The notes beneath the pieces were generated by a model, which made no database searches, was not told the origin of the DNA, and worked only from the letters and a program-made list of their open reading frames with translations. A stretch of 64,000 bases of DNA from an uncultured Planctomycetota bacterium. Its GTDB lineage: Bacteria; Planctomycetota; SKW154; DAOVDS01. The position numbers and the translations under genes were made by a program. Of the stretch, positions 1-64,000 are shown in pieces. The stretch covers positions 197,813-261,812 of the forward strand of contig CAZXNM010000003.1 of the NCBI GenBank assembly GCA_964641955.1. Reading direction: 5' to 3'. The first letter of the stretch is position 1, and the number at the start of each line of letters is the position of its first letter.

Positions 1-470
1 CGCGCGGGCTTGTCCGCAGGCTGCACGAGCGCATTCCGGGGCTGGCGCTTCGCACTTCGCTCATTGCGGGCTTTCCGGGCGAGACGGAAGACGATTTCAG
101 GAAGCTGCTCGATTTCGTGAAAGAAGGATATTTCCAGCGGCTCGGAGCATTCGAGTACTCGCGGGAAGAGGGAACGCCGGCCGGGAAGATGAGCGACCAG
201 CTTCCTCCCGGGGTAATTACCGACAGGCATGAGAGTCTGATGCTCGCTCAGCGGGAAGTCGCGCATTCCTTCGCTCGCAGCATGGTCGGCAAGCAGTTGG
301 AAGTGCTCGTGGAAAGGCGGACGGGGCAGGGAAGATTCGAGGGTCGCACTTACATGGACGCCCCTGAAATCGACTGTAGAGCCTTGATTGAGTTGGAAGA
401 TGCACCTGAAGACCCTGTGCCCGAGATGGAGGTTGTTGACACGTCGGGCTACGACCTTATACTAAGGTAG
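1..470 (+). CDS. rimO: ribosomal protein S12 methylthiotransferase RimO, C-terminal part (5' truncated by window edge; TRAM domain)
   Basis: Reading frame is open from nt 3. Motifs LIAGFPGETEDDF...LLDFV...RLGAFEYSREEGTPA followed by a TRAM-like C-terminus are typical of RimO/MiaB-family methylthiotransferases. Confidence 0.75.
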   Translation, partial: RGLVRRLHERIPGLALRTSLIAGFPGETEDDFRKLLDFVKEGYFQRLGAFEYSREEGTPAGKMSDQLPPGVITDRHESLMLAQREVAHSFARSMVGKQLEVLVERRTGQGRFEGRTYMDAPEIDCRALIELEDAPEDPVPEMEVVDTSGYDLILR

Positions 471-510
471 CGTCCGCCGGCACTCGTCCGTTTTCTTTGG
501 AGATTTCGCA

Positions 511-1092
511 TTGAACCTCCCCAACTTCCTTACAGTGCTGCGCCTCCTCATGTCTGTGGTCGTGTTTTCGATGTTGAGCGTGGCCGCCCGCAGGCCGGAG
601 CCGCCCTGGCTGCTTCTCGTTGTATCGCTTGTGCTTTTCGTCTTGACGGCGCTGACAGACATGCTCGACGGCATGATAGCCAGAAGATACGGCATGGTGA
701 CTACGTTCGGGCGCATTGCAGACCCGTTCGCGGACAAAGTTCTTACGGCGGGCAGCTTCATCTTCCTCCTCGGATTTCCCCAGACGTACCTTCAGCCGTG
801 GATGGTGGTGGTTATCCTCGGGCGCGAGTTCCTCGTATCCGGCCTGCGGGGATTCATCGAGGGACAGGGCAGGCAATTCCCGGCGATGATGTGGGGCAAG
901 GTGAAAGTCACATCGCAGTACTGCCTCATCGGCTGGCTCATCTTCCATGTCGCCAACACGAGCGATATAACCGGGTTTCAATATTTCACGAGAGTTGCGG
1001 TTATCGGAGTCACGGTGTGGACGGCACTCAGCGGCGTAGCATACCTCGTCAAGGCAATCAGGATTCTCAGAAGTGGCACAGAAAGCCAGTAA
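511..1092 (+). CDS. pgsA: CDP-diacylglycerol--glycerol-3-phosphate 3-phosphatidyltransferase
   Basis: CDP-alcohol phosphatidyltransferase signature DG(x2)AR...G(x3)D(x3)D (DGMIARRYG...FGRIADPFADKVL). Multi-TM, about 190 aa. Confidence 0.85.
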   Translation: MNLPNFLTVLRLLMSVVVFSMLSVAARRPEPPWLLLVVSLVLFVLTALTDMLDGMIARRYGMVTTFGRIADPFADKVLTAGSFIFLLGFPQTYLQPWMVVVILGREFLVSGLRGFIEGQGRQFPAMMWGKVKVTSQYCLIGWLIFHVANTSDITGFQYFTRVAVIGVTVWTALSGVAYLVKAIRILRSGTESQ

Positions 1093-1561
1093 GATACTGC
1101 TGTCCTTCTTCGGCCTGGGTTATCTCCCCAAGATGCCGGGAACGTGGGGCTCCGCCGGAGCGGCCCTTGTCTACCTGGCGCTGGCATCGGCGGGACTTCC
1201 CATGCTTCCTCTTTGTCTCGGGCTCGCGGCGGCCTTCACCGTGCTGACTATTGCGCTGGGAGGCTGCGCGGAGGAAGCCTACGGCAGGAAGGACCCGTCG
1301 CAGGTGGTCACGGACGAGGTCGCGGGCTACTTCGTCTCTGCGGCGTTTCTTGTTGATGTCAAACCTGTTACAGCCGCCGTGCTGGCCTTCTTCCTGTTCC
1401 GGTTCTTCGACATCGTGAAGCCGCCGCCCGTCAGGCAGATAGAGAAGCTGCCGCGCGGCTGGGGCCTGACTCTCGACGACGTGGCCGCAGGTGTTTTCGC
1501 CTGCGCAGCGGGGCACCTGGCGATTATATATATCATTCCAAGGCTGCCATTCGGCGCTTAG
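1073..1561 (+). CDS. pgpA: phosphatidylglycerophosphatase A
   Basis: Conserved PgpA N-terminus FFGLGYLPKMPGTWGS and C-terminal FRFFDIVKPPP...DDVAAG. GTG start overlaps the pgsA stop by 20 nt. Confidence 0.8.
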   Translation: MAQKASKILLSFFGLGYLPKMPGTWGSAGAALVYLALASAGLPMLPLCLGLAAAFTVLTIALGGCAEEAYGRKDPSQVVTDEVAGYFVSAAFLVDVKPVTAAVLAFFLFRFFDIVKPPPVRQIEKLPRGWGLTLDDVAAGVFACAAGHLAIIYIIPRLPFGA

Positions 1562-1599
1562 GTGCACGCGGCTGCCCGGGTCGTGCCCGAACAAAACGC

Positions 1600-1627
1600 T
1601 TGACAATTTTGCCCTCGATTGTAATAT
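1600..1627 (+). promoter_or_regulatory. candidate sigma70-type promoter (TTGACA-N16-TAATAT) upstream of the GGDEF gene
   Basis: TTGACA at 1600-1605, 16-nt spacer, TAATAT at 1622-1627, about 70 nt upstream of the TTG start at 1700. A GGAGG RBS precedes that start. Confidence 0.4.
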
Positions 1628-1699
1628 GTAGATTCAAGAATGCGCCGGCGTGCGTACGCGTTGCGTGCGCTGCGCGGTGACTTCTGGCCGGAGGCCTGA

Positions 1700-2908
1700 T
1701 TGACTGAGCTTACCGATAGAGAGAAAGCGGTCGAGATAATCGAGGAGTGCATTACGGACTCCGGCAAGAAGGAGATTGTGCTCAAGTGCCTCGCGGACCT
1801 CGACGACGACAGGAACAACGGGCTCAAGCTTCTCAGGAAGCTGAAGCTCGATTTCGACACTGTAATCGAGGTCGCAAGCCAGATAAACGCCAAGAGCCTC
1901 GACATCGAACTCATCGAGCGATTCACACTGAATACGGTCATGGGCCAGTTCGCCGTGCAGCAGGTCTTCCTGATGCGCAGGCAGGACCATTCCGAGCCGA
2001 AAATCGTGCCTGTCGCCGCCAAGAACGTCGAGGTTCCATTCTTCGAGTTCGTGGCCGACGGACCGTTCGCCATGAAGCTGGTAGAGAAGTCAGGACCGTT
2101 CGAGGTTGACGAAGCGGCCGGGATGTTCGGCGAGTTCGAGGAATACAAGGCGCTGCAGAAGTCCGGCGTCGAGCTGTGCGTTCCCCTGATAAAAGAGGGC
2201 GACGAGACGGAAGTCGTGGATGTCAAGGGCCTGCTCTGCCTCGGGAAGAAATTCAACAGGCTCAAGTTTACGGACGATGACAAGGAATTCCTCGGGCTAC
2301 TGGGGTCGATGGTTGCGATCTCGCTGCACAACGCGCAGCTTTACCATCGTTCGATACTCGACGAGATGACGCAGGTCTTCAGCCGCGGGCACTTCGACGT
2401 CTATCTCTCGCAGGAAATAGAGCGGGCGCGCCGCTATCGCAGGACCGAGGAAGGCAGCGATGTCGAGGTGCCGAGCGTGTCGCTGGTCATGTTCGATCTC
2501 GACGACTTCAAGAAGGTCAACGACACCTACGGCCACCAGGTCGGCGACGTCGTCCTGAGGCAGACGGCGCAGCTCGTGCGCGGCAAGGTCCGCTCGGCTG
2601 ACGTGGTTGCCCGGTACGGCGGGGAGGAGTTCGTAATCGTGCTGCCCGAGACGGCCAAGGACAACGCGGTGATGGCGGCGGAGAGGCTGAGAAAAGCCAT
2701 AGAGACCAACAAGATAAGAACAAGAGAATTCGGCGAGTTGAAGATAACGGTCAGCCTGGGCGTCTCGACATATCCGGTGGACGCGAGGGACGCGCACGGG
2801 CTTGTGAGGGCGGCCGACAAGGCCCTGTACAAGGCCAAGGGCGCCGGGAAGAACAGGATTGAGGCTGCCGAAGAGAAAGAAGATGATGCGGAGAACGCAG
2901 ACGGCTGA
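1700..2908 (+). CDS. GAF domain-containing diguanylate cyclase (GGDEF domain, GGEEF active-site motif)
   Basis: C-terminal GGDEF domain with RYGGEEFVIVLPET and the D(x)DDFK(x)VND region. The N-terminal half is GAF-like. TTG start preceded by GGAGG. Confidence 0.85.
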   Translation: MTELTDREKAVEIIEECITDSGKKEIVLKCLADLDDDRNNGLKLLRKLKLDFDTVIEVASQINAKSLDIELIERFTLNTVMGQFAVQQVFLMRRQDHSEPKIVPVAAKNVEVPFFEFVADGPFAMKLVEKSGPFEVDEAAGMFGEFEEYKALQKSGVELCVPLIKEGDETEVVDVKGLLCLGKKFNRLKFTDDDKEFLGLLGSMVAISLHNAQLYHRSILDEMTQVFSRGHFDVYLSQEIERARRYRRTEEGSDVEVPSVSLVMFDLDDFKKVNDTYGHQVGDVVLRQTAQLVRGKVRSADVVARYGGEEFVIVLPETAKDNAVMAAERLRKAIETNKIRTREFGELKITVSLGVSTYPVDARDAHGLVRAADKALYKAKGAGKNRIEAAEEKEDDAENADG

Positions 2909-2932
2909 GAATTAGCAACCGGGAATAGTTAC

Positions 2933-3379
2933 ATGGCTTCAGTGTTTTACGAGGAACTGATAGTCTCGAACGAAACGGCCAACCTGGCCAGTGTCAGGGA
3001 GTTCGTGCAGGCCAATATCGAGCGGACTGCTCTCGCGCCGAGCGAGCACGTCAAGGTAATACTCGCGGTTGACGAGGCCGTCTCGAATATCATGAGGCAC
3101 GCCTACGAGGACTTCGCGAAAGGCACCAGGAGCATTGAGATAGTCTTCAAGGCTGACGAAGAGAAAATAATACTCACGCTCAAGGACAGCGGGAGGGAGT
3201 TCGACCCGACAGATGTCAATGAGCTGAATATCTCCGAGCACGTAAAGCTCGGTAAGAAGTACGGTCTCGGTCTCTTTCTCATGCGGAGGATTATGGACGA
3301 GGTCAAGTTCGTCTTCCGCTCGGGAATAGAGAATATGCTGACAATGGTTAAGTACATTAAGCCTCCCGAACCGAAGTAG
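2933..3379 (+). CDS. anti-sigma regulatory factor / serine-protein kinase (RsbW/SpoIIAB-like, HATPase_c)
   Basis: About 148 aa. Motifs DEAVSNIMRHAYE and GLGLFLMRRIMDEV are typical of GHKL-type anti-sigma factor kinases. Confidence 0.75.
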   Translation: MASVFYEELIVSNETANLASVREFVQANIERTALAPSEHVKVILAVDEAVSNIMRHAYEDFAKGTRSIEIVFKADEEKIILTLKDSGREFDPTDVNELNISEHVKLGKKYGLGLFLMRRIMDEVKFVFRSGIENMLTMVKYIKPPEPK

Positions 3380-3434
3380 GCGAGGTGCGGCTGACGGAAA
3401 AGACGAGAATCCAGACAGCGCTTAGGAGAACACG

Positions 3435-3791
3435 ATGTCCGGACTTGCAATCAACCAGAGAGAACTCGAAGACGGCATAATACTTATCACAGCCTCCGGA
3501 TTTCTCGATGCCCACACCTTCGAGGAGATGGAAAACGTCATCGAGGACCTCTTCCGCCAGCGGGTCTTCAAGATAATAGTCCGGCTCGACGGCCTCGACT
3601 ACATATCCAGCGCGGGGGCGGGCGTCTTCATAGGCGCCATAGGCACGGCCACGCAGAACGGGGGGAACATCGTCCTGCTGAGCCCGTCGCCGAACGTCAA
3701 GGAAGTGTTCGACCTGCTGGGCCTCTCGCAGATATTTCCCATAGTCTTCCACCAGGAAGAGGCGATGCAGTACTTCGACCAGGCCGTGTGA
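3435..3791 (+). CDS. STAS-domain anti-sigma-factor antagonist (RsbV/SpoIIAA-like)
   Basis: About 118 aa. LDYISSAGAGVFIG with the conserved phospho-Ser position and a terminal LLGLSQIF...A helix are typical of anti-anti-sigma factors. Confidence 0.8.
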   Translation: MSGLAINQRELEDGIILITASGFLDAHTFEEMENVIEDLFRQRVFKIIVRLDGLDYISSAGAGVFIGAIGTATQNGGNIVLLSPSPNVKEVFDLLGLSQIFPIVFHQEEAMQYFDQAV

Positions 3792-3843
3792 ACTCTCTTG
3801 AGCCCGCAGAAAGGGTCGTGCCACGGACAGCCGCCGCGACAGA

Positions 3844-4284
3844 ATCACGGAACCGCCGGTCATCGTAAGCGCCTGCCTGCTCGGGCTTCCGACGCGCTAC
3901 GACGACAAATCACTCACAGGAGTCATCTTGCCCGAACAGTTCAGGGGAAGAGTCCTCATTCCCGTCTGTCCGGAACAGCTCGGTGGTTTGCCGACTCCGA
4001 GACCTTCCCAGGAGTTCAGCGGCGGCACCGGGATGGATGTCCTGGAAGGCAGGGCGCGTGTCGTGAACATCGAGGGAGCGGATGTCACACGCAGCTTCGT
4101 CAGGGCGGCGGAGATTATTTGCGAGTTAGCGAGTGCGCTCGGGGCGACAGAAGCGCTGCTCAAAGATGGCTCTCCCGCCTGCGGCGTGAGTCGCGTGACG
4201 GTGGATGGCAGGGAGTGCGCCGGCCTTGGCGTCACCGCCGCCGCGCTAAAACGCCTCGGTCTTGCGCTTCACACTTGCGGTTAA
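3844..4284 (+). CDS. DUF523 / TudS-like [4Fe-4S] protein (2-thiouracil desulfidase family); start codon uncertain
   Basis: Conserved DUF523 blocks VSACLLG...RYDD, PVCPEQLGGLPTPRP and SPACGV (three Cys ligands). The frame is open from the stop at 3799, but there is no ATG/GTG/TTG before the conserved N-terminus. Only ATC at 3844 or CTG is available. Confidence 0.55.
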   Translation: MTEPPVIVSACLLGLPTRYDDKSLTGVILPEQFRGRVLIPVCPEQLGGLPTPRPSQEFSGGTGMDVLEGRARVVNIEGADVTRSFVRAAEIICELASALGATEALLKDGSPACGVSRVTVDGRECAGLGVTAAALKRLGLALHTCG

Positions 4285-4291
4285 TCCATTG

Positions 4292-6391
4292 TCATGCGAG
4301 CACGACGCGGGCATCGACCGCGCAGGTGCAGCCGCTGGCGCCCGAGACGAAGAACGGGTTCATCTCGAGCGATTGAATCTGCGGGAAATCGCCCGCGAGC
4401 TGCGACACGCGAAGAAGAGTGTCCTTTATCTTTTCCACGTCGGCTGGCTCCTTGCCCCTGTAGCCGGTCAGGAGCTTGTAGCCTTTTATCGATTTAACAA
4501 TGTCATCGGCGTCGAGGTCGGTGAGCGGGTACATCTTGAATGAGACATCGCGCAGCACTTCCACGTATATGCCGCCCAGGCCGAACATGATGAGCGGGCC
4601 GAAAGTCGGGTCGTACGTCATGCCGATTATGGTCTCGACTTCGCCTTCTATCATCTCCTGGATGAGTATGGCTTCGACCTCGTCCCTGCCGAAAGATTCG
4701 CGTATCCTGCGGTATTCGTTGAGCAGCCCCTGCTCATCCCGGATGTTGAGCGCGACGCCGCCGCGGTCGCTCTTGTGAGATATCTTGCCCGAGACGATCT
4801 TGAGAGCGAGGGGATAACCGTGCTTGCGGGCAAAGGCGGCTGCCGTTGCTTCATCCTCGACTGTCGCCGAGGCTGCTACATCTATTCCGTAAGCCGCCAG
4901 CACCTGCTGCGACTCGGCGATGGTCAGGAGCTTCCTGCCCTCGCCTCGCGTGGTCTCGAGGACGGCGGCGGCTGATTCCGTTTTGACCTTGAATTTTTTT
5001 ATCTTGCCGTGCGGGCGCCTGCGCCATTTCCGGTAACGCTCCAGTCCCTCGAGGGCGATGGCCGCGCTCTCGGGATAAGTGTACACTGGTATGTCGGACT
5101 CGCGCAGCAGCTTGAGCGCTCCCGTCTCGTCCTCCGCGCCCGTCATGAAGCACGCCAGGACGAGCTTGCCGGGATGGCTGTTTCTCGTATCGATGACCGA
5201 ACGGGCCACGGCTCTTGCATCGAGGAAGGCGGGCATGACGACGATGACCAGCGCACTGTCCACGTCGGGGTCCTTGAGTATGATGTCGAGGGCCTTCCCG
5301 AAATCGTCCGGACTGCTTGAGCCTGTCATGTCCACGGGATTGCCAACGGCCGCATCTTCGGACAGGAAGCTCGACAGCGACTTGAGCGTCTCCGGGCTGA
5401 AACGCGCCATTTCGAGGCCGCGCGTCGAGAGCGCATCCGTTGCGAGTATGCCCGGGCCGCCGCCGTTCGTGAGAATCGCCACTTTCGGACCGGCGGGCCG
5501 CGGCTGGCCGACGAAAGCCTTGGCCATGTCAAAGACTTCCTCTATCGTGTTCGCCCGAAGCACGCCGCACTGCTCGAAGAGCGCATCGACGGCGATGTCC
5601 ATGCCTGCCAGCGAGCCGGTATGACTGCTTGCCGCCCGGGCGCCGGCCACGGTCCTCCCGCTCTTGACGGCGATTATCGGCTTTACGCGGCTGAGTTCCC
5701 TGGCAATTCGGGAAAAATTGACCGGATTGCCGAAGCTTTCGAGGTACAGGAGCACGAGTTCCACGCTGGGGTCGTTCTTGAGATATTCCATCGTGTCGTT
5801 CGAGGTGACATCCGCCCTGTTGCCGAGGCTTATGAACTTGGAGAGGCCGAGATTCGTCTCAATCGAATAGTCGAGAATCGCCTCGCCCAGCGCTCCCGAT
5901 TGCGAGATGAACGCGGTCTTTCCGGTCAGGGGATAGGTTCTCGTGAAGCTGGCGTTCATCCTCACTTCGGGGTCCGTATTCACGACGCCCATGCAGTTAG
6001 GGCCCACCATTCTCATGCCTGACGAGCGCACTATGCGCGTAATCTCGGCTTCTATCCTCGCCCCTTCTTCGCCCGTCTCCTTGAATCCGGCTGTTATGAC
6101 GACAAGGCCTTTGACCTTTTTGCGGACGCACTGGTTTATCACTTCGGGCGCGATTCTCTTCGGAACCGCGATTATCGCCATCTCGACTTCGTCCGGGACA
6201 TCCTCAACGGTCGGGTAAGCTTTTATGGAATGAATAACATCTGCTTTTGGGTTTATGGGAAAGACTTTGCCGTTGAATTCCGCGGTAACCAGGTTATGCA
6301 CGATTTCATGGCCTATCTTGCCCGGCTTCTGGCTCGCGCCTATTACCGCGATTGACTTCGGCTTGAAAATACAGTCAAGAGAATCCGGCAT
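4292..6391 (-). CDS. acetyl-CoA synthetase (ADP-forming), fused alpha/beta subunits (NDP-forming acyl-CoA synthetase family)
   Basis: 699 aa. N-terminal CoA-binding fold KSIAVIGASQKPGKIGHEI, succinyl-CoA-synthetase-like ligase domain, and C-terminal ATP-grasp domain. Confidence 0.8.
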   Translation of the reverse strand: MPDSLDCIFKPKSIAVIGASQKPGKIGHEIVHNLVTAEFNGKVFPINPKADVIHSIKAYPTVEDVPDEVEMAIIAVPKRIAPEVINQCVRKKVKGLVVITAGFKETGEEGARIEAEITRIVRSSGMRMVGPNCMGVVNTDPEVRMNASFTRTYPLTGKTAFISQSGALGEAILDYSIETNLGLSKFISLGNRADVTSNDTMEYLKNDPSVELVLLYLESFGNPVNFSRIARELSRVKPIIAVKSGRTVAGARAASSHTGSLAGMDIAVDALFEQCGVLRANTIEEVFDMAKAFVGQPRPAGPKVAILTNGGGPGILATDALSTRGLEMARFSPETLKSLSSFLSEDAAVGNPVDMTGSSSPDDFGKALDIILKDPDVDSALVIVVMPAFLDARAVARSVIDTRNSHPGKLVLACFMTGAEDETGALKLLRESDIPVYTYPESAAIALEGLERYRKWRRRPHGKIKKFKVKTESAAAVLETTRGEGRKLLTIAESQQVLAAYGIDVAASATVEDEATAAAFARKHGYPLALKIVSGKISHKSDRGGVALNIRDEQGLLNEYRRIRESFGRDEVEAILIQEMIEGEVETIIGMTYDPTFGPLIMFGLGGIYVEVLRDVSFKMYPLTDLDADDIVKSIKGYKLLTGYRGKEPADVEKIKDTLLRVSQLAGDFPQIQSLEMNPFFVSGASGCTCAVDARVVLA

Positions 6392-6405
6392 TTTCGCCCC
6401 CGTAT

Positions 6406-7389
6406 CTACTTTAACCAGCCTGCGACATCCTTCGCGTGGTACGTCAGAATCATATCGGCGCCGGCACGCTTGAAACCGGTTAGAATTTCGAGCACGGTTC
6501 TTCGCTCATCGAGCCATCCTTTGGCAGCGGCCGCCTTCACCATGGCATATTCGCCGCTGACGCTATAGCACGCGACAGGTAGGTCGAATTCATCGCGCAC
6601 CAGGCTGATAATGTCCATGTATGCGAGCGCCGGCTTGACCATGACTATGTCGGCTCCCTCGGAGATGTCCAGCTCTACCTCACGCAGCGCCTCGCGCACG
6701 TTGGCCGGGTCCATCTGATAGGCGCTGCGGTCGCCGAATTGCGGCGGCGACTCTGCCGCGTCGCGGAAAGGGCCGTAGAACGCCGATGCGAACTTCGCCG
6801 AGTAGGCCATGATAACCGTGTTCTCGAACCCGGCCTTGTCGAGTGCATCTCTTATCGCGACGACCTGTCCGTCCATCATGGCCGAAGGCGCTACGACATG
6901 CGCCCCGGCCCGTGCCTGCGACAAGGCGGTCTTCGCCAGCAGCTTCAGGGTGGCGTCGTTATCGACCTCGAAATCGGCCCCGCGCTTTTTCACGACGCCG
7001 CAGTGGCCGTGGCTCGTGTACTCGCAGAGGCAGACATCCGTAATAACCAGAAGGTCCGGCACTTCCTTTCGTATGCGTTTTACCGCTTTCTGAACGATGC
7101 CGTCGGCTGCGTATGCGCCGGTTCCCATCCTGTCCTTCTTCGGTGGTATGCCGAAGAGAATCACTGCCGGGATTCCGGCAGCGAATAGCGAAGCAGCCTC
7201 TCTGGCCGCTTTATCCACGGACAACTGAAACTGGCCCGGCATGGAGGGGATGAGTTTTCGTACTTTCTTTCCTGGTCGCACGAACAGCGGCGCTATCAGG
7301 TCGTCGGTGCTCAGGCTCGTCTCTCTGACAAGCCTGCGTATAGCCTCGTTCCGCCTCAGCCGCCTCATTCTCGTTTCCGGGAAGTCCAT
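6406..7389 (-). CDS. hemB: porphobilinogen synthase (delta-aminolevulinic acid dehydratase)
   Basis: [16 protein letters not shown]...PLFV...SMPG N-terminus and active-site lysine context (VMVKPAL) of ALAD. 327 aa. Confidence 0.9.
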
Positions 7390-7410
7390 TTTCTCTCCTG
7401 TCTGTCGGTT

Positions 7411-8226
7411 TTATCCCTCGGACTCAACGTGCGCTGCAATCGCCCTGGCGAGTCCCGGCATTGTATGCTCGCGGGCTTCTATGTCAATGCGCAGGCCGAG
7501 CTTCCTCGCCACGCGCGAGGTTACCGGCCCGATAGATGCCAGCCTGGCTTTGCCGAGAAACCTTCTCAACTGCTGCGGTGCAGGCAGTCTTCCGTTTCCC
7601 GCGATTGCGGCGAGGCTGCGGACCGTCGAGCCGCTTGCCACCGTGACGAAATCAACCTTCAGGACCCGTTCTCGCAGCTTTTTCGCACCGGTACTGACAG
7701 GCACAGTTTCGTATAGGCTTCTGACAGTTACTTTCGCGCCCGCCGCACGCAGCCGCCGCGGCAGTGTCTCTCTCGCGCCCTTCGCCCGCAGAAGCAGCAC
7801 GGTCTTTCCGCCTACGCCACCTGCTTTCATCATGTCGGCCACGGATTCGGCGATGTACTTTTCCGGCACCGCCTTCACGCGGACGCGGCGCTTCCTGAGC
7901 GCGTCGGCAGTCCCGGGGCCGATGGCGACCACGCTGCTGCCGCGCAGGGCCTTCCCGCCTGCTTCGGCTCCTGCACGGCGGAAGAAATCGTCAACACCAT
8001 TGCGGCTCGTGAAAATGACGTAATCAAACTTTAGCCTGCCGGCGCAGAAGCGCTCGATAAACCTGTCCAACCGGATTGACCGGACGGGCTGAATCTCAAT
8101 CAGCGGAAACTCGACCGGCGTTGCGCCGAGCCTGCGAAGTATACGCGAGAACTCGCCCGCCTGATGTCCGGCGCGGGTGACGAGGATTTTCTTTCCCGCC
8201 AGCGGTTTTCGCGCGCTTCTAAGCAT
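7411..8226 (-). CDS. hemD: uroporphyrinogen-III synthase
   Basis: Sits between hemC and hemB. KKILVTRAGHQAGEF...PLIEI and duplicated half-domains typical of HemD. ATG at 8226 chosen over the upstream ORF start to avoid overlap with hemC. Confidence 0.7.
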   Translation of the reverse strand: MLRSARKPLAGKKILVTRAGHQAGEFSRILRRLGATPVEFPLIEIQPVRSIRLDRFIERFCAGRLKFDYVIFTSRNGVDDFFRRAGAEAGGKALRGSSVVAIGPGTADALRKRRVRVKAVPEKYIAESVADMMKAGGVGGKTVLLLRAKGARETLPRRLRAAGAKVTVRSLYETVPVSTGAKKLRERVLKVDFVTVASGSTVRSLAAIAGNGRLPAPQQLRRFLGKARLASIGPVTSRVARKLGLRIDIEAREHTMPGLARAIAAHVESEG

Positions 8227-8227
8227 A

Positions 8228-9166
8228 TCAGCTGCTCCCGCCGCGGACCTGCTGGAGTATCTCTTTCGCTCCCGCACCCATAAGCTCCTGAGCCACTTTC
8301 CATGTGACATCGCGCCAGTCGCTCGAATCGCCGTCCGCCTGCGCTTTCAGGACCCGGCTGCCGTCGGGCGAGACGACGCACGCGCTCAGGGCGACCTTCC
8401 CGTCGCTTACACGAGCCATGACGCCGATAGGCGCGCGGCACCCGCCTCCAAGAAGGTCCAGGAGTTGCCTCTCTGCCAGCGCCTCGGCTCTCGTCGGTTC
8501 GTGCTCGATGGAGCGAACTATATCGATAATATCAGAGTCTCTCACGCGTGCCTCGATAGCCACGATTCCCTGCGCTGCGGCCGGCTGCATTACGTCCGGC
8601 TCCAGCATCTCGGTAATAACATCTTCTTTGCCAAGTCTCCTGAGACCGGCGGCTGCCAGGACGATTGCGTCGAGGTCCATGGATTCGAGCTTCTGAAGCC
8701 TGGTCGGCACGTTGCCGCGCATGGAGATAATGTCGAAATCGCCGCGGAATGCCCGTAGCTGCGCTGCACGGCGGATGCTGCCAGTTCCGATGCGGGCGCC
8801 CTGGGGCAGGTCGGCGAGCTTCGCTCCGCTGCGCGAGACAAGCGCATCGCGCGGGTCCTCGCGCTTGAGGACACCGGCGACGGCGAGCCCTTCCGGTTGC
8901 GACGTCGGCAGGTCCTTGAGGCTGTGGACGGCGATATCCAGCGTCCGGTTGAGAAGATTGCGCTCAATCTCCTTGGTAAAAACGCCCGTGCCGAGCCGGG
9001 GTATCGCTTCTTCGGCGAAACGGTCTCCCGATGTCGTTACCGTCCTGATTGTGAAATCATGGCTGGGCCAGACGGCGGCGAGCTGCTCGACGGCCCATTT
9101 TGCCTGCGCCAGGGCGAGGTCGCTTCCCCGCGTCCCAACCAGAATCCTGCGGGAACCTTTCTGCAA
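8228..9166 (-). CDS. hemC: hydroxymethylbilane synthase (porphobilinogen deaminase)
   Basis: RILVGTRGSDLALAQA...TSGD and the dipyrromethane-cofactor Cys region (LGGGCRAPIG). 312 aa. Confidence 0.9.
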   Translation of the reverse strand: MQKGSRRILVGTRGSDLALAQAKWAVEQLAAVWPSHDFTIRTVTTSGDRFAEEAIPRLGTGVFTKEIERNLLNRTLDIAVHSLKDLPTSQPEGLAVAGVLKREDPRDALVSRSGAKLADLPQGARIGTGSIRRAAQLRAFRGDFDIISMRGNVPTRLQKLESMDLDAIVLAAAGLRRLGKEDVITEMLEPDVMQPAAAQGIVAIEARVRDSDIIDIVRSIEHEPTRAEALAERQLLDLLGGGCRAPIGVMARVSDGKVALSACVVSPDGSRVLKAQADGDSSDWRDVTWKVAQELMGAGAKEILQQVRGGSS

Positions 9167-9273
9167 TGCTGCTCCTCTCCGTACCGTGGGCGAGAAACAC
9201 GAATTTTACGGGCGTCGTGCCGTGCATGTCAACATCCATTGCAATTCCGCCCGGCGCGAGGGTCACATTTATG

Positions 9274-9302
9274 CTTGAAGAGAACCGAAGCGATTAGTAC
9301 AA
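9274..9302 (+). promoter_or_regulatory. candidate sigma70-type promoter (TTGAAG-N17-TACAAT) for folD
   Basis: Hexamers at 9274-9279 and 9297-9302 in the divergent hemC/folD intergenic region. AAAGGAGGA RBS immediately before the ATG at 9355. Confidence 0.35.
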
Positions 9303-9354
9303 TCATAAGTTCCACGACAGAACCTGCAAGTTCACGAGTTGAAAGGAGGATGCA

Positions 9355-10248
9355 ATGGCGGCGGAGCTTATCGATGGCAAGGCTATTTCGCAGAAGATTA
9401 TCGAAGACGTGACAGCGGAGATTGAATCCGGCGCGGTCAAGCCGCATCTCGTTGCAGTTCAGTGCGGCGAGGACCCGGCCTCCATGTACTACGTAAACAG
9501 CCAGAAGAAGAAAGCCGAGGCGGTGGGAATACAGTACACGCTCGAGCAACTGCCCGCCGATACAACCCAGGACCAGCTAATAGCCAAGATAGAGGAGCTT
9601 AACAAGAATCCCGAGGTCACGGGCATGATTCTGCAAATGCCCGTGCCGGAAGGCGTGGACCGCAGGGCAGTCCAGCAGGCGATTAACTACAAGAAGGATG
9701 TGGAAGGAATCACGCCGACGAGCCTGGGGCTTCTCATGCAGGACAGGCCGGCGCAGGTGCCCTGCACGGCGCTCGGCGCGGTCGAGCTGCTGCACGCGGC
9801 CGTTGACAAGCTCGAAGGCCTGGACGTCACCATCGTGGGCCGCAGCGAGATTGTCGGCAAGCCGGTCGCCATGCTTCTTCTGTCCATGAGCCGGAGCTGC
9901 AGCGTCAGCGTCTGCCACTCGCGCACGAAAGACCTCGAAGGCGCGGTCAGGAAGGCGGATGTCCTGTTCGCAGCCGTCGGGAAGCCCGAGATAATCAAGG
10001 GAGAATGGATAAAGAATGGCGCGATAGTCATTGACGTGGGCATTAACCGCATACCGGTCCTCGATGAGAAGGGCGAGCCCGTTCTCAACGAGAAGGGCAA
10101 GAAGAAGATGCGCACGGTCGGCGATGTCGAGTTCGATGTTGCGAATGAGAGGGCGTCGAAGATAACGCCCGTTCCCGGCGGAGTCGGCCCGATGACCACG
10201 GCGATTCTTATGCGAAATACGCTCGAGGCGGCTAAGCGCCTCAAGTAG
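9355..10248 (+). CDS. folD: bifunctional 5,10-methylene-tetrahydrofolate dehydrogenase / 5,10-methenyl-tetrahydrofolate cyclohydrolase
   Basis: IDGKAIS N-terminus, YxxxK catalytic region, GRSEIVGKPVAMLLL...TVCHSRT Rossmann motif, PGGVGPMT. 297 aa. Confidence 0.9.
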   Translation: MAAELIDGKAISQKIIEDVTAEIESGAVKPHLVAVQCGEDPASMYYVNSQKKKAEAVGIQYTLEQLPADTTQDQLIAKIEELNKNPEVTGMILQMPVPEGVDRRAVQQAINYKKDVEGITPTSLGLLMQDRPAQVPCTALGAVELLHAAVDKLEGLDVTIVGRSEIVGKPVAMLLLSMSRSCSVSVCHSRTKDLEGAVRKADVLFAAVGKPEIIKGEWIKNGAIVIDVGINRIPVLDEKGEPVLNEKGKKKMRTVGDVEFDVANERASKITPVPGGVGPMTTAILMRNTLEAAKRLK

Positions 10249-10292
10249 CACCGATGCGGGCCCGGCGGCCTGCAGCGTGAGGCCCGGCTAAG

Positions 10293-10910
10293 ATGGCTTA
10301 CTACTGTCTGAACCACCCCGACCGGGTTGCGGTCGGCGTATGCGTGAAATGCCGCAAGTACGTATGCGCCGAATGCGCCACGAAAATAGAGGGCGTGAAC
10401 TACTGCGCCGACTGCCTTCCGCAGGTGGGGCGCAGGAAATCCGGCCGGAGCCGCTCGTGGGAGAAGCCCGCCGCGTTTCTCGTTATCCTGTCGAGTCTCG
10501 CGGTTTGTTCCGTTCTTCTGGGCACCTGTGCCCTGCTTCTGCCCGAGGCGCGTCCGAACGTCCCGAACGAGGAGCAGTGGGATAAAAACTTCGAGTGGAT
10601 GGAAACCATCATAGAAGCCCTGCTCGAGTTCCGCGGGGACTGCGGGCGGTTTCCGAGCGATGACGAGGGTCTGGACGCGCTGGTTTCGTCTCCCGGCGCG
10701 CCGGGCTGGAGCGGCCCGTATCTCGAATCTCACATTACCTATTACGGGGTGGAGGACGAATACGGCGAGCTGGTGATATACCGGATAGGCGGGCTCCCGG
10801 AGCCGGTCGTATTAAGCGCCGGCAGGGACGGCGATTTTCAGACCGATATCGGCATGCTCGAATACGGCGAAGATGGCGAAGGGGATGATGAACTCTTCTG
10901 GGTCAAATAG
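10293..10910 (+). CDS. B-box zinc-finger membrane protein with C-terminal type II secretion pseudopilin GspG-like domain
   Basis: N-terminal CxxHP...CxxC...CxxC...CxxC B-box pattern, one TM helix, then ALLEFRGDCGRFPSDDEGLDALVSSPGAPGWSGPYLE, which resembles the GspG C-terminal domain. No prepilin leader. Confidence 0.55.
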   Translation: MAYYCLNHPDRVAVGVCVKCRKYVCAECATKIEGVNYCADCLPQVGRRKSGRSRSWEKPAAFLVILSSLAVCSVLLGTCALLLPEARPNVPNEEQWDKNFEWMETIIEALLEFRGDCGRFPSDDEGLDALVSSPGAPGWSGPYLESHITYYGVEDEYGELVIYRIGGLPEPVVLSAGRDGDFQTDIGMLEYGEDGEGDDELFWVK

Positions 10911-11754
10911 CTCGAAGCATGACATCCTGCTCGAATTGAGCCCCATGGGCGTCATCGAGCTGGTTGACGGCGGGCTGGAGATGTGCTCGCGGCACTTCGG
11001 GGCGCTTGTCATGCTCGTCCTCCCGGGATACCTGCTTCTCGGGGCGGGTGTGCTGCTGCTGGCATCCTTCGCGGAACTCCCGCCGCCCGTATTCTCGAGC
11101 GTGCCGTTCTACTACCTGCTTGCGATCGGCATTGCCTTCCTGTTGCTCGTCTCGCACATCGGCCACGGGGCCGGGGTCTACTACCTTTACCGCGCGGAGA
11201 CGGGTCAACCCGTAAGCGCCGGTGAGGCGATGTTCCGCGCCTTGCAAAAGGGAGGCTCCCTCATGACGGCGGCTGCGGTCGCATACGCGCTTGCGGGGCT
11301 GGGCGCGCTGCTCTGCATCGTTCCGGGAGTGGCCGCGTTCTCGCTTTTTGCCCTGTGCGGGCCGGTCGTTATGGTCGAGGATGCCGGGCACATATCGGCG
11401 CTCAAGCGCGGCTACCGCATGCTGAGGGAATCGGCCGGCAGGGCGTTCAAATCGTACCTCCTCGTCGCGGCGCTATGGTTTGTGGGCATGCTGAGCCTGC
11501 ACGGTATGATTCATATCGGCCTGCTGATGAGCAGGGGCCTGCTCGGGGTCGATGCGGGGCTTCTTGCCAACGCATTCGCACTGTCGAATTTCACCTACTT
11601 CGCCTTCCTGAGCATTGTCGTGCTGCTGGGGACATCTCTGTTAATGTGCGCCATGTCGGTGCTGCTCTACATTGATGTTCGCATGCGCACGGAGGGCATA
11701 GACATAGAGAGAAAAATCGAAATGCTGCCCCGTATCCGGGAGGAGACCGAGTGA
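10873..11754 (+). CDS. polytopic membrane protein, function unknown (possibly GP-PDE-membrane-domain-like)
   Basis: 293 aa with about 6 hydrophobic helices. First member of a chain of overlapping, translationally coupled genes. Confidence 0.45.
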   Translation: MAKGMMNSSGSNSSKHDILLELSPMGVIELVDGGLEMCSRHFGALVMLVLPGYLLLGAGVLLLASFAELPPPVFSSVPFYYLLAIGIAFLLLVSHIGHGAGVYYLYRAETGQPVSAGEAMFRALQKGGSLMTAAAVAYALAGLGALLCIVPGVAAFSLFALCGPVVMVEDAGHISALKRGYRMLRESAGRAFKSYLLVAALWFVGMLSLHGMIHIGLLMSRGLLGVDAGLLANAFALSNFTYFAFLSIVVLLGTSLLMCAMSVLLYIDVRMRTEGIDIERKIEMLPRIREETE

Positions 11755-12764
11755 GCTTTCTCGTCGTACTGCTGCTTTTCGGTCAACTGGCCACACCGGG
11801 GCTTGAATGGTCGGTGGATGAGTACATGGAGAGACTCGAAACCGCCATAAAAAACACGTCGGCCGCGGCGAATAGTCCATACGAATCGGAAAGGGCGGTG
11901 CAAGCCCTCCAGAACCTTAAAGGCGCGATTATCCGGTTTCCGGGAGAGGAAGCAGTCCGGGTTCACAATCGCTGGGTTGACGATGCGGTTCAGGCACTCA
12001 GGGTCGATAGCACAGGCGAAGCGGCACAAAAAATACTGGCGCGGCTCGAAGCTGTAAAACGGGAGATATCGCAGATACGGGGCGCGGAATCGTCCGAAGT
12101 CAGCGCCGAGCTTGCGACCGGCGAGGAATTCGGCGAGACAGCCTCTAAACCTAAAATCGAGGATGTGGACCTCGGTATAAAGGACAGCCTGCGCGACCTG
12201 GCCGAGTGGCTGCGCAAGCGGCTCGAAACGGAACCCGATATGCGCAGGCCCGCGACAATAAGCGTGCCAAGGGCTGTAGCCTGGATTATCGCGGTCGCGG
12301 TCGTGTGCCTGCTCGTTTTCTTCATAGTGCGACATATAATGCGAGGTCGGGGTTTCGGCAGTCCCGAGTTCTCGGGCGGGCCGAGGGTGAGAAGCCTTCT
12401 CGAAGATGCGTTAAAACGCACTCCGGAGCAGTGGAAGGAACTGGCGAGGCAATATTTCGACAAGAGCGATTTCACGCAGGCGCTCAGGGCGCTTTACCTG
12501 GGCCTGCTCGTCGTACTGCACAGGAAAAGGCTCATAAGCTACGATACCTCGCGGACGAACTGGGAGTACGTGTGGGAACTCGGGACGGCCAAGCCGGAAC
12601 ACGAGCCGTTCGCGGAGCTCACGCGCGCCTTCGACTACAAGTGGTACGGGCGCGAATCCTGCACCAGAGGCGATTACCTCGCCCTTGAGAGCAGGGCTGA
12701 CGGAATTATAGCAGCATCGGCGGACGCCGGTGCGAATGAACAGCGAACAGGGAAAACGCAGTGA
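11751..12764 (+). CDS. DUF4129 domain-containing membrane protein
   Basis: C-terminal region ALRALYLGLLVVLHRKRLISYDTSRTNWEYV...FDYKWYG fits DUF4129. GTGA start/stop overlap with the upstream gene. Sits in the MoxR/DUF58 neighbourhood. Confidence 0.6.
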   Translation: MSFLVVLLLFGQLATPGLEWSVDEYMERLETAIKNTSAAANSPYESERAVQALQNLKGAIIRFPGEEAVRVHNRWVDDAVQALRVDSTGEAAQKILARLEAVKREISQIRGAESSEVSAELATGEEFGETASKPKIEDVDLGIKDSLRDLAEWLRKRLETEPDMRRPATISVPRAVAWIIAVAVVCLLVFFIVRHIMRGRGFGSPEFSGGPRVRSLLEDALKRTPEQWKELARQYFDKSDFTQALRALYLGLLVVLHRKRLISYDTSRTNWEYVWELGTAKPEHEPFAELTRAFDYKWYGRESCTRGDYLALESRADGIIAASADAGANEQRTGKTQ

Positions 12765-13981
12765 GAGCATTTTCGGCATTATTGCTGATTGCTGCCGCGG
12801 CGGCTTTCGCCGGGAGCGTCTGGTACGCTCTCGGGCGGCGCATTGCGCGCGGGGAATACTACAGCCCCTATTCGAGCTACCGTTCCGACGCTCTCGGGAC
12901 CCGCAGGCTGTTCCTGTTCTACGAGGATGCGGGCTTCGAGCCCGAGAGGCTCAAAAACGAACTCGTCATGCTCGAGGAGCCGGGAATCCTGTTCGTGATA
13001 GAGCCGGCAAGCATGATGCTGCCTGTGCTGATTGCTGACAGGATGCCCGAGTTCGGCACTTTCATGGAACGTGAGCTGGAGGCAATCGTCTCGTGGGTGA
13101 GCGAGGGTAACGTGCTGGTGCTGGCGGGCTGCCGCGGGACCGAGCTGCATGAGCGCGTCGGGCTGGAAGTGCGGGGCATCACGCCCGGCAGGACGAGAGA
13201 TGCCCCCAGTACACAGATTTCGCCGCTGACGAGGGGGATAAGGAACCTTCGGGCGCGCCGCGGCGGCGGGTTCGAACTCGATGACGCGTCGTGGGTGGAA
13301 CTGTTCGCTTCCGAAGAGGGACAGGGCGGGCTGCAGACGCTCGCCGCAGTCAGGCGGCTGGGCGAAGGGGCGGTCGTAGCGGTAAGTGACCCCTATATCT
13401 TCACCAACAAGGGCGTGAAGGCGTCGGCGAACCTCCTTTTCGCGGCGCGGCTCGCGGGCCTCGCGGAAGGCACGAAGATGTACTTCGACGAGTATCACCA
13501 CGGGTTCAGCGACCCGAGGACCATTGTCTCCTACGTGCGCGAACGGGGCTTTTACCTTGCTGTCCTGCAGGCCATCGTCGTTTTCGTGCTTTTCGCGTGG
13601 CGGGCGAGAGCACGGCTGGGCACGCCGATAAGCCTGAGCAGGGAGGTCGAAAGAGGCTCTGCCGAATACGTAAGGGCGTTCTCGCTGATTTACCGCAGGG
13701 CTGGGCTGCACGCCAGTGTTATTCGGGCCGCATACGCGCTCTTCAGGGAAAAGGTGGGAATCTGGGCCGGGCTTGGCCGCGACGCGGAGCCGGACGAAAT
13801 CGCCGAGGCGCTCGAGAGCCGCGACGGCGCGGCGGCATCGCGGTTCAAGGTGATTACGACGCGGGCGAAAGTCGGAGGCTACGGCGGCACCGACGCGCAG
13901 GTGCTCGCTTTTACAAGACTTATAGCGTCTTTTGAGAAGGAGTTTCTGCATGCCGAAAGAAGAACTCGACGGACTTCGTGA
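12761..13981 (+). CDS. DUF4350 domain-containing protein
   Basis: N-terminal TM, 406 aa. Canonical position between DUF4129 and MoxR. GTGA coupling with DUF4129. Confidence 0.55.
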   Translation: MRAFSALLLIAAAAAFAGSVWYALGRRIARGEYYSPYSSYRSDALGTRRLFLFYEDAGFEPERLKNELVMLEEPGILFVIEPASMMLPVLIADRMPEFGTFMERELEAIVSWVSEGNVLVLAGCRGTELHERVGLEVRGITPGRTRDAPSTQISPLTRGIRNLRARRGGGFELDDASWVELFASEEGQGGLQTLAAVRRLGEGAVVAVSDPYIFTNKGVKASANLLFAARLAGLAEGTKMYFDEYHHGFSDPRTIVSYVRERGFYLAVLQAIVVFVLFAWRARARLGTPISLSREVERGSAEYVRAFSLIYRRAGLHASVIRAAYALFREKVGIWAGLGRDAEPDEIAEALESRDGAAASRFKVITTRAKVGGYGGTDAQVLAFTRLIASFEKEFLHAERRTRRTS

Positions 13982-14915
13982 GAAGATAGAGACGGCCCGT
14001 TCGGAGCTGGCGAAGGTCATTGTCGGCCAGCACGATGTCATCCGCTACATGCTTGTGACGCTTTTCTGCGGAGGACACGCGCTCCTCGAGGGCGTCCCGG
14101 GAATCGCCAAGACGCTCATGGTGCGCGCTCTCGCGCGCGTGTTCAGCGTGAAGTTCAAGCGAATCCAGTTCACGCCCGACCTGATGCCTTCCGACATAAT
14201 CGGCACCAACGTCTTCAACATGAAGAGCAGCGACTTCGCGTTCAGGGAAGGTCCCGTTTTCACCGATATCCTGCTGGCGGACGAAATCAACCGCACGCCG
14301 GCGAAGACGCAGGCCGCGCTGCTCGAAGCCATGCAGGAGCGGGCCGTTACGGTCGATGGGATTCGCAGGGAAATCTCGCGGTATTTCACCGTCTTCGCCA
14401 CGCAGAACCCGGTGGAGTACGAGGGCACCTATCAGCTTCCCGAGGCGCAGCGCGACCGTTTCCTGCTGAAGATTCTGGTGCGCTACCCCGGCCCGGAGGA
14501 CGAGGATGCGATACTGGCACGGTTCAACAAGTCGTTCGGCGCTGATGACCTTGAAGTGCAGGGCGTGAAGCCGCTGCTTACCCCGGAAGACATCGAGTCG
14601 GCGCGCAGGGCGATTGAGGGCGTGAAGGTCGAGGACGACGTGCTCAGATACGTCAGGGAGGTCGTGCGGGCGACGCGCGACTCGTCCGCCATCCTGCTCG
14701 GCGCGGGGCCGCGCGCGGGAATCCACCTTCTGACGAGCGCCAAAGGCCTGGCAGCGCTCGCCGGAAGGCACTTCATGACGCCCGACGACATTAAGGAAGC
14801 GGCCTTGCCGGCGCTTCGTCACAGGATTATCCTGCAGCCCGAGGTCGAGGTCGAAGGAACCACCCCGGATGATGCGCTGCGTGACGTTTTGAGGAAGATT
14901 GATGTCCCAAGGTAG
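13950..14915 (+). CDS. MoxR-family AAA+ ATPase
   Basis: VIVGQHDVIRYMLVTLFCGGHALLEGVPGIAKT (Walker A), DEINRTPAKTQAALLEAMQE (Walker B / sensor), about 320 aa. GAGAAGGAG RBS before the ATG at 13950. Confidence 0.9.
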   Translation: MPKEELDGLREKIETARSELAKVIVGQHDVIRYMLVTLFCGGHALLEGVPGIAKTLMVRALARVFSVKFKRIQFTPDLMPSDIIGTNVFNMKSSDFAFREGPVFTDILLADEINRTPAKTQAALLEAMQERAVTVDGIRREISRYFTVFATQNPVEYEGTYQLPEAQRDRFLLKILVRYPGPEDEDAILARFNKSFGADDLEVQGVKPLLTPEDIESARRAIEGVKVEDDVLRYVREVVRATRDSSAILLGAGPRAGIHLLTSAKGLAALAGRHFMTPDDIKEAALPALRHRIILQPEVEVEGTTPDDALRDVLRKIDVPR

Positions 14916-16227
14916 GCTTGTGCTGTCTGCGAGATTCCTGAAGCTCCTGGGTGCGGGGGCGGCACTGCTGCTGCTTGTGCCATTCGTGCCCGAGGTCGGG
15001 TTCCTGGTGCTCGGGTGCGACCTGCTGCTGGTGGTGCTGCTGTTGTGGGATGCCGGCACGGTGCCGGGCATGGACGCGGTCGGAATCGAACGCAGGCTGC
15101 CCGCCGCGCTGTCGCTCGGAGAGCGCAACCCGTGCGAAATCAGGGTCAGCAACTTCACCGACCGGATGGTGAGTGGCGTCATGCGGCTGGTATTTCCCGA
15201 GGGTCTCGCCGCCGACGTCGAGACGTGCGACATAGCCATGAAGCCTTACGGTGCGGCGCTCGTGGATTTCAGGGTCTTCGCTCTCCGGAGGGGGCTCTAC
15301 GAGGTCGAGTCGGTGTATATGCGGCTGCGCGGGCTTCTGGGGCTTGCCGAGCGCGACTACGCGTTCGACGACCCGCGCAGGGTGAAGGTCTATCCGAGCC
15401 TGCTCGGAATCGGGCGGTACGAACTCATGGCGCGCAAGAGCCACCTTGCTCAGATTGGATTCAGACAGATGCGCAAGATAGGCGCCGGGACCGAGTTCGA
15501 GAAGCTCCGCGAGTACCTCCCCGATGACGACTACCGCCATATAAACTGGAAGGCTACCGCGAAGAAGCGGAGGCCCATTACGCAGGAATACCAGATTGAG
15601 CGCAGCCAGAATATCTTCATCTGCATAGACACATCGCGGTACATGGCGTACCGCGCGGGGCGGCTCACCAAGCTGGACTACGCGGTGAACGCATCGGTCA
15701 TGCTCGCGCACGTGGCGCGCAAGTTCGACGACAACGTGGGGCTCATGGTCTTCAGCGACCGGGTGCACCTCTATCACCCGCCGCGCAAGACAGGCGGCAT
15801 GTTCGCCTCGCTCGTTGATGCGCTTTACAGGGTCGAGCCGGAGCGCTGCGCCGTCGAGTACGGCGAGGCTTTTCGCACGCTCCAGACGAGGCAGAAGAGA
15901 CGCTCCCTCATTGTGGTGTTCACGGATTTCTTCGACCAGAGGGACGGCGAGGAGCTGCTGAAGTTCGTGCCGCTCCTGGGCCGCAGGCACGTGCTTATCT
16001 GCATCACGGTGCGCGACGAGCGAATCTCGGCGCTTGCCCGCAGCGAGCCGGCGAGGGCGGAGGAGGCATTCGACCGTTTCGTGGCGGGCGAGGTGCTGTC
16101 GGAGCGTGCAAAGATACACGGAATTCTGAGAAACAGGGGCGCCTTCGTCGCCGATTCGGAGCCGAGGGACCTTACGGTAGCTGCTGTGAATCAGTACCTG
16201 CAGGTGAAAACGAGACAGTTGATTTAG
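14899..16227 (+). CDS. DUF58 domain-containing protein (vWA-like MoxR partner)
   Basis: EFEKLREYLPDDDYRHINWKATAK...PITQEY is the DUF58 signature. N-terminal TM pair. Follows MoxR with overlap. Confidence 0.85.
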   Translation: MMSQGRLVLSARFLKLLGAGAALLLLVPFVPEVGFLVLGCDLLLVVLLLWDAGTVPGMDAVGIERRLPAALSLGERNPCEIRVSNFTDRMVSGVMRLVFPEGLAADVETCDIAMKPYGAALVDFRVFALRRGLYEVESVYMRLRGLLGLAERDYAFDDPRRVKVYPSLLGIGRYELMARKSHLAQIGFRQMRKIGAGTEFEKLREYLPDDDYRHINWKATAKKRRPITQEYQIERSQNIFICIDTSRYMAYRAGRLTKLDYAVNASVMLAHVARKFDDNVGLMVFSDRVHLYHPPRKTGGMFASLVDALYRVEPERCAVEYGEAFRTLQTRQKRRSLIVVFTDFFDQRDGEELLKFVPLLGRRHVLICITVRDERISALARSEPARAEEAFDRFVAGEVLSERAKIHGILRNRGAFVADSEPRDLTVAAVNQYLQVKTRQLI

Positions 16228-17272
16228 CGCTTTCGCGGCCAGCAACGGTGAAGTACAGGATAATGAATACACCGGTCAGGGCCGCGACGAGTAGCTTGAA
16301 CCAGTAAGGAATGGCCGGCGGGTTTATCTGGCTTAGCGAGCCCTCGATAAGTCCTGCGACCACGAGAAAGGGAATAATGCCCAGCACGAGGACGAGCGCG
16401 GAGCGGCCGCGTATGCGCAGCGAGTCGAGCATCGTATACTGCCCGGGCCACAGTACGGCCCTGCCCAGGAGCAGGCCGGCGGCGCCCGCGATTACGACGG
16501 AGGTCAGCTCCATTATCCCGTGCGGCAGAACCCAGGAATAGAAGAAGAGGGCTGCGCCGCGCTGGTGGTAGTCGGCAGCCACCGCGCCGAGCGTGACGCC
16601 GTTTATGCCGAGTACGAGCGCCGTGCCGATGCCGAGGGTTATGCCGGCTGCGAATGCGAGGAGCGCGACCCGGATGTTGTGCGTGAACAGGAAGGAAGAG
16701 AAGGCGGCGGACTGGCCGGCCGACTTGATGCGCCCGCCCTCGTTCTCGGCTTCGCGCGCCTCGTCCACGCGCTGGGCGGGGTCGGCGTACATGTGCTCGT
16801 GCGGCATCAGGTAGTAGCGGCTGTTCTCATCGAAAGAGACGGCCAGGAAACCGAACACGACGCCGCCCAGCAGAAGGGCGGCGGAAAGGGCGAAATAGCG
16901 GGCGCGCAGGCGCAGCTCGCGGGGAAACGTTCGGACGAAGAAATCGGTCAGGGCGCGCAGGCGCAGGCGGCGGCCGGAGTAGATACCGGCGTAGCCGCGC
17001 GAGACCAGGCTGTTGAGGTATTCGGTGAGTTCAGCGTTGGAAGTGGCGGAGCGGACGTGCACGAGGTCGCTGCAGACCTTGCGGTACAGTATGCCGAACT
17101 CCCTGAGCTGCTTGTGGTTGAAGCGGTCGAGCCCGGCGGTCTCGGCGGTCCCGAGCATCTTTTCGAGGTTGTGCCAGTCTTCGCGGTTATCTGCTATAAA
17201 CTTGTTGAGGTCCAATACGTGCGCCCTCCGCGCTGAAAGCTTTATAGCACTCTGCGCGGGATACTTCAACAC
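16172..17272 (-). CDS. stage II sporulation protein M-like (SpoIIM/DUF95 family) membrane protein
   Basis: Polytopic, with HGIMELTSVVIAGAAGLLLG-type helices and an N-terminal FIADNREDWHNLEKML motif. A TTG at 17215 is an alternative start. Confidence 0.65.
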   Translation of the reverse strand: MLKYPAQSAIKLSARRAHVLDLNKFIADNREDWHNLEKMLGTAETAGLDRFNHKQLREFGILYRKVCSDLVHVRSATSNAELTEYLNSLVSRGYAGIYSGRRLRLRALTDFFVRTFPRELRLRARYFALSAALLLGGVVFGFLAVSFDENSRYYLMPHEHMYADPAQRVDEAREAENEGGRIKSAGQSAAFSSFLFTHNIRVALLAFAAGITLGIGTALVLGINGVTLGAVAADYHQRGAALFFYSWVLPHGIMELTSVVIAGAAGLLLGRAVLWPGQYTMLDSLRIRGRSALVLVLGIIPFLVVAGLIEGSLSQINPPAIPYWFKLLVAALTGVFIILYFTVAGRESAKSTVSFSPAGTDSQQLP

Positions 17273-17292
17273 GTTTTCGGGAAGGAACCCGG

Positions 17293-18060
17293 GTGAAGTA
17301 TAAGGTAATCACACCGGAGAACCTCGAGCTTACGTTCGAGCTGGCGGGCCTGACCGGCCGGTTCCTGGCGTGGCTTATAGACACGCTGTTCATGATAGCG
17401 ATAATTATCGCGGGTATTATTGTGCTTGCGATTGTGGGATTCGCCTCGCCGCACCTGTTCACGGCTTTGATGATTATCCTGGTATTCGTCGTGCAGCAGG
17501 GCTACTTCATCTTTTTCGAGCTTAAGTCGGGCGGGACGACCCCCGGTAAGCGCATAATGAAGATACGAGTCATACAGGACACCGGCATCAGGATAGGATT
17601 CTATCATTCTTTTCTCAGGAACATCATGCGGCTCATGGATTCCACGCCGCTCATGCTGCTCCACGTGGTCGGAGCGGCAGTGGCTTTCTTCCACCCGCTG
17701 AATCGCAGGCTCGGCGACGCAGTGGCGGGGACGGTGGTCGTGCGCGAGCGCAGCTACCCCGAGCCGGGGAAGATAATCGCCGAGAGCGACAAGTATTCGA
17801 CCCTTCTCGGGAACTATCGCCTCAGGGAGACAATCAAGCGCACCGTGAGCAGCGAAGAGAAAGAGGCCATGATTGAGGCGTGCCTTCGTGCCGAGGAAAT
17901 CGAGCTTTCCCGCAGGCTGGAGATTTTCGCAAGGCTCGGCCGGCGCATGAGGAGCAAGCTGGACCTGCCGCCCATGGAGTTCAGCAGCGACGAGAAGCTT
18001 GTGCGAAACATCACCGCCATACTTCTCGGCGCCGAGCCTGAAGCCGGTGAAAAGGCTTGA
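17293..18060 (+). CDS. RDD family membrane protein
   Basis: N-terminal RDD domain (GRFLAWLIDTLF...GGTTPGKRIMKIRV) followed by a soluble C-terminal extension. GTG start. Confidence 0.8.
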   Translation: MKYKVITPENLELTFELAGLTGRFLAWLIDTLFMIAIIIAGIIVLAIVGFASPHLFTALMIILVFVVQQGYFIFFELKSGGTTPGKRIMKIRVIQDTGIRIGFYHSFLRNIMRLMDSTPLMLLHVVGAAVAFFHPLNRRLGDAVAGTVVVRERSYPEPGKIIAESDKYSTLLGNYRLRETIKRTVSSEEKEAMIEACLRAEEIELSRRLEIFARLGRRMRSKLDLPPMEFSSDEKLVRNITAILLGAEPEAGEKA

Positions 18061-18121
18061 TTTGTGCAGGTGCGGTCTGCTATTCTCGCGCCCTCGACCC
18101 TAAGCTTTTCAGGAGAACGGA

Positions 18122-18835
18122 GTGAAGGTCCGCTGCAGGAAATGCGGCAGCACGTTCGAGGCGCTCGCGGACGAGGAGGCGCTTTGCCCCGTCTGCCGGC
18201 GTCTTGGCGGCGGGCATCCGGAGGCAGCGCTGGAAGGACCGGAAGGCTCGGACGAGACAAAAGCCAACCGCTGCGCAGTCCATCCCGGCAACGTGGCCGA
18301 CCAGGTATGCGGGCGCTGCGGCAACTTCATGTGCAGGCTGTGCGCAATCCACGTGGGCAGGACGCGAGTCTGCCCGGCGTGTTTCAACAGGCTCTACGAG
18401 AAGGACGAGGTTTTCGTCCGCTACGCCGGATTCGGTGAGCGCCTGGGTGCGCTGGTGATTGACTGGGTGCTTCTATTCGTCATTTCCCTTTTCGTCAACA
18501 TGATTCTGCAGATTGCCTGGTTCAGCCGGGACTCAGAGGGTGAGCTGGGCTTCCTGCTCTTCTCGATGGCCATGGTGGGGCTCTGGAGCTTCTACAACGT
18601 GGCGCTGTGGACCCTGACCGGCTCGACGGTCGGCAAGCGGGCGCTCGGCATCAAGGTCGTGGGGCCGGACCACAAGCCGCCGTCGCTGCCACGTTCGCTG
18701 GCGCGCTACGCAATGTACTGGGTGAGCACGGCGGTGTTCTTCCTCGGCTTTTTCTGGGCTGCATGGGAGCCCAGGCACAGGGCGTGGCATGACCTCGCGG
18801 CAGGCACCGAAGTAATCGTAGCCCATAAGAAGTGA
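18122..18835 (+). CDS. zinc-ribbon / B-box zinc-finger fused to RDD domain protein
   Basis: N-terminal CRKCG...CPVC zinc ribbon, B-box-like CAVHP...CGRCGNFMCRLC...CPAC, then an RDD domain (RLGALVIDWVLL...GSTVGKRALGIKVV). Confidence 0.75.
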   Translation: MKVRCRKCGSTFEALADEEALCPVCRRLGGGHPEAALEGPEGSDETKANRCAVHPGNVADQVCGRCGNFMCRLCAIHVGRTRVCPACFNRLYEKDEVFVRYAGFGERLGALVIDWVLLFVISLFVNMILQIAWFSRDSEGELGFLLFSMAMVGLWSFYNVALWTLTGSTVGKRALGIKVVGPDHKPPSLPRSLARYAMYWVSTAVFFLGFFWAAWEPRHRAWHDLAAGTEVIVAHKK

Positions 18836-18860
18836 CGCCCGGGAGACTCTCCGGCAAACC

Positions 18861-20072
18861 CTAATCGCTCTGCGCGGTCGGCTCCGTTTCTTCCTGCGCT
18901 ACCGGTCCTTCCGAGGTTGTGATATCCTCGTATATCGGCGAGGGCAGGGGCGGCTCCTTGCTTTGGGCAGGTGCCGGCGCGGGTTCTTCCTGTGCGACAG
19001 TCATGAACCCTTCGCCCGCGGCAAGCTCTATCATCTGCTTTATCTGCTGGATTTCCTTGTCAATGTCGGCGAGTGTGGGAGATGGTGGAGGCTCTGGTGA
19101 GGAGATAGCTGCTGGCTCTTCCTCCATATCCGCCTCCTGCTCGAAATCGGAAGCCTCGACGCTTTCGAGTCCGGCTTCTGCAAGCCCTTCCGGCGCGGTG
19201 GCGGTCTTGCTGCGCTCCTGCTGGATAAGCTCGCGCAGCTTCGCTTCGGCGCGCCTCGCCTCGTCTTCGAAGCCGGGCGGCGGCCAGACCATGGGTTCCG
19301 TCTCGGCCTCTACGCCCGCGACCTCGCGCGCCAATTCCATGTAGTCTTTCGCACCGCTTGAACCGGGATCGTACTCGATTATCGTCTTGCCGTGGCCCGG
19401 CGCTTCCGCAATGCGCACGTTGCTGCGAATCGTGCTGGCGAAGACCTTTTCCTTGAAATATTTCCTGACTTCCTCGACGACCTCGTGCGCAAGGTTGGTG
19501 CGCCTGTCGAACATGGTGAGGATAATGCCGCTGAGGTCGAGATTCGGGTTAAGGCGGCGCTTTACGAGCTTCACCACGTCCAGCAGCTTGCCCATGCCCT
19601 GCAGCGCGAAAAACTGCGTCTGCACCGGGATGAAGACCTCGCTAGCGGTAGTCAGCGCATTCAGCGACAGCAGGCCCAGCGACGGCGGGCAATCGATGAG
19701 AACGTAGTCGTAGTGTCCGCCCTCGCGGACGTGTTCGAGCAATGCGTCGCGCAGGATTGTCTCGCGGCCGACCGCGCTTGCAAGCTCGACCTCCGCACCG
19801 GAAAGGTCTATGTTCGAGGGGATTATGTCGAAGTTCTTGCGTTTGGTCGGTCTTACCGCCTTCGAGACCGGCATCTCGCCGAGGAGGACGTTGTATATAC
19901 TTTGCTTTGTCTTGTAGATGTCGATGCCGAGGTGGATGCTCGAGTTTGCCTGCGGGTCGATGTCTATGAGCAGGACTTTGCGGCCGAGCTTTGCGAGGCA
20001 GGCTCCGAGGTTTACGGCGGTGGTGGTTTTCCCCACGCCGCCCTTCTGGTTCATGAATGCTATGATGCGCAT
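18861..20072 (-). CDS. ParA/Soj-family ATPase with a roughly 150-aa acidic, Pro/Glu-rich C-terminal extension
   Basis: Deviant Walker A MNQKGGVGKTTTAVNLG, IDIDPQAN and DCPPSL motifs. ATG at 20072 (MRIIAF...) preferred over the longer ORF. No adjacent parB. Confidence 0.85.
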   Translation of the reverse strand: MRIIAFMNQKGGVGKTTTAVNLGACLAKLGRKVLLIDIDPQANSSIHLGIDIYKTKQSIYNVLLGEMPVSKAVRPTKRKNFDIIPSNIDLSGAEVELASAVGRETILRDALLEHVREGGHYDYVLIDCPPSLGLLSLNALTTASEVFIPVQTQFFALQGMGKLLDVVKLVKRRLNPNLDLSGIILTMFDRRTNLAHEVVEEVRKYFKEKVFASTIRSNVRIAEAPGHGKTIIEYDPGSSGAKDYMELAREVAGVEAETEPMVWPPPGFEDEARRAEAKLRELIQQERSKTATAPEGLAEAGLESVEASDFEQEADMEEEPAAISSPEPPPSPTLADIDKEIQQIKQMIELAAGEGFMTVAQEEPAPAPAQSKEPPLPSPIYEDITTSEGPVAQEETEPTAQSD

Positions 20073-20230
20073 ACATCCCCTCCCAGCGCATGGTCTGCTG
20101 CGATTCATTATATTTTGTACAGCTCAGTCACGCAAGGCTATTCCTGTTAGACAATCTGGTGCGCAGAGGAATATTAGTGTATAATCATGAAATTACTTAC
20201 TGGAACAGGATGTGAAACGGAGGTTGTGCA

Positions 20231-20944
20231 ATGCGTAAAACTTGGATTCTGCTGGTTGTAGGCATTTTTGCAGCGGGGTTTGTCTGGATGCAGTGCGGGT
20301 TCTCGCAGGACGAGCCGCAAAATGAGCCCAAGGGCAAGACTGTCAAGCTTCCCAAGCCCAAAGAGAAGGGCGAGATGTCGGTCGAGGAAGCCATCAAGAA
20401 GCGCCGTTGCGTGCGAAGCTACAAGGACAAGGCGATGAGCCTCGAGCAGCTCTCGCAAATCCTCTGGGCTGCAAACGGCGTTACAGGCAAGAAGAGCTAC
20501 TACAGGGCCGCGCCGTCGGCCGGCGGGCTGCACCCGCTCGATTTCTACGCTGTGGTGGGCAAGGGCACTGTGACCGGCCTCGATGAAGGGGTATGGCACT
20601 ATAACCCTGTCAAGCATACCCTGAGACGCATTGTAGAGGGCGACAAGCGGGAAGCGCTCAAGAACGCTGCGCTGGGCCAGAAGCAGATAGGCACGGCCCG
20701 GGTCGATATCATGGTTACAATCGAGTTCGAGAGGACCACAAAGAAGTACGGCGAGCGCGGCAAGCAGCGCTACGCATATATGGACTGCGGGTTCGCGTGC
20801 GAGAACGTGTTCCTGCAGGTGCAGTCGCTCGGGCTGTCCATGTGCGTCGTGGGCGCGTTTCACGATGACAAGGTCGCCGCGGCCCTGAGCCTGCCCGAGA
20901 AGCACGAACCAGCCCTGCTGCTCACAATCGGGTATCCGGAATAG
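20231..20944 (+). CDS. secreted nitroreductase-family protein (SagB-type dehydrogenase-like)
   Basis: Signal/anchor peptide, then RRCVRSY...LSQILWAANGVTG and GGLHPLDFY..., typical of the nitroreductase/SagB fold. A TATAAT box lies at 20180-20185. Confidence 0.65.
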   Translation: MRKTWILLVVGIFAAGFVWMQCGFSQDEPQNEPKGKTVKLPKPKEKGEMSVEEAIKKRRCVRSYKDKAMSLEQLSQILWAANGVTGKKSYYRAAPSAGGLHPLDFYAVVGKGTVTGLDEGVWHYNPVKHTLRRIVEGDKREALKNAALGQKQIGTARVDIMVTIEFERTTKKYGERGKQRYAYMDCGFACENVFLQVQSLGLSMCVVGAFHDDKVAAALSLPEKHEPALLLTIGYPE

Positions 20945-20953
20945 AATTGCCTG

Positions 20954-23104
20954 TCAGTTGACCGGGGCCTGGTCTTTGTACTGTAGCTGGTAGAGCTTGT
21001 AGTAGAGTCCATGCCTGGCGAGCAGCTCCTGGTGCGTGCCTTCCTCGACAATCCTGCCGTGGTTGAGGACCAGTATGCGGTCCACGTTGCGCACGGTCGA
21101 GAGCCTGTGCGCTATGACAATCGAGGTGCGGTCCTTCATGAGGTTGTCGATTGCCTGCTGTATAAGCACCTCGGTCTCGGTGTCGATGTTCGCGGTAGCC
21201 TCGTCGAGGACGAATATCCTCGGGTTGAACGCCACGGCGCGTGCGAAGGAGAGCAGCTGGCGCTCGCCCTGCGAGAGCGTCGCGCCGCGCTCGTGAAGCT
21301 CGTGGTCGAAGTCGCCGGGCAGTCGGCTAATAAAGGAGTCGGCCCTGGCGTAGCGCGCGGCGGAATTAACCGCATCGTCCGTGATAGAGAAGTCGTTGAG
21401 GCGAATGTTGGACTTGATGTCACCGGAGAAGATGAAAACGTCCTGCATGACGACGGCAATCTGGGAGCGCAAGTCGTTCTTGAGCGCGTCCCTGACATCC
21501 ACGCCATCGACGAGAATCTGGCCGTCGCGAATGTCATAGAATCGGCTCAGAAGGCTGATTATCGAGGACTTGCCTGCGCCCGTAGGACCCACAAGCGCGA
21601 CTTTCTCGCCCGGTTTGACCTTGAAGGACACGTTTTTCAAGACGTCCTCGTCCTTGTAGGCAAATGACACGTTCCTGAATTCAATCTCGCCGCGTATTTC
21701 GGGCAGCGGCTTGGGTTCCGACGGGTCGGGAATGCGCTCCTCCTTGTCGAGAAGCTGGAAGACGCGCTCGCTGGAAGCCATTGCCTGCTGGAGCTGGTTG
21801 TACTTCTGGCTGAGTTCGTTTATCGGCTGGAAGAACATCCTGACGTAGAAGAAGAAGGCCACAAGGTCGCCCAGATTGAGCCTGCCCTGTATGACCTCGC
21901 CTCCGCCGTACCATACGAGAAGAGCGACCGCGAGGGTCTGGAACGCACTTATCACGGGCCGGAAGATAGCGAAGATGGTTATCTGGCGGCGGTTGGCCAG
22001 GTAGGTCTCGTGGTTAATCTTCTGGAAGTGGTCGTAGGAAGCCTTCTCGCGGTGAAAGAGCTGCACGACGCTCATGCCCGAGATGTGCTCGGCGATTGTC
22101 GCGTTTATGCGGGCGATTTTCACTCGGACTTCGCGGAACGCCTCGCGGACCTTCCTGCGGAAGTAGAACGTGACCCATACAAGCAGCGGAAGTATGCAGA
22201 ATGTGACCAGTGCAAGTTCCCAGTTCAGCCAGAGAAGCATTGCCACGATGCCTATGAGCAGGAATATGTCCCTGAAGAGATTTATCATTATGTTGGTGAA
22301 CGCTTCGTTGAGAACCTCGATATCGTTTGTGACGCGGGTTACGAGCCTGCCCACCGGGTTGGAATCGAAGAACTTGAGCGAGAGCCGTTCGAGGTGATTG
22401 AAAAGCCCCGTGCGAATATCCATTATGATGCGCTGGCCTATGTACTGGGAAAGGTGCCTTTCGAGCATGGTAAGAACGAAGCTCGCACCCAGCAGGCTCA
22501 GAAAAATCAGGACGAGAATCCTGACGCCGCTGATATCATCCACACGCAGGAGGCGGAGTTCCTCTCTGGTAAGCATGGACTTCTCGTATGCGTCCTCATA
22601 CAGGAGGTAGTGGAAACCTTGTCCCTGCTCGAATACAGTCGGCTTGGATTGAACGAGTGCCGCCACGTCGGCTCTCGCCGGTTCGGGGTAGTCCTCGATT
22701 CTCACTACCAGATAGGGCTTTCCTATCACTTTCTCGTGTGAGAGCCTGACCGTCAGGGCGGGGTCCAGCTTCTTGAAATCCCTGTTCGAAATGAGCCTCT
22801 GATTCCCGGTGGTAACGAGCAGCCTGTCTTCCAGCTTGCCAAGAAGTTCAACTGTCTGCGCGCTGGCCTGAGACAGGTTAATCGATTTGTAGGTGGTGAC
22901 GATGTAAGTGTCCACTGCCGTGCGATAAACCATTGGCAGGGCGAGCGTTACGCCTGTCAGGAGCAGAATCAGTATCACGCTGCCAAGAACGAGAAACCGG
23001 TAGGGCCTGACGTACTTGAGCAGCCTCTTGACCAGCGGAAGGTCAATAGCCTTTCCCAGTACTTCCTCGTCATGGAATGAATGGCCGTGGCCGTGCCCGT
23101 TCAC
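20954..23104 (-). CDS. ABC transporter ATP-binding/permease protein (type I exporter half-transporter) with an enlarged first extracytoplasmic loop
   Basis: Six-TM domain plus NBD (GPTGAGKSS, LSQGERQLLSFARA, VLDEATA). About 130 extra residues between TM1 and TM2. His-rich N-terminus. Confidence 0.85.
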   Translation of the reverse strand: MNGHGHGHSFHDEEVLGKAIDLPLVKRLLKYVRPYRFLVLGSVILILLLTGVTLALPMVYRTAVDTYIVTTYKSINLSQASAQTVELLGKLEDRLLVTTGNQRLISNRDFKKLDPALTVRLSHEKVIGKPYLVVRIEDYPEPARADVAALVQSKPTVFEQGQGFHYLLYEDAYEKSMLTREELRLLRVDDISGVRILVLIFLSLLGASFVLTMLERHLSQYIGQRIIMDIRTGLFNHLERLSLKFFDSNPVGRLVTRVTNDIEVLNEAFTNIMINLFRDIFLLIGIVAMLLWLNWELALVTFCILPLLVWVTFYFRRKVREAFREVRVKIARINATIAEHISGMSVVQLFHREKASYDHFQKINHETYLANRRQITIFAIFRPVISAFQTLAVALLVWYGGGEVIQGRLNLGDLVAFFFYVRMFFQPINELSQKYNQLQQAMASSERVFQLLDKEERIPDPSEPKPLPEIRGEIEFRNVSFAYKDEDVLKNVSFKVKPGEKVALVGPTGAGKSSIISLLSRFYDIRDGQILVDGVDVRDALKNDLRSQIAVVMQDVFIFSGDIKSNIRLNDFSITDDAVNSAARYARADSFISRLPGDFDHELHERGATLSQGERQLLSFARAVAFNPRIFVLDEATANIDTETEVLIQQAIDNLMKDRTSIVIAHRLSTVRNVDRILVLNHGRIVEEGTHQELLARHGLYYKLYQLQYKDQAPVN

Positions 23105-24894
23105 GAATCCAGCTCCTCCTGCGACGCGCGTTCGATTTCTTCCTCGAGCTGCTGTTTCTGGTGCATATCGGCGTAGATTCCGCCGAGAGCGAGCAGCTCC
23201 GAGTGCGTACCTTCTTCGACGATTCTGCCTTCGTCAAGGACGACTATATAGTCGGCGTTCTGGATGCTGGAGATTCTGTGACTGATTATTACTGCCGTGC
23301 GATTGGCGAGCACGTTCTTCATGCCTTTGAGAATCTCTTCTTCCGTATTGGTGTCAACGGCGGAGAGACAGTCATCGAGAACAAGAACCGCCGGGTCGGC
23401 TGCAATTGCGCGGGCGATTGCCACTCGCTGCTTCTCGCCGCCGGAGAGCATAACGCCGCGCTCGCCAACGATGGTCTCGTACTCCTGGGGGAATGTCATG
23501 ACCTGGTCGTGTATCTGGGCAATACGAGCGGCATTGCAGACTCCGTCGAAGTCCATCTCGGAGTCCGAGAAGGCTATGTTTTCCCTGACCGAGCTTGCGA
23601 AGAGGAAAGTGGTCTGAGGCACGGCTGCGACCTGGGTACGCAGGCTGCCCAGCTTGATCTGTCTGATATCTTTATCGTCAATGAGGACCTGGCCGGGTTC
23701 GGGCTCGAGCATCCTGCTTACGAAAGACGCCAGCGTGCTTTTTCCCGAGCCGATCCTGCCCACGATGGCGAGGGTTGTGCCGGGTTCCACGGCGAGGTTG
23801 ATTCCAGTAAGCGACGGGCGGTCGCTGCCGGGATAGGTGTAGGTAAGATTGCAGAATTCTATCCGACCTTTGATGTCAGGCAATTCGACGGCATCAGGAG
23901 AATCCGAAATTTCCGGCTCCGTGTCGAGTATCTTCTTTATGCGGCCCATCGAGACTTCGGCGCGCTGCAGGAAGGGAATCACCATTCCCACTGCGATCAT
24001 GGGCCATGTAAGATTCAGAAGATACAGCCAGAACTCGAGGAATTTGCCTATTGAAATGTCCCCGAGGATAGTGCCGGCGCCGCCGAGCAGCAGAGTCAGG
24101 GCAATGGCGCTGCTGGCGAATACCATGAGCAGCGGCTCGAAGACACGCCTTACCCTGATAAGAGACATGTTTCTCTCGAAGTAGTCCCGGTTGGCATCAT
24201 GGAACTTTTCTATCTCCGCGTCTTCCTGGACGTATGCTTTGACCACGCGGATTCCTGAGAAATTTTCCTGGGTCTTTTCGCTGAGCTTGGCGAAGGACTC
24301 TTGTACCTGCCTGAACCGGGTCTTGAGGGCCTTGTCGAACCTGGCCACGACGAGCGATATTACGAGCATAGGCAGCAGTGCGTAAAGCGTCAGTTGGATA
24401 TTTATGAAAAGCATTAGCGTCAGTGTCGCAATGCCGACGAACAGCATGTCGATTACGATTATGGCGCCGAAGCCGCACGCTTCGCGGACCGCGCGCAGGT
24501 CGTTGGTGGCATGCGCCATGAGGTCGCCGGTTTTCGCCTTGCTGTAGTAATTCGGAGTGAGCTTCTGAAGGTGGCCGAAGAGCCGGTTGCGCAGCTTCTC
24601 TTCGATTCGGAAGGCGGCGACTACAATGCCTATTCGCCAGCCGAATCGGGCTACGGCGACGCCTGCGGCAATGAGAAGTATCAGGCCGGCGTAGACGAGC
24701 AGGCGCGATGGCGCGCTTGTGCCGAGGGCGAGTTCGTCGGTGGCTCTTCCGATAATCTTGGGGATGATAAGCTGCAGGCCGTCGCAGATTACGAGCGCGA
24801 TGGCGCCGAAGATATAGCGCCATTTGTGTTCGAAGAAATAGTTCTTGAGTGTACGCAGATTCTTGAACAAGCCCTCACCCCGGTCGCGGTTCAA
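23101..24894 (-). CDS. ABC transporter ATP-binding/permease protein (exporter half-transporter; probable heterodimer partner)
   Basis: TMD plus NBD (GRIGSGKST, LSGGEKQRVAIARA, VLDDCLSAVD). Overlaps the downstream partner gene by 4 nt. Confidence 0.9.
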   Translation of the reverse strand: MNRDRGEGLFKNLRTLKNYFFEHKWRYIFGAIALVICDGLQLIIPKIIGRATDELALGTSAPSRLLVYAGLILLIAAGVAVARFGWRIGIVVAAFRIEEKLRNRLFGHLQKLTPNYYSKAKTGDLMAHATNDLRAVREACGFGAIIVIDMLFVGIATLTLMLFINIQLTLYALLPMLVISLVVARFDKALKTRFRQVQESFAKLSEKTQENFSGIRVVKAYVQEDAEIEKFHDANRDYFERNMSLIRVRRVFEPLLMVFASSAIALTLLLGGAGTILGDISIGKFLEFWLYLLNLTWPMIAVGMVIPFLQRAEVSMGRIKKILDTEPEISDSPDAVELPDIKGRIEFCNLTYTYPGSDRPSLTGINLAVEPGTTLAIVGRIGSGKSTLASFVSRMLEPEPGQVLIDDKDIRQIKLGSLRTQVAAVPQTTFLFASSVRENIAFSDSEMDFDGVCNAARIAQIHDQVMTFPQEYETIVGERGVMLSGGEKQRVAIARAIAADPAVLVLDDCLSAVDTNTEEEILKGMKNVLANRTAVIISHRISSIQNADYIVVLDEGRIVEEGTHSELLALGGIYADMHQKQQLEEEIERASQEELDS

Positions 24895-25077
24895 AGCACC
24901 GAATATAGCCCGCCGCGTTCACATGTCAAGACATGCAAACGCAATACTGCCAAGAAAGTTGAAACACCCGGGCCGGAGTGTTGTTCGGGGTATTCCGGAT
25001 TTGGTTTTGTTTTGACAGAAAGGCGCCCTTGCGGTTAAACTCGCCCTGTCCTTCATCCGGCGCGTAAGAGGTTTTTC

Positions 25078-26637
25078 GTGAGGTTTCTCAAGGCACCCGT
25101 CGTTTTCGCACTTGTTATCCTGTCCCTGTTTGCGGGCTGCACGGGGTCAACGCCAAACTACAAGTTCAAGGTAGAAAAGAACATCTCCCACGTCTATATA
25201 AACAACGATGGGTCCATAGACATCGAATATCACATAACCTTCGAGAACCTGGGCGACCCGATAGACGTGGTTGACATAGGCCTGCCCCACGACGGCTACC
25301 GGCTCGACACGGCGCGGGCGGATGTTAATTCGTTCCCCCTGACGGACATAGACCGTTCGAGCTACATAGCGGTCGGCGTGGAGGTGCAGCTCGGTGAGCA
25401 CGCCATACCGAGGAGTCAGAGCGGCACGCTGAACTTCAGAATCAACAATCCGAAGATGGTCTTTCCCGACACCGAGGATGCGACGTATGCCAGCGTTCAG
25501 TTCTCGCCGACGTGGTTCTATCCCCCGTTCGTCGTCGGGACCACCCGCGTCGAGGTCCACGTCCACTTTCCCCCGGGCGTGAGCGGGAGCGAGACGAAGT
25601 ACCACGCCGTTGCGCCCACGTCCGATACCTATGCCGGCGACAGGCTGATTTTCACGTGGGTGAAAGAAGCCGCCCGCCAGGAAAAAATGATGGTGGGCGT
25701 GTCGTTCCCGAGGAAGTACGTTGACAAGGTATTCGACCCGTCCGAAGTGACCTTTGTCGAATCCATGGAGCCCACGGAGCCTTTCAACTGGGGTGCGCTT
25801 GCAGCCTGGCTGCCTTACATAGTGATTGCGTTCATAGTGATTCTGGGAGCAGTGGGAGGCGCTTTCGCGAACCGCACCAAACGGATGCACTACCTGCCGC
25901 CCGAGACCAGGATAGAAGGGCTCGGACCGTGTAGGAGCCTCGACCCGATAGAGGCGGCCATCGTGCTTGAACTGCCGCTTTCGAGAATCGTGGCGCTGGC
26001 CATGATGCAGCTCATACAGAAGCAGTGCATCGAGGTTAAGCAGGTTCATCCTCTCAGGGTCAATATCCTTGACGAGAACAAGCCGGGGCTTAAGGCCTAC
26101 GAGGAGAGCATATTGAAGGCGCTTGACCCGGCAAAGTACGATGATGAGAAGACAAGGGAAAGGCGACTTCACAACGCCGTGACGAAACTGATAGAGAGCG
26201 TGAGGGACAAGCTTAAAAAAGGCTTTTCCCGGAAAGCGACCGCGGATTTCTACCGCGGGAAGATTGAGCACATGTGGGGCAGAATCGAGCGCGACCCGCA
26301 GCTCGAGCACCTTGCATGGATTGCGCTGAACGATGACTACGTTAAGGAAATTGAGGAAAGTCCGGCCAAGCAGGAGAAGCTCGAACCTTTCTGGCGCGAT
26401 GGATATTACGACTATTTCCCCTCGCGGTACAGGCGGCGCAACATGTACTACATCTTCGATGATTTCGAGGAAGAGATGGTGCCGGACAATACAGGATTCA
26501 CGCACGGCGTCAGCAAGGTCACCAATCCCACGGCGTGGATACAGTCTTCCGGCTGGTCCTCGGGCGGCGGAGGCGGAGGGTCCTGTGCATGTGCGTGCGC
26601 CGGCTGTGCCTGTGCCTGCGCCGGGGGGGGGAGATAG
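25078..26637 (+). CDS. lipoprotein/membrane protein with DUF2207-like architecture and a Gly6-Ser-(Cys-Ala)n C-terminal tail
   Basis: Lipobox LFAGC, extracytoplasmic N-domain, one TM (WLPYIVIAFIVILGAVGGAF), a roughly 250-aa cytoplasmic part ending ...SGWSSGGGGGGSCACACAGCACACAGGGR. GTG start. A TTGACA-N17-TTAAAC candidate promoter lies at 25012-25040. Confidence 0.6.
   Translation: MRFLKAPVVFALVILSLFAGCTGSTPNYKFKVEKNISHVYINNDGSIDIEYHITFENLGDPIDVVDIGLPHDGYRLDTARADVNSFPLTDIDRSSYIAVGVEVQLGEHAIPRSQSGTLNFRINNPKMVFPDTEDATYASVQFSPTWFYPPFVVGTTRVEVHVHFPPGVSGSETKYHAVAPTSDTYAGDRLIFTWVKEAARQEKMMVGVSFPRKYVDKVFDPSEVTFVESMEPTEPFNWGALAAWLPYIVIAFIVILGAVGGAFANRTKRMHYLPPETRIEGLGPCRSLDPIEAAIVLELPLSRIVALAMMQLIQKQCIEVKQVHPLRVNILDENKPGLKAYEESILKALDPAKYDDEKTRERRLHNAVTKLIESVRDKLKKGFSRKATADFYRGKIEHMWGRIERDPQLEHLAWIALNDDYVKEIEESPAKQEKLEPFWRDGYYDYFPSRYRRRNMYYIFDDFEEEMVPDNTGFTHGVSKVTNPTAWIQSSGWSSGGGGGGSCACACAGCACACAGGGR
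26584..26631 (+). repeat. hexanucleotide (TGYGCN)n coding microsatellite followed by a G9 homopolymer at the 3' end of the upstream gene
   Basis: tgtgca tgtgcg tgcgcc ggc tgtgcc tgtgcc tgcgcc at 26584-26622 encodes CACACAGCACACA. Nine consecutive G at 26623-26631, then aga tag. Confidence 0.9.
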
Positions 26638-26651
26638 GCACCGGAGGTAAA

Positions 26652-28001
26652 ATGTCCGTATTCGGTTTCCTGAAGAAAGTCAAACCTCTTGAGAAGGGAA
26701 TATACTCCGCCCGCATCGACGAGCCGGAGGGCAACTACAGGCTTCACCTGCGAATTGAAGAAGACGGAAGCGGGGTCCTGGTGATAAACGCTTCCAGGAT
26801 TCTCCACATGAACCAGACTGCGACGGAATACGCGAAGATGATTATCGACGGTCTCGATGTTGACGAGGCCGCTAAAAAAATGCGTTCGAGATACAGGGTC
26901 AGGTTGGACATCGCCAGAAGGGATTATCAGAAAATCAATGATACCATAAACGCACTCTCGCGCACGGACCTCGTCTGCCCCGTAAGCTATCTCGACGTCG
27001 AGATGATTGAGCCCGACTCCGTCGTCCCCTCCGCACCATATCGCATGGACATCGCGCTTACTTACGAATGCCAGAACAAGTGCGCCCACTGCTACGTCGA
27101 GGAGAAGGAAAGGGGCGAGCCGCTGAGCTTCGAGCAGTGGAAGCAGGCGCTGGACAGGCTGTGGGCGGCGGGGATTCCTCACGTATGCTTCACGGGCGGG
27201 GAGCCGACGCTGCACGAGAACCTGGAAGGGCTGATTGAATACGCCGAGGACATCGGCATCGTGACGGGGCTTATAACGAACGGCAGGAAGCTGGCGGACG
27301 AGGCGTACACGCGCAGGCTGATTGACGCCGGGCTGGACCACGTGCAGATAACACTCGAGAGCCACGATGAGAAGGTGCATGACGAGATGGTCGGCAGTCC
27401 AGGCGCGTGGAAGGAGACTGTCGAAGGCGTGAAGAATGCCGTCAAGCTGCCGCTCTACACGATTACCAATACCACGCTTCTCAGAAACAACGTCGGTGAA
27501 ATCGAGAAGACCGTGGAATTCCTCGCTTCTCTCAACGTCGATGCATTCGCCTGCAACGGCCTTATTTACAGCGGAAAGGGCAGGGAGCACGAAGGCGGAA
27601 TCAGCGAGGAGGAGTTGCCCGGCATCCTCGAACGAGTCAAGGATGCGGCGTCGCTGAACGGGCTGAGATTCATCTGGTACACTCCAACGCGCTACTGCAC
27701 GTTCAACCCGGTGGACGCGGGCCTCGGCATTAAGCAGTGCAGCGCCGCAAAGCTGAACATGTGCATAGAGCCGGACGGCACGGTGCTGCCCTGCCAGTCA
27801 TATTTCGAGTCCGCGGGCAATATCCTGGCGGATTCGTTCGACTCGATATGGAACAGCGACACGAGCAGGACCCTGCGCAACCGCGAGTGGATTGACGATG
27901 AGTGCAGGCAGTGCGAGATGCTGAAGCTCTGCGGGGGCGGGTGCCCCCTGCGCCGGGAAGGCGAATCGTTCATCTGCCGCGATTCCAAGGCCTCCTCGTA
28001 G
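26652..28001 (+). CDS. radical SAM / SPASM-domain peptide-modifying enzyme with N-terminal PqqD-like RiPP recognition element (RRE)
   Basis: CxxxCxxC (CQNKCAHC) about 125 aa from the N-terminus. C-terminal SPASM pattern C(x2)C(x5)C(x3)C (CRQCEMLKLCGGGC). The N-terminal 110 aa (DGSGVLVINASRILHMNQTATEYAKMIIDGLDVDEAAKKM) matches the PqqD/RRE pattern. GGAGG RBS 4 nt before the ATG. Confidence 0.85.
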   Translation: MSVFGFLKKVKPLEKGIYSARIDEPEGNYRLHLRIEEDGSGVLVINASRILHMNQTATEYAKMIIDGLDVDEAAKKMRSRYRVRLDIARRDYQKINDTINALSRTDLVCPVSYLDVEMIEPDSVVPSAPYRMDIALTYECQNKCAHCYVEEKERGEPLSFEQWKQALDRLWAAGIPHVCFTGGEPTLHENLEGLIEYAEDIGIVTGLITNGRKLADEAYTRRLIDAGLDHVQITLESHDEKVHDEMVGSPGAWKETVEGVKNAVKLPLYTITNTTLLRNNVGEIEKTVEFLASLNVDAFACNGLIYSGKGREHEGGISEEELPGILERVKDAASLNGLRFIWYTPTRYCTFNPVDAGLGIKQCSAAKLNMCIEPDGTVLPCQSYFESAGNILADSFDSIWNSDTSRTLRNREWIDDECRQCEMLKLCGGGCPLRREGESFICRDSKASS

Positions 28002-28013
28002 GAAACGTATGGA

Positions 28014-28766
28014 TTGAACACAGGGCAGGCATCCAAACACCTTGAAGAGCTGGAAGCCTACTACGCCGCGCAGGCGAGGTGGACGAAGGCAGCGCGCAGC
28101 TACCTTTACAGGCGCGCGGGCGTGACAAGGGCCCGAAGGATACTCGAGGTCGGGTGCGGTACGGGCGAGATAACGAGCGAACTTGCCCGCAGGGCGAAGG
28201 CGAGCATTACGGCGGTCGATATCGACGGCGCGATGGCGCAGTACACCCGGGAACGCGTGCTTTCGGCAGATGTGATAGCGGCAGATGCGGCGAGCCTCGA
28301 TTTCCCTGACGGCTCGTTTGACGTGGCGGTCTGCCACTTTACCCTGATGTGGTGCAGTGAACCTGCGGCAGTTCTCGTGGAGATGGCGAGGGTTGTGAGG
28401 AAATCGGGGTGCGTAATCGCGCTTTCCGAGCCGGATTACGGGGGTGCGCTGGAGTACCCGGATTCCATGGGATACCTGCGCCTTGTGGCGGAAGGCCTGC
28501 GCCGGCGCGGCGCCGACCCGGAAATCGGGAGGAAACTGTACAACATATTTTCGCAGGCTTCTCTTGAGACGGAAACGGGCCTTGCGAGCACGGTGTGGAC
28601 CGGAGAGTCCTCGAAGGCCGACTTCGAAGCCTGCCGCTGGCTCGTACGGGATGTGGTCGATGAGGAGGAGTTCATCAGAATCAGGAATGCGCACTGTGAT
28701 GCGCTGCCGGTGGAAGGATGTATATGCTTCCTGCCGGTATTCTGGGCCTTCGGGCTCAAGAAGTAG
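28014..28766 (+). CDS. class I SAM-dependent methyltransferase
   Basis: Motif I ILEVGCGTGEIT, motif II/post-I DIDGAMAQ, FDVAVCHFTLMW. TTG start is uncertain. Confidence 0.75.
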   Translation: MNTGQASKHLEELEAYYAAQARWTKAARSYLYRRAGVTRARRILEVGCGTGEITSELARRAKASITAVDIDGAMAQYTRERVLSADVIAADAASLDFPDGSFDVAVCHFTLMWCSEPAAVLVEMARVVRKSGCVIALSEPDYGGALEYPDSMGYLRLVAEGLRRRGADPEIGRKLYNIFSQASLETETGLASTVWTGESSKADFEACRWLVRDVVDEEEFIRIRNAHCDALPVEGCICFLPVFWAFGLKK

Positions 28767-28784
28767 TTTGACAAGGAGGAAGAA

Positions 28785-29783
28785 ATGCCTGAGCTGCGTC
28801 AGAACATGGCCACGAAGGAGTGGGTCATAATCGCGACCGAGAGGGCCAAGAGACCGGACCAGTTCAAGTCCGAGTCGAAATCCGACGAGGAGGTTCCCGA
28901 GTACGACCCGAAGTGCCCGTTCTGTCCCGGCAAGGAGGACAAGACGCCTCCCGAGACGTATCGCATCGATAAGGACGGGAAGTGGCTGGTGCGTTCCTTT
29001 CCCAACAAGTTCGCCGCGCTGCTGCCCGAGGGTGATACCGACAATGCGTTCACCGGCGTGATGCGCAAGATGAACGGCGTGGGCTTCCACGAGGTGATTG
29101 CCGAAACGCCGCTGCACAACCAGCACATGTCGAGCCTGGATATCGACCATTTCGCCAGCGTAATCAAGGTGTATCACCAGCGCTTCAATCACATCGCCGC
29201 CGACCCCCGAATCGAGCAGGTGATAATCTTCAAGAACCACGGTGCCGGCGCGGGCACCTCGCTTGTTCACCCGCATTCGCAGCTTATTGCCCTGCCCGTC
29301 GTGCCCGCTCATATCAGGCATCGCGTCGAGGAGGCGATGCGCTACTTCGACGACCACGGCGAGTGCGTCATGTGCGAGATGATGGAAATGGAGCTGAAAG
29401 AGAAGACGCGCGTGGTCCTTGAGACGGAGCATTTCGTGAGCTTCGTTCCTTACGCAAGCTTTTCTCCTTTTCACGTATGGCTCGTTCCGAAGGAGCATCT
29501 CTCCTGCTTCGGCCACATATCCGAGGATGTGATGCCGGATATGGCGCGCAATCTCAGGAGCGTCCTGCAGAGGCTGTACGTCGGGCTGAACAACCCGGAT
29601 TTCAATCTGGTGGTCAATTCCGCGCCTCTTGACGGCGGCACGCGATACTACCACTGGTATCTTTCCGTGGTTCCCCGCGTAACCAGGACGGCCGGCTTCG
29701 AGCTCGGCTCGGGGATGTTCATCAACACCTCGCTTCCGGAGGCGGGTGCGCAGTACCTGAGGGAACAGGAAGTGGAGGACTGA
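28785..29783 (+). CDS. galT: galactose-1-phosphate uridylyltransferase-family (GalT-type HIT) nucleotidyltransferase
   Basis: Zn site KCPFCPG plus the HxHxQ active site (HPHSQLIAL), about 330 aa. AGGAGGA RBS. Substrate specificity not inferable. Confidence 0.75.
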   Translation: MPELRQNMATKEWVIIATERAKRPDQFKSESKSDEEVPEYDPKCPFCPGKEDKTPPETYRIDKDGKWLVRSFPNKFAALLPEGDTDNAFTGVMRKMNGVGFHEVIAETPLHNQHMSSLDIDHFASVIKVYHQRFNHIAADPRIEQVIIFKNHGAGAGTSLVHPHSQLIALPVVPAHIRHRVEEAMRYFDDHGECVMCEMMEMELKEKTRVVLETEHFVSFVPYASFSPFHVWLVPKEHLSCFGHISEDVMPDMARNLRSVLQRLYVGLNNPDFNLVVNSAPLDGGTRYYHWYLSVVPRVTRTAGFELGSGMFINTSLPEAGAQYLREQEVED

Positions 29784-29790
29784 AAAGGGG

Positions 29791-30813
29791 ATGAAGAACC
29801 GCATCCTCAGGAGGGCTCAGCTATTCGGGCGCGCCCTGGCATGCGCCGCAAGGTCGCGTCTCCTGACGCACCGCCCGTTCACCCTGTCGCACAGGATAAC
29901 CGGGCGGTGCAACGCCCGATGCGAGACTTGCCTGTGGAGGGGCAGGTTCGAGGAGGAAGCCGGTACCGACCGGATTGTCGAGGCTTACGAGCGCGCACGT
30001 GATGCGGGTTTCATATCGACGACATTCTGGGGCGGCGAGCCGCTGCTGCGCGCCGATATGCCGGAAATCGCGCGCCGCGTCCGCGGCCTTGGCCTGACGG
30101 TGGGGCTCATCACGAACGGCTATTATCTTCCCGAGAAGGCGCGGGAGCTTTCTGGCGCCCTCGACTATATCATTGTATCGCTGGATGTGCCGAATCCCGG
30201 GCACGACAGGCTGAGAGGGGTAGAGGGCATCTTCGACAGGGCGGTCGAGGGGATGCGCGTTCTTAGGAGCTTCGACCCGACGGTCAAGATTTTCATCAAC
30301 TCGGTCGTCAGCAGGTTGTCCTATCCGGCGGTGCCCGGGATGGCCGACTTCGCCCGCAGACTCGGCCTTTCCGTGACGTTCGAGTCCACGAACACGGGCG
30401 TGACTCTCGACGGGACGCGCAATGTGCAGTTGAGGCTGCCGCCCGACATTGAGCGGGAGGCTTTCGACAGGATACTGGCGATGAAGATGCGCGGCCTGCC
30501 CGTCAACAACTCGTCCACGTATCTCCGGATGTTCGCGACCGGGCGCACGCGCTACGCCTGCCAGAATCCGAAAGTGGCCCTTGGCGTCGGACCGGACGGC
30601 ACAATCACCGCCTGTCTCGACAGGCCGGTTTCCCTGGGCAACTTCTACAGCGACAGCCTGGTGGAGATTTTGGACAGTTCGATTCTCATGGATATGCAGG
30701 CGAGAGCGGAGAACTGCTGGCTCTGCGTGGACAGCGGGACAATCGAAACCTCGCTCTTCTGGCAGTTCAGGCGGGAGGTGGTCTTGAGCACGCTGAGGTT
30801 ATTCTTGAAATGA
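29791..30813 (+). CDS. radical SAM protein (MoaA/NifB/PqqE-like, with C-terminal twitch/SPASM-like Cys cluster)
   Basis: ITGRCNARCETC (CxxxCxxC), GGEPLL glycine-rich SAM motif, C-terminal C...C...CWLC. Confidence 0.8.
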   Translation: MKNRILRRAQLFGRALACAARSRLLTHRPFTLSHRITGRCNARCETCLWRGRFEEEAGTDRIVEAYERARDAGFISTTFWGGEPLLRADMPEIARRVRGLGLTVGLITNGYYLPEKARELSGALDYIIVSLDVPNPGHDRLRGVEGIFDRAVEGMRVLRSFDPTVKIFINSVVSRLSYPAVPGMADFARRLGLSVTFESTNTGVTLDGTRNVQLRLPPDIEREAFDRILAMKMRGLPVNNSSTYLRMFATGRTRYACQNPKVALGVGPDGTITACLDRPVSLGNFYSDSLVEILDSSILMDMQARAENCWLCVDSGTIETSLFWQFRREVVLSTLRLFLK

Positions 30814-31631
30814 GCGGTGCGGACAGCATGCTGGATTTTGCGATTGATGTTTCGAAACGGGCCGGAAAGAAGCTGCTCGGCCGGTTCGAAAAGCTGGGCC
30901 GGTCCGATATCTCGTTCAAGGGCAAGCGCAATCTCGTGACCGTTGCGGACAACGAATCGGAAGAGTTCATCGTCGCCGAGATACGCCGTTCGTTCCCGGA
31001 GCATACGATTCTGGCCGAGGAGCGGACGAAGGACAGGGAAGAAACCGGGTACAGGTGGATAATCGACCCGCTCGACGGCACGATTAACTACGCGCACGGC
31101 CACCCGTTCTTCTGCGTCGCCATGGCGCTTTTGAGGGAAGGCGAGGTCGTGCTCGGGGTCGTGCATGCGCCGCTGCTTGGCGAGACGTATCATGCCGAGT
31201 TGGGAAAAGGGGCTTTCCTCGGCGGCAGGAAGCTCTCCGTAAGCGATTCGGACGAGCTGATAAACTCGCTGCTGGCGACCGGGTTCGCTTACGTTCGCGA
31301 AGAGACGATGTCGAACAACCTCGCCAATTTCAGCCGCCTGTCGCTGAAGGCGCGGGGAGTGAGGCGCTACGGTTCGGCCGCAATCGACCTCGCCTACGTG
31401 GCGGCCGGGCGGCTGGATGGCTTCTGGGAGTTGTACCTGGCGCCTTGGGACGTGGCGGCCGGCAGCCTTCTTGTTACCGAGGCGGGAGGAAAAGTTACTG
31501 ATATCGCCGGCGGAGATGATTACATTTACGGCCAGAACATCGTTGCATCAAACGGGTGCATTCATGATATTATAAGAGAGAATATTGAACCGTTCGAGCG
31601 AAGTGAGCGCACCGACAGTCAGGGCGACTGA
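30810..31631 (+). CDS. inositol monophosphatase-family (SuhB/CysQ/FBPase-like) phosphatase
   Basis: IDPLDGTINYAHG and WDVAAGSLLVTEAGG motifs. ATGA start/stop overlap with the upstream radical SAM gene (translational coupling). Confidence 0.85.
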   Translation: MSGADSMLDFAIDVSKRAGKKLLGRFEKLGRSDISFKGKRNLVTVADNESEEFIVAEIRRSFPEHTILAEERTKDREETGYRWIIDPLDGTINYAHGHPFFCVAMALLREGEVVLGVVHAPLLGETYHAELGKGAFLGGRKLSVSDSDELINSLLATGFAYVREETMSNNLANFSRLSLKARGVRRYGSAAIDLAYVAAGRLDGFWELYLAPWDVAAGSLLVTEAGGKVTDIAGGDDYIYGQNIVASNGCIHDIIRENIEPFERSERTDSQGD

Positions 31632-31652
31632 GTGCATTAAGGAGGAAGCGAC

Positions 31653-32195
31653 TTGTATCTCAAACTTACGGCGGCGGCGTTTCTCTTGCTGGCGGCATGT
31701 GTCGGCTGCGTATCACCGCCAACGGGCGCCGCGCCCGACCCGGGACGGACAGGTCTTCACCAGAAGGGAATCGCGATTGCGGCCAAGGATGCCTTGAAGG
31801 ATATCAACCTCAAGACGCTGGCGGGCATGAAGGTTTGGGTCGATGTGGCCTGCCTCTCGGGGCTTCAGTCGGGCGGCGACCGAAGCGAGGATGCGCGCTT
31901 CCTGGAAAACCTGATTGTTGAGATGCTCGTCGAAAGCAGGATAAGAATCGTCGAGAAGCGCGAGGCCGAGGCCGTGCTGCGCGGCGTCTGCGAGGTGATG
32001 GGCACCGATTCGGTAATCCGCGTCTTCCCGCATCCGCTGCTGCCGCTTATGTACTACGCCAAGCACAAGGCGCACGTCAAGCTGCACCTGTACGCATACG
32101 AGCCGAAGGATTCCCAGCCGATAACCGTCGCCGACTGCGAGGGGTCGTACTCGTGGTCCGAATGGTCGATATTCGGCCTGGGGCCTTACCGCTGA
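31653..32195 (+). CDS. lipoprotein, function unknown
   Basis: Lipobox LAACVGC. GGAGGA RBS before the TTG start. Last gene of the plus-strand operon. Confidence 0.5.
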   Translation: MYLKLTAAAFLLLAACVGCVSPPTGAAPDPGRTGLHQKGIAIAAKDALKDINLKTLAGMKVWVDVACLSGLQSGGDRSEDARFLENLIVEMLVESRIRIVEKREAEAVLRGVCEVMGTDSVIRVFPHPLLPLMYYAKHKAHVKLHLYAYEPKDSQPITVADCEGSYSWSEWSIFGLGPYR

Positions 32196-32722
32196 GCCTT
32201 GAGCCGGCGCATGTACGCCTGCCGCACCGAGGCGAAGAACTCGTGATAATCCTCCAGGCGGTAATCCGGAAACGTCCAGGGCAGGATTCTGAAGGAGCCG
32301 TTTGCATACTGCAGGGTGATTTCGCCGTACACACCCTTCCCGAGGTATATCCTGTGCGAGAAGTTCTTGCAGGATGCGAGAATCAGCTTCGACGGCAGCA
32401 GCAGCCCGGGGTCAACGTTGACCGGCCTCTTAACTCCGTGCATGCCGGAAAATTCCTCTTCGAGCCTGTTGGTTGAAAGTTTGGCCCTGACAAGCGATTC
32501 CTGCTCTACAAGATTTTCGAAAGCGTAAAATTTGCGCCAGAGGCCCGTTCCCATTTCAGCCTCGTAGTATTCGGTGCTGTCGAAGGCCATTGTCTCGCTT
32601 TCGAGGTCCGTCTTTCCGAAAAGTTTTTCGAGCTTGTCTTTCAATTCGGGGAGAATCTCCTGCGAGGCTGCGAGCACTCCCGCGAATAATTTTGCCTTGT
32701 CGGGTTTGCTGGGTTGTGCCAT
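32186..32722 (-). CDS. DUF4416 domain-containing protein
   Basis: 178 aa. MAFDSTEYYEAEMG motif recalled as typical of DUF4416. No further functional clue. Confidence 0.5.
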   Translation of the reverse strand: MAQPSKPDKAKLFAGVLAASQEILPELKDKLEKLFGKTDLESETMAFDSTEYYEAEMGTGLWRKFYAFENLVEQESLVRAKLSTNRLEEEFSGMHGVKRPVNVDPGLLLPSKLILASCKNFSHRIYLGKGVYGEITLQYANGSFRILPWTFPDYRLEDYHEFFASVRQAYMRRLKAQR

Positions 32723-32725
32723 TTC

Positions 32726-33589
32726 TCAAACCTCGCCGATGCGCAGGGAATGGAGTCCCGATATTACGGCGAACGTCTTTTCGTCTTTATGTGCCCGTCC
32801 CCACGAGCCATCCCTGCCGGCGGTCCGGGCCAGCCTGTCAAGCGCGAACTCGAACTCCTTTAGCGCATCGAGACCTCCGATAACGCCGAGCGTTTCCAGC
32901 GTGAAGAAGAACGGGAATCCTTTCCAGTTGCCGGATGCCGTTCTGCGGCTTCTGAGCGTTTTCAGGCCTTCGTTCGCGTATGGCCGGTACTGCGGAAAAC
33001 AGTTCGCGACGCGCCAGAAGGCGCCCGTGCAGTTCCAGCAGCAGTAAATGCCCCGCCGCGAGAACTTCACCATGTTTCTGAAGGCTTCCAGCATGTCGCC
33101 GACGCGAGGGTCATCCTTCGCGCCTGCATCGAGGAGGACTCCAAGTGCAAGCTCGCCGTAAATGTGGCAGAACGAGGCTCGTGAGGGGAGTCTCTCGCCG
33201 GTAGGCAGTATGAAGGCATTCTTGAGGTCGCTCTCGGTGGGTGCGGGAAACACGCCGCGATACGAATGGGGCTGCCCCTGCCGCCACAGGAGCCATTCCG
33301 CGGCATCGGCGACGTGCGGGTCGGAGACGTCATAACCGAGGCGCACAAGCAGGTCGAGCCGGCGCACCGTCTCTACGAGCGAGTCGTTCCACGAGCCATT
33401 GCTGCGCTGGCCGGCGGTCAGGGCCTTGTATGCGGCACGCGTGTCGGCCTCGTCGAACAGCGCAAGGGCGGCCAATGAAAGAGGAGTGGACCGGCTGCGG
33501 AAGTAGTCGATAGCATCTTTTCTCTCTGTCACGTCCTCTCCGTCGGGGCGGGCTGTTTCGGCCCGCACGCCTTGACGCACACGCCGCAT
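32726..33589 (-). CDS. hypothetical protein with QW-type (prenyltransferase/squalene-cyclase-like alpha-alpha toroid) repeats
   Basis: Recurrent Q...NGSW / SGNWKG / DGSWGR motifs. Low-confidence family call. Confidence 0.35.
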   Translation of the reverse strand: MRRVRQGVRAETARPDGEDVTERKDAIDYFRSRSTPLSLAALALFDEADTRAAYKALTAGQRSNGSWNDSLVETVRRLDLLVRLGYDVSDPHVADAAEWLLWRQGQPHSYRGVFPAPTESDLKNAFILPTGERLPSRASFCHIYGELALGVLLDAGAKDDPRVGDMLEAFRNMVKFSRRGIYCCWNCTGAFWRVANCFPQYRPYANEGLKTLRSRRTASGNWKGFPFFFTLETLGVIGGLDALKEFEFALDRLARTAGRDGSWGRAHKDEKTFAVISGLHSLRIGEV

Positions 33590-34227
33590 ATCCGCTGGCC
33601 TATGAACTGTATCCTGGAAAATTCCGCGAGCTTGTCCGAGCAGGCTTGTACGTCGAAATCCGCCGGGTCATCCTTTATCGCGCCCGCGGGGCAGACGGCG
33701 ATGCACGCGCGGCACGAGCCGCAGTTCATCTCGAACGGAGAATTTGCGGCTTCGACGGGCATATCCGTGAGTACCGACACGAGACGCATCCGGGAGCCGT
33801 ATTGCGCCGTGACAAGGAGGTTGTTCCGCCCGCGCCATCCGAGCCCGGCCGCCTCGGCGAGAAGCCTGTGCGAGATGTGGCCCTTCGCCACGGGATGCCA
33901 CGATGTGACCTGCGATGCGGCGACCGCGAAGGCTTTTGCGCCGTTGCGCTCGGTAGCAATGGCGGCATTCACAGCGAACCTGTCGAGAATATAGTTTAGC
34001 TGCCTGTAGTGGTGAAAATACGCGGTTGTGGGGCGGTCTGTAATTCCTTCGAGACAGCCGGCCGGCACGGGCATTCCGAATACGAACGCCCTCGTAAAAT
34101 TTCCCGGGATATCTTCGAGCAGCGCGGGATATTCTTCCTGAAGCTCTTCGAGATTGCAGATGCCGAACGCGCTTATCCCGCTGCCGCGGGCTTCCGTCTT
34201 AAGTTGGTCTATGAGACCTTTTGACAT
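33529..34227 (-). CDS. 4Fe-4S cluster protein, epoxyqueuosine-reductase (QueG)-like
   Basis: CGSCRACIAVCPAGAI ferredoxin motif plus a second CxxC...CGP cluster, and an N-terminal QueG-like region. Only 232 aa, so the call is tentative. Confidence 0.45.
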   Translation of the reverse strand: MSKGLIDQLKTEARGSGISAFGICNLEELQEEYPALLEDIPGNFTRAFVFGMPVPAGCLEGITDRPTTAYFHHYRQLNYILDRFAVNAAIATERNGAKAFAVAASQVTSWHPVAKGHISHRLLAEAAGLGWRGRNNLLVTAQYGSRMRLVSVLTDMPVEAANSPFEMNCGSCRACIAVCPAGAIKDDPADFDVQACSDKLAEFSRIQFIGQRICGVCVKACGPKQPAPTERT

Positions 34228-34238
34228 GCCGGAGGAGT

Positions 34239-34610
34239 CTACTTCTGGCCCGTGACCTGGACCCTGCTGACCTTGTTCCTGCCCGCGAGGTACACGCAGT
34301 AGGTCTTGAAATCCTTCATGTCCTTCTCGTCAACAAGCGCGTACGCGAGGATATGGACCCGGTCTCCCGGCTGGCCGAGCCTTGCAGCCGGGCCGTTCAG
34401 GCATATCTGCCCGGTGTTCTTCCTGCCCTTGATAACGAACGTCTGTAATCTCGCCCCGTTGTTGAGATTGAGCACTTCGACCTTCTCGTTCGGCAGAAGG
34501 CCCGTCTTCTCGAGCATCACGGGGTCGAGCGTTATCGAGCCCCCGTATTCAAGTTCGGTCTTTGTCACGGTAGCGTTGTGAATCTTGACTCTAAGCATTT
34601 CCCTAAGCAT
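34239..34610 (-). CDS. panD: aspartate 1-decarboxylase
   Basis: MLREMLRVKIHNATVT...LEYGGSITLD (self-processing Gly-Ser site), about 123 aa. Confidence 0.9.
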   Translation of the reverse strand: MLREMLRVKIHNATVTKTELEYGGSITLDPVMLEKTGLLPNEKVEVLNLNNGARLQTFVIKGRKNTGQICLNGPAARLGQPGDRVHILAYALVDEKDMKDFKTYCVYLAGRNKVSRVQVTGQK

Positions 34611-35475
34611 TATTACCTCGCGGCGCGTTCAGAATCATGTTGTCAATCAGGCGCGTATCTCCGACGAATACCGCCAGCACGGCGACACACTTCCCGTTCA
34701 CATTTTCAAGACTTTCCAGCGACTCGGGGTCAACTATATCGGCATATTCGAGCCTCGCCGCCGGAGCCTGCGCTATTATACCTGTCATGCGGGACTTTAC
34801 AAGCTCGGCTTCGGTGATTTTTTCCTCTTCGACGGCATTCTTCGCATCGAGCATCGCACGGTAGAGGCAGGTCGCCTGTTCGCGTTCTTCCGGCGAGAGA
34901 TAGGCGTTCCTGCTCGACATTGCGAGGCCATCTTCCTCGCGCACGGTGGGACAGACCACGACCTCAACGTCGAGGTCGAAGTCTTTGACCATTCTGCGGA
35001 TAATCACCGACTGCTGGTAATCTTTCTGGCCGAAGTAAGCCATGTGCGGTTTGCATACGTTGAGCAGTTTCAGGACTATCGTATCGACGCCCCGGAAGTG
35101 GCCCGGCCTGCTCGCGCCGCAAAGCTTGCTTCCGAGGGAGTCCTCCGGCTCCGCGTACGTTGCGAAGCCGGGGGGGTACATCTGCCTGGTCGAGGGCGCG
35201 AAGACCAGGTCCACGCCTTCTCTCGCGCACAGCTCGACATCTCTTTCGAGGTTACGGGGATACTTGTCGAGGTCCTCGCCGGCCCCGAACTGGGTCGGAT
35301 TGACGAAGATGCTGACGCAGACGTAACCGCACTCCTCACGCGCCCTGCGCACGAGCGAGAGATGCCCCTCGTGAAGCGCTCCCATGGTCGGCACGATGCC
35401 GATGGTCTTGCCTATAGCCCGGGCGGCGGAAATGCTCTTCCTCGTTTCAGAAATGGTGGTCAGAATTTCTGGCAT
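34603..35475 (-). CDS. panC: pantoate--beta-alanine ligase
   Basis: VPTMGALHEGHLSLV (HIGH-type), SIFVNPTQF and FGQKDYQQ motifs. ATG at 35475 chosen (MPEIL...). Confidence 0.9.
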   Translation of the reverse strand: MPEILTTISETRKSISAARAIGKTIGIVPTMGALHEGHLSLVRRAREECGYVCVSIFVNPTQFGAGEDLDKYPRNLERDVELCAREGVDLVFAPSTRQMYPPGFATYAEPEDSLGSKLCGASRPGHFRGVDTIVLKLLNVCKPHMAYFGQKDYQQSVIIRRMVKDFDLDVEVVVCPTVREEDGLAMSSRNAYLSPEEREQATCLYRAMLDAKNAVEEEKITEAELVKSRMTGIIAQAPAARLEYADIVDPESLESLENVNGKCVAVLAVFVGDTRLIDNMILNAPRGNNA

Positions 35476-35480
35476 TGCAG

Positions 35481-35981
35481 CTATACATCCAGACAAACGT
35501 TCAACAGGTCCAAGCCGCTCGTTCCGAAAACGGGATGCTTGAAGTCCGGCGCGATTTCGAGCAGGGGCCGGAGAACGAACCCGCGCTCGTGCATCAGCGG
35601 GTGCGGAATGGACAGAGTCGGGCTCACGTATACGAGGTCGTCGAGGGTCAGGATGTCGATGTCGATTGTCCGCGGCCCCCAGTGTTCCCTGCGCACGCGA
35701 CCGAGGTCGCTTTCTATGCTCAGCACGGTCCTTAAAAGGTCCTCGGGCTCGAGCGAGGTTTCTATCTCTACCACCGCGTTGAGGAACCTGCCCTGGTCGG
35801 GTCCTCCGACCGGCTCCGTTTCGTAGAACGAGGACTTCTTGAGGACACGGATTCTCCGGTGAGAGTTGAGCGCGTTTATTGCACTGTTGAGATTTTCAGC
35901 CCTGTTCGCGAGATTCGAGCCGAGGGCGAGAAATCCCCTCCTGGCGGGGGAACTCAAGGCTTTTTTCCTGGTTCGAGTCAA
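35481..35981 (-). CDS. folK: 2-amino-4-hydroxy-6-hydroxymethyldihydropteridine diphosphokinase
   Basis: LALGSNL...YETEPVG...FLNAVVEIET...WGPRTIDIDIL HPPK signature. Confidence 0.85.
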   Translation of the reverse strand: MTRTRKKALSSPARRGFLALGSNLANRAENLNSAINALNSHRRIRVLKKSSFYETEPVGGPDQGRFLNAVVEIETSLEPEDLLRTVLSIESDLGRVRREHWGPRTIDIDILTLDDLVYVSPTLSIPHPLMHERGFVLRPLLEIAPDFKHPVFGTSGLDLLNVCLDV

Positions 35982-35986
35982 TGGAA

Positions 35987-36847
35987 CTACCTTGCAATAC
36001 CGTCCTCGGTCGGCGCCTTCTCGGCCGATTTGGAACGGAAATAGCCCACCGCATACTGGATGGGACCCATCGCCACGTAACCTGCGAATATGAACACGAG
36101 CGTAATCTGTGGAATCAGCGCTATCAGGACGAAGGTGAATATGAGATAAGTGAAGTAATCGAAGGTCCTTTTCTCCTTGAATATCTTGTTGAGGACGTGA
36201 ACGTATCGAATGCGGCTCGAAACCATGAGGAACGCGAGGATTATCATAAGGAGCGGCATCATTGTCTGGGCGAAGTGGAGCAGGCTGGCCATGTTCTCCC
36301 CGCCGAACATCTGGTGCAGGTGTCCGACGACTTCGTTCCTCGCGGGTGGGGAAAGGTAATTCAGGAATATGACAAGCGATGCGACCAGCCCGCCAGCACC
36401 CGGCGTGGGCAGGCCGACGAAGTGCATGTGCGAATCATCGCCGTGTTCGTTTTCCACGTTGTACCGGGCCAGTCGAAGCAGCGCGGCCATTGCGTATGCG
36501 AGGCAGAAGAACCAGGTCACTTGCGCCCAGAACGTCTCCGGTCCGGAGCCGGCAAGGAGCTTGGAATTCCACATGGTGACGAGCGCCGCGGGAGCTACTC
36601 CGAAGGATATCGCGTCCGCCAGAGAGTCGAGCTGCCCGCCGAAATCGCTGGTCGCGTTAGTCATCCGGGCGATCTTTCCGTCAACTGCGTCGAAAAGCAT
36701 TGCCAGCAGAATAAGGTACGCCGCCTGTACGAGGAACTGGACGTCGCCGCCGGAATGCACGAAAGAGGCGACCTTGACGATTGCTGCAAAGCCGCATGCC
36801 GCGTTTCCCAGCGTAAAGAGGCAGGGAAGCGTGGAAAGATTTTTCAC
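35987..36847 (-). CDS. pssA: CDP-diacylglycerol--serine O-phosphatidyltransferase (CDP-alcohol phosphatidyltransferase family)
   Basis: DAVDGKIAR...GGQLDSLADAISFGVAP signature. Polytopic. Immediately upstream of psd. Confidence 0.8.
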   Translation of the reverse strand: MKNLSTLPCLFTLGNAACGFAAIVKVASFVHSGGDVQFLVQAAYLILLAMLFDAVDGKIARMTNATSDFGGQLDSLADAISFGVAPAALVTMWNSKLLAGSGPETFWAQVTWFFCLAYAMAALLRLARYNVENEHGDDSHMHFVGLPTPGAGGLVASLVIFLNYLSPPARNEVVGHLHQMFGGENMASLLHFAQTMMPLLMIILAFLMVSSRIRYVHVLNKIFKEKRTFDYFTYLIFTFVLIALIPQITLVFIFAGYVAMGPIQYAVGYFRSKSAEKAPTEDGIAR

Positions 36848-37524
36848 TGAGCATCCTCCGTGCGGAAGACCCCTATGACCGTCTCGCCGGCCTTGACTTT
36901 CTGGCCGACTTCCACCTGCAGTTCGAAATCGGCGTCGAGCGGGACGTAGAGTTCCGTACGCGACCCGAACTTAATCATGCCGATTTTCTGCCCCGTGTCA
37001 ATCCGGTCGCCCTCGCTGAGCTTGCATACTATCCTGCGGGCTATAACGCCGGAAATCTGGCGCATCAGCATCTTGCATCTGTCGGTCACGATGCCTATCG
37101 CGTTGGACTCGTTGACCCGCGAGGACTCGGGATTTCCCGCGTTGAGGAATTTGCCCGGCTTATACTTTAAGTATTCCACGGTTCCAGAATACGGGGCGCG
37201 GTTCAGGTGAACGTTGAGGAGAGAAAGGAATATGCCGAGCTTCCGGGCGCTCGTGCCCAGGTAACTATCTTCGTCTACCTGCGTAATCTCAGTAATCTTC
37301 CCGTCGGCGGGGGCAACGACCACCTCGGGGCTGCTGGGAACCGAGCGCTTCGGGTCTCTGAAGAAGAACATGCAGAAGCCCACGAGCCCGGCCGGCAGCA
37401 CGCAGAAGAAATATATCCACCACAGGCCCGTCAGGCAGGCCAGGGAAATGATTCCCGCTGACACCGCAGCGCCGATGAGTGCGCAGATAATAAGTTCCTT
37501 CTTGCCGTATCCCGTTACAGTCAT
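36844..37524 (-). CDS. psd: phosphatidylserine decarboxylase (short archaeal-type proenzyme)
   Basis: Short Psd form with N-terminal TM and FGSRTE (GST-type self-cleavage/pyruvoyl site) near the C-terminus. ATG at 37524. Confidence 0.75.
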   Translation of the reverse strand: MTVTGYGKKELIICALIGAAVSAGIISLACLTGLWWIYFFCVLPAGLVGFCMFFFRDPKRSVPSSPEVVVAPADGKITEITQVDEDSYLGTSARKLGIFLSLLNVHLNRAPYSGTVEYLKYKPGKFLNAGNPESSRVNESNAIGIVTDRCKMLMRQISGVIARRIVCKLSEGDRIDTGQKIGMIKFGSRTELYVPLDADFELQVEVGQKVKAGETVIGVFRTEDAQ

Positions 37525-37718
37525 GACATCCTCAACACGTTTTCTGGAATTGTAGAAAGGGTGGTGATGGATTGTCAAGGTTTTTCACCGACATAACCCG
37601 GGTGATTTGCGAGCAAAGAATCAGCCCGGTGGCAACGCTCCTTGACTCACGTTCGCATTATGGCGTATATTCTTCAGAAATTCGCACGTGCCGCCCGGAG
37701 GTTTTTGCCATAACACGG

Positions 37719-38438
37719 TTGCCGGAATCTACGGTCGTGGTGCCCACGTACAACGAGAGGGACAACATCGAACGCGTTGTGCGTGAGCTTCTCTCGCTGT
37801 CTCCCGATATCTCGGTAATAGTCGTTGACGACAATTCGCCCGACGGGACGGGCGAATTGGTTTCCGGGCTTGCCGCGAAGGAGCCCCGGCTTGACATCCT
37901 GCTGCGTTCCCGCAAGGGCGGGCTCGGCTCGGCTTACCGCGAGGCGTTCGCGCGAATCCTGTCGCGCGGGTCGAGCAAATTCATCCTCGAGATGGATGCC
38001 GATTTATCGCACGAGCCTGCCGCGGTCCCTGAGCTTATCCGGACGGCGCAGGGCAGGGGGGCGGACCTCGTCATAGGGTCGCGATACGTGCGTGGCGGCG
38101 AAATCAAGGGCTGGGATTCGAGAAGACTTTTTCTTAGCGGCTCCGCCAACAGGCTGTGTTCTCTGCTTCTGGGCAGCCGCGTCAAAGACTACACGGCAGG
38201 CTTCCGCTGCTACAGGACCGAATCACTCCGCCGTATCGAGCCGGGCCGGATGCGCTCCGAGGGCTATGCCTTTCAGGTCGAGATGACCTTCGAGGCGCTC
38301 AGGAGGGGAATGACGGTAGTTGAAATGCCGATTGTATTCTCGGAACGGGCCGGGGGAGTGTCGAAATTCGGACCCGGAATCGTGGCGGAAGCGGCCGCGT
38401 TATTGGTATTGCTTTTTTTCAGACGTCTGATAGTATAG
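37719..38438 (+). CDS. GT2-family polyprenol-phosphate mannosyl/glycosyl-transferase (Dpm1-like)
   Basis: VVVPTYNERDNI, VIVVDDNSPDGT, DADLSHEP and a C-terminal TM. Start set at the in-frame TTG at 37719; the ORF is open from 37572. Confidence 0.7.
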   Translation: MPESTVVVPTYNERDNIERVVRELLSLSPDISVIVVDDNSPDGTGELVSGLAAKEPRLDILLRSRKGGLGSAYREAFARILSRGSSKFILEMDADLSHEPAAVPELIRTAQGRGADLVIGSRYVRGGEIKGWDSRRLFLSGSANRLCSLLLGSRVKDYTAGFRCYRTESLRRIEPGRMRSEGYAFQVEMTFEALRRGMTVVEMPIVFSERAGGVSKFGPGIVAEAAALLVLLFFRRLIV

Positions 38439-38466
38439 GAAGAGATAACGTATTACCGAGGCGGAG

Positions 38467-38955
38467 ATGAAACTCTCGCAGGCCCTTTCGGAAAACCTGA
38501 TATTCTGTCATCTCAAGGGGCAAACCAAGGAAACCGCCCTCAACGAGATGATAAGAGGGCTTGTCAGGTCGGGCAAGGCCGCGGACGAGAACGCTCTCCG
38601 GGAAGCGGTGCTCGGCAGGGAAAAGCTCCAGAGCACCGGCATAGGCGGCGGAATAGCAGTCCCGCACGGAGTTACCGGAACGGTGCGCAGCCTGACTTGC
38701 GCGCTGGGAGTGTGCCGCGATGGCCTCAAGTACGGTGCAATCGACAAGCGGCCCGTCCACCTTGTTTTCATGTTTGTCAACAACAAGGCCCGCGACGTCC
38801 AGTATCTCGCTCTTCTGGCTTCGGTCTGCCGGCTCTTCGACGACAAGCTGTTCTGTGAAAAGGTCGTAGAATCGACGGCGCCGGACGGCGTCCTCGATTT
38901 GATCAGGGAGCGGGAAGCCAGCGAGTACGAGTACATGCGCAATCTGCCGACCTAA
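38467..38955 (+). CDS. PTS EIIA-type (fructose/nitrogen, PtsN-like) regulatory protein
   Basis: GIGGGIAVPHG active-site His context. About 160 aa. Confidence 0.75.
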   Translation: MKLSQALSENLIFCHLKGQTKETALNEMIRGLVRSGKAADENALREAVLGREKLQSTGIGGGIAVPHGVTGTVRSLTCALGVCRDGLKYGAIDKRPVHLVFMFVNNKARDVQYLALLASVCRLFDDKLFCEKVVESTAPDGVLDLIREREASEYEYMRNLPT

Positions 38956-41900
38956 GGCAGGTCCCCGCCTTCGGGAGCTTCGGAATACCAGAAGAACGCG
39001 CCTGAAAGCACCGTCTGCCTTGAGTCCGGCGGCAGCGCTTCGAGCACGAGCAGGAACGATTTCTCGAAGACCATGGCATCCGAAGCGTAAAACCTGTACT
39101 GAATGGTCGTAGCTTCATGCTTCTGGAGGAGGCCCGACATGGGAAGGGTGAAGGGACCGCCTTCGTAGAAGTTCGCGCCGCCGAAGTAATCGTCAATGCC
39201 GGTGGAGTGCATCACGGACCTGTCCGTCGAATCCGCGAAAGCCATGATGTCCGAGTCGAGGTATGAAATCTCGCCCAGCGAGTCGAGGCCGACCATGCAG
39301 CCGACGTAATGGCCGGCTCCCTTCACCGAAAGGAGCCGTATGCTCTCTCCCGGTCCCGCGATGGCGGTTCTCGAGTGGCAGCAGAAATAGCGCTCCGCCC
39401 GTGTGCCCCGGGGAAGCCTGGTAATGCATGCGCGGACCGTTGCCCTCGCAATGTCGGAGCCCCTGTTCGTGAGCACAATCCTGGCAGACTTGGTGAAAGG
39501 CATCGGGTAGTGAATGTATCCTTCGGTGCCGCTGAAGCCCGCGGTCAGCCCGAGCCATGGGAAGGTTCCACCTTTCTGGCCGAAGATGTCGGCCAGCGAA
39601 GAGCCTACTCCCGCCGTCTCGGACCCATCCCAGTAAATCTGAAGGATAATCTGTTCCATATCCTCGCGCTTCGCGCATTCGACTCTCAGGCATTTGATAA
39701 CGGCGGGGCCTGTAAATGTAATTACTTCGGCTTTTCCGCCGGGAGGGAGTATGGTTTCTTCCAATTCCTTCGCGCCGGGGCAGCCCGAGTGCATGTTACC
39801 CGCGTCGCGGCCGAGCCGCACGGCCAGGGTCGCAAGTTCTCTCTCCAGCCCTTTCAGGATGTTCATTGTCGAGTTCCGTATCCCGGCAGGGGATTCGTGA
39901 AGACAGTAATCCACCTGGCAGAACCTGGGTGTACCTACCGTTGCGATTACGAGGCGCTTCGAGAACCATATCGGCACGGAAGATACGGAGCCGCCGCCGG
40001 AGGCCTTGCCCGAGGCTACCAGAGGATGCCTGAACGGGAACGAGTTGCCTTCGAACATCTCTTCGGGCGTTACATCGATGCCCGGCTTACTCTCGTCATC
40101 GAAGTAGAAGCGTATGCGCGACACCTTGTCGGAACCGCCCAGGCGCAGCCAGAAACGCCGTATTACTCCCGGACCTTCCGCGTCGAATATCACGTATTCT
40201 CCGTTGTCTTTCCTGTAAAGGTATGAGCTTGTGCCGGAGAAGCCGTCATCGTTGTCGCCGCTCCTGTCGTGCGTTCCGTAGCTCGCGCAGCGCGTGCCGA
40301 GCCTGCCGGCGAGGCCGTCGAGTTCGGTCATTGCAACCGGGTTGTCCGGTCCTATCGGCTGGCCTGGAGGCGGGGGCATGTCAGAAAGCTGCTCGACCAG
40401 GACCGCGCCTTCGTCGAGCGGCACGCTGATTTCTCCACCGGTAGCCGCCGTTATGCTGCTTCGGAAATTGCCGAGGGCATCCGGAACCATCCTGGTAATC
40501 CTGGCATACGGCGATTTCACCTTCAGATTTGCCGTTTGTCCCGGTTTCTCGGCCCACGCCATGAATACTGGCTGCTTTTCCGAAGGAAAGCTTGTTACGG
40601 CGACGCCGTTTGAAGACGAGTGCATTCTGGCCCGTCCGAGGTCGCAGTTGCCGAGAGCGTGAATAAGCAGCGAAGATACGTGATAAACCGGCCTGGGCAT
40701 GCAGTCGCTGGTCAGGAGGCCGTCGAGAGCGAATGTCCCCTGGCTGCCGCGCAGGGGAGAATCCTTGAGCGGACCGAAAATCACAACTGTGACGCCCGCG
40801 TTAGCGAGCAGCGACAGACAGGCCGGAAGCTCGGTCGCTTTTTTCAGGGAGCAGAGATAGTCGCTTTCAAGCCGTGCGGTGGTGCTTCTGGCTCCGATTG
40901 CACCCTGGCCGAGCTGCGTGCACCAGAGCAGCGGCGGCTTGGCTGATGCCATCCTGAGAGAGCGCACGAACTCGGACAGCTCGGTCTTGAGCGATTCCGG
41001 GGAGAGGTTCGAGGAGACCGAGATGCCTTCGACCATGTCTCTCAACTGCTTCCCGTCCGCGAACCTGTGCAGGATGAGCGACTCGACGGCGCCCGCCGTG
41101 CCGTACCAGCGCCTGTCCCCAAGAGGGATAGGCCCCATGAAGAGCTTGACGGATGCGTCCCTTCTCCTGACCGTCGCTGCCGCCTCTTCTATCACGGCGG
41201 CATATTTCTTGTACGACGCCACCGGGTCTGTGCCGGGGTCAAGCGCGATTTCCAGGAATCTCGCCTTCGCGCCCTCTCCTTTCAGGGCGGTGTTCAGAAT
41301 GCGCTCCAGTCCCAGGGCCACCGTGCCCGCCCTCTCGAGCAGGTTGCTCGATATTTCCAGGCGGATAATTTGTTCGAGTCCCGCCTTGTCGGCGAGCATC
41401 TGGTGCTGGCGCAGCCTGTTGCGCTCGGTCTCGTAGCTGTCTTCCCAGGCGGCGCTTGACGTGCAGTAAATGACCCTGCCCGCGCCCGAGGACGTTATCT
41501 GCCTGTAGTTGATTTTCCCCGTCTCGGCAGAAACGGCTATTCCGAAGTTCCAGCTCCCCTCGGAGTCGCTGGGCATCCAGGGAAGAATCGTGCTGCGCTC
41601 GTACAGGTTCCAGAGCGAGACGAATCTCGCCGTGTCTATATCTTCGAGCATGAGGCGCGTGCGCTCGGCGAGATTCCGGGCCAATGCGGCGATGTCTTCC
41701 TGCCTGCCTGAAATTGCAAGGTTCCGCAGCCTGACCAGCGAGCTTTCTCCCAACTGCTGCTCTATTTCCGGACCGTATCCCCTGTCGGCGACGGCCGCCG
41801 CGGCCAGAGCAAACTCCTGCAGGCTCTTTCCAGCCGGGGACTCGCCCGCTTCCGGCAGCTTCCCGAGGTATCGCAGAGTCTTCCCCGCTTCCTGAGCAAT

Positions 41901-42671
41901 TTCCCTGTCTTCTTCGCTCAGCTTCAGTACCAGGGGAGGTATGTCCATGATGTTTGCGATGCAGCCGAAAGTCTGGCAGGCCCTTAGCCTGATTTCCCTG
42001 TCCGGGCTGTCCATGGCGCTTTCGAGCAGCGGGCGCAGGTCACGCCGTCCCGAGAGGATGGCATTTTCCCTCAGGTAGGAGAGGGCCGTAATGGCGGTCC
42101 TGCGGGTCTGCGTCTTGCCGGCGTAATAGCTGCTGACCAGGTAATCAACCGTCTCGGATTTGGGGTTGGCGTTGAGATAGTCGTATGCGAGCGCCCACCT
42201 GCTCGAATCGGCTGACAGCACCATTGAAGGGTCGAGGAACAGAAGCAGCCCCCGGTCGGCGCTGTGGTCCGCAAGCAGTTCGAGCAGCTTGTCCTTCAGC
42301 TCCTTGTCGGTCGAATCGCTGTGCCACAGATGCAGGTAAACCGTTATCAGTTCTTTCTGGTCGGACTCGAGAAGCCCTTCCACGGCGAGGTCGCGAAGCT
42401 GAGGGTCCTTGATGAACGACCTGAAAAAGACGTGTCTCGCCTCGCGGGGACGATTATTGATAAACCAGCGGAGAGCCTGCGTTCTGGTTTCGCTGGCCCC
42501 GTATTCGGCCTTCAGTGCGCGAATCTGAAATCCTATCCATTCGCGTTGGAAGAAGGCGATGATAATCAGAATAAGCAGGACTGCAAGCAGCCACTTGAGG
42601 ATTCCCCTGCGCTTCTTGACGTTCTTTGGGGGTATGTGGAATTTCGTGCGCGTCTTCTCGGGCTCGTTCAT
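38952..42671 (-). CDS. large membrane-anchored multidomain protein (N-terminal TM, HEAT-like repeats, central glycoside-hydrolase-like region, C-terminal beta-sandwich possibly DUF2961/GH172-like)
   Basis: 1239 aa. TM ILKWLLAVLLILIIIAFF, then alpha-solenoid repeats. C-terminal half has motifs GPGVIRRFWL and GIDDYFGG...YRFYASDAMVF. Domain calls are tentative. Confidence 0.55.
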   Translation of the reverse strand: MNEPEKTRTKFHIPPKNVKKRRGILKWLLAVLLILIIIAFFQREWIGFQIRALKAEYGASETRTQALRWFINNRPREARHVFFRSFIKDPQLRDLAVEGLLESDQKELITVYLHLWHSDSTDKELKDKLLELLADHSADRGLLLFLDPSMVLSADSSRWALAYDYLNANPKSETVDYLVSSYYAGKTQTRRTAITALSYLRENAILSGRRDLRPLLESAMDSPDREIRLRACQTFGCIANIMDIPPLVLKLSEEDREIAQEAGKTLRYLGKLPEAGESPAGKSLQEFALAAAAVADRGYGPEIEQQLGESSLVRLRNLAISGRQEDIAALARNLAERTRLMLEDIDTARFVSLWNLYERSTILPWMPSDSEGSWNFGIAVSAETGKINYRQITSSGAGRVIYCTSSAAWEDSYETERNRLRQHQMLADKAGLEQIIRLEISSNLLERAGTVALGLERILNTALKGEGAKARFLEIALDPGTDPVASYKKYAAVIEEAAATVRRRDASVKLFMGPIPLGDRRWYGTAGAVESLILHRFADGKQLRDMVEGISVSSNLSPESLKTELSEFVRSLRMASAKPPLLWCTQLGQGAIGARSTTARLESDYLCSLKKATELPACLSLLANAGVTVVIFGPLKDSPLRGSQGTFALDGLLTSDCMPRPVYHVSSLLIHALGNCDLGRARMHSSSNGVAVTSFPSEKQPVFMAWAEKPGQTANLKVKSPYARITRMVPDALGNFRSSITAATGGEISVPLDEGAVLVEQLSDMPPPPGQPIGPDNPVAMTELDGLAGRLGTRCASYGTHDRSGDNDDGFSGTSSYLYRKDNGEYVIFDAEGPGVIRRFWLRLGGSDKVSRIRFYFDDESKPGIDVTPEEMFEGNSFPFRHPLVASGKASGGGSVSSVPIWFSKRLVIATVGTPRFCQVDYCLHESPAGIRNSTMNILKGLERELATLAVRLGRDAGNMHSGCPGAKELEETILPPGGKAEVITFTGPAVIKCLRVECAKREDMEQIILQIYWDGSETAGVGSSLADIFGQKGGTFPWLGLTAGFSGTEGYIHYPMPFTKSARIVLTNRGSDIARATVRACITRLPRGTRAERYFCCHSRTAIAGPGESIRLLSVKGAGHYVGCMVGLDSLGEISYLDSDIMAFADSTDRSVMHSTGIDDYFGGANFYEGGPFTLPMSGLLQKHEATTIQYRFYASDAMVFEKSFLLVLEALPPDSRQTVLSGAFFWYSEAPEGGDLP

Positions 42672-42719
42672 TGCAGACCTGAAAACACGTGGCGGCCGGA
42701 AGGCGGTTCCTGGAATGTG

Positions 42720-43451
42720 CTACCTGCCGTACTTGAGCCGCTCGCCCAGAATCTCCGGCAGTCCGGCACCCACAATCTTCTTGACCGCCGACTCAATATC
42801 GTACTCGGTGCGCTTTATCCAGACCTTCTTCTGTTCTGAATCATATATCGCGTAAGCGGCCTTTGGATTGTCATCTCTCGGCTGGCCGACAGACCCCACG
42901 TTTATTATCGCCTTGACGCCGGGCTTGAGTTCTATCTCGGGCTCGACCGAGTACGTGACCGCGTCGTCGAGGAAAAAGCTGATGGGCACGTGGCTGTGGC
43001 CGACGAAACAAAGCTGATTCTCGAGCACCTGCAGGCTCAGGTATGCATCGAACGTCGTCTGGATATAATCGAACAGGGCTGGGGCGTACAGAGTCCCGTG
43101 GACGACGGTGAAATCATCAATTTCCTCCACCAGCTTCAGGTCCTTGAGATACTGCTTGTCGTCGTCCGTGAGCTTCTGGCGGGTCCAGAGCGTAGCTTCC
43201 TTGGCGTATGCGTTAAAGAACTCGATGTTCGTCTTTTCGATGGTTGCGAAGTCGTGGTTGCCCGCTACGCACGCGACCGCAATCTCCTGTATCTTGTCAA
43301 CGCAGCGGTCCGGTTCAGCGCCGTAGCCCACGATGTCGCCTACGCAGACGTACTTGTCGATGTTCTCGCCTTCAAGCTCCTTCAGCACCGCCTCAAGAGC
43401 GTCGTAGTTGGCGTGTATGTCGCTGACGACAGCGTAACGCAATCGATACAC
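42720..43451 (-). CDS. metallophosphoesterase (calcineurin-like, YfcE/MJ0936-type)
   Basis: VSDIHAN, GDIVGYG, GNHD and GHSH metal-ligand motifs. A TTGACA-N17-TAATTT candidate promoter lies just upstream on the minus strand (about 43455-43490). Confidence 0.8.
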   Translation of the reverse strand: MYRLRYAVVSDIHANYDALEAVLKELEGENIDKYVCVGDIVGYGAEPDRCVDKIQEIAVACVAGNHDFATIEKTNIEFFNAYAKEATLWTRQKLTDDDKQYLKDLKLVEEIDDFTVVHGTLYAPALFDYIQTTFDAYLSLQVLENQLCFVGHSHVPISFFLDDAVTYSVEPEIELKPGVKAIINVGSVGQPRDDNPKAAYAIYDSEQKKVWIKRTEYDIESAVKKIVGAGLPEILGERLKYGR

Positions 43452-43778
43452 CTCTAATGCAGAAACATAGGCAGTCTAAATTACCCCGTTCGACCGTCAT
43501 GTCAAGGCCAAAGTCTAAAAATCTCGACCCGGGGTTCAAGAAAAAACCTCCACTCGGGTGCCGTATGGCGGGGTGTTTGGAACCCGTCTTCAAAGTGGGT
43601 ACCTATCCGCGCTTGCAAAACGTCCCGCCGTAAGGCAGGCATGTCCGCAGCTTCGGAAACCAGTTCCCCGGGCAACCTTGTCGGTTCACAAAATCGCCAG
43701 CCAACTACGGGCACAGCAGAGGTTTTCTCTATATCAAAGAATAGCCCGGGGCGGGCCAAAAATCAAGTCGAATCCTGT

Positions 43779-45785
43779 CTATTTCCTCAGCCGGGCGCTG
43801 AAACGCTCTTCGAGGCGAGCGGCTATCTGCCCGATAAGCTCATCGACTTCCTCGCCTCTGAGCGTCCGCTCCGGCGACTGGAATTCGAGCGAAAAGGCGA
43901 CCGACTTCTTGCCGGGCGGGAGCTGGCTGCCCCTGTAAACGTCGAACATCTTTACGCGCAGGAGCAGCTCAATGCCCAGACCTGCAATATCGTCGTGCAG
44001 TTCCTGCCACAGCACCGTCTCATCCACCACGACCGCCATGTCTCGCAGCACTTTCGGAAATCTCGGAATGGGCGTGAAGGCGACCTTGTCCTTCGAGAGA
44101 GAATAGAGGAAATCGAGGTCTATCTCGCATACGGCACACGTGTATTCAATGCCGTAGTGCCCGGCGGTTTCCCGCGAGAGATTTCCGAGAAACGCGAAGC
44201 TTCGCCCTTCGAGCGCGGCGGATGAGGCCTGGCCCGCCTTCAGGGTCGCGTGAGAGTATTCGCCGAACGATGCTCTGCCGGTGCGCAGGCTGTCGAGAAG
44301 CGCCTCGAGCGTACCCTTCGCCGCCGGGTAGCCTTCCGGGCAGAGGAATGCCAGGGAGTGCATCTCCTGCGGAAGTTTTTCCGAGCGGGGGAGATAGACG
44401 ACCGACACTTCGAACATGCCGGCCCCGCCCTCCGCCGCCGCACCGCTTGCGCGGAAAGCATCGAGCATGTTGGGGACGAGGCTGCACCGCAGCAGCGGCC
44501 TCTCGACCGTCACGGGATTCCTGACTCCGAGCGGCTCGCCCGCGTCGAAGAAGCTCATCCTGCCCGCTGGTGAATCGGTGATGAAAGAGTCCGTGAGCAG
44601 CTCGTAGAAACCGAAGCCACTCATGCATTCCCTGACGGCGGCGAGAAATCGCTGGCGCGGTTCGAGCTGCAGGTCGCTCGATGGAATCTCGACGAGCGGC
44701 ACGCGGTCGATGCCCTCGTGCCGGAGAACCTCCTCGACGAGGTCCGCTTCCCGCGCTATATCCGACCTTCGCGGAGGAACCGACACGGTTATTGCCTTCT
44801 TTGTGCGCTTCTTCGTTTTCAGGCCGAGAGATTCGAATATTTCGACCGCCCTGTCGGGAGCAACGTCGTATCCAGTCAGAACGGGAATTCTCGCAAAGCG
44901 CAGCTTCGCCTCGCCGTATTTGATTTTCTGAACGTTTACATCTGCTGGCTCGCGCGAGAGCTTTCCTCCCGCAAGCTCGAGTACGAGGCGTGCGCATCGC
45001 ATGCTCGCAGGCATGACAAGTTCCGGGTCCACACCTCGCTCGAATCTGTACGAGGCGGCGCTCTCGAGTAAAAGTTTTCGCGACGTTGCGCGCACGCTCA
45101 GCGGCTCGAAGTACGCGCTTTCGAGCAGGATGTGCTTCGTTCTTTCGGTCACCTCGCTGAAGAGCCCGCCCATTACTCCCGCTATGGCGACCGGCTCGCG
45201 GGCGTCGCATATCGCGAGCATGTCCGGGGCGAGCTGGTAGCTCTTGCCGTTTATGGCGGTTATCGACTCGCCTTCCCTCGCGCGCCGCACGACTATCCTG
45301 TTCTCATTGAGCTTGTCGTAGTCGAACGCATGGAGCGGCTGCCCGAACTCCATCGTCACGAAGTTGGTGGCATCGACCACATTGTTCACAGGTCGCACGC
45401 CGATGACCTCGAGCCGCTGCCTGAGCCAGTCCGGTGACTCCCCGATGTCCACGTCAAGGATTATCTGCGCGGAATATCGCGGGCAGAGGTCGGCGTCCGG
45501 GATTTCGACCGAGGTGTACCTGGCCGTTTCATCCCCTTCGGCGTCGGCCTTGAAATCGGGGAATTTCAGGGGCGAGCCGCACGCGACCGAAACCTCGCGC
45601 GCCACCCCTATAATCGAGAGACAGTCCGGGCGGTTGGAAGTCAGCTCAAGCTCGATGCACCAGTCGTCGCCGACCTCGGCCAGCCGCTCGACCTCAAGCC
45701 CGATGAAAGTGAGCTTCTCCGCAAGCTCCTCGGGCGAGTAGTCGAAATCGACCAGTTCCTTGAGCCATTTGTAGCTGACGTTCAA
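43779..45785 (-). CDS. pheT: phenylalanine--tRNA ligase beta subunit
   Basis: MNVSYKWLKELVD N-terminus, B3/B4 and B5 domains, about 668 aa (short form lacking the N-terminal tRNA-binding domain extension). Confidence 0.9.
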   Translation of the reverse strand: MNVSYKWLKELVDFDYSPEELAEKLTFIGLEVERLAEVGDDWCIELELTSNRPDCLSIIGVAREVSVACGSPLKFPDFKADAEGDETARYTSVEIPDADLCPRYSAQIILDVDIGESPDWLRQRLEVIGVRPVNNVVDATNFVTMEFGQPLHAFDYDKLNENRIVVRRAREGESITAINGKSYQLAPDMLAICDAREPVAIAGVMGGLFSEVTERTKHILLESAYFEPLSVRATSRKLLLESAASYRFERGVDPELVMPASMRCARLVLELAGGKLSREPADVNVQKIKYGEAKLRFARIPVLTGYDVAPDRAVEIFESLGLKTKKRTKKAITVSVPPRRSDIAREADLVEEVLRHEGIDRVPLVEIPSSDLQLEPRQRFLAAVRECMSGFGFYELLTDSFITDSPAGRMSFFDAGEPLGVRNPVTVERPLLRCSLVPNMLDAFRASGAAAEGGAGMFEVSVVYLPRSEKLPQEMHSLAFLCPEGYPAAKGTLEALLDSLRTGRASFGEYSHATLKAGQASSAALEGRSFAFLGNLSRETAGHYGIEYTCAVCEIDLDFLYSLSKDKVAFTPIPRFPKVLRDMAVVVDETVLWQELHDDIAGLGIELLLRVKMFDVYRGSQLPPGKKSVAFSLEFQSPERTLRGEEVDELIGQIAARLEERFSARLRK

Positions 45786-45787
45786 GT

Positions 45788-46066
45788 TTAGTCTCTTTCT
45801 CTCTCGAGGAGTATGTGCGTCTTGCGGGTATTCTCCTCCATATCAATAAAGAGGTGGATAATCTGGGCGGCGGCCCAATGCAGTATCGCTGCCGCTATCC
45901 CTCCGAGAATCATGAGCAGGCCGTTGGACGTGCCTCCTGCGCCCTTGGCGCTCAGGACGGATATGCCGCTCAATATCCCGCCAATAAGGAAAAGAAGCCC
46001 TACAACCCACAGAACGGTCGTGATAATCCTCAGCGAACCGTATTTCTTCTCGACAGAAATACCCAT
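45788..46066 (-). CDS. small two-TM membrane protein inserted between pheS and pheT
   Basis: 92 aa, two hydrophobic helices, co-directional. 2-nt gap to pheT and 27-nt gap from pheS. Confidence 0.4.
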   Translation of the reverse strand: MGISVEKKYGSLRIITTVLWVVGLLFLIGGILSGISVLSAKGAGGTSNGLLMILGGIAAAILHWAAAQIIHLFIDMEENTRKTHILLERERD

Positions 46067-46093
46067 GTCGTAACCTCCCGCAAACAGGGGTTA

Positions 46094-47104
46094 TTAAAAC
46101 TGTCTGAGGAATCTGACATCATTGCCGAATATCAGCCTGATATCGTCGATTCCGTATTTCGCCATCACCATCCGGTCTATGCCGATTCCAAAGGCGAAGC
46201 CGGTGTATTTCTCGGGGTCTATGTTGACCTGTTCGAGCACGTTCGGATCCACCATGCCGCAGCCGCCCATCTCCAGCCAGCCCTTGCGGCCGCAGGTCGG
46301 GCAGCCCTTGCCTCCGCATACGAAGCACGAGAAGTCTATCTCGGCGCTCGGCTCGGTGAACGGGAAGTAGCTGGGCCGCAGGCGCATCTTCAGGCCGCCT
46401 CCCAGCATCATGCGGCCGAACATGAGAAGCACGGTCTTCAGGTGGCTGAAGGTGATTCCCTCGTCAACCCAGAGGCCCTCGACCTGGTGGAAGATGTAGA
46501 AGTGCGACGCATCCACCGTGTCGGGCCTGAACACCTTGCCCGGGGCGAAGACCCTGACAGGCGGCCTGTGCTTCTCCATGTAGCGAATCTGCACCGTCGA
46601 GGTCTGGCTGCGAAGCAGCACATCATCCTCGATGTAGAAATTGTCGGACGGGTCGCGGGCAGGGTGGTTCTCCGGTATGTTCAGCGCGACGAAGTTGTGG
46701 AAGTCATCCTCTATTTCCGGGCCCTCGGCCCAGTCGAACCCGAGCCTCATCATGCACTCGGCCACTTCCTCGATGGCCCGGGTCACGGGGTGGCGTCTGC
46801 CCAGGGGAGGGCGCCTGCCCGGCAGCGTGTAGTCGAATATCTCGGGCACCGCGGCTGCGCCCGCGGACAGCTCTTCCTTTCTGCGGGCGAGGATGTCGGA
46901 AATCTTCGTTTTGGCCTCGTTTGCGAGCTGGCCTGCCGCGGGCCTCTCTTCGGGCGGGAGCTTCCCGATTGCGCGCAGCGCCGTGGTTATCGCGCCCTTC
47001 CTGCCGAGGTAACGCACCCTCAGTTGCTCTATCGCATCGGGACCGGTAGCCAGGGCTATTTCGCGTTCGGCCTCCCCGGTGATTCGAGCGAGTTCTTCCT
47101 TCAC
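46094..47104 (-). CDS. pheS: phenylalanine--tRNA ligase alpha subunit
   Basis: Class II motifs (FRPDTVDASHFYIFHQVEG, GWLEMGGCGMVDP). GTG at 47104 chosen because the ATG pair at 47176-47179 and the TTG at 47215 would overlap rplT by 50-90 nt. The alignment of LRVRYLGRKG to E. coli PheS supports the shorter N-terminus. Confidence 0.8.
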   Translation of the reverse strand: MKEELARITGEAEREIALATGPDAIEQLRVRYLGRKGAITTALRAIGKLPPEERPAAGQLANEAKTKISDILARRKEELSAGAAAVPEIFDYTLPGRRPPLGRRHPVTRAIEEVAECMMRLGFDWAEGPEIEDDFHNFVALNIPENHPARDPSDNFYIEDDVLLRSQTSTVQIRYMEKHRPPVRVFAPGKVFRPDTVDASHFYIFHQVEGLWVDEGITFSHLKTVLLMFGRMMLGGGLKMRLRPSYFPFTEPSAEIDFSCFVCGGKGCPTCGRKGWLEMGGCGMVDPNVLEQVNIDPEKYTGFAFGIGIDRMVMAKYGIDDIRLIFGNDVRFLRQF

Positions 47105-47126
47105 GGCGTGTCTCTTGGCGCAAGCT

Positions 47127-47483
47127 TCATTGATTCTGGGCTCTGGCGATTTCGACGAGCCTGGCGAATCCCGCATCATCGCTAACCGCCATCTCGGCGA
47201 GCTGCTTGCGGTCAAGCTCGACGTTCGCCTTGCGCAGCCCGTTCATGAAGCGGCTGTAAGTCATGTCATGACTGCGGGCCGCGGCGTTGATGCGCAGAAT
47301 CCACAACCGGCGGAACTCCCTCTTGCGCACCCTGCGGTCCCTGTATGCGTACTGCTGGGAACGCGTGACCGCTTCTGCCGCGGTGCGGTAGAGTTTCGAG
47401 CGCCGGCCCCAGTATCCCTTGGCATCCTTGAGGATTCGCTTGCGTCTTCGCCTGCTCGCGACTGTGCCTGTCGAACGTGCCAT
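47127..47483 (-). CDS. rplT: 50S ribosomal protein L20
   Basis: [19 protein letters not shown]...[16 protein letters not shown] is near-universal L20 sequence. Confidence 0.95.
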
Positions 47484-47502
47484 CTTCTTCTCTCTTCCTA
47501 AG

Positions 47503-47703
47503 TTACTTGTGCATGACTTTCTTTATCTTGGCGGCATCTGCCTTCGGCAGACTGCTCTTTTTCCGCAGATTGCGCTTTCTGTTGCCGGACTTGCCGCTGA
47601 GCAGGTGGCTTCTGCCTGCCTTGTCATGCAGCACTTTGCCCTTGGGCGTAACCCTGAAGCGCTTCGCCAGTGCCTTGTTCGTCTTGTCCTTCGGCATTTT
47701 CAA
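47503..47703 (-). CDS. rpmI: 50S ribosomal protein L35
   Basis: [23 protein letters not shown]..., 66 aa, between infC and rplT. Confidence 0.9.
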
Positions 47704-47735
47704 TCACTCCCGGAATAAAACAAGGTGCACGGGTT

Positions 47736-48248
47736 CTACTTGCCGTGTTCCCTGGGGACCAGCAGGGCAGAGACCTTGTTGCGTTCGAGCGTCGAAGGCT
47801 TGTCTACTTTTGCAATTTCCTCCAGCTCGCTCGTGAAGTGGTCCACGACTTTTCTCGCCAGGTCGGCGTGCGCCATCTCCCTGCCGCGAAGCAGCAGGTT
47901 GACCAGCACCCTGTCGCCCTTTTCGATAAACTCCCTGGCGTGCTTGACCTTGACCAGAAGGTCGTGCTCCTCGGTTTTCAGTCTGAGTCTTATTTCCTTT
48001 GTCTGTTGGTGGTGGACTTTTTTGGCGGCGTGCAGCTTCTTCTTCTGCTGGTATTTGTACTTGCCGTAGTCCATCACCTTGCAGACCGGCGGGTTAGCGG
48101 TGGGCGCGACTTCCACGAGGTCGAGCCCCTCCTCTTCCGCCTTTGACAGTGCGTCTTCGCACGAGACAATCCCGAGCTGCGCCCCGTCCTGGCCTATCAG
48201 GCGCACCTGCGGTGCCTTTATCTGCTCATTAAGCCGAGGTGTTTTAAT
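47736..48248 (-). CDS. infC: translation initiation factor IF-3 (AUU start codon)
   Basis: The ORF extends upstream of the GTG listed in the track. In-frame ATT at 48248-48246 is preceded by AAAGGAGGA and followed by IKTPRLNEQIKAPQVRLIGQDG, the canonical IF3 N-terminus. AUU start is the conserved autoregulatory feature of infC. Confidence 0.9.
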   Translation of the reverse strand: MKTPRLNEQIKAPQVRLIGQDGAQLGIVSCEDALSKAEEEGLDLVEVAPTANPPVCKVMDYGKYKYQQKKKLHAAKKVHHQQTKEIRLRLKTEEHDLLVKVKHAREFIEKGDRVLVNLLLRGREMAHADLARKVVDHFTSELEEIAKVDKPSTLERNKVSALLVPREHGK

Positions 48249-48263
48249 CCCCTGTCCTCCTTT

Positions 48264-50171
48264 TTATTGCCTGCCTTCAATCTCCAAGTGAAGCCTGTCG
48301 AGAAGCTCTTCCAGCTTCAGGGACCCTGTGTCCCCCTCGGCCTTTCTCCTGACGGAGACTGTGCCGTTTTCCTGCTCCCGGTTGCCGACGACGAGCATGT
48401 AAGGAATCCTTTCGAGTTCCGCGTCCCGGACCATTGCCGAAAGTTTCTCGCGCCGCAGGTCGCCCTCGGCCCTGATTCCTTGGGCTCGCAGGCGTTCGAC
48501 GACCTCTCGTGCGTATTCGTTCTGCCTGTCGGTTATCGCAAGGACCTTGACCTGGACCGGCGCCAGCCAGAGCGGGAAGTTGCCCCCGTAATGCTCTATC
48601 AGTCCGCCGACGAACCGCTCCATCGACCCGAGCACCGTGCGGTGAATCATAACGACCCGGTGCTCGGCCCCGTCCTTGCCCGTATAATTCACATCAAAGC
48701 GTTCCGGCATGTTAAAGTCAACCTGAATTGTCGGTCCCTGCCATTCCCTGTCAAGGGCATCGAGGAGTTTTATGTCGATTTTTGGCCCGTAAAACACCCC
48801 GCCGCCGGGGTCCATTTCATATTCCAGGCCGAAACGCTCCGCCGCTTCGCGAAGCCTGGACACCGAAACATCCCATATCTCCGGACTGCCTATGGCCTTT
48901 TCGGGCCGCGTCGCAATGTAGGATTTGTACCTGTAGCCGAACGAGCGCATCATGTAATCGGCCAGGTCGATTACGCCGTACACTTCATCGACGAGCTGCT
49001 CCGGCGTGCAGAACAGGTGGGCGTCGTCCTGCGTGAAGCCGCGCACCCGCAGCATGCCCAGGAGCACCCCGCTTCGCTCGTACCGGTATACCGTCCCGAG
49101 TTCCGCGTAGCGCAGGGGCAGCTCGCGGTAGCTGCGCTTTTTCGTCTTGTATATCATTATGTGTCCGGGGCAGTTCATGGGCTTGACGCGGAAAGGCTCC
49201 TCGTCAATCTTCATGGCCCCGTACATGTTCTCGGCGTAGTTTTCCAGGTGACCGCTTATGTGGTAGACTTTTTCGCTTGCGATGTGCGGGGTGTACACGA
49301 GATGATACCCGCGCTTTATATGCTCGGTCCGCCAGAAGTCCTCTATGAGGTGGCGTATCATCGCGCCCTTCGGGTGCCAGTGGATTAGGCCCGCGCCCAC
49401 TTCCTGGTGGACGCTGTATATGTCGAGTTCCCGGCCGAGCCTGCGGTGGTCGCGCCGCTTCGCCTCCTCCAGCTTTTCGAGATGCTCGTCGAGCTGCTTT
49501 TTCTTCGGGAAGGCGGTCCCGTAGATGCGCTGGAGCATCCTGTTCTTCTCGTCGCCCCGCCAGTAGGCCCCGGCCAGGGAAAGGAGCTTGAAGTGCTTTA
49601 CCCGCCCGGTGCTGGGCAGATGCGGCCCCCGGCACAGGTCCACGAAGTCGCCGTGCCTGTAGAAGGTTACGCTGCCGTCCGGTATATCTTCGAGCAGCTC
49701 GACCTTGTATTCCTGGCCCGCCTCGCGCATTTGGCGCATCGCCTCGTCCTTCGGCAGCTCGATGCGCTCGAACGGCTCGTTACGGGCGGTTATCGACGCC
49801 ATCTCCTTCTCGATAAGCTCGATGTCTTCCGGGGTCAGCGGCTTGTCGAGGTCGAAGTCGTAGTAGAAGCCGTCCGCAATCGACGGCCCGATGGCGAGCT
49901 TCGCACCCTTCCTCAATCTGGCGACAGCGTCGGCCATCACGTGGCTTGTGGAGTGGCGCAGGACTTCCAGGCCCTCTTCGGAATCTTCGGTGACTATTTC
50001 GAGGGACGCATCCTTGGCCAGCGGTGTGGTGAGGTCGCTCAGCACACCGTCAATCTTCGCCGCGACCGCCGCTTTTGCCAGCCGCGCGCTGATATCGCGC
50101 GCGACATCCCCGGCGGTTGTCCCGGCCTCGTACTCCTGCGTACTCCCGTCTGGTAGAGTTATCCTGACCAT
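48264..50171 (-). CDS. thrS: threonine--tRNA ligase
   Basis: TGS/N2 domains, class II core (HRTVLGSMERFVGGLIEHY), anticodon-binding domain. ATG at 50171 (MVRITLPDGS) preferred over the longer ORF. Confidence 0.9.
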   Translation of the reverse strand: MVRITLPDGSTQEYEAGTTAGDVARDISARLAKAAVAAKIDGVLSDLTTPLAKDASLEIVTEDSEEGLEVLRHSTSHVMADAVARLRKGAKLAIGPSIADGFYYDFDLDKPLTPEDIELIEKEMASITARNEPFERIELPKDEAMRQMREAGQEYKVELLEDIPDGSVTFYRHGDFVDLCRGPHLPSTGRVKHFKLLSLAGAYWRGDEKNRMLQRIYGTAFPKKKQLDEHLEKLEEAKRRDHRRLGRELDIYSVHQEVGAGLIHWHPKGAMIRHLIEDFWRTEHIKRGYHLVYTPHIASEKVYHISGHLENYAENMYGAMKIDEEPFRVKPMNCPGHIMIYKTKKRSYRELPLRYAELGTVYRYERSGVLLGMLRVRGFTQDDAHLFCTPEQLVDEVYGVIDLADYMMRSFGYRYKSYIATRPEKAIGSPEIWDVSVSRLREAAERFGLEYEMDPGGGVFYGPKIDIKLLDALDREWQGPTIQVDFNMPERFDVNYTGKDGAEHRVVMIHRTVLGSMERFVGGLIEHYGGNFPLWLAPVQVKVLAITDRQNEYAREVVERLRAQGIRAEGDLRREKLSAMVRDAELERIPYMLVVGNREQENGTVSVRRKAEGDTGSLKLEELLDRLHLEIEGRQ

Positions 50172-50340
50172 GACCGTCCCGAAACACAACGATTTGCGGG
50201 AATTCCCGCTGAAACGGGCAGACATACTACAAGACAACAGATGCATCTGTCAATATAAAATGCGTTCACGTCCGCGGGAGCTTTTCGCTTGCGCAGCCCT
50301 GAGCGCCGTGCTAACATGCCTGCGTGCCGGGGGATGTATC

Positions 50341-50643
50341 GTGGCGAAAATTATTGTCACCACCGAGGACGGCGAGCACACCATAACTATGGGGGCGGAA
50401 CCGCTCACAGTCGGACGCTCGCCCGCGAACACTCTTCAGATAAGCGACCCCGCCTCGTCGCGCAAGCACTGCATGATTAAATCCTCGGGCGGATTCACGG
50501 TTATCGTCGATATGGGCTCCTCGAACGGGACGCGCGTGAACGGCGAGAAAATCACCCGCGAGGAGGTGCTCAGCGACGGCGACCTTATCCAGATAGGCAA
50601 GACGGTCCTGCGCTTCGTCGATGAAGAGTCTTCCAGAGACTAA
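50341..50643 (+). CDS. FHA domain-containing protein (small standalone)
   Basis: TVGRSPANTLQISDPASSRKHCMI...GSSNGTRVNGEKI is a typical FHA core. GTG at 50341 preferred; the ATG at 50260 is an alternative. Confidence 0.65.
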   Translation: MAKIIVTTEDGEHTITMGAEPLTVGRSPANTLQISDPASSRKHCMIKSSGGFTVIVDMGSSNGTRVNGEKITREEVLSDGDLIQIGKTVLRFVDEESSRD

Positions 50644-51458
50644 CCGCCTTCTTCTCCCGGCTGCCGCCCGGATGGAAACCTGCTGCGCCTGCCCGGCGCC
50701 CTTTCACGGCGTGCCGGCCTCGTTGCTCTCTGAAGCTCCTGCAGCTCTTCTTCGGTGAGCAGGTCTTCGAGCGCCTTCTGCGTGTCCTCGCGCACCTTGC
50801 GCATCTGCGCCTGGAGCTGCTCCCTCGACTCGGGCGAGGCCTCGTCGCTCCTGACCGTCTTGCGAAGCTCTTCTATCTTTTCCCCCTGCTGCGCGAGAAG
50901 TCCGATGACCTGCTGCTTCTTCTGCTCGTCCCACTTGTATTTTTCCGCCAGGCTGTCTATCTGGCGCTGCCTCGCGCGCGACAGCTCCTCGCGCACCCTC
51001 TCCTCGCGTTTCTGGAGTTCATCGCGCCTGCGCTCTTCCGACAGCTCGCCGAGGAGCTCCTTGAGGGTTTCCCTGTCCGTATCCTGAAGCGAAAGGGGCG
51101 TGGCCTGCGCCGGCGGGGATATCGCACCGGCTTCTCCGACAGTAGCGGGTTTCGCCGCATGCACGGCGGCAAGCTGTTTCTTGAGATTGTCGATTTCCAC
51201 AGCCTGCTGGCCTACTTCGGTTTCGAGTCTCTCGACGTGCCGCTCGTATTTTTCCCTCAGCAGTCCGATTTCTTCCCGCAGCTCGAGCATTTCACCCGCG
51301 CTGGCGCCTCTCGAGTCCGAAACGGCATCCGATTTGGAAGGGCTGGAAGACGGTGAAACAATGCCCGACATAATCTCCGGCTGCTTGAACAGCATGTAGC
51401 CTCCGAGAGCAACGCCGCACAGCGCCAGCAGAACGACAAGCAGGATTACGACTTTCAT
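50640..51458 (-). CDS. membrane-anchored coiled-coil protein, function unknown
   Basis: N-terminal TM, then an extended heptad-like E/R/K/Q-rich region. Confidence 0.45.
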   Translation of the reverse strand: MKVVILLVVLLALCGVALGGYMLFKQPEIMSGIVSPSSSPSKSDAVSDSRGASAGEMLELREEIGLLREKYERHVERLETEVGQQAVEIDNLKKQLAAVHAAKPATVGEAGAISPPAQATPLSLQDTDRETLKELLGELSEERRRDELQKREERVREELSRARQRQIDSLAEKYKWDEQKKQQVIGLLAQQGEKIEELRKTVRSDEASPESREQLQAQMRKVREDTQKALEDLLTEEELQELQRATRPARRERAPGRRSRFPSGRQPGEEGG

Positions 51459-51602
51459 TGCAGCCTCCGAGATTTTTAAGCAATCCTATCATTGTTAACG
51501 TAAACGAAAAAGAGAATGTTCTCCCGAAACCGCCGATTTTTCAGCAGGGATGGGGAAGTATCTGATTGCCGGCGCTTGCCGCAAGCTGACAGTTGTTCTA
51601 CA

Positions 51603-53063
51603 ATGCATGAGTCTGGCATAGACAGGGGGCCGTCAGTGGCAGGACGATTTCGCGTGGCAATCGGCGGGATATGGCACGAAACAAACACGTTCTCGCCCGT
51701 TCTCACGGGCTATGAGAGCTTCAGCATTGCGAGGGGCGATGCAGTTCTCGAAGGCGGGCTGCACGATGTCGGCAGGAAGAAAGACGTTGAGCTTGTACCG
51801 ACTTTTATCGCGAGGGCAGTGCCCTCGGGTCTTGTGCTGAAGGATACTTACTTAAGGCTGAAGCAGGAACTGCTGGAGCAGTTCCGCGCCGCGCTGCCCG
51901 TGGACGGGGTCTATCTCAAGCTGCACGGCGCCATGGAAGTCGAGAACACGGGAGACGGCGAGAGCGACCTGGTGTCAGCGGTGCGTGAAATTGTCGGACC
52001 GGAAGTCCTTGTTGCGGTCAGTCTTGACCTTCACGGCAATATCAGCCCGGCAGTCGTCGAGAAATCTGACATGCTAACAGCCTTCAGAACGGCACCGCAC
52101 CGGGACGAGGACGAGACGTGCAGGCGGGCGCTTGCGCTGCTTGTCCGCGCGCTCGAGGAAGAGCTGCGGCCGGTGCCGGTCATGGTGAAGCCGCCGCTGC
52201 TGCTCGTCGGCGAGAAAGCCATGACCGACTGCGAGCCTGCGAAATCGCTCTATTCGCGGCTCGGCGAGATTGATGCAGCGACGGGAATCATGGACTCCTC
52301 ACTGCTTGTGGGCTGCGCCTACACGGACAGCCCGTTCACTTCTGCGAGCGTCATCGTGGTAGCCGAGAATGACAGTGAGCTGGCGCGCGCACAGGCGCGG
52401 GCGCTCGCCCGTGAAGTCTGGTACCGGCGGCGCGAGTTTAAGTTCGGGCTGGAGGTCGCAACGGTGGATGACGCAATCCGAACCGCCATGCAGTCTCCTG
52501 ATACGCCTGTTTTCATTACAGATTCCGGGGACAATGTAACTGCAGGCGGCGCGGGCGACATCCCGTTCATTCTCGAGCGCCTGCTCGCGCTCGGGGCGCA
52601 GGACGCCCTCGTGGCGGGAATTGTTGACCCTGTCGCGGTGGCAGAATGCGCAGGAGCCGGTGTCGGCGCGAAGGTCGGACTTGCAGTCGGTGGCAAGCTC
52701 GACCCGGCTTATGGTGCGCCGCTGGAGGTTACAGGCGTTGTCGAGAATCTTGGCGCTACAGGGAAGGGCGCAGAGAATGATTCCGCGATTCTTCGCATTG
52801 GCGGGGTAAGCGTCATTCTCACGAAGCGGCGGCGAGTGTTTGAAGATATCGAAAGCATCGCCTCGTGCGGCATTGAACCCATAAAGCAGAAGATAGTCGT
52901 CGTCAAGCTCGGTTATCTCTATCCCGACCTGGAGGAGCACGCGCAGCGCGCCATTGTGGCTCTAAGTCCCGGCTCGACGAACTTGGATGTGACAAGACTG
53001 GCCTACCAGAAGCTCCATCGCCCAATCTTCCCGCTGGATAAGGATTTAGAGTGGGAGCCGTGA
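51603..53063 (+). CDS. M81-family metallopeptidase (microcystinase MlrC-like; DUF1485 N-domain)
   Basis: RVAIGGIWHETNTFSP N-terminal signature of the MlrC family, about 490 aa. ATG at 51603 or GTG at 51633 are possible starts. Confidence 0.7.
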   Translation: MHESGIDRGPSVAGRFRVAIGGIWHETNTFSPVLTGYESFSIARGDAVLEGGLHDVGRKKDVELVPTFIARAVPSGLVLKDTYLRLKQELLEQFRAALPVDGVYLKLHGAMEVENTGDGESDLVSAVREIVGPEVLVAVSLDLHGNISPAVVEKSDMLTAFRTAPHRDEDETCRRALALLVRALEEELRPVPVMVKPPLLLVGEKAMTDCEPAKSLYSRLGEIDAATGIMDSSLLVGCAYTDSPFTSASVIVVAENDSELARAQARALAREVWYRRREFKFGLEVATVDDAIRTAMQSPDTPVFITDSGDNVTAGGAGDIPFILERLLALGAQDALVAGIVDPVAVAECAGAGVGAKVGLAVGGKLDPAYGAPLEVTGVVENLGATGKGAENDSAILRIGGVSVILTKRRRVFEDIESIASCGIEPIKQKIVVVKLGYLYPDLEEHAQRAIVALSPGSTNLDVTRLAYQKLHRPIFPLDKDLEWEP

Positions 53064-53075
53064 TATGCTTCGTGG

Positions 53076-54188
53076 CTAATCATCTGCGTTGAGTTTGAAG
53101 GCGCCATCCGAAGGCTTGAATGCATGGAAATCGGGCTGCTTCGCAATTTGCTGCTCGTAGCCGACGCGCACCTTCCTCGTAAACTGGCTGACTGACTCTC
53201 TGCGAACGAGGCTTACTACGCAGCCGCCGAATCCGGCACCCGTCATTCTCGCCCCGAGCACGCCGTCCGTGTTTCTTGCGAGGTCAACGACAATGTCCAG
53301 CTCGCGACAGCTCACCTCGAACAGGTCCCGCAGCGAATCGTGGCTGTCGTAGAAGAGCCTCCCAAGTTCGTCCATATCCGAAGATTCAAGAGCCTTCACG
53401 GCGTTGAGTACTCTATGATTTTCATTTACGACGTGTTCGCATCGCTTCGCCACTGATTCAGGCAGCAGGTGTTTATTCTCCTGCAATTGTTCAGAAGTAA
53501 CATCCCGCAGCGATGCAGCATCAAGCCCGGTTTCCCGAAGGATTCTGACGCCTTCACGGCATTCGTCTCTTCTCCTGTTGTACTCGGAGGAGGCGAGGCG
53601 CCTTTCCACTTTCGTGTCAATGATTACGAGACTCGCATCTTCCGCGGGGAAAGGCACATGCCTGTATTCAAGGCTTCTGCAGTCCAGGAAGAGGGCTGTG
53701 TCTTTCTGCCCGAAGACCGAGGCGAACTGGTCCATAATGCCGCATTCCACCCCGACGAATTCGTTCTCCGCTCGCCGGCAGAGATGGGGAATCTCCGTAT
53801 CCGCGACTCCGAGATTGAACATCTTCGCGAAAGCGAGGCATGCGGCCACTTCGATTGCGGCTGATGAACTCAGGCCCGCGCCCTGCGGCACATTGCCGCC
53901 GATGCGCATCTCCGCGCCGCCGAGAACAAAGCCCCGGTCGAGCAGCACGCTGGCAACACCCTTCACATAGTTCGCCCAGGTGTATTCCGGGTCTGACCTG
54001 ATATCATTAAGCGCGAAAATGTGTTCTTGGTCGAAAACCTCCGAGTAGAGACGGACCGAACCGCCTTCGCACCTGTCAGCTTCAATCCAGACGCATCTGT
54101 CAATCGCCACAGGCAGCACGAAGCCTTCGTTGTAGTCGGTATGCTCGCCTATCAGGTTGACTCTGCCCGGCGCTTCCACGCGGACCAT
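53076..54188 (-). CDS. galK: galactokinase
   Basis: APGRVNLIGEHTDYN (galactokinase signature), GAGLSSSAA (GHMP motif), GARMTGAGFGGC. Confidence 0.9.
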   Translation of the reverse strand: MVRVEAPGRVNLIGEHTDYNEGFVLPVAIDRCVWIEADRCEGGSVRLYSEVFDQEHIFALNDIRSDPEYTWANYVKGVASVLLDRGFVLGGAEMRIGGNVPQGAGLSSSAAIEVAACLAFAKMFNLGVADTEIPHLCRRAENEFVGVECGIMDQFASVFGQKDTALFLDCRSLEYRHVPFPAEDASLVIIDTKVERRLASSEYNRRRDECREGVRILRETGLDAASLRDVTSEQLQENKHLLPESVAKRCEHVVNENHRVLNAVKALESSDMDELGRLFYDSHDSLRDLFEVSCRELDIVVDLARNTDGVLGARMTGAGFGGCVVSLVRRESVSQFTRKVRVGYEQQIAKQPDFHAFKPSDGAFKLNADD

Positions 54189-54227
54189 GCAGTCACCTCA
54201 GAAACTGCGACGGAGCTTGAAAGGGGA

Positions 54228-56198
54228 TTACTTGTTCTTCTTGTGCCATTTGAGCCACTTGTCGTGGTCCTGGCCGAAGTCCTGCATCGTTATTGCCTTG
54301 AGCGCTTCCGAGGCCGAATCGCGGACACCCTCGTTTTCGTGCTTGAGCTGCTCAATCAAAGGTCCTACAGCATTCTTTTCTTTAAGCTTCCCGAGGGCCA
54401 GTGCGCAGGTACAGCGGATATCGGGGTCGTCATCCTTCAGCAGTGCGATAAGCTGCGCCGCAGCTTCGGTGTATTTCATCTCTCCGAGGGTGTATGCCGC
54501 GCCGATACGAAGGTCTTTCTCCTTGCTGTCCAGGAGCGCGAGGAGGCTCCTTGCGACCGGCTTGCCCAGCGCGACCAGCGCTTCTGCAGCGCGCAGGCGC
54601 ACCCCGGAGTCCTTGAACGCGGCAGTCAGCGCATCGACCGCGTCGAGATCGCCTATCCTGCCGAGTGCCTCGGCGGCGCTGCAGCGGGTTCCTTCGGATT
54701 CTTTCTGGTTCTTGAGCAGTTCAATAAGAGGCTTGACGGCCTTCGATACTTTCAAGGTGCCCAGCGCCTCGGCTGCAGCCCCGCGCAGCCCGTCATCTTC
54801 CTTCAGAATCTTCATGATTGGCTCGATAACGCTGCTGTTTCCCGTCTTGCCCAGAGCCCTTACTGCCGCGGCCCGGACGCTTTCGTCAGGGTCTTCGAGC
54901 GCTTTCAAAAGCGGCTCGATGACTGCTTTCGTCCCGATATCTCCGAGTTTCTCCGCGGCCCCGCGCCTTAAAAGGGGATTCTCGTGCTTTAGCATCTCCA
55001 GCAGTCGCAGCATATTCTTCGCTTCCTCTTCCTGCCGGGTATTCTCGTACCACCATTTCCACTTGTTGTGGTCTTCGCCGAAATCCTTGCCGGTCAGCGT
55101 CTTGAGAGAATTCGCCACCGCGCTGCGGACGCCGGCATCGCCATCCTTGAGCACATCTATAAGGGATTTCACAGCCTCGGTGTTCTTCAATGCTCCGAGA
55201 GCTTTCGCGGCTGCGCGGCGGACTTCCGGACTGCCGTCAGAGAGCCTGTCAATGATTGGTGCAAGCGCCTTATCGCCGGCCGTTTCGCCGAGAGCCTCGA
55301 CCACCTCGGCGCGAACGCGCCAGTCCTTGTAGTCAAGAGCCTTGAGCAGGTACGCGAGGATGTCTTCATCCCGGCGGAGCTTGAAGGCGGCGATGGCGGC
55401 CGAGACACGCACGGGAAGCTCGTCATCGAGCTTCCAGAGCAGCCGGAGTATCGTGGCGGCGGACTTGTCGCCGATTCGACCGAGTGCGCGCGCGGCGCTG
55501 CGGCGCACAGAGGCGTCCTTGTCCTTGAGGGTTTCAAGGAGGGGTTTGACGGCCTTTTTGTCGGCGAGCATGCCGAGCGCTTCCGCCGCGCCCCGGCGCA
55601 CGCCCCACTCCTTGTCCTTGAGCGCCGCGAGGAGAGGCTCCACCGCTTTGGCATCGCCGATATGACCGAGGGCCAGTGCTGCAGCATAGCGCACATGGAG
55701 CGATTCGTCCTTGAGCGTCTCGCCCAGCGCCTCGACCGCCTTTGCGCTGCCGGTCTCGCCCAGCGCAGTCGCGACGGCGCAGCGGACATCGGCGGACTTG
55801 TCCTTCAGAGACCTGCACAGCGCTCCCGTTGCGTCAGGGTCTTTCAGCCGGCCGAGAGCTATGGCGGCCTGGTAGCGGACCGAGTTATCGGCGTCCCTGA
55901 GAAGCTTCGCGACGGGCTTGGTCGCCTTCGTGTCGCCTATGGCTGCAAGGGAGCGTGCGGCGGCAATTCGCACTCCCGAATCTTCATCTTCGAGGGCTTT
56001 CAGAAGAGGCTCGACTGCCTTCTGGCCGCCGATTTCGCCGAGCGAAGCGGCGGCGGCGCGGCGCTGTTCCTCGTCCTCGCTTTCAAGCTGGTCGGAAAGG
56101 TCCCGTATCTTCCTGTCCCGGTCGTCATTCTGGGCGAGGACCGAGCCGGCGGCAAGAATCACGACTGCGGTGCAGACAAGCGCCGGCAGTCTCATCAT
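54228..56198 (-). CDS. secreted HEAT-repeat (PBS-lyase-like) protein with internal duplication
   Basis: Signal peptide, then about 20 copies of the roughly 31-aa motif (xVRxxAAxALGxIGDxxAVEPLLxALKD). Each half ends with a DFG(E/Q)DH(N/D)KW(K/L)(W/K)W motif. Confidence 0.8.
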   Translation of the reverse strand: MMRLPALVCTAVVILAAGSVLAQNDDRDRKIRDLSDQLESEDEEQRRAAAASLGEIGGQKAVEPLLKALEDEDSGVRIAAARSLAAIGDTKATKPVAKLLRDADNSVRYQAAIALGRLKDPDATGALCRSLKDKSADVRCAVATALGETGSAKAVEALGETLKDESLHVRYAAALALGHIGDAKAVEPLLAALKDKEWGVRRGAAEALGMLADKKAVKPLLETLKDKDASVRRSAARALGRIGDKSAATILRLLWKLDDELPVRVSAAIAAFKLRRDEDILAYLLKALDYKDWRVRAEVVEALGETAGDKALAPIIDRLSDGSPEVRRAAAKALGALKNTEAVKSLIDVLKDGDAGVRSAVANSLKTLTGKDFGEDHNKWKWWYENTRQEEEAKNMLRLLEMLKHENPLLRRGAAEKLGDIGTKAVIEPLLKALEDPDESVRAAAVRALGKTGNSSVIEPIMKILKEDDGLRGAAAEALGTLKVSKAVKPLIELLKNQKESEGTRCSAAEALGRIGDLDAVDALTAAFKDSGVRLRAAEALVALGKPVARSLLALLDSKEKDLRIGAAYTLGEMKYTEAAAQLIALLKDDDPDIRCTCALALGKLKEKNAVGPLIEQLKHENEGVRDSASEALKAITMQDFGQDHDKWLKWHKKNK

Positions 56199-56226
56199 TA
56201 TATTCCTCCGGGTACCGGGTGGTTGC

Positions 56227-57084
56227 TTACTGCGAGAGACGCAGGCCTTTCCCCTTGGCGTATACGTACAGGTCCACGTAATCGCCGGGTCCTATGTTGC
56301 GCTGCAGCTCCGGGAACTCGTTGGCGCGGAAGCAGGGGCGGTACTGCCGCATAAGGTTGAAATAAGTCTTCGAGCTGACCTCGCCGGCGATGAAATCGAT
56401 TATCTCCTTCGAGCCGGCGATGCCGTTCGGCATGACAAGGTGGCGGACTATCAGCCCACTGACTGCCACGCCGTCTTCCATGACAAGGTCCCCGACCTGC
56501 CTGTGCATCTCCTTTATGGCGGACTTCATTCGCTTGGGGTAATCCTTCGCGTCGCTGTACTTCTTGGACATCTCGGGGTCGGAGTACTTGGCGTCCGGCA
56601 TGTAAATGTCTATGAGCCCGTCGAGCAGCTTGAGGGTCTTGACGGAATCGTAACCGCCGGTGTTGTAAACGACGGGAACTTCGAGCCCTCGATTTTTTGC
56701 AATCTTGAGGGCCACGACGAGCTGGGGGGCGAAGTGCGTGGGAGTTACCAGGTTGATGTTGTGCGCGCCGGCGGCCTGGAGCTTGAGCATCATCTGCGCG
56801 AGCTCCTCTTCGCTCACGGGAAAGCCCTCGAGCCCGTGGCTTATCTCGTAGTTCTGGCAGAAAACGCACTTGAGGTTGCATCCCGCGAAGAATATCGTGC
56901 CGGACCCGCCGGTTCCCACGAGCGGAGGCTCTTCGCCGAAGTGCTTCGAGAAGCTGGAGACCAGCACCTCGCGCGCGGCGCCGCATTTGCCTATTTCTCC
57001 CTCGGCACGGTTCACCTTGCAGTTGCGCGGGCACAGACGGCACTCGCTGAGGTGCTGAACGAGAAACTCGTGGGGGTCTTTCAT
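56227..57084 (-). CDS. radical SAM protein, pyruvate formate-lyase-activating-enzyme-like (PflX-type)
   Basis: CNLKCVFCQN (CxxxCxxC) plus an N-terminal accessory Cys cluster CRLCPRNC...GKCG. ATG at 57084. Confidence 0.7.
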   Translation of the reverse strand: MKDPHEFLVQHLSECRLCPRNCKVNRAEGEIGKCGAAREVLVSSFSKHFGEEPPLVGTGGSGTIFFAGCNLKCVFCQNYEISHGLEGFPVSEEELAQMMLKLQAAGAHNINLVTPTHFAPQLVVALKIAKNRGLEVPVVYNTGGYDSVKTLKLLDGLIDIYMPDAKYSDPEMSKKYSDAKDYPKRMKSAIKEMHRQVGDLVMEDGVAVSGLIVRHLVMPNGIAGSKEIIDFIAGEVSSKTYFNLMRQYRPCFRANEFPELQRNIGPGDYVDLYVYAKGKGLRLSQ

Positions 57085-57243
57085 CTCACTCCAACACCGA
57101 CGACGTTGTGGCGAACAGGTGAGACTTCCCAAGTCAATATCATAATTGAACTTGTCCGGATTTCAAGCACTTTTTAGCAGGCGCGGTTACAAATATGCAA
57201 CTGTGCGCATCTGCTGTGCGCTCCAAACGGGCCAAAAAAGGCC

Positions 57244-57271
57244 TTGTATTGGCCGTTGCGCGCTGTATAAT
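57244..57271 (+). promoter_or_regulatory. candidate sigma70-type promoter (TTGTAT-N16-TATAAT) for the tig-clpP-clpX operon
   Basis: Hexamers at 57244-57249 and 57266-57271, about 45 nt upstream of the tig GTG start. Confidence 0.4.
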
Positions 57272-57315
57272 CGCGGTTTCTCACACCGTAGCATGGGTAA
57301 AGAAAGGGTCGAAAG

Positions 57316-58716
57316 GTGCAGGTCGCAATTGAAGATATCGGAAGCTGCAAGAAGAAGCTGAAAATCGAGGTGCCTGCCGAAAAGGTCACCGAGGAACTCG
57401 ACAAGCGCATGAAGGAGCTGAAAGAATCGGCGGAACTCCCCGGGTTCCGGCGCGGGCACATTCCTGCCCGGCTCTTCGAGAAACGCTTCGGCAAGAAGCT
57501 GCGCGAAGCCGTCAAGGGCGACCTGAGCGCCGAAGTGTTCGAGGAGGCGCTCAAGGAGCACAAGCTCGAACCCCTCAGCGAGCCGGAATTCCCCGGAATG
57601 GAGGATATCGAGCTTGAGCGCGAGACGCCGTTTTCGTTCGAGGTAGAGCTTTTCGTGAAGCCGCAGGTCAAGCTCGAAGACTACGTGGGCATCGAGGTCA
57701 AGGCCGAGGAAATCGGCGTTACGGACGAGGAAGTCGAGGATGCCATAGGCCAGGTGCGCCGGGAGAGGGCGGAACTGGTTCCGGTCGCGGACAAGGCTTC
57801 GGGCGAAGAAGACATGCTCATGGTGGATGTCGAGGTCTTGGCCGAGGGGCAGGTGCTGCACAGCTCGCAGTCTTCGTACGTGGGCGTGGGCTCGAAGGGC
57901 GTATTCGGCGTGGAGATTGAGGGGCTGCCCGAGAAGCTTAAGGGCCGCAAGGCGGGCGACTCGGTCGAGTTCGAGTTCGAGCTGCCCAAGACATCCGCGC
58001 TCGAATACGGCGAGGAGCTTGTCGGCAAGACCGCTAAGTGCGCATTGAAGGTAAACGAGGTCAAGACGCTGAAAGTGCCCGAAGCGACGGACGAATGGGC
58101 CAAAGAGGTCGGTTTCGAATCGATTGCCGACATGCGCGAGAAGGTCGGGGAGCAGGTGCGCGCGGCGAAGGAGCGCGGGCGCGACCGCTACGTCGAGCAG
58201 AGAATTCTCGACAAACTCCTGGAAGCGACCCCCTTCGACGTGCCTACGGAAATGATTGAGGCAAAGGCGCACGAAGTGACCGAGTACAGGCGGTTCCAGC
58301 TTCTGAAGGCCGGCGTGGAGAGCGAAAAGATAGACGCGGACCTCGATGACTACCGGGCGCTTTCCAGGAAGGAACTGGAGCGTAATTTCAAGGAAGACCT
58401 GCTGCTGAGCAAAATCGCCGAACTCGAAAACATATTCGTCACGGAAGAAGAGGTTGACGGGGCAATCGCCCAGATAGCGCTGAGCAGGGGCCAGATGCCG
58501 GACGCCTTCAGGGAAGATATGGACTCGCGGGGGCTTACTGCGAGGCTGCGCTCGGAACTTCTCGAATCGAGGGTCAAGGAATACCTGCGCAAGAAGGCGA
58601 AACTCGAACTCGTGCCGGAAGGCGCGCTCGCGAAAGAAGAAAAGAAGGAAGAAAAAAAGGAGACTTCCGCGGAAGAAGAGAAGCCCGCGGACGGCCAGGA
58701 AAAGACCGGGGAATAG
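57316..58716 (+). CDS. tig: trigger factor
   Basis: MQVAIEDIGSCKKKLKIEVPAE, GFRRGHIP ribosome-binding motif, PPIase and C-terminal domains, acidic tail. Confidence 0.9.
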   Translation: MQVAIEDIGSCKKKLKIEVPAEKVTEELDKRMKELKESAELPGFRRGHIPARLFEKRFGKKLREAVKGDLSAEVFEEALKEHKLEPLSEPEFPGMEDIELERETPFSFEVELFVKPQVKLEDYVGIEVKAEEIGVTDEEVEDAIGQVRRERAELVPVADKASGEEDMLMVDVEVLAEGQVLHSSQSSYVGVGSKGVFGVEIEGLPEKLKGRKAGDSVEFEFELPKTSALEYGEELVGKTAKCALKVNEVKTLKVPEATDEWAKEVGFESIADMREKVGEQVRAAKERGRDRYVEQRILDKLLEATPFDVPTEMIEAKAHEVTEYRRFQLLKAGVESEKIDADLDDYRALSRKELERNFKEDLLLSKIAELENIFVTEEEVDGAIAQIALSRGQMPDAFREDMDSRGLTARLRSELLESRVKEYLRKKAKLELVPEGALAKEEKKEEKKETSAEEEKPADGQEKTGE

Positions 58717-58728
58717 AAAGGCAGCGCA

Positions 58729-59406
58729 ATGAACGACGATAAAATCATTCATCCGCCTTACGGGCAGCTCACACCCATAGTGATAGAGCGGGACGGGAGG
58801 GGCGAGCGAAGCTACGATATCTTCAGCCGCCTGCTCAAGGACAGGATTATCTTCCTGGGCTACCCGATAACCGACCACGTGGCCAACATAATCACGGCGC
58901 AGATGCTGTTCCTGGCGATGGAGAACAAGAAGCTCGACATCAACCTGTACCTGAACACGCCCGGCGGCTCGATAAGCGCGGGCCTCGCCATTTACGACAC
59001 CATGCAGTACGTGGAGTGCGACGTATCGACCGTCTGCATCGGAATGGCCGCGTCAATGGGGGCTGTTCTTCTGGCCGCGGGCAACAAGGGCAAGCGCTAC
59101 GCGCTGCCGCATTCGCGCATCATGATACACCAGCCCTGGGGCGGCTTCGAGGGCGCGGCAAGCGACATATCGAGGCAGGCGGAAGAAATTCTCGAGCTGA
59201 AGAAAATGCTCAATCAGATTCTCGCCGAGAATACGGGCAAGCCTTACGAGACGGTGGAAAAGGACTCGGACCGCGATTTCTACATGAGCCCGAAGGAAGC
59301 CAAGGAATACGGCATAATCGACGACGTGATAGTCAATATAAAAGATACAGGTGTAGCAGATACAGGCGAAAAGAAGGATAAGGACGAGAAGGAAGACAAG
59401 AAATAG
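58729..59406 (+). CDS. clpP: ATP-dependent Clp protease proteolytic subunit (with Lys/Asp-rich C-terminal tail)
   Basis: Catalytic triad context [24 protein letters not shown]. Confidence 0.95.
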
Positions 59407-59438
59407 CGAACCTTGCGGGGTTAGCGGGGAGCGTTGCC

Positions 59439-60731
59439 GTGACGACCGGCAAGTCGAATAACAGCAAGACACATCAATGCCTTTTCTGCGGGGGCTCCCC
59501 GGAGCGCGTCGGCAGGCTGCTCCAGGGCATGGGCAATTCGCTGATTTGCCAGAGCTGCGTGGAGATGCTCTACTCCGTCGTCCAGGAGCAGAAGAGGCGC
59601 ACCCACGGCGAGCGCCTTTTCAAGGGCGGCAAGCTCCCTTCGCCAAGGGAAATCATGGAGGGGCTGGACCAGTACGTAATCGGCCAGGACAGGGCCAAGA
59701 AGATTATCTCCGTCGCCGTGCACAACCACTACAAGCGCCTCCTGTCGCGCTTCGACCCCGGCGGCGTCGAGCTCGACAAGTCCAACGTGCTGCTTATCGG
59801 CCCGACCGGCTGCGGCAAGACCCTGCTTGCGCGTACGCTCGCGAGGCTCCTCAACGTGCCGTTCGCAATCGGCGACGCCACGACGCTGACCGAGGCCGGT
59901 TACGTCGGGGAGGACGTGGAGAACCTGCTGCTCAAGCTCCTGCAGGCCGCGGAGTGGGACCTCTCGCGGGCGGAGCAGGGTATCATATTCATAGACGAGA
60001 TAGACAAGCTCGCCAAGGCGCCCGTGAACGTCTCGATAACGCGCGACGTGTCCGGAGAGGGAGTACAGCAGGCGCTTCTCAAGATGCTCGAGGGCACCAT
60101 CTCGAACGTCCCGCCGCAGGGCGGGCGAAAGCACCCCGAGCAGCAGTACATCCCCTTCGACACGACCAACGTGCTGTTCGTATGCAGCGGAACGTTCGTC
60201 GGACTTACGGACATCGTCGGCAAGAGAGTGGGCAAGAGCCGCATAGGCTACAAGAAGATGGCCGAGGAGTCATGGGGAGAATCGCACACAAAGTCGGAGA
60301 TGCTCGAGCGGGTCATCGAAGAGGACATCGTCGAGTACGGCCTGATTCCCGAACTCGTGGGCCGGCTGCCGGTCGTGGCGACGCTGGGCGAGCTTGACAG
60401 GGACAGCCTCGTGAGAATCATGCTCGAGCCCAGAAACGCGGTCGTCAAGCAGTACAAGAAGTTCTTCGAGATGGAAGGGGCCGAACTCGAATTCAAGAAT
60501 TCCGCGTTGACGGAGATTGCCGAGAAGGCCCTGGCGAAAGAAACGGGCGCCAGGGGGCTGCGTTCCATGATAGAGCAGATAATGCTCGACACCATGTTCG
60601 AGATGCCGGAGCAGGGCGCCGGAAACAAGTACGTCGTCAGCCCCGAGGTCGTTCGGGGAGAGAAGAAGCTGCGCCCCGTCAAGAAGAGGGCCTCCAAGAA
60701 GGCAAGCCCGCCGAAACAGAGTACTGCTTAG
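59439..60731 (+). CDS. clpX: ATP-dependent Clp protease ATP-binding subunit ClpX
   Basis: C4 zinc finger CLFCGG...CQSC, Walker [12 protein letters not shown]-like loop, sensor motifs. GTG start. Confidence 0.95.
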
Positions 60732-60773
60732 CGGTATCGGCTGAGCACGCAGCTTGAGAGCCGGAAAGAGAAA

Positions 60774-63497
60774 ATGGCTGCCAAACCTGAACTTGCGCCG
60801 AGGTACGACCCCAAGCCGGTCGAACAGAAATGGTACCAGACCTGGGAGTCGGAGTCCTGCTTCGAGGCCCCCGTCAATAATGAGCCCGGGCACTACTCGA
60901 TTGTCATCCCGCCGCCGAACATCACCGGCGAGCTGCACATGGGCCACGCCCTCAACAACACCATCCAGGATATTTACGTGCGCCTGAACCGCATGCGGGG
61001 AATTGACACGCTCTGGCTGCCCGGCACCGACCACGCATCCATCGCGACCGAGAACGTCGTGAATCGCACCCTCGAAGGCGAGGGCACCACCAAGAAAGCG
61101 CTCGGCCGGGAGAAGTTCCTCGAACGCGTCTGGGCCTGGAAGGAGCAGTACGGCTCCCGAATTATAGACCAGTTGAAGCACCTCGGATGCTCCTGCGACT
61201 GGTCCCGCACCCGGTTCACCATGGACGAGGGGCTTTCGAGGGCTGTGCGCGAGGTTTTCGTCAGGCTGTTCGACAAGGGGCTTATCTACCGGGGAACGTA
61301 TCTCGTCAACTGGTGCACGAAGTGCGGTACGGCTCTCTCCGACGACGAGGTCGAGCACCACGAGACGAAGGGCAAGCTCTGGTGGATTCGCTATCCCGTA
61401 AAGGATTCGAAGGACTTCATCGAGGTCGCCACCACGCGCCCGGAGACAATGCTCGGTGACAGCGCGGTTGCCGTGAACCCGAAGGACGCGCGATACCGCG
61501 ACTTGCTCAAGACGACGGTGATACTCCCGGTAATCGGGCGGGAGCTGAAGGTGATAGCGGATGACTTCGTTGACCCCGCGTTCGGAAGCGGCGTGGTCAA
61601 GGTCACTCCCGCGCACGACCCCAACGACGCCGAGATGGGCGAGCGACACAAGCTCGAATTCATAAACATCCTGAACCCGGACGGCACGCTCAACGAAAAC
61701 GCCGGCCCATACGCGGGCATGGGGGTCTACGAGGCGCGGGAGAAGCTGGTCGGGGACCTCGAAAGCGCGGGCCTCCTCGTCAAAATCGAGGACTACGACA
61801 CCTCCATCGGCGAGTGTTACCGCTGCCACACCCCCGTCGAGCCTTACGTCTCGACGCAGTGGTTCGTGAAGATGAAGCCGCTCGCGGAGCCTGCGGCGCA
61901 GGTGGTTCGCGACGGCAGGGTGACTTTCTATCCCGCGCGGTGGAAGGACTTCTACCTCTCGTGGCTCGACAACGTGCGCGACTGGTGCATCTCGCGCCAG
62001 CTCTGGTGGGGGCACCGCATCCCCGTCTATTACTGCGCCTGCGGCGAGGTCGTTGTCTCGGTCGATAAGCCGGAAAAATGCCCGGAGTGCGGCTCGAAGA
62101 AGCTTACGCAGGATGAGGATGTTCTGGACACGTGGTTCTCGTCGGCGCTCTGGCCGTTCTCGACCATGGGATGGCCGGAGGAAACGACGCTCCTGAAGAA
62201 GTACTATCCCACCGACGTCCTCGTGACCGACCGCGGCATTATCTTCTTCTGGGTCGCGCGCATGGTCATGATGGGCCTCGAGTTCATGAACGAGATACCG
62301 TTCCATGATGTCTACATCCACGGCACCATCCTCGACGAACTCGGGCGCAAGATGTCCAAGTCTACGGGCAACGGCATCGACCCGTTAATCATGATACAGG
62401 GCGGCGTGCAGAAGTATCTCGACGAGGATTACGAGTGCGACGGATTCGGTGCGGACGCGGTGAGGTTCTCGCTGATTTCGCTAAGCGCCGAGGGGCAGGA
62501 CCTCAAACTCTCGCCGACGCGCTTCGAGATGGGCCGTAACTTCTGCAACAAGCTCTGGAACGCAACCCGCTTCGCTCTGATGAACCTCGAAGACTACTCG
62601 CCCGGCGAGTGGGAAGACGGCGATTTGGAGTTTGAAGACAGGTGGATTCTGTCACGGCTCAACTCGGTCATCCGTGATTATGCCACGGCACTCGACAGGT
62701 ACCGCATGCACGAAGCGGCGAACATAATCTACCACTTCACGTGGCACGAGTTCTGCGACTGGTACCTCGAACTTATCAAGCCCCGTATTTCCGCAGGAGA
62801 TAAAAGCAAAGTCATTGCGCAACGTGTACTTGCGCACGTACTCGGTGATATTCTTGCAATGCTTCATCCCATAATGCCGTTTATAACGGAAGAATTGTAC
62901 TCGTACCTTAAAACTGTAACGAGTAAAGGCAAAGGTTATCTAATAGTTGCTAACTTTCCGGAAGCCGGTAGCCAGTATATTAGCACGGATGATCCTGTCG
63001 CGATGCGACTGTTTGAAGGGCTGCAGGATATTTCTAAGAAAGTCCGGAATGTTTTCGGTGAGGTAGGAGTTTCAAGTCCCAGTGACCTTACAGTAACAGT
63101 ATCTGTACCCGACAATGATTTATATGACTATTGCAGGGACAAAGAGGGCTTCATCAAGAGAACAACAGGTGTAAACGAGGTTGCTATAGGTGTCAATCTT
63201 CCCAAACCTCCTCGTTCAGCGACAGCTATTGCATATTTTCCGGAGCTGCCGCCTAACAGGACTCCTGTGGATGTTCATGTATCTCTCGATGAACAGGCAG
63301 TAGAAAAAGAAAAGGCCAGACTTGATAAAGAGATAGAGAAAGCGCAGAAGGCGCTTGAGGGGACGGAGAGGAAGCTCGAGAACAAGCAGTTTCTGGAGAA
63401 GGCGCCGGCCGAGGTGGTCGAGCAGGCAAAGGCGAAGAAGGCCGAGCTGACGGAAAAAATCGCGAAACTCAGGGAGAGTCTCGAAAGTCTCAAATAA
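60774..63497 (+). CDS. valS: valine--tRNA ligase
   Basis: HMGH and KMSKS motifs, editing domain, C-terminal coiled coil. 907 aa. Confidence 0.95.
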   Translation: MAAKPELAPRYDPKPVEQKWYQTWESESCFEAPVNNEPGHYSIVIPPPNITGELHMGHALNNTIQDIYVRLNRMRGIDTLWLPGTDHASIATENVVNRTLEGEGTTKKALGREKFLERVWAWKEQYGSRIIDQLKHLGCSCDWSRTRFTMDEGLSRAVREVFVRLFDKGLIYRGTYLVNWCTKCGTALSDDEVEHHETKGKLWWIRYPVKDSKDFIEVATTRPETMLGDSAVAVNPKDARYRDLLKTTVILPVIGRELKVIADDFVDPAFGSGVVKVTPAHDPNDAEMGERHKLEFINILNPDGTLNENAGPYAGMGVYEAREKLVGDLESAGLLVKIEDYDTSIGECYRCHTPVEPYVSTQWFVKMKPLAEPAAQVVRDGRVTFYPARWKDFYLSWLDNVRDWCISRQLWWGHRIPVYYCACGEVVVSVDKPEKCPECGSKKLTQDEDVLDTWFSSALWPFSTMGWPEETTLLKKYYPTDVLVTDRGIIFFWVARMVMMGLEFMNEIPFHDVYIHGTILDELGRKMSKSTGNGIDPLIMIQGGVQKYLDEDYECDGFGADAVRFSLISLSAEGQDLKLSPTRFEMGRNFCNKLWNATRFALMNLEDYSPGEWEDGDLEFEDRWILSRLNSVIRDYATALDRYRMHEAANIIYHFTWHEFCDWYLELIKPRISAGDKSKVIAQRVLAHVLGDILAMLHPIMPFITEELYSYLKTVTSKGKGYLIVANFPEAGSQYISTDDPVAMRLFEGLQDISKKVRNVFGEVGVSSPSDLTVTVSVPDNDLYDYCRDKEGFIKRTTGVNEVAIGVNLPKPPRSATAIAYFPELPPNRTPVDVHVSLDEQAVEKEKARLDKEIEKAQKALEGTERKLENKQFLEKAPAEVVEQAKAKKAELTEKIAKLRESLESLK

Positions 63498-63521
63498 CAA
63501 GACCTGGGGTTCGGCCGGGGG

Positions 63522-63824
63522 ATGGATATAATGAACCTGCATATAACGAACATTGCGCCGATGGTTACCGAGATAGAGCTCCGGGCGCTTTTCGAGCGGC
63601 TGGTGCCCGTGGCATCTGTGAGAATCCTGCCCGGGGGCGATGCGCTGGTGACGTTCGACACGGAAGAGGATGCGGGCAGGGCGCTGCGCGAGCTTGACGG
63701 GAGCGTTCTCGGAGGCAGGGCGCTGTCAATGAGGAGGGCGCTGCCGCGCAGGGAGCGCGAGGAGAGCACGCGGCGCGACGAGGAAGCCGAAAGCGGACCT
63801 GCAACCCCGGACACCGGGAGGTAA
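63522..63824 (+). CDS. RNA-recognition-motif (RRM) RNA-binding protein
   Basis: RNP-type beta-alpha-beta fold signature (LHITNIAP...GDALVTFDTEEDAGRALREL) plus an Arg/Glu-rich tail. Confidence 0.65.
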   Translation: MDIMNLHITNIAPMVTEIELRALFERLVPVASVRILPGGDALVTFDTEEDAGRALRELDGSVLGGRALSMRRALPRREREESTRRDEEAESGPATPDTGR

Positions 63825-63827
63825 GAA

Positions 63828-64000
63828 GTGGAGCCTAACAAGAACGAGTTCGACGACACGAAATTCGGCGAGTGGGCCAGGAACAAGGGCATAATCAGCG
63901 ATGAGCAGTTGCAGGAGGCCCTGCGCATACAGATACGCCTCGAAAAGGAATTCGGGGAGCGATGGAACATAGGCGAGGTCCTGTACCGCAAGGGATACAT
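63828..64000 (+). CDS. hypothetical protein, 5' part only (possible MshEN/GspE-N-like domain)
   Basis: GTG start. GIISDEQLQEALRIQ resembles T2SS-E N-terminal domain helices. Truncated by the window edge. Confidence 0.3.
   Translation, partial: MEPNKNEFDDTKFGEWARNKGIISDEQLQEALRIQIRLEKEFGERWNIGEVLYRKGY

Follow-up and report, generated by a model that had tools for sequence, protein, structure and literature searches.

Gene organisation of the locus

The window that we studied is a stretch of 64,000 nucleotides from an uncultured Planctomycetota bacterium, and nine genes (g1-g9) are encoded at its positions 10293-18835, see Table 1. ORF translation bears out the gene boundaries and strands given in an initial annotation of this DNA. 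With the exception of the ATPase, all the components are anchored in the membrane.

Table 1. Genes of the locus, with positions counted from the first nucleotide of the window.
Gene	Position	Strand	Length	Assignment
g1	10293..10910	+	205 aa	B-box-like Zn finger, one TM helix, GspG-like head
g2	10873..11754	+	293 aa	polytopic membrane protein
g3	11751..12764	+	337 aa	DUF4129 (Pfam)
g4	12761..13981	+	406 aa	DUF4350 (Pfam)
g5	13950..14915	+	321 aa	MoxR-family AAA+ ATPase (Pfam)
g6	14902..16227	+	441 aa	DUF58/vWA (Pfam)
g7	16172..17215	-	~347 aa from TTG 17215	SpoIIM (Pfam)
g8	17293..18060	+	255 aa	RDD (Pfam)
g9	18122..18835	+	237 aa	Zn ribbon, B-box-like finger, RDD

Junctions of the GTGA/ATGA type had been described between these genes. 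Genuine 4-base GTGA overlaps are indeed present at g2/g3 and g3/g4, while the overlaps at g4/g5 (32 nt, from the g5 start ATG 13950, which has a Shine-Dalgarno-like GAGAAGGAG upstream) and g5/g6 (14 nt, from ATG 14902) are longer. That of g1 and g2 is 23-38 nt, varying with the start codon chosen. Further, g6 and g7 are convergent and overlap by 56 nt, and g7 and g8 are divergent with a gap of about 77 nt; a GGAGG lies upstream of the g7 start at TTG 17215, and the frame is open up to GTG 17272. The genes from FolD through g1 to g6 are probably co-transcribed and translationally coupled.

The module is surrounded by hemB, hemD, hemC, folD, a nitroreductase and ABC exporters. Downstream of g9, on the minus strand, lies the ParA-type ATPase that had been reported to carry a long acidic tail: the protein has 415 residues, of which the C-terminal ~140 are acidic and proline-rich. 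The stretch from folD to parA is collinear throughout the close relatives (g1 identity 52-78%), so synteny among these proves nothing by itself. The ParA/FolD synteny is confined to this narrow clade and both genes are missing at other B-box-headed loci: FolD and ParA are mere neighbours of the module.

A conserved seven-gene core

Seven of the genes form a core of the Rv3689-Rv3695 type: g2, DUF4129, DUF4350, MoxR, DUF58/vWA, SpoIIM on the opposite strand, and RDD. In neighbourhood maps, which are based on ORF calls made for this analysis and on jackhmmer profiles, and in which metagenome contigs do not count as independent lineages, its order and orientation are kept across at least six phyla. 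We found it in Mycobacterium (L045, L066) and other Actinomycetota (L068, L077), in Chloroflexota (L006), Brocadiia (L007), Gemmatimonadota (L056) and Poribacteria (L082), and also in Planctomycetota. The opposite-strand placement of SpoIIM is common to Mycobacterium, Chloroflexota, Brocadiia and Gemmatimonadota. The two halves are still neighbours in Streptomyces, with an rRNA operon inserted between DUF58 and SpoIIM/RDD.

The SpoIIM-like protein and the first RDD protein had been regarded as an extension of the module; since their order and orientation are the same in Mycobacterium and five other phyla, they belong to the ancient core. The core module is ancient, vertically inherited and located in the inner membrane. 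A literature search found no paper devoted to it, although a table in one study lists M. chelonae orthologues of Rv3689 and Rv3691-Rv3695, all of which drop jointly by ~6-8 units in its fold-change column (PMC8191103).

The topology of the individual proteins was derived from hydropathy and flanking charge (the positive-inside rule). The first core protein, g2, has about five hydrophobic segments, no match in Pfam or NCBIfam, and a position equivalent to that of Rv3689. Its homologues occupy the equivalent position in 78 of 84 loci (L001-L084), and in L005 it is fused to the DUF4129 protein. The title given to the module in the initial annotation leaves out g2. In g3 (DUF4129, 35.7 bits) a signal-like N-terminus and an external region, which is probably helical, precede a TM helix at residues 175-193 and a cytoplasmic DUF4129 domain. 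The layout of g4 (DUF4350, 54.5 bits) is a TM helix, the periplasmic DUF4350 domain, a second TM helix and a cytoplasmic helical C-domain. In a Foldseek search with its AF2 model (pLDDT 74) the best match is the IFT52 N-terminal (GIFT) domain (E 2.6e-5), followed by flavodoxin-like (GATase1-like) domains of GH42/GH164 enzymes and a GATase1-like protein of Planctomyces; the model thus suggests that the DUF4350 domain has a non-catalytic GIFT/GATase1-like fold.

Matches to AAA_3 (209 bits) and AAA_lid_2 (75 bits) identify g5 as MoxR, and its translation contains Walker A (GVPGIAKT) and Walker B (LLADEINR) motifs. Its partner g6 matches DUF58 (122 bits) and VWA_2 (43 bits) and has a TM hairpin at its N-terminus, with the DUF58/vWA body in the cytoplasm. 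In place of the canonical MIDAS DxSxS it has D-T-S-R-Y, and the consensus of an alignment of 21 module DUF58 proteins at this site is LD-x-G-R-x-M, so the usual model of metal-mediated substrate binding may not apply to this vWA family. The polytopic g7 (SpoIIM, 135 bits) has a cytoplasmic helical region at its N-terminus. The core is closed by g8 (RDD, 76.8 bits), a membrane protein with a cytoplasmic helical extension at the C-terminus, in a position equivalent to Rv3695. No transglutaminase-like or other protease match to g1-g9 was found in Pfam or NCBIfam. In total, periplasmic parts are contributed by g3 (its N-domain), g4 (the GIFT-like domain) and g1 (the GspG-like head), whereas MoxR, the zinc fingers, DUF4129, the DUF58/vWA body and the C-domain of g4 lie in the cytoplasm.

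Zinc fingers at the edges of the module

The fingers of g1 and g9 have an identical eight-ligand spacing, CxxH-x8-CxxC-x4-CxxC-x9-CxxC. A six-frame scan of the 64-kb window gives only two matches to this pattern, one at each edge of the module, so the bracketing by zinc fingers that had been noticed earlier is not a chance effect of a cysteine-rich genome. The domain searches upheld all the earlier domain assignments, including the B-box and GspG-like ones, though both zf-B_box scores (20.0 bits in g1 and 15.9 bits in g9) are under the Pfam cut-off of 24.1, as is the Zn_ribbon_8 match of g9 under its own. Among 15 finger segments, 14 score best against zf-B_box in Pfam, and one homologue (L037) scores above the cut-off. 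Weak profile matches to the MID1 and TRIM B-boxes are accompanied by equally weak profile or fold matches in the PDB to FYVE, RING, LIM and piggyBac cross-brace fingers, and the fold search does not separate B-box from these.

Metagenomes were searched for the finger motif by itself, and the module played no part in the query. Where downstream sequence was present, g2 or g3 lies directly downstream of 31 of 38 distinct short B-box+TM ORFs, and of none of 12 longer multi-TM B-box proteins. In a large environmental subfamily the conserved first gene of the module is one for a small protein that combines a cytoplasmic B-box-like finger with a single TM helix; the commonest of these relatives have ~95 residues, with a median of 14 past the TM helix. 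The flanking finger genes are therefore conserved with the module well past the immediate relatives of the window, and the link is real and wider than had been supposed. The modules of Actinobacteria and Chloroflexota do without any B-box protein, which makes the finger proteins accessory.

At the downstream edge, g9 consists of a Zn ribbon (C5-x2-C8 ... C22-x2-C25), the finger (residues 51-87) and an RDD membrane domain (89.4 bits in Pfam). It has ten full-length homologues, is an accessory protein and was seen only alongside B-box-headed modules. A downstream B-box protein is present in four of five independent B-box-headed loci, being absent from some (L097), and in none of six B-box-less loci. 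The same finger, often with a preceding Zn ribbon, is found on interchangeable polytopic domains at the module edges: Zn-ribbon+B-box+Yip1 in L158 and L161, B-box+Yip1 in L160, and Zn-ribbon+B-box+DUF4190-like in L037 (by Pfam) and L135. A protein in L007 is of this kind by its layout, although Pfam does not report DUF4190 for it.

It could be argued that the finger genes are only syntenic neighbours without a functional tie, like FolD and ParA, given the collinearity of close relatives. We regard this as extremely improbable. The adjacency of finger and module survives in lineages where MoxR is only 51-56% identical to that of the window, and these lack neighbouring FolD and ParA, have different gene orders and include one inversion. 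Further, g2 starts ahead of the g1 stop codon, and the metagenome association above came from a search independent of the module.

In g1 the finger, of the binuclear type (residues 5-41), is followed by a basic stretch, a TM helix (~57-82), a proline-rich linker and a periplasmic head (~93-205). The eight ligands are invariant or nearly so in 12 full-length homologues. The head matches Pfam T2SSG with 35.5 bits (cut-off 21, residues 103-182), and in a Foldseek search of the PDB with the AF2 model (pLDDT 70) the best 15 matches are EpsG, PulG, GspG and XcpT, with E-values from 2e-4 and target-normalised TM-scores of ~0.6. The C-domain is thus a true GspG homologue by sequence and predicted fold, and its closest matches outside the family (P0013, P0014) are bona fide prepilins that have the motif FR-D-GRFP-EGL-AL in common with it. 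From this one could propose that g1 is a minor or anchoring pseudopilin of a T2SS/T4P-like apparatus, with the MoxR module as a secretion-associated chaperone.

However, several properties make such a role very improbable. As the initial annotation stated, g1 has no prepilin leader: class III signal peptide and Gly-1/Phe+1/Glu+5 are missing, and a 55-residue zinc finger occupies the leader position. The linker, of low confidence in the model, interrupts the helix that is continuous in pilins, and the NCBIfam GspG equivalog score is 29 bits against a cut-off of 89. No G-F/M-T/S-L-x-E prepilin motif occurs anywhere in the window, nor any T2SS/T4P gene among the ten flanking ORFs scanned. The earlier hint at a secretion-associated function is not borne out by these results.

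The head was also considered as the feature that ties the finger proteins to the module, and was rejected in this role. Since the commonest finger relatives have almost no periplasmic part, the GspG-like head is an addition in some lineages, and it is the finger and TM helix that carry the association. Forms with this head make up 13 of the 150 best cluster representatives. At least four other divergent lineages, of which one is rearranged, have such a form leading the module or next to it. Given enough contig, the GspG-headed forms adjoin it in L161/L162, L158, L159, L160 and L163/L164; the block from DUF4129 to DUF58 is inverted in L163, and in L158 no MoxR or DUF58 follows DUF4350. The leading finger protein has gained the head in several lineages, including that of the window.

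The order of zinc finger, TM helix and periplasmic domain is also the classical anti-sigma layout. According to this, g1 would be a transmembrane signaller whose head senses an envelope signal and regulates the expression or activity of the module, and the variation of the head among lineages (absent, very short or GspG-like) would fit. We consider it quite improbable: there is no zf-HC2/ZAS match, the ligands form an eight-ligand cross-brace pattern rather than HxxxCxxC, the neighbouring genes encode neither a sigma factor nor another regulator, and polytopic RDD and Yip1 proteins carry the same finger. In addition, with a median of 14 residues past the helix the commonest relatives are unable to sense the outside.

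Possible function and relation to known systems

We propose, at roughly even odds (about 0.5), that the locus represents a zinc-finger-decorated form of the MoxR/DUF58 module, specific to its lineage, in which the B-box is a shared cytoplasmic handle for docking or oligomerisation. A MoxR hexamer and its membrane-tethered DUF58/vWA partner would constitute an ATP-driven remodelling machine by which integral-membrane or envelope protein complexes are put together, taken apart or extracted. The B-box might dock on the cytoplasmic face of MoxR/DUF58/DUF4129, or oligomerise with fellow B-boxes as in eukaryotic TRIM proteins. In both cases g1, g9 and the Yip1 and DUF4190-like counterparts would join the complex, whether as subunits or as clients. 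The GspG-like head would be a tethered periplasmic domain for binding or sensing, not a building block of a pilus. A chaperone or remodelling role in the envelope is the most reasonable general idea.

Alternatively, the B-box membrane proteins could be substrates or regulated clients of the machine and not structural subunits. MoxR/DUF58 would then grip the exposed N-terminal finger and pull the protein from the membrane or reposition it there, and the envelope levels of the RDD, Yip1 and GspG-headed proteins would be set by quality control or regulated turnover. The finger is always N-terminal and cytoplasmic, on unrelated domains (RDD, Yip1, DUF4190-like, GspG head), which is the pattern of a recognition tag, and a terminal handle is commonly engaged by AAA+ ATPases. 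In earlier work, prokaryotic B-boxes and MoxR-vWA operons were predicted to take part in membrane-protein stability and proteolysis (Burroughs et al. 2011, via PMC4506424; PMC3495828). On the other hand, g1-g9 include no peptidase by Pfam or NCBIfam, substrate threading is not known for MoxR ATPases, and a fixed gene order with tight translational coupling is more like that of stoichiometric subunits. We judge the client role unlikely and retain the shared docking handle as our reading.

A MoxR ATPase with a vWA-family partner, associated with the membrane or envelope, is also found in Bacteroides Bat, Rhizobium RL3499-RL3502 and RavA-ViaA. Their partner sets are different from that of the window (BatA-E with TPR and vWA; ViaA), and to our knowledge none has DUF4129, DUF4350, SpoIIM, RDD or B-box proteins. 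DUF4129 typically occurs as the C-terminal domain in transglutaminases of the TgpA type. The MoxR-vWA(DUF58)-transglutaminase-like operon of the YebA/TgpA type resembles the window in combining MoxR and DUF58/vWA with polytopic membrane partners; however, g1-g9 contain no detectable transglutaminase and have DUF4350, SpoIIM, RDD and the finger proteins in addition. At the related locus L160 a TgpA_N+Transglut_core gene adjoins. For such MoxR-vWA-TGL operons a role as systems of protein processing close to the membrane has been predicted (PMC3495828).

The eight-ligand spacing of the fingers resembles B-box1 of the B-box zinc fingers known from eukaryotes and prokaryotes (PF00643; TRIM/MID1), but in the present proteins the finger precedes a TM segment, with no RING or coiled coil. 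The g1 head is 23-25% identical to GspG/PulG/EpsG and retains the S-x-G-x-D-G and terminal GDD motifs; in contrast to these, g1 has an ordinary TM anchor behind a finger and lacks the leader, Glu5 and the continuous N-terminal helix. Another related system is the mycobacterial Rv3689-Rv3695 cluster (the moxR2 region; MAB_0386c-MAB_0392c in M. abscessus), which agrees with the window in the seven core genes, their order and the strand of SpoIIM. Its MoxR is 53-54% identical to that of the window, its g2 homologue is longer (~400-450 aa), and B-box, Zn-ribbon and GspG-like proteins are missing from the cluster, as is a second RDD protein. This cluster is likewise functionally uncharacterised: the module type itself is known, also in Mycobacterium tuberculosis, and it is the finger-bearing variant that is new.

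Gene layout and surroundings

Listing and translation of the ORFs place nine genes, g1 to g9, between 10293 and 18835, and reading frames, Pfam assignments and both zinc fingers agree with what the initial annotation had described there (see table). GTGA overlaps are found at the g2/g3 and g3/g4 junctions, while the remaining plus-strand junctions are overlaps of 14 to 38 nt (14 nt at g5/g6). The DUF58/vWA gene g6 lies directly downstream of the MoxR gene g5, and its 3' end is shared with that of the convergent SpoIIM gene g7. Among related loci in other genomes or contigs (L-numbers), this convergent overlap has the same 56 nt in L002, 23 nt in L007 and is missing in L161.

Features of the window and of related loci. 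Positions refer to the window unless an L-number is given.
Feature	Position	Strand	Length	Assignment or remark
hemB-hemD-hemC	6406-9166	minus		Heme biosynthesis cluster, divergent from folD
Sigma-70-like hexamers	9203-9303			Intergenic region shared by hemB-hemD-hemC and folD
folD	9355-10248	plus		
g1	10293-10910		205 aa	T2SSG 35.5 bits (cut-off 21); zf-B_box 20.0 bits (cut-off 24.1)
g2	10873-11754		293 aa	No family in Pfam or NCBIfam
g3				DUF4129 (Pfam)
g4				DUF4350 (Pfam)
g5	from ATG 13950 (most likely the true start)			MoxR AAA+ ATPase, MRP-like; AAA_3 209 bits, AAA_lid_2 75 bits
g6	from ATG 14902	plus		DUF58 122 bits, VWA_2
D-T-S-R-Y site in g6	15619-15642			Residues about 240-247
DUF58/SpoIIM overlap	16172-16227		56 nt	Shared 3' ends
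g7		minus		SpoIIM (PF01944) 135.3 bits, above cut-off
g8				RDD (PF06271) 76.8 bits, above cut-off
g9				RDD 89.4 bits, above cut-off; Zn-ribbon and B-box matches sub-threshold
ParA/Soj-like ATPase	18861-20108	minus	415 aa	Acidic, proline-rich C-terminal tail of ~140 residues
6S RNA (SsrS)	43543-43725	minus		65.7 bits (gathering score 46.4)
Two extra zinc-finger genes	L004:7640-8847		294 aa, 98 aa	Upstream of folD
Fused g2-DUF4129 protein	L005:1180-3132		650 aa	Planctomycetota MAG
Complete rRNA operon (5S, 23S, 16S)	L017:12372-17520	minus		Streptomyces sp. NBC_00727
Yip1 proteins	L158:1509-2612, 5960-6898; L160:3161-5561; L161:8946-10004; L163:1115-1912			Beside GspG-headed modules
Second RDD protein	L007:14233-14904; L092:13496-13783; L108:17569-18177			Short-B-box modules

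Topology was assigned by hydropathy and flanking charge, and by these measures all module proteins except MoxR are membrane-anchored. In g1 a cytoplasmic finger is followed by a single TM helix and a GspG-like domain outside. The g3 protein has a signal-like N-terminus, an external region and one TM helix, with DUF4129 inside, while in g4 the external DUF4350 domain lies between two TM helices and a helical domain follows inside. The body of g6 is inside, held by a TM hairpin at the N-terminus, and g2, g7, g8 and g9 are polytopic.

As g1 begins 44 nt past the folD stop, folD and the module may share a transcript. On the other side, the ParA-type ATPase is convergent with g9, is conserved no further than the close clade (L002) and has no adjoining ParB. 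Both ParA and FolD were rejected as parts of the module, being syntenic in the close clade only. Terminator-like sites occur at chance level in the promoter and terminator scan (11 observed against 9.6 expected), and the 6S RNA is the sole Rfam match in the window.

Conservation of the core module

A genome scan with MoxR gave at least 80 related loci, which were annotated with jackhmmer profiles for which the window proteins served as seeds; the resulting maps are built on longest-ORF calls and these home-made profiles. Among the matches listed, the order g2, DUF4129, DUF4350, MoxR, DUF58, SpoIIM (opposite strand), RDD is identical in Mycobacterium (L045, L066), other Actinomycetota (L068, L077), Chloroflexota (L006), Brocadiia (L007) and L161. 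In Poribacteria (L082) all core genes are there with looser spacing, and in Gemmatimonadota (L056) the order is kept up to SpoIIM. Further, the M. chelonae orthologues of Rv3689 and Rv3691-Rv3695 are all co-regulated in a transcriptome table (PMC8191103). SpoIIM and the first RDD protein had been taken as an extension of the module; because their order is conserved across phyla, from Mycobacterium to Brocadiia, and the mycobacterial orthologues are co-regulated, they are instead core components. The core module is old, and annotated genomes already contain it. Our literature search, which covered the prokaryotic B-box literature in part, found no paper on the function of the seven-gene module. 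The sporulation role of B. subtilis SpoIIM does not carry over to g7, since the module occurs in non-sporulating phyla.

Some loci depart from the common arrangement. In Streptomyces the module is split, with SpoIIM and RDD found ~6 kb further on and a complete rRNA operon filling the gap after DUF58 (L017). The observation extends to L035, L062 and L083 and to many Streptomyces contigs that end ~1.3-1.5 kb after DUF58; dozens of draft contigs break just past this gene because of the rRNA operon there. In the Planctomycetota MAG L005, one protein combines g2 with the DUF4129 protein, no B-box gene, SpoIIM or RDD is found nearby, and a 417-aa protein and a histidine kinase/response regulator pair come after DUF58. 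The window MoxR clusters loosely with those of L005 and L161 in a rough NJ tree, which is a hint only.

Regarding the individual components, the Walker A (GVPGIAKT) and Walker B (LLADEINR) motifs of g5 are intact. The predicted structure of the periplasmic domain of g4 has a non-catalytic GIFT/GATase1-like fold, with the N-terminal domain of IFT52 as the best match in a fold search. The vWA domain of g6 is without the canonical MIDAS motif DxSxS and has D-T-S-R-Y at this site. An alignment of 21 module DUF58 proteins gives the consensus LD-x-G-R-x-M, the Arg being invariant or near-invariant in all phyla sampled. This replacement of the MIDAS motif suggests that DUF58 vWA binding may be independent of a metal ion.

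Zinc-finger proteins beside the core

The fingers of g1 and g9 share the B-box1-like spacing CxxH-x8-CxxC-x4-CxxC-x9-CxxC, with eight ligands, and in a six-frame translation of the whole 64-kb window these two are the only matches. Within the 12 members of the g1 family each of the eight ligands is invariant or almost so, and C5, H8, C17, C25 and C28 are invariant in 15 diverse finger segments. Against zf-B_box (PF00643, cut-off 24.1), g1 scores 23.7 bits as an isolated segment and 20.0 as a whole protein, and g9 scores 15.9, while a homologue in L037 reaches 25.4 bits, above the curated cut-off. Among Pfam families, zf-B_box also ranks first for 14 of the 15 segments. In the AF2 model the finger consists of short beta hairpins (pLDDT 76-86). 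Its fold matches are weak, with E above 1 (piggyBac CRD, Slp4, LIM, MuRF1 B-box2), and together with the profile-to-PDB matches, also weak, they fall on cross-brace fingers of the B-box, FYVE, RING, LIM and piggyBac types. The defensible name is a B-box-like binuclear cross-brace finger, predicted to bind zinc. A zinc finger ahead of a TM helix and an external domain could also be read as a zinc-binding, anti-sigma-like sensor. This reading of g1 is disfavoured, as Pfam gives no zf-HC2/HxxxCxxC (ZAS) match in g1 at E up to 0.1, and no sigma gene is among the scanned neighbours.

The initial annotation had the two zinc-finger proteins bracketing the module. Word-indexed protein searches with g1, g9 and g4 gave 12, 10 and 10 full-length relatives, all from a narrow clade. 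The close g1 relatives are all collinear from folD through parA, which proves little by itself. Breadth was derived from the MoxR genome scan, a B-box metagenome scan and an exhaustive phmmer run.

In the distant Planctomycetota L007 and L037, the core is immediately preceded by a short B-box+TM gene, which stands ahead of g2 in L007 and ahead of DUF4129 in L037, and both loci have extra zinc-finger proteins past the core RDD gene. The metagenome scan used the g1-type finger motif alone as query and counted distinct ORFs followed by 300 nt or more of sequence. Here g2 or g3 comes directly next in 31 of the 38 short B-box+TM ORFs, on contigs that do not equal independent lineages, and the rest of the module follows where the contig allows; for longer multi-TM B-box proteins the count directly upstream of g2 or g3 is 0 of 12. 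Finger proteins downstream of the core are present in four of the five independent B-box-headed loci that leave space for such genes and in none of the six B-box-less loci.

The phmmer run with residues 1-85 of g1 gave 709 cluster representatives at E <= 1e-3. Among the best 150 of these, 13 have the GspG-like C-domain and 114 do not exceed 145 aa; almost all of the 114 have a single TM helix, with a median of 14 residues beyond it. Distant GspG-headed proteins adjoin the module wherever the contig is long enough. In L161 and L162 the order is Yip1, B-box/GspG, g2, DUF4129, DUF4350, MoxR, DUF58, SpoIIM (opposite strand), RDD, and in L158, L159 and L160 B-box/GspG is followed by g2, directly or past a Yip1 gene. 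In L163 the DUF4129-to-DUF58 block is inverted, and Yip1, B-box/GspG, g2 and SpoIIM still abut it. Chance synteny, where the finger genes would lie beside the core by accident, is disfavoured. Given the adjacency in distant genomes, the metagenome counts and the GspG-headed loci including the inverted one, the module membership of the zinc-finger proteins is well supported. The rough MoxR NJ tree unites the short-finger loci in one large group and places the GspG-headed loci (window, L002, L161) elsewhere, a hint that the association may not be confined to one tight clade.

The Zn-ribbon+B-box unit of g9 is found on other proteins too: it begins the Yip1 proteins of L158 and L161 and stands on a DUF4190-like domain in L037 and L135. 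An L007 protein has the same layout as the latter, with DUF4190 not reported by Pfam, and in the L160 Yip1 proteins the B-box stands behind a different N-terminal region. Polytopic Yip1 proteins recur beside GspG-headed modules, most of them with an N-terminal B-box; L160 has two tandem B-box-Yip1 paralogues with a TgpA_N+Transglut_core gene just upstream. The second RDD protein of short-B-box modules has a different small N-terminal domain with at most two cysteines and the motif C-x-[VM]-T-G-x2-VPEDE-[LI]-[VI]-x-[IF]-x-G-x-RV-[CS]-AEGKAIL. In L004, a relative in the window's clade, the two extra genes encode a B-box-like protein with a lysine-/glutamate-rich region (294 aa) and a zf-LITAF-like protein (98 aa), neither of which is in the window.

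The C-terminal part of g1 resembles a pseudopilin. The AF2 model (12 homologues, pLDDT 70) has a beta-hairpin finger, a TM helix (57-82) and an alpha-beta head, and a low-confidence, proline-rich linker (residues 84-88) interrupts the helix before the head. Its top Foldseek matches in the PDB are all major pseudopilins (EpsG, PulG, GspG, XcpT; E 2e-4 to 2e-2), with a TM-score normalised to target of ~0.6 and 23-25% identity, and the closest matches outside the family are true prepilins with a common FR-D-GRFP-EGL-AL motif. This homology, together with the Pfam T2SSG match, might suggest that g1 is a T2SS component. Against it, the class III prepilin leader, with the motif G|F/M-T-L-x-E for cleavage and methylation, is absent from g1, its 12 relatives and the whole window, and no T2SS or T4P genes are among the scanned flanking ORFs; these comprise folD, heme biosynthesis genes, and genes for a nitroreductase, ABC exporter, radical SAM enzyme and GGDEF protein. 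Further, g1 is without Glu5 and without a continuous hydrophobic N-terminal helix, the finger preceding the TM helix, and its score against the GspG equivalog TIGR01710 is 29.1 bits, far below the cut-off of 88.85. Having no leader and no Glu5 and falling far under the equivalog cut-off, g1 has a pseudopilin head, as judged from sequence and model, but is not a pseudopilin itself. From the earlier suggestion that this domain hints at secretion, the head homology stands, while the secretion role is disfavoured.

Possible function and known systems

What is observed is a MoxR ATPase and a membrane-tethered DUF58/vWA protein, surrounded by a conserved set of membrane-embedded proteins to which many lineages add one to three further membrane proteins with a common N-terminal cytoplasmic B-box-like finger. 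Our hypothesis is that MoxR and DUF58 would form an ATP-driven remodelling device that acts on protein assemblies of the membrane or envelope. As a common cytoplasmic handle, the finger could dock the membrane proteins that carry it onto the complex from the cytoplasmic side, or alternatively link these proteins together by B-box oligomerisation. The GspG head might be a tethered periplasmic binding or sensing domain gained in some lineages. This proposal fits earlier computational opinion: in the part of the work of Burroughs et al. 2011 that PMC4506424 summarises, prokaryotic B-boxes are assigned roles in membrane-protein folding, stability and proteolysis, and MoxR-vWA operons with membrane partners are predicted to be membrane-proximal protein-processing systems (PMC3495828). 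The main rival accepts the machine and takes the finger proteins as its clients, not its subunits. An anti-phage defence role, including MoxR-vWA conflict systems, is disfavoured: PADLOC finds only a weak partial match in the RDD region of g8 and no match in g1-g7 or g9, and the gene setting is housekeeping.

A bolder form of the docking hypothesis would make the prokaryotic B-box a dedicated docking or oligomerisation tag, with the MoxR/vWA machine recruiting and mechanically remodelling any membrane protein so tagged at its N-terminus. Candidates would be proteins with a bare TM helix, the GspG head, RDD, Yip1 or DUF4190-like domains. We consider this form rather improbable. If true, higher-order assembly by B-boxes would have a forerunner in prokaryotes, in which relatives of TRIM-type fingers that resemble their ancestors are paired with the closest prokaryotic kin of the dynein/midasin AAA+ domains, and there would be a first handle on the function of the M. 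tuberculosis Rv3689-Rv3695 module.

The locus overturns nothing; the zinc-finger-headed form is a new version of an already known module, widespread from Mycobacterium tuberculosis and Streptomyces to Planctomycetota. It turns a vague MoxR module into a specific, testable proposal of a zinc-finger contact. The recurrence of the finger on otherwise unrelated membrane proteins of the module is a concrete feature that points to a specific protein-protein contact, and once mapped, this contact could be used to learn what the ATPase acts on. Further, the locus gives prokaryotic B-boxes a defined genomic partner.

Two known systems serve for comparison. The MoxR-vWA-transglutaminase-like (YebA/TgpA) system has a transglutaminase-like peptidase domain, whereas no protein of the window module has a Transglut_core match. 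The major pseudopilin GspG differs from g1 in its leader, its continuous helix and its T2SS gene neighbours. What the two have in common is the head domain, and g1 is a case of its reuse outside secretion systems, with a zinc finger ahead of the tethered domain.

Follow-up and report, generated by a model that had tools for sequence, protein, structure and literature searches.

The question raised by this locus was whether a run of seven plus-strand genes (g1 to g7, positions 25078-32195 in our ORF reading) in the window, the whole 64,000-nucleotide stretch of DNA that was analysed, encodes one modification pathway, and what the radical-SAM (rSAM) enzyme encoded by g2 would act on. The ORF coordinates bore out the original prediction of seven co-directional genes with gaps of 7-21 nt or an ATGA overlap: the successive spacings from g1 to g7 are 14, 12, 18, 7, -4 and 21 nt, the negative value being the ATGA overlap that joins g5 and g6. 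A search for a terminator-like site on the plus strand inside the block found none. The features discussed below are collected in Table 1.

Table 1 Features of the g1-g7 region and the basis of each assignment
Feature	Position	Strand	Basis or remark
g1, type-I membrane protein, 519 aa, proposed substrate	25078..26637	+	ORF; stop TAG 26635-26637
g1 extracytoplasmic beta-sandwich, residues 30-211	25165..25710	+	AF2 pLDDT >95
g1 TM helix, residues 238-271	25789..25890	+	helix in AF2 model
g1 leader-like motif F-T-x-G-V-[ST]-x-V-T-N-P, residues 474-484	26497..26529	+	candidate RRE recognition sequence
g1 invariant C-terminal tail CACACAGCACACAGGGR, residues 503-519, proposed core/modification site	26584..26634	+	conserved in homologues
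GGAGG Shine-Dalgarno of g2, within the 14-nt g1-g2 spacer	26643..26647	+	sequence read; 4 nt before ATG 26652
g2, RRE(PqqD-like) + radical-SAM + SPASM, 449 aa from ATG, proposed maturase of g1 tail	26652..28001	+	
g2 N-terminal RRE/PqqD-like domain, residues ~16-104	26697..26963	+	family Pfam matches and AF2 topology
g2 CX3CX2C radical-SAM cluster motif, C140, C144, C147	27069..27092	+	invariant in 109 sequences
g2 SPASM domain, 7 conserved Cys: C363, C381, C418, C421, C427, C431, C442	27738..27977	+	
g3, class-I SAM methyltransferase, 250 aa	28014..28766	+	Methyltransf_11/25; frequent accessory partner of g1/g2
g4, GalT-family (HIT) nucleotidyltransferase, GalT N+C	28785..29783	+	TIGR00209 145 bits vs cutoff 102; outside conserved system
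g5, second radical-SAM/SPASM enzyme, without RRE	29791..30813	+	Radical_SAM + SPASM; outside conserved system
g6, inositol-monophosphatase-family phosphatase	30810..31631	+	PF00459 (Inositol_P) 241 bits; outside conserved system
g7, 180 aa, predicted secreted protein or lipoprotein, without family	31653..32195	+	outside conserved system

Two sets of related loci were compared. The rSAM-seeded set, found through g2 homologues alone, comprised the best 80 loci among at least 592 species matches and was drawn from at least ten bacterial and archaeal phyla (Chloroflexota, Bathyarchaeia, Heimdallarchaeota plus about eight more). Approximately 64 of these 80 loci carried a g1 homologue with a (CA)n-GGGR tail, nearly always directly upstream and on the same strand. 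The fetched DNA (about 10 kb of upstream flank) lacked g1 in L013, L021, L022, L034 and L056, and none of the loci without an adjacent g1 was found to encode a separate small Cys-rich precursor, in agreement with the earlier reading of the window. The tail-seeded set consisted of 120 metagenome loci found by a degenerate DNA pattern of the tail only. A g2 homologue was present in 105 of the 112 loci having at least 300 nt downstream, within 200 nt downstream of the tail in 91 and elsewhere in the locus in 14; only two loci (L127 and L193) had more than 1.5 kb downstream yet no g2 homologue. The neighbourhood comparison proposed with the original prediction thus found the Cys tail kept in g1 orthologues and associated with g2 homologues in both directions. 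Co-occurrence of g1 and g2 alone is not proof of an enzyme-substrate relation; the comparative genomics, strong from either seed, argues for the tail as the putative target of g2, and we consider it probable that g2 acts on it.

The same comparison bears on whether all seven genes form one pathway, in which g4-g6 would act further on the modified tail, adding for instance a sugar or an inositol phosphate. Close spacing, shared orientation and the lack of a terminator-like site on the plus strand speak for such a pathway, as does a GalT-like gene near the pair in two further loci, L005 and L061. Those two and the window are, however, the only cases among about 87 rSAM-seeded loci, there is none among the 120 tail-seeded loci, and counterparts of g5, g6 and g7 accompany the pair in none of about 200 related loci, the window being the sole case. 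Moreover, g4 passes an ordinary GalT equivalog cutoff and two g5 homologues were found in unrelated gene contexts. The neighbourhood comparison largely refutes the seven-gene pathway, which we regard as very improbable. The window does contain the ABC-exporter pair upstream and the SagB-like nitroreductase that were pointed out previously, but neither is conserved with the system (the nitroreductase in 0 of 200 related loci). Judged by gene neighbourhoods, g4-g7 are incidental co-directional neighbours, and only three of the seven flagged genes, g1, g2 and g3 (25078-28766), form a conserved cassette. As to the neighbours themselves, g5 scored far below cutoff with the PTO1314 and GeoRSP models, and g7 matched no Pfam or NCBIfam model.

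At its C-terminal end g1 reads ...SCACACAGCACACAGGGR up to the stop codon (...GGGGGGSCACACAGCACACAGGGR, then TAG). Of 120 g1 homologues, 116 share the 17-residue tail letter for letter at 30-90% overall identity and about 30-40% identity otherwise, which excludes a chance origin. Hundreds of bacteria that are only distantly related carry it unchanged, and archaea have a closely similar version. Its DNA was found in 164 distinct versions that use every synonymous codon at each position and all three stop codons, and this saturation indicates that selection acts on the peptide. Of 143 representatives of 50% clusters, 114 end in (CA)n-GGGR, 65 in the canonical form and 49 in a variant; the other 29 have no Cys tail, most of them being shorter and apparently fragments, and full-length representatives appear to retain such an end throughout. 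Each tail Cys has Ala or Gly before it, and a flexible Ser/Gly linker precedes the tail. The leader-like motif sits about 20 residues N-terminal to the Cys block; among 115 orthologues its T482 and P484 never vary and 90% or more keep its F474 and N483, the archaeal counterpart being PGxDFANNIV...NVQxFANRLxP. In the structural model, a disordered tail behind a conserved motif is what a leader-plus-core layout would look like.

The remainder of g1 is organised as a signal peptide/lipobox, a beta-sandwich ectodomain, one TM helix and a cytoplasmic helical domain, followed by the disordered Cys-Ala tail. In the AF2 model (pLDDT 83.9) strands occupy residues 30-211, the TM helix 238-271 and helices 290-482, while residues 486-519 have a pLDDT of about 33. 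The protein had been described as a lipoprotein/membrane protein; the membrane protein stands, but the lipobox (LFAG|C) is restricted to the clade of the window, most orthologues having an ordinary signal peptide ending in ..A-QDY. Foldseek searches of the PDB matched the beta-sandwich to ribophorin I/Ost1 (8b6l_O, 8pn9_E, E ~5e-9) and also to the N-domain of M1 aminopeptidases. A basic stretch, R/K-x-Y-L-P-P, is conserved after the TM helix (Y272 invariant, R268 and P274 nearly invariant in orthologues), and from it and the helix we infer, by the positive-inside rule, an N-out/C-in orientation that would place the tail in the cytoplasm. By profile search, g1 belongs to a distinct family numbering only about 500-1300 representatives.

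Against Pfam and NCBIfam, g1 gave only sub-threshold matches, to DUF2207_C and TIGR04222. Its cytoplasmic region is weakly similar to DUF2207 (PF20990, E 6.5e-4) and TIGR04222 (E 9.7e-9), with scores below the curated cutoffs (19.9 vs 33 and 35.2 vs 43, respectively), and these families share its layout of ectodomain, TM helix, cytoplasmic domain and low-complexity Gly-rich C-terminus. DUF2207 is of unknown function (PMC10457818), and the literature searched gave no connection between this family and radical SAM.

In homologues elsewhere, g1 has 520-600 aa and both its ecto- and cytoplasmic domains are conserved, which argues that the protein itself is the functional product. This weighs against the tail being a sacrificial scaffold on which g2, with g3, would build a cofactor or metallophore later released by cleavage, as PQQ is from PqqA and mycofactocin from MftA. 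By sequence, PqqE and MftC rank among the closest relatives of g2; both work at the C-terminal end of their precursors or close to it, and the site here is an extreme C-terminus. The precursor would nevertheless be a large membrane protein, and no peptidase, flavoenzyme or exporter gene is conserved near the pair across loci, so that we consider a released product quite improbable.

The g2 protein has the RRE, radical-SAM and SPASM architecture of peptide maturases, as originally predicted: it matched PF04055 (Radical_SAM, 94 bits) and PF13186 (SPASM, 41.5 bits), and its AF2 model (pLDDT 84.9, pTM 0.86) aligned over its whole length with SkfB, SuiB and CteB in Foldseek searches, with PqqE also near. 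SkfB was the best match by both sequence and fold. All NCBIfam equivalogs scored far below cutoff. In a comparison of 109 sequences six of the SPASM cysteines never vary and at least 90% of the sequences have C442, a number of cysteines predicted to suffice for two auxiliary Fe-S clusters. The PqqD-type RRE proposed for the N-terminus holds for the family, PF05402 being found in 13 of 15 members (best E 7.6e-8), although the window's own copy has no match at E<0.01. The AF2 model shows the beta3-alpha3 topology of an RRE in this domain (DSSP: E16-24, E27-35, E41-45, E49-53, H55-65, H70-81, H85-104), in which R30, H32, L33, R34, N46, A47 and E59 are invariant. Four observations that could have overturned the original prediction were looked for, namely rSAM homologues never found with Cys-repeat tails, an N-domain outside RRE models, a clean fit of g2 to a known non-peptide rSAM family and g1 orthologues devoid of the tail; none of these tests refuted it.

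The rSAM core of g2 is also similar to non-peptide enzymes such as BlsE, MoaA and GDGT-MAS, the last of which is a lipid enzyme. Runs of CxCxC bind metals well, and the Cys-rich tail could bind a metal ion or Fe-S cluster directly and unmodified, while g2, anchored to g1 via its PqqD-like domain and with g3 as companion, would act on a membrane lipid or small molecule; g1 is a membrane protein, and the hosts of the system are anaerobes from sediments and sludge. However, PqqD/RRE domains serve to bind peptides, and the structures that align with g2 over its whole length belong to peptide maturases. The invariant Ala and Gly residues and the terminal GGGR exceed the needs of metal binding, the tail ends a flexible linker as a core peptide would, and lipid-synthesis genes are not conserved nearby. 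We therefore judge direct metal binding unlikely. The best explanation overall, and a probable one, is that g1, g2 and g3 form a tail-modifying system with g4-g7 as ordinary neighbours. The PqqD-type domain of g2 would hold the g1 segment F-T-x-G-V-T-x-V-T-N-P just before the tail, residues 474-484 being the candidate recognition sequence, and the Cys-Ala tail would be fed into the radical-SAM/SPASM active site for post-translational modification of its cysteines.

SPASM enzymes acting on Cys have three known outcomes, thioether, formylglycine and thiooxazole (SbtM: PMC9204691). If g2 acts on the tail, the likeliest chemistry, which we favour tentatively, would be the formation of intramolecular thioether crosslinks of the sactionine type, from Cys-S to Ala/Gly C-alpha. 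SkfB, AlbA, the CteB/SCIFF maturase and PapB share the RRE, radical-SAM and SPASM/twitch architecture of g2, and in sactipeptide and ranthipeptide systems the Cys-rich target is likewise encoded right beside the enzyme. Their substrates, in contrast, are leader-core peptides of about 40-60 aa that are cleaved and exported, whereas here the core forms the C-terminal end of a membrane protein of 520-600 aa, the tail offers only Ala and Gly as acceptor residues and no protease or exporter is conserved. NCBIfam scores of g2 were 76 for AlbA (cutoff 850) and 82 for SkfB (cutoff 300). To our knowledge, the targets of RRE-dependent maturases are short exported peptides, compared with a membrane protein of about 520 aa here. 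A protein that keeps such crosslinks as a functional part is QhpC, whose several Cys thioethers are introduced by the radical-SAM/SPASM enzyme QhpD. QhpC, the small soluble periplasmic gamma subunit of quinohemoprotein amine dehydrogenase, is crosslinked to Asp/Glu and, unlike g1, has no (Cys-Ala)n repeat and involves no membrane protein; QhpD was absent among the top NCBIfam matches listed for g2.

A second, less probable chemistry on the tail would turn each X-Cys unit into a thiooxazole, or oxidise Cys in some other way. SbtM, a thio(seleno)oxazole-forming SPASM radical-SAM enzyme, converts the Cys of a Gly-Cys motif to thiooxazole in short Sec/Cys peptides of Geobacter and Desulfobacteria (PMC9204691). 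Because every tail Cys follows Ala or Gly, such chemistry is formally possible, although g2 scored 68 bits against the SbtM model TIGR04082 (cutoff 350). Epimerisation of alternate residues, or another outcome, we consider somewhat less probable still. In the ACGX system of TIGR04340, the predicted target of the rSAM/SPASM enzyme is a low-complexity Ala-Cys-Gly-X repeat. That system, like g1/g2, was defined bioinformatically and is itself uncharacterised; its target is a small repeat peptide rather than a (Cys-Ala)n-GGGR end of a large membrane protein, and TIGR04340 scores g2 at 88.8 bits (cutoff 400).

Full-length orthologues of g3 were found in 43 loci (median alignment 241 aa, 37% identity, 140 bits), and where at least 3 kb downstream of g2 was available, 34 of 59 loci and 20 of 31 loci contained g3 (about 60%). 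In Anaerolineaceae a g2 paralogue adjoins g2 that has kept the RRE and lost the SAM-cluster Cys (pseudo-rSAM), as expected for a substrate-binding partner; g5 is not this paralogue. On gene-neighbourhood grounds the conserved set is [small TM Zn-ribbon protein]-g1-g2-(pseudo-rSAM paralogue)-methyltransferase, the Zn-ribbon protein, its usual fourth member, being absent from the window. After the action of g2, the g3 methyltransferase would add one or more methyl groups, the methyl acceptor and the physiological role being, like the chemistry, a matter of what we infer from the cassette. None of the Pfam and NCBIfam models or the literature searched covers the g1/g2 system, which looks like a protein-modification system new to description. 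The product, a rigid protein-derived structure that may be metal- or redox-active, would remain attached to g1 on its cytoplasmic side.

The seven co-directional + strand genes of the original prediction, running from the Cys-Ala-tailed membrane protein g1 to the 180-aa predicted secreted protein or lipoprotein g7, were borne out in coordinates and spacing (see table). Intergenic gaps of 14, 12, 18 and 7 nt separate the genes from g1 to g5, g5 and g6 share an ATGA overlap, and 21 nt lie between g6 and g7. In the window sequence g1 ends in ...GGGGGGSCACACAGCACACAGGGR, followed by TAG. Promoter and terminator predictions did not exceed chance expectation; a single promoter-like site was located upstream of g1. 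Domain searches identified g3 as a class-I methyltransferase and g5 as a second radical SAM (rSAM)/SPASM enzyme beside g2. The g4 protein scored 145 bits with TIGR00209 (cutoff 102.1), matched both PF01087 and PF02744 and contains HPHSQ, the H-x-H-x-Q active-site motif of the galactose-1-phosphate uridylyltransferase (GalT) family, to which it belongs. The inositol monophosphatase family accounts for g6 (PF00459, 241.5 bits against a cutoff of 27), which falls below the cutoffs for the SuhB and HisN equivalogs, and g7 had no match in the domain searches. For g1 the hits to DUF2207_C and TIGR04222 were both sub-threshold, at 19.9 bits with PF20990 (DUF2207; curated cutoff 33) and 35.2 bits with TIGR04222 (curated cutoff 43).

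Features of the gene block, its surroundings and the compared loci. Positions are those of the window unless a locus (L) is named; residues are those of g1
Feature	Position	Strand	Basis
Nitroreductase-fold protein, 237 aa, N-terminal signal/anchor	20231-20944	+	
Promoter-like site upstream of g1	25012-25041		promoter/terminator scan
g1, Cys-Ala-tailed membrane protein	25078-26637	+	ORF
g1 signal/anchor helix	residues 5-19		AF2 model
g1 beta-sandwich, very confident	residues 30-211 (25165-25710)		AF2 model
g1 single TM helix	residues 238-271		AF2 model
g1 predicted cytoplasmic winged-helix-like and helical domain	residues 290-482		AF2 model
g1 unstructured end, pLDDT ~33	residues 486-519		AF2 model
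GGAGG ahead of the g2 ATG	26643-26647		window sequence
g2, RRE/rSAM/SPASM enzyme	26652-28001	+	ORF
g3, methyltransferase	28014-28766	+	ORF
g4, GalT-like	28785-29783	+	ORF
g5, second rSAM	29791-30813	+	ORF
g6, inositol monophosphatase family	30810-31631	+	ORF
g7	31653-32195	+	ORF
DUF4416 protein (196 bits), downstream	32186-32722	-	
287-aa protein without Pfam or NCBIfam match, downstream	32726-33589	-	
Zn-ribbon protein, examples	L046 1978-2349; L038 8010-8378; L161 4465-4824		
Pseudo-rSAM paralogue, examples	L063 11359-12525; L079 7683-8837; L023 5215-6534; L024 11987-13207		
g1 homologues followed by a ~208-aa protein	L127 1484-3325; L193 9145-10974		
Tandem g1 paralogues	L161 4934-6613; L161 6742-8457		

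The AF2 model of g1 (pLDDT 83.9) predicts an ectodomain and a C-terminal domain on either side of a single TM helix, with the tail (residues 503-519) at the unstructured end. A basic stretch, R/K-x-Y-L-P-P, follows the TM helix (Y272 is invariant) and by the positive-inside rule would place the C-terminus in the cytoplasm, the side on which a rSAM enzyme can reach the tail. The lipoprotein assignment was upheld for the window protein, which has a lipobox, but this feature proved clade-specific and most orthologues have a plain signal peptide. Foldseek related the modelled ectodomain to ribophorin I/Ost1 and to the N-domain of M1 aminopeptidases, a match of fold that gives no functional lead. 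The top match of the whole model, 8b6l_O, spans 506 columns at an rmsd of 22 A and is a loose whole-length match; the matched part is the luminal domain of eukaryotic ribophorin I/Ost1, an oligosaccharyltransferase subunit.

Conservation of the tail in g1 orthologues, which the original prediction had called for, was found to be extreme. Each of the first three neighbourhoods of g2 homologues contained a 524-550-aa protein without a Pfam match that ends in CACACAGCACACAGGGR. Whole-protein searching gave 120 g1 homologues, all annotated "hypothetical" and lacking Pfam matches; the identical 17-mer forms the C-terminus of 116, the remaining four being truncated records. A cultured bacterium, Thermanaerothrix sp. 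4228-RoL, is among the carriers. All 17 tail positions were invariant in 115 aligned orthologues, for which mean column identity was 38%. The 164 distinct DNA versions of the tail use every synonymous codon at every position and all three stop codons, and the constraint is therefore on the tail peptide and not on the DNA. Across many bacterial phyla, proteins that elsewhere share about 30% identity have these 17 residues unchanged, which ranks the tail among the strictest-conserved short motifs; in Bathyarchaeia and Heimdallarchaeota the (Cys-Ala)n-GGGR design recurs in closely similar versions.

When 1.84 billion representatives were searched with a profile, g1 emerged as a discrete family (489 matches at E<=1e-30, 1283 at E<=1e-3). 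Tail types were counted in 143 additional representatives from among the best-scoring: 65 had the canonical tail, 49 a variant and 29, mostly shorter and fragment-like, no tail. The variants include CACACAGCACACACAGGGR and GGGCACACACACAGGGR, an archaeal form (CVCACAxCACACACVSCACACA[GH]GG[AV][RG]) and, as the shortest, HCACACAGGGR and SCACAGGGR; a C-terminal (CA)n-GGGR is their common denominator. About 20 residues ahead of the tail cysteines lies a second conserved motif, F474-T-x-G-V-[ST]-x-V-T482-N483-P484, with the archaeal counterpart PGxDFANNIV...FANRLxP. Taken together, this motif, the Ser/Gly linker after it and the invariant core resemble a leader and core incorporated into a protein.

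The enzyme encoded immediately downstream, g2, carries a CX3CX2C motif (C140, C144, C147) that is invariant in 109 family sequences (PF04055, 94 bits) and a SPASM domain (PF13186, 41.5 bits against a cutoff of 21.5). No variation was seen at six SPASM cysteines (C363, C381, C418, C421, C427, C431), and C442 is kept in at least 90%; these seven are consistent with the roughly seven cysteines expected for two auxiliary clusters. The predicted PqqD-like RiPP recognition element (RRE) at the N-terminus held at the level of the family, as 13 of its 15 members matched PF05402, with E 7.6e-8 at best, but the window protein alone misses E 0.01 and so stays below the PqqD threshold. In its AF2 model (pLDDT 84.9, pTM 0.86) four strands and three helices (residues 16-104) precede the rSAM barrel and the SPASM domain. 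The nearest solved proteins by sequence profile were SkfB (6.6e-29), PqqE (1.1e-26), BlsE, SuiB and CteB, and the nearest folds were SkfB, followed by SuiB and CteB over 450-470 columns with the recognition domain included.

Every NCBIfam equivalog left g2 far below its cutoff, including PqqE, the best match (126.9 bits against 381), MftC (88.7 against 265), AlbA (76 against 850), SkfB (81.7 against 300), the ACGX-system rSAM (88.8 against 400), the GeoRSP rSAM (101 against 400), SbtM (68 against 350) and NirJ/Ahb. From its domain layout and its sequence and fold neighbours, g2 is therefore built like an RRE-dependent peptide maturase outside all named families. Assignment as an anSME was rejected: the tail lacks the C-x-[PA]-x-R motif, g2 has an RRE and the anSME match is distant (E 7e-8, in the SPASM region only).

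The linkage of g1 and g2 was examined from both sides. A genome scan of a one-genome-per-species collection, queried with an alignment of g2 homologues only, gave at least 592 species matches. The best 80 loci came from Anaerolineae/Chloroflexia, Bathyarchaeia, Heimdallarchaeota, Coatesbacteria, Zixibacteria, Hydrogenedentes, Cloacimonadota, Nitrospirales, Acidobacteriota, Actinomycetota and one delta-proteobacterium; all hosts were MAGs, and the best-matching loci belong almost entirely to uncultured anaerobes. A (Cys-Ala)n-tailed ORF was present in 70 of 87 loci (a count that takes in the window and duplicate places), almost always immediately 5' of g2 and on its strand; the rSAM gene came first in three loci. 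Many loci without a tailed ORF are contig ends, and no g1 was found within the ~10 kb upstream flank of g2 in L013, L021, L022, L034 and L056. As for a separate small Cys-rich precursor gene, the fetched DNA of loci without g1 held no convincing ORF of that kind.

The metagenome scan was queried with a degenerate DNA pattern of the tail only and yielded at least 120 loci, with a g2 homologue less than 200 nt downstream in 91 and elsewhere in the locus in 14. Downstream sequence was shorter than 300 nt in eight loci, and five had 300-1500 nt without g2. Among the tail-seeded loci listed, only L127 and L193 had more than 1.5 kb downstream yet no g2 in the locus; in both, g1 precedes the gene of a signal-peptide protein (~208 aa) containing CxxC pairs, as well as opposite-strand genes. 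The predicted co-occurrence of tail and g2 was thus recovered in both directions, and these counts, with the invariance of the tail, supply the co-encoded candidate substrate with a conserved core that characterises maturases of the g2 type, namely g1 homologues that are membrane proteins of 514-640 aa. In a rival reading, judged much less likely, the tail binds a metal or cluster and g2 acts on another substrate.

Further partners were assessed by clustering all neighbours combined with targeted counts. The most constant partner after g1 and g2 is a small protein (~120 aa) that combines two TM helices with a Zn-ribbon at its C-terminus (CxxC...CP[YF]C) and terminates in ...Y[QE]hxEEPKW. Its gene lies immediately upstream of g1 in 49 of 52 rSAM-seeded and 45 of 45 tail-seeded loci for which the upstream DNA sufficed, in Bacteria as well as in Bathyarchaeia. 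By hmmsearch and tblastn the protein was absent throughout the 64-kb window, as it was from L005. Where the DNA extends 3 kb or more downstream of g2, a methyltransferase was present in 34/59 rSAM-seeded and 20/31 tail-seeded loci. Its orthologues are full-length, with a median alignment of 241 aa and 37% identity, and BLAST at the criterion used recovered none from the Bathyarchaeia loci. A g2 paralogue (33-41% identical to g2) lies between g2 and the methyltransferase gene in Anaerolineaceae. It keeps the PqqD-like N-domain and has lost CX3CX2C and the C-terminal part of SPASM, and we regard it as a probable pseudo-rSAM partner; the second "rSAM" of these loci is accordingly this paralogue without SAM-cluster cysteines, and not g5. 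At L161, two tandem g1 paralogues, both Cys-Ala-tailed (one with seven Cys, the other with six), precede just one rSAM gene, which is accompanied by genes for a pseudo-rSAM and a methyltransferase.

A pathway made of all seven genes was the rival that these neighbourhood statistics spoke against. Besides the window, L005 and L061 are the only loci with a GalT-like gene close to the pair, and g5, g6 and g7 accompany the pair in no compared locus other than the window; because they are rare or absent near the pair elsewhere, g4 to g7 are neighbours and not members, and the seven-gene pathway was rejected. This corrects the original prediction: the system takes in no more than three of the seven genes, and the fourth member that it usually has is not encoded in this genome region. 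The g5 protein is part of a separate, moderately widespread family (449 matches at E<=1e-10), some members of which carry PF11946 (DUF3463), one being named "DUF3463 domain-containing protein" by its source; two g5 homologues were read, and their gene contexts were unrelated, with no conserved neighbourhood between them. The nitroreductase-fold protein upstream has a SagB-family dehydrogenase domain (TIGR03605, 126 bits against a cutoff of 78). It accompanies the pair in no other locus, and is therefore probably unrelated. A defence system was also rejected, the PADLOC match reflecting generic viperin and methyltransferase core similarity only (g2, g3 and g5).

On the evidence, all of it comparative, the best-supported reading is that g2 would bind the conserved g1 segment ahead of the tail through its RRE and modify the tail cysteines, and that g3 would add methyl groups. 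Architecture, tail invariance and two-way co-occurrence were observed directly, and from them we infer the enzyme-substrate relation and the chemistry. The pair appears to work like an RRE-dependent rSAM/SPASM maturase and its substrate, outside every curated family. Sactipeptide and ranthipeptide RiPPs differ in having a short precursor, a cleavable leader, a protease/exporter and a released peptide, none of which is seen here; no peptidase or transporter cluster was conserved among 84 compared loci. This last result also speaks against the alternative, judged unlikely, that the tail is a sacrificial scaffold for a released cofactor. For a modification made by g2 and kept on g1, the nearest conceptual parallel is QhpD/QhpC, in which the protein QhpC retains the crosslinks made by the rSAM enzyme QhpD.

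Established Cys chemistries of SPASM enzymes are thioether formation (sacti- and ranthipeptides, QhpD) and formylglycine formation (anSME). A third is the formation of thio(seleno)oxazole from Gly-Cys by SbtM (PMC9204691), the equivalog cutoff of which g2 misses. Because the partner residues available in the tail are limited to Ala and Gly, the foremost candidates are sactionine bridges to the C-alpha of Ala/Gly and a series of thiooxazoles, which sequence does not separate; epimerisation of alternate tail residues is a further possibility.

Overall, the system is real, widespread (the one-genome-per-species collection has it in about 590 or more species, and g1 numbers 489 cluster representatives at E<=1e-30) and undescribed in the searchable literature, Pfam and NCBIfam. 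No Pfam or NCBIfam model covers it, or g1 in particular, and literature searching, with subscription-only papers outside its scope, found no description; for Bathyarchaeia or Anaerolineae with radical SAM it returned only a lipid-producer study. The RRE-bearing rSAM/SPASM maturases known so far produce, almost without exception, small secreted peptides or cofactors, and here the same machinery is tied to the C-terminal end of a large membrane protein. The tail may prove to carry a new Cys chemistry in an all-Ala/Gly setting and point to a function for a DUF2207-like class of proteins. More speculatively, and with the odds in our judgement clearly against it, the pair could be an ancient cross-domain module, spanning Asgard and Bathyarchaeia archaea and at least ten bacterial phyla, in which the rSAM enzyme remodels the (Cys-Ala)n tail, on the cytoplasmic side of a ribophorin-I-like membrane protein, to yield a protein-derived cofactor of a new type. 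If so, a ladder of sactionine bridges or a thiooxazole string, for example, would bind metal or carry electrons and endow the membrane protein with a previously unseen function in redox chemistry, metal sensing or signalling, and g2 would be the first RRE-dependent maturase with a large integral membrane protein as its physiological substrate and a modification that is kept.

Follow-up and report, generated by a model that had tools for sequence, protein, structure and literature searches.

Genes and features of the locus

The window (the whole 64-kb stretch of DNA that we analyzed) carries a gene for a membrane protein with a Cys-Ala-rich C-terminal tail, followed by a gene for a radical SAM/SPASM enzyme; all features described below lie on the forward strand. 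The tail-protein gene (25078 to 26637), recognized from its open reading frame (ORF) and its homologues, encodes 519 amino acids. On its 5′ side is a putative σ70-like promoter, TTGACA-18 nt-TAAACT (25012 to 25041), and then AAGAGG and a GTG start codon. The promoter scored 10 of 12 matches in a consensus scan, and both hexamers and their spacing are kept in the four closest relatives (L001 to L004). Scanning for consensus sites between the tail-protein gene and the enzyme gene yielded nothing promoter-like or terminator-like.

The tail protein is predicted to begin with a signal or lipoprotein-like segment and an extracytoplasmic β-sandwich, which in structure comparison resembles ribophorin I/OST1 and the N-domain of M1 aminopeptidases. 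Hydropathy indicates a single transmembrane (TM) helix at about residues 238 to 269; beyond it, on the cytoplasmic side, a domain with winged-helix-like and helical parts leads through a Ser/Gly linker into the tail, CACACAG-CACACAG-GGR. A T-N-P motif is conserved some 20 to 35 residues upstream of the tail. In the AlphaFold2 model (mean pLDDT, 80.9), residues 485 to 519, which include the tail, are disordered, and this disordered tail is predicted to be cytoplasmic both by the positive-inside rule and by the model. Such a location fits access by the neighboring enzyme, since radical SAM enzymes work in the cytoplasm. Profile matches to the protein fall short of their cutoffs: TIGR04222 scores 35.2 bits (cutoff, 43) over residues 247 to 380 only, and DUF2207_C scores 19.9 bits (cutoff, 33).

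A 14-nt intergenic spacer (26638 to 26651) separates the two genes and holds the Shine-Dalgarno sequence GGAGG (26643 to 26647). GGAGG is the sole element of the spacer conserved in L001 to L004; the remaining positions vary freely and are not codon-like. We therefore rejected the spacer as a conserved linker peptide, because the close clade keeps only the GGAGG nucleotides.

The enzyme gene starts at the ATG at 26652 and extends to 28001, encoding 449 amino acids. Pfam identifies a radical SAM domain (PF04055; 1.3e-26) and a SPASM domain (PF13186; 1.7e-10), and the translation shows CQNKCAHC, matching the CxxxCxxC radical SAM core. The N-terminal domain is weakly PqqD-like (PF05402; 19.1 bits versus a cutoff of 23.4 bits); a precomputed PF05402 match is present in many homologues of the enzyme at 53 to 57% identity. 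Its closest solved relatives are SkfB, PqqE, SuiB, and CteB, and it scores far below the curated cutoff of every NCBIfam family.

The third gene of the cassette (28014 to 28766) encodes a class I SAM-dependent methyltransferase (Pfam Methyltransf_11; 7.7e-24); of the 83 loci, 36 have a homologue of it clustered with the system. Downstream of the tail-protein gene the order is radical SAM enzyme, methyltransferase, GalT/HIT-like protein, and second radical SAM enzyme; tail, radical SAM, methyltransferase, and GalT/HIT-like genes occur in the same order in L106/L107 (43% identity). Scanning these four downstream genes gave no match to MNIO (DUF692). In 46 loci a gene for a small zinc-ribbon membrane protein lies upstream; neither the window nor L001 to L004 has it, and we do not consider it part of the locus. 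No exact copies of the tail protein, the enzyme (in its 449-aa or 488-aa version), or the GalT-like protein were present in the assembly index.

The Cys-Ala repeat and the G9 run

The repeat that encodes CACACAG-CACACAG (26584 to 26625) consists of two copies of a 21-nt unit, (TGYGCN)3-GGN. Its first block, TGTGCA TGTGCG TGCGCC (26584 to 26601), is followed by GGC (26602 to 26604), and its second block, TGTGCC TGTGCC TGCGCC, occupies 26605 to 26622. The sequence-only reading of this DNA had described a near-perfect hexanucleotide repeat, TGYGCN x6, at 26584 to 26622. The coordinates hold, but the repeat is not near perfect: a single GGC divides the six units 3+3, and Tandem Repeats Finder reports only 71% matches and 15% indels at period 6 (score, 33). 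Two copies at period 21, with 90% matches, describe it better. The hexanucleotide periodicity arises because Cys and Ala alternate in the encoded peptide. We also rejected the idea of a hypervariable microsatellite: the repeat is imperfect and interrupted, and its unit count is fixed within the window's clade.

Nine consecutive G residues lie at 26623 to 26631, exactly where they had been noticed, with C before and A after. They form three GGG Gly codons (the GGG of ...CAGGGR). The stop codon had been placed directly after the run; an Arg codon, AGA (26632 to 26634), intervenes, and together with the TAG at 26635 to 26637 it makes up the conserved protein end. This run is the only homopolymer of at least 8 bases in the 64-kb window, for which base composition by itself would lead one to expect about 1.1 runs of at least 9 G. 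In seven local genes GGG accounts for 22% of Gly codons, so that three in succession have a probability of 0.011 (1.1%), in agreement with the 1 of 84 related tails in which this was observed. The G9 run is real, and its frequency is no greater than that expected by chance.

Inserting one G (G10) joins both ORFs, as the sequence-only reading had proposed, although the joined peptide, ...CACAGGG-EIGTGGK-MSVF..., has one Gly fewer than had been written. The product would be a 974-aa fusion of tail protein and enzyme, and the junction peptides predicted from G10 or from a shifted reading are ...CACAGGGEIGTGGK and AGGGEIGTGGK. Removing one G (G8) gives ...CACAGGGDRHRR and a stop, with a tail ending in GGGDRHRR and the enzyme still separate.

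The frame leading into the enzyme ORF is indeed open, as had been pointed out, but this carries no significance: TGYGCN read in the other forward frames is GYG-CNT or YGC-NTG, neither of which can produce a stop codon, so that an open frame 5′ of the enzyme ATG is uninformative. Because the repeat is free of stops in its alternate frame, gene callers stretch several homologous enzyme ORFs into it (P0121, P0141, P0227, and P0238).

Conservation of the tail and of the gene junction

We found 162 homologues of the tail protein; about 115 of the 120 listed end in ...CACACAGGGR, and the handful lacking this ending are partial or truncated calls. Those listed show 28 to 92% identity and are 513 to 611 aa long, plus one of 774 aa. 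Carriers of the tail include Chloroflexota, delta-proteobacteria, Acidobacteriota, Edwardsbacteria, and others; overall, the system is present in at least 303 species-level genomes of several phyla. The enzyme has more than 5,700 homologue clusters at E < 1e-60. Its 120 listed homologues have a median length of 455 aa, and the full-length ones are all 444 to 533 aa; those that reach up to 533 aa have either an N-terminal membrane segment of their own or an alternate-frame overextension into the repeat. None of the 120 listed tail-protein homologues is fused to the enzyme, and none of the 120 listed enzyme homologues contains the tail; a fused-type protein was seen neither among these 240 nor at more than 90 related DNA loci.

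At the DNA level we compared 84 tails from 83 loci and the further loci L058, L079, and L104 to L107. In all of these a stop codon follows GGGR immediately; the sole exception to GGGR among tails read from DNA is L101, which ends in GGGA and then a stop. The peptide does not vary across the 84 related tails, yet each of its positions is encoded by every synonymous codon; the closing Arg is written with any of its six codons and the stop with any of the three. The longest G run in the 84 tails is 2 (33 loci), 3 (31), 5 (11), 6 (8), or 9 (1), and three GGG codons in a row occur in the window alone. In relatives at 92, 85, 79, 62, 59, and 59% identity the run is always broken by GGC, GGA, or GGT; the Gly codons of close relatives are GGC GGG GGG, GGA GGC GGG, GGT GGC GGG, GGC GGA GGG, GGC GGC GGA, and GGC GGC GGG. 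The number of Cys-Ala units in the first repeat block ranges from 2 to 6 across phyla, but the window's clade has 3+3 throughout; the suggestion that changes in repeat number vary the Cys-Ala count therefore applies over long evolutionary distances and not within the clade.

The enzyme gene lies directly 3′ of the tail gene for 70 of the 84 tails, most of the others being at contig ends. Stop and start codons overlap in some loci (ATGA, TAATG), abut in L106 (0 nt), and lie as much as about 150 nt apart in others; measured against the tail gene, the enzyme gene falls into the three phases in the ratio 29:25:16 (70 loci). Among individual cases, L104 has an in-frame TAG, L105 has another phase, and in L106 the two genes share a frame with a stop between them.

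Nine other family members, all from metagenomes, have runs of 8 to 10 G. All are in frame: eight end in GGGR-stop, and the ninth is L101. No frameshifted allele was seen in this small sample of ten long-run loci (the window and these nine). Runs of at least 9 G occur in the window and in L085, L086, L090, and L098; all five place the enzyme gene in the −1 phase, uninterrupted by a stop, against a background of 29 of 80 loci (36%). Three of them (L086, L090, and L098) resemble a single clade, judged by eye and without a tree from similar enzyme N termini. Since these loci represent only about three independent lineages and the window is the discovery case, p is about 0.13 for the association, and in these sequences the tie between long runs and an open −1 geometry is a weak hint, not evidence.

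Interpretation of the junction

The locus is very probably an ordinary operon junction between two cotranscribed genes, and the G9 run in all likelihood the chance product of synonymous Gly codons, as comparison with related loci argues. One promoter would drive the gene for the single-pass membrane protein with its CACACAG-CACACAG-GGR C terminus; translation would end at the TAG at 26635 to 26637, and ribosomes would restart 14 nt farther on at the ATG at 26652, by way of the GGAGG, and so produce a distinct, putatively PqqD-type radical SAM/SPASM enzyme. The three conserved Gly codons are all GGG here; the coincidence would be synonymous and free of any selected role, and the run would thus be neither a switch nor a sequencing error. 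Of the three readings originally offered for the junction, that of two separate genes, the second with GGAGG as its ribosome-binding site, is the one supported: the genes are split in every related locus examined (more than 90), and GGAGG is conserved in the close clade. Comparing fused with split architecture in orthologous loci had itself been proposed as a check, and split genes with an intact ribosome-binding site are the outcome that it took to count against fusion.

The other two readings invoke slippage or error at the run. Poly-G and poly-C contingency loci undergo phase variation in Neisseria, Haemophilus, and Campylobacter, and the window resembles them in having a G run within a coding region where a one-base change shifts the frame. 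On this model slipped-strand mispairing at G9 during replication would toggle between two separate proteins and a membrane-anchored substrate-enzyme fusion (the 974-aa G10 state), the G8 state being a tail that ends in GGGDRHRR with the enzyme separate. By analogy with those loci nine G residues are long enough to slip, the G10 ORF is continuous, and a fusable geometry is common to all five loci with at least 9 G. Against this, contingency tracts are normally kept among close strains, whereas the G9 tract is missing from the five closest relatives read at the DNA level (92 to 59% identity) and from 83 of the 84 tails; both G8 and G10 destroy a C terminus that is invariant across phyla; no out-of-frame allele, and no length variant, appeared among the long-run family loci, nine besides the window; and the window is not rich in tracts, G9 being its one homopolymer of 8 bases or more. 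We consider phase variation here very unlikely.

Equally improbable, in our judgment, is programmed recoding, in which −1 ribosomal frameshifting on G GGG GGG, or transcriptional slippage, would yield a minor fraction of fusion protein. Programmed −1 frameshifting is familiar from dnaX and insertion sequence elements. As in those cases, the window has a heptamer that formally matches the slippery pattern X XXY YYZ, and its −1 frame runs into the downstream ORF without meeting a stop. Unlike them, it lacks a stimulatory hairpin or pseudoknot 3′ of the run (26623 to 26720, z = −0.69; 47 of 200 shuffled sequences fold as well) and a dnaX-type Shine-Dalgarno-like element upstream, the only GGAGG being downstream, where it serves the next start codon. 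Neither the slippery site nor the phase is conserved, as L104, L105, and L106 illustrate, and the 240 listed homologues include no fused-type protein. At 59 to 92% identity the run is already lost, and the length of the spacer and the relation of the frames differ as well, which counts against a fusion produced by either route.

A homopolymer error hiding a true G10 and one fusion protein is the least probable reading and on the sequence comparisons effectively refuted: homopolymers are error prone on some platforms and one more G would join the frames, but exactly nine G give the invariant GGGR-stop of the family, the enzyme Met aligns with homologue N termini behind a conserved GGAGG, and no fused relative was found among the 240 listed homologues or at more than 90 loci. 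As only G9 yields the conserved C terminus, the assembly is correct here. A G9 run is nonetheless intrinsically prone to slippage, and low-level length heterogeneity may exist in the population. Overall, the sequence-only reading was confirmed in part as observation and supported in part as interpretation.

A possible tail maturation system

With the two-gene operon as the preferred reading of the junction, we infer from gene adjacency and analogy that the tail may be a substrate of the adjacent enzyme, in a RiPP-like maturation carried out on the full-length protein. The T-N-P motif could then serve as the recognition element. Our guess at the chemistry, drawn from the nearest characterized enzymes and the adjacent methyltransferase, is formation of thioether cross-links followed by methylation. 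Taken together, we hold with about even confidence that this may be an undescribed maturation system, which would modify an invariant tail, (CA)n-G-CACACAG-GGR, on a 520- to 570-aa membrane protein; the PqqD-type radical SAM/SPASM enzyme would act on it in the cytoplasm, often with involvement of a second radical SAM paralogue and the methyltransferase. It is much less likely that, as an addition to this scheme, runs of at least 9 G at the tail end act as −1 slippage sites that generate a substrate-enzyme fusion. No match reached the curated cutoff of a Pfam or NCBIfam family specific to the system, and literature searches on the tail motif, on DUF2207 with radical SAM, and on general terms returned nothing relevant to it.

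Several known systems share parts of this arrangement. The maturases SkfB, CteB, PqqE, and SuiB have the same CxxxCxxC core and SPASM domain, together with a PqqD-like N terminus to which the window enzyme shows a match below cutoff. As in sactipeptide and ranthipeptide clusters, the enzyme gene adjoins a gene whose product ends in a conserved, Cys-rich, disordered peptide, but here the "precursor" is the C-terminal 17 to 19 residues of a 520- to 570-aa membrane protein rather than a short peptide.

Some homologues of the tail protein carry the name DUF2207 or BatD in their source records, and the window protein shares with such proteins an N-terminal extracytoplasmic β-sandwich, a TM helix, and a Gly-rich C terminus; its DUF2207_C match is only subthreshold. 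The DUF2207/BatD-like family is not known to have an invariant Cys-Ala tail or a radical SAM enzyme linked to it.

A further parallel comes from TIGR04222 membrane proteins, whose unstructured, Ser/Gly-rich, Cys-containing tails have been proposed as MNIO protein substrates, with a bona fide protein as the precursor and tails that are predicted to be periplasmic (PMC12452194). Shared with the window are a winged-helix-like domain after the TM helix, a Ser/Gly-rich Cys tail, and a neighboring peptide-modifying enzyme. The partner in the window is a radical SAM/SPASM enzyme and not an MNIO (DUF692), and its TIGR04222 hit is below cutoff. In addition, TIGR04222 tails are of low complexity and variable, whereas the window tail is invariant and predicted to be cytoplasmic.

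Implications

For annotation, neither the proposed switch nor the proposed fusion exists as something under selection; the junction calls for two gene entries, and the G9 run should be left uncorrected. Some caution is due elsewhere in the family, where gene callers often overextend the enzyme ORF into the stop-free Cys-Ala frame. The Cys-Ala tail, identical across many bacterial phyla, is more interesting than the G9 run. The same 17 residues, letter for letter, end proteins that share only about 30% identity elsewhere, and the gene that encodes the tail is almost always followed by one for a radical SAM/SPASM enzyme. The two would, if the inference is true, make a clean, testable substrate-enzyme pair. 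If the tail is the substrate of the enzyme, then RiPP-style chemistry would reach a full-length membrane protein, in parallel with the MNIO/TIGR04222 pairs.

The gene junction

The gene for the 519-aa tail protein (25078-26637; plus strand, as are all features of the junction) encodes the C-terminus ...SSGWSSGGGGGGS-CACACAG-CACACAG-GGR. Its Cys-Ala codons form a first block, TGTGCA TGTGCG TGCGCC (26584-26601), and a second, TGTGCC TGTGCC TGCGCC (26605-26622), with GGC between them (26602-26604); nine Gs follow (26623-26631), then AGA (Arg) and the TAG stop (26635-26637). GGAGG lies at 26643-26647, and the 449-aa radical SAM/SPASM ORF of the enzyme starts at ATG 26652. The sequence-only reading had described a near-perfect repeat of six TGYGCN units, then nine Gs and directly the stop codon. 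All six units are present, but they are imperfect and split 3+3 by GGC, and an Arg codon intervenes before the stop; Tandem Repeats Finder gave 90% matches over two copies for a period of 21, and 71% matches with 15% indels for a period of 6.

One extra G does join the two ORFs, as had been proposed, giving ...CACAGGG-EIGTGGK-MSVFGF..., although the peptide first written contained one Gly too many. Loss of one G yields ...CACAGGGDRHRR* and leaves the enzyme gene separate. The open frame at 26535-28001, pointed out in the sequence-only reading, is uninformative because TGYGCN cannot produce a stop codon in either of the other two forward frames. For the same reason, gene callers over-extend several homologous enzyme ORFs; alternate-frame calls give false N-termini such as VRVRVR..., LCLCLRL..., and MRLCLRV... 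(homologues P0121, P0141, P0227, and P0238; 26535-26651 in the window). Two long minus-strand ORFs of 452 aa (25147-26505) and 668 aa (27798-29804) overlap real genes and are most likely GC-driven artefacts.

Conservation of the tail and of separate genes

The tail protein has 162 detectable homologues. Approximately 115 of the 120 listed (28-92% identity) end exactly in ...CACACAG-CACACAG-GGR; the few others are partial or truncated gene calls. Listed tail-bearing homologues come from Anaerolineae, other Chloroflexota, delta-proteobacteria, Acidobacteriota, Edwardsbacteria, Fermentibacterales, and others; the tail is identical across several phyla in proteins otherwise 28-40% identical. The last 17 columns of a 42-sequence alignment were invariant, compared to a mean column identity of 39%. 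One listed homologue reaches 774 aa and the rest measure 513-611 aa; fusion to the enzyme occurs in none of the 120. At E<1e-60, the enzyme matches >5,700 homologue clusters, of which 120 were listed; their median length is 455 aa, every full-length one measures 444-533 aa, and not one carries the tail.

Junction sequences were compared for six close relatives (L001-L004, L104, and L105), for L106/L107 (43% identity), and for 80 species-level genomes retrieved with the tail pattern, a scan that gave at least 598 matching stretches, including 303 confirmed relatives. In every junction read, the stop codon directly follows GGGR. Each of the six Arg codons and three stop codons is found among related tails, as is, at each position, every synonymous Cys, Ala, or Gly codon; it is therefore the peptide with its free C-terminus, rather than the DNA repeat, that is under selection. 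Only the first block varies: of 84 tails, 12 have three Cys-Ala units there, 59 have four, and 13 have five; arrangements of 2+4, 3+4, and 6+0 occur rarely.

L029, an Anaerolineaceae contig, has two tail-encoding gene ends ∼2.1 kb apart (39-104, 5+3; 2207-2266, 4+3), which suggests tandem paralogues, only the second of which precedes the enzyme gene. L093, L095, and L097 encode a different protein family with a similar but longer tail, ...GGGGFGG-x-SSCACACVSCACACACAGGGGAGC-DRK..CPxC..., which is not terminal and runs on into a zinc-ribbon-like CPxC motif. L063 (JAUWRB010000123.1, labelled as a Promethearchaeota archaeon MAG) carries the full cassette with an AT-rich spacer and GGAGGT; its presence on an Asgard-binned contig could reflect horizontal transfer or a binning error.

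These data support two separately translated, co-transcribed genes: the architecture is split in all relatives' junctions read, and GGAGG is kept in the close clade. A promoter-like TTGACA-18-TAAACT (25012-25041, plus strand) is also conserved in the close clade, and we found no promoter-like or terminator-like site between the two genes.

The G run

Phase variation or programmed frameshifting at the G run is not supported. Neither the run, the spacer, nor the phase is kept even in close relatives, whose three glycines are encoded by GGC GGG GGG, GGA GGC GGG, GGT GGC GGG, GGC GGA GGG, GGC GGC GGA, or GGC GGC GGG. The four closest relatives have a 14-nt spacer in which GGAGG alone is conserved; the rest, translated in the enzyme's frame, gives unrelated residues. 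The spacer is 23 nt with an in-frame TAG in L104 and 19 nt in L105, placing the enzyme in another phase, while L106 has no spacer and both genes share a frame with a stop between them. Distant loci range from ATGA/TAATG overlaps to ∼150 nt, and in the 70 loci with the enzyme immediately downstream, its phases relative to the tail gene are distributed 29:25:16. No stimulatory element was identified, RNA structure after the run was not unusual (z = −0.69), and both shifted products would lose the C-terminus that is invariant across phyla.

Long G runs also occur at other loci. A metagenome scan for (TGYGCN)3 followed by ≥8 Gs returned 19 contigs, nine of them family members with runs of 8-10 Gs (counting the preceding GCG); none of the nine is a frameshifted allele, as eight end in frame in GGGR-stop and one (L101) in GGGA-stop. 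The L101 C-terminus, ...CACACAGGGA-stop (GGG GGG GGA GCC TGA), is the only terminal-Arg deviation observed. The one point in favor of a shift is that with runs of ≥9 Gs (the window, L085, L086, L090, and L098), the enzyme lies in the −1 phase and no stop intervenes at 5/5 loci, versus 29/80 (36%) overall. However, three of the five apparently form one clade, judged by eye from similar enzyme N-termini and with no tree, so the excess is not significant; the window being the discovery case, roughly two independent confirmations are left (p ∼0.13), and any tie between such runs and the −1 open geometry is a weak hint only.

The run itself is compatible with chance. It is the sole homopolymer of ≥8 bases in the 64-kb window, where about one G run of ≥9 is expected from base composition alone; the window's plus strand has five G runs of ≥6 bases and no such C run. 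In seven local genes, 22% of glycine codons are GGG, so three consecutive GGG codons have a probability of 0.011, and this ending occurs in 1 of 84 related tails. The longest G run per tail is 2 (33 loci), 3 (31), 5 (11), 6 (8), or 9 (the window only).

A sequencing error splitting one fusion gene is refuted, because only G9 reproduces both the invariant C-terminus and an aligned, Shine-Dalgarno-preceded enzyme start.

The enzyme and its neighbors

The enzyme comprises a radical SAM core, a SPASM domain, and a weak PqqD-like N-terminus that is clear in homologues. It scored far below the curated cutoff of every NCBIfam family; its nearest solved relatives, SkfB, PqqE, SuiB, and CteB, all modify peptides. 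Among 83 loci, the enzyme neighbors the tail gene in 65 by clustering (70 by tblastn), a paralogous second radical SAM enzyme of ∼385 aa occurs in 37, a methyltransferase of ∼250 aa in 36, and a small two-TM zinc-ribbon protein ending in EEPKW lies directly upstream of the tail gene in 46. The ∼385-aa paralogue (∼33% identity to the first enzyme) follows it, ∼1.1-4.2 kb past the tail-gene stop (L028, L029, L044, L053, and 32 others). The zinc-ribbon protein is ∼130 aa with CxxC...CPYC (for example, 2049-1678 bases before the tail-gene stop in L005) and is absent from the window and L001-L004.

Downstream in the window (28014-30813) are genes for a methyltransferase, a GalT/HIT-family nucleotidyltransferase-like protein, and a second radical SAM/SPASM protein (PTO1314/GeoRSP-like), the last of which differs from the ∼385-aa paralogue. 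The order tail gene, radical SAM gene, methyltransferase, GalT/HIT-like gene is common to the window and L106/L107 (43% identity; 8919-11280), where a DUF2284 gene comes next. We infer that the tail is the substrate of the adjacent enzyme; the chemistry suggested, solely by the nearest characterized enzymes, would be thioether cross-linking.

The tail protein and comparable systems

Hydropathy and an AlphaFold2 model (mean pLDDT 80.9) predict an N-terminal signal or lipoprotein-like segment, a confident beta-sandwich (residues 30-211), a single TM helix (238-269), a winged-helix-like unit plus helical bundle (290-482), and a disordered tail (485-519). The beta-sandwich resembles the ribophorin I/OST1 luminal domain and the M1 aminopeptidase N-domain. 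Because NRTKRMH directly follows the TM helix, the positive-inside rule places the C-terminal side in the cytoplasm. T482-N483-P484 (26521-26529), within a conserved F-T-x-G-V-T-x-V-T-N-P-x-P, is invariant or nearly so in the alignment, ∼20-35 residues ahead of the tail and joined to it by a Ser/Gly linker; we consider it a putative leader-like element that the enzyme's PqqD-type domain would recognize.

This layout of recognition element, linker, and core matches that of RiPP precursors, but on a full-length membrane protein. The tail protein fell below the cutoffs for TIGR04222 (35.2 versus 43 bits) and DUF2207_C. TIGR04222 membrane proteins whose unstructured, Ser/Gly-rich C-terminal tails contain Cys were described in a 2025 survey, which put them forward as protein substrates for MNIO enzymes (PMC12452194). 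The tail protein and its enzyme are analogous to these pairs, but the partner is a radical SAM/SPASM protein, the tail is invariant rather than variable, and its predicted location is cytoplasmic. We found no paper on the tail motif or on the pairing. As posed, the finding comes down to an ordinary gene junction whose homopolymer arose by chance; the tail-protein/enzyme system is a lead of its own, better than the G9 junction.
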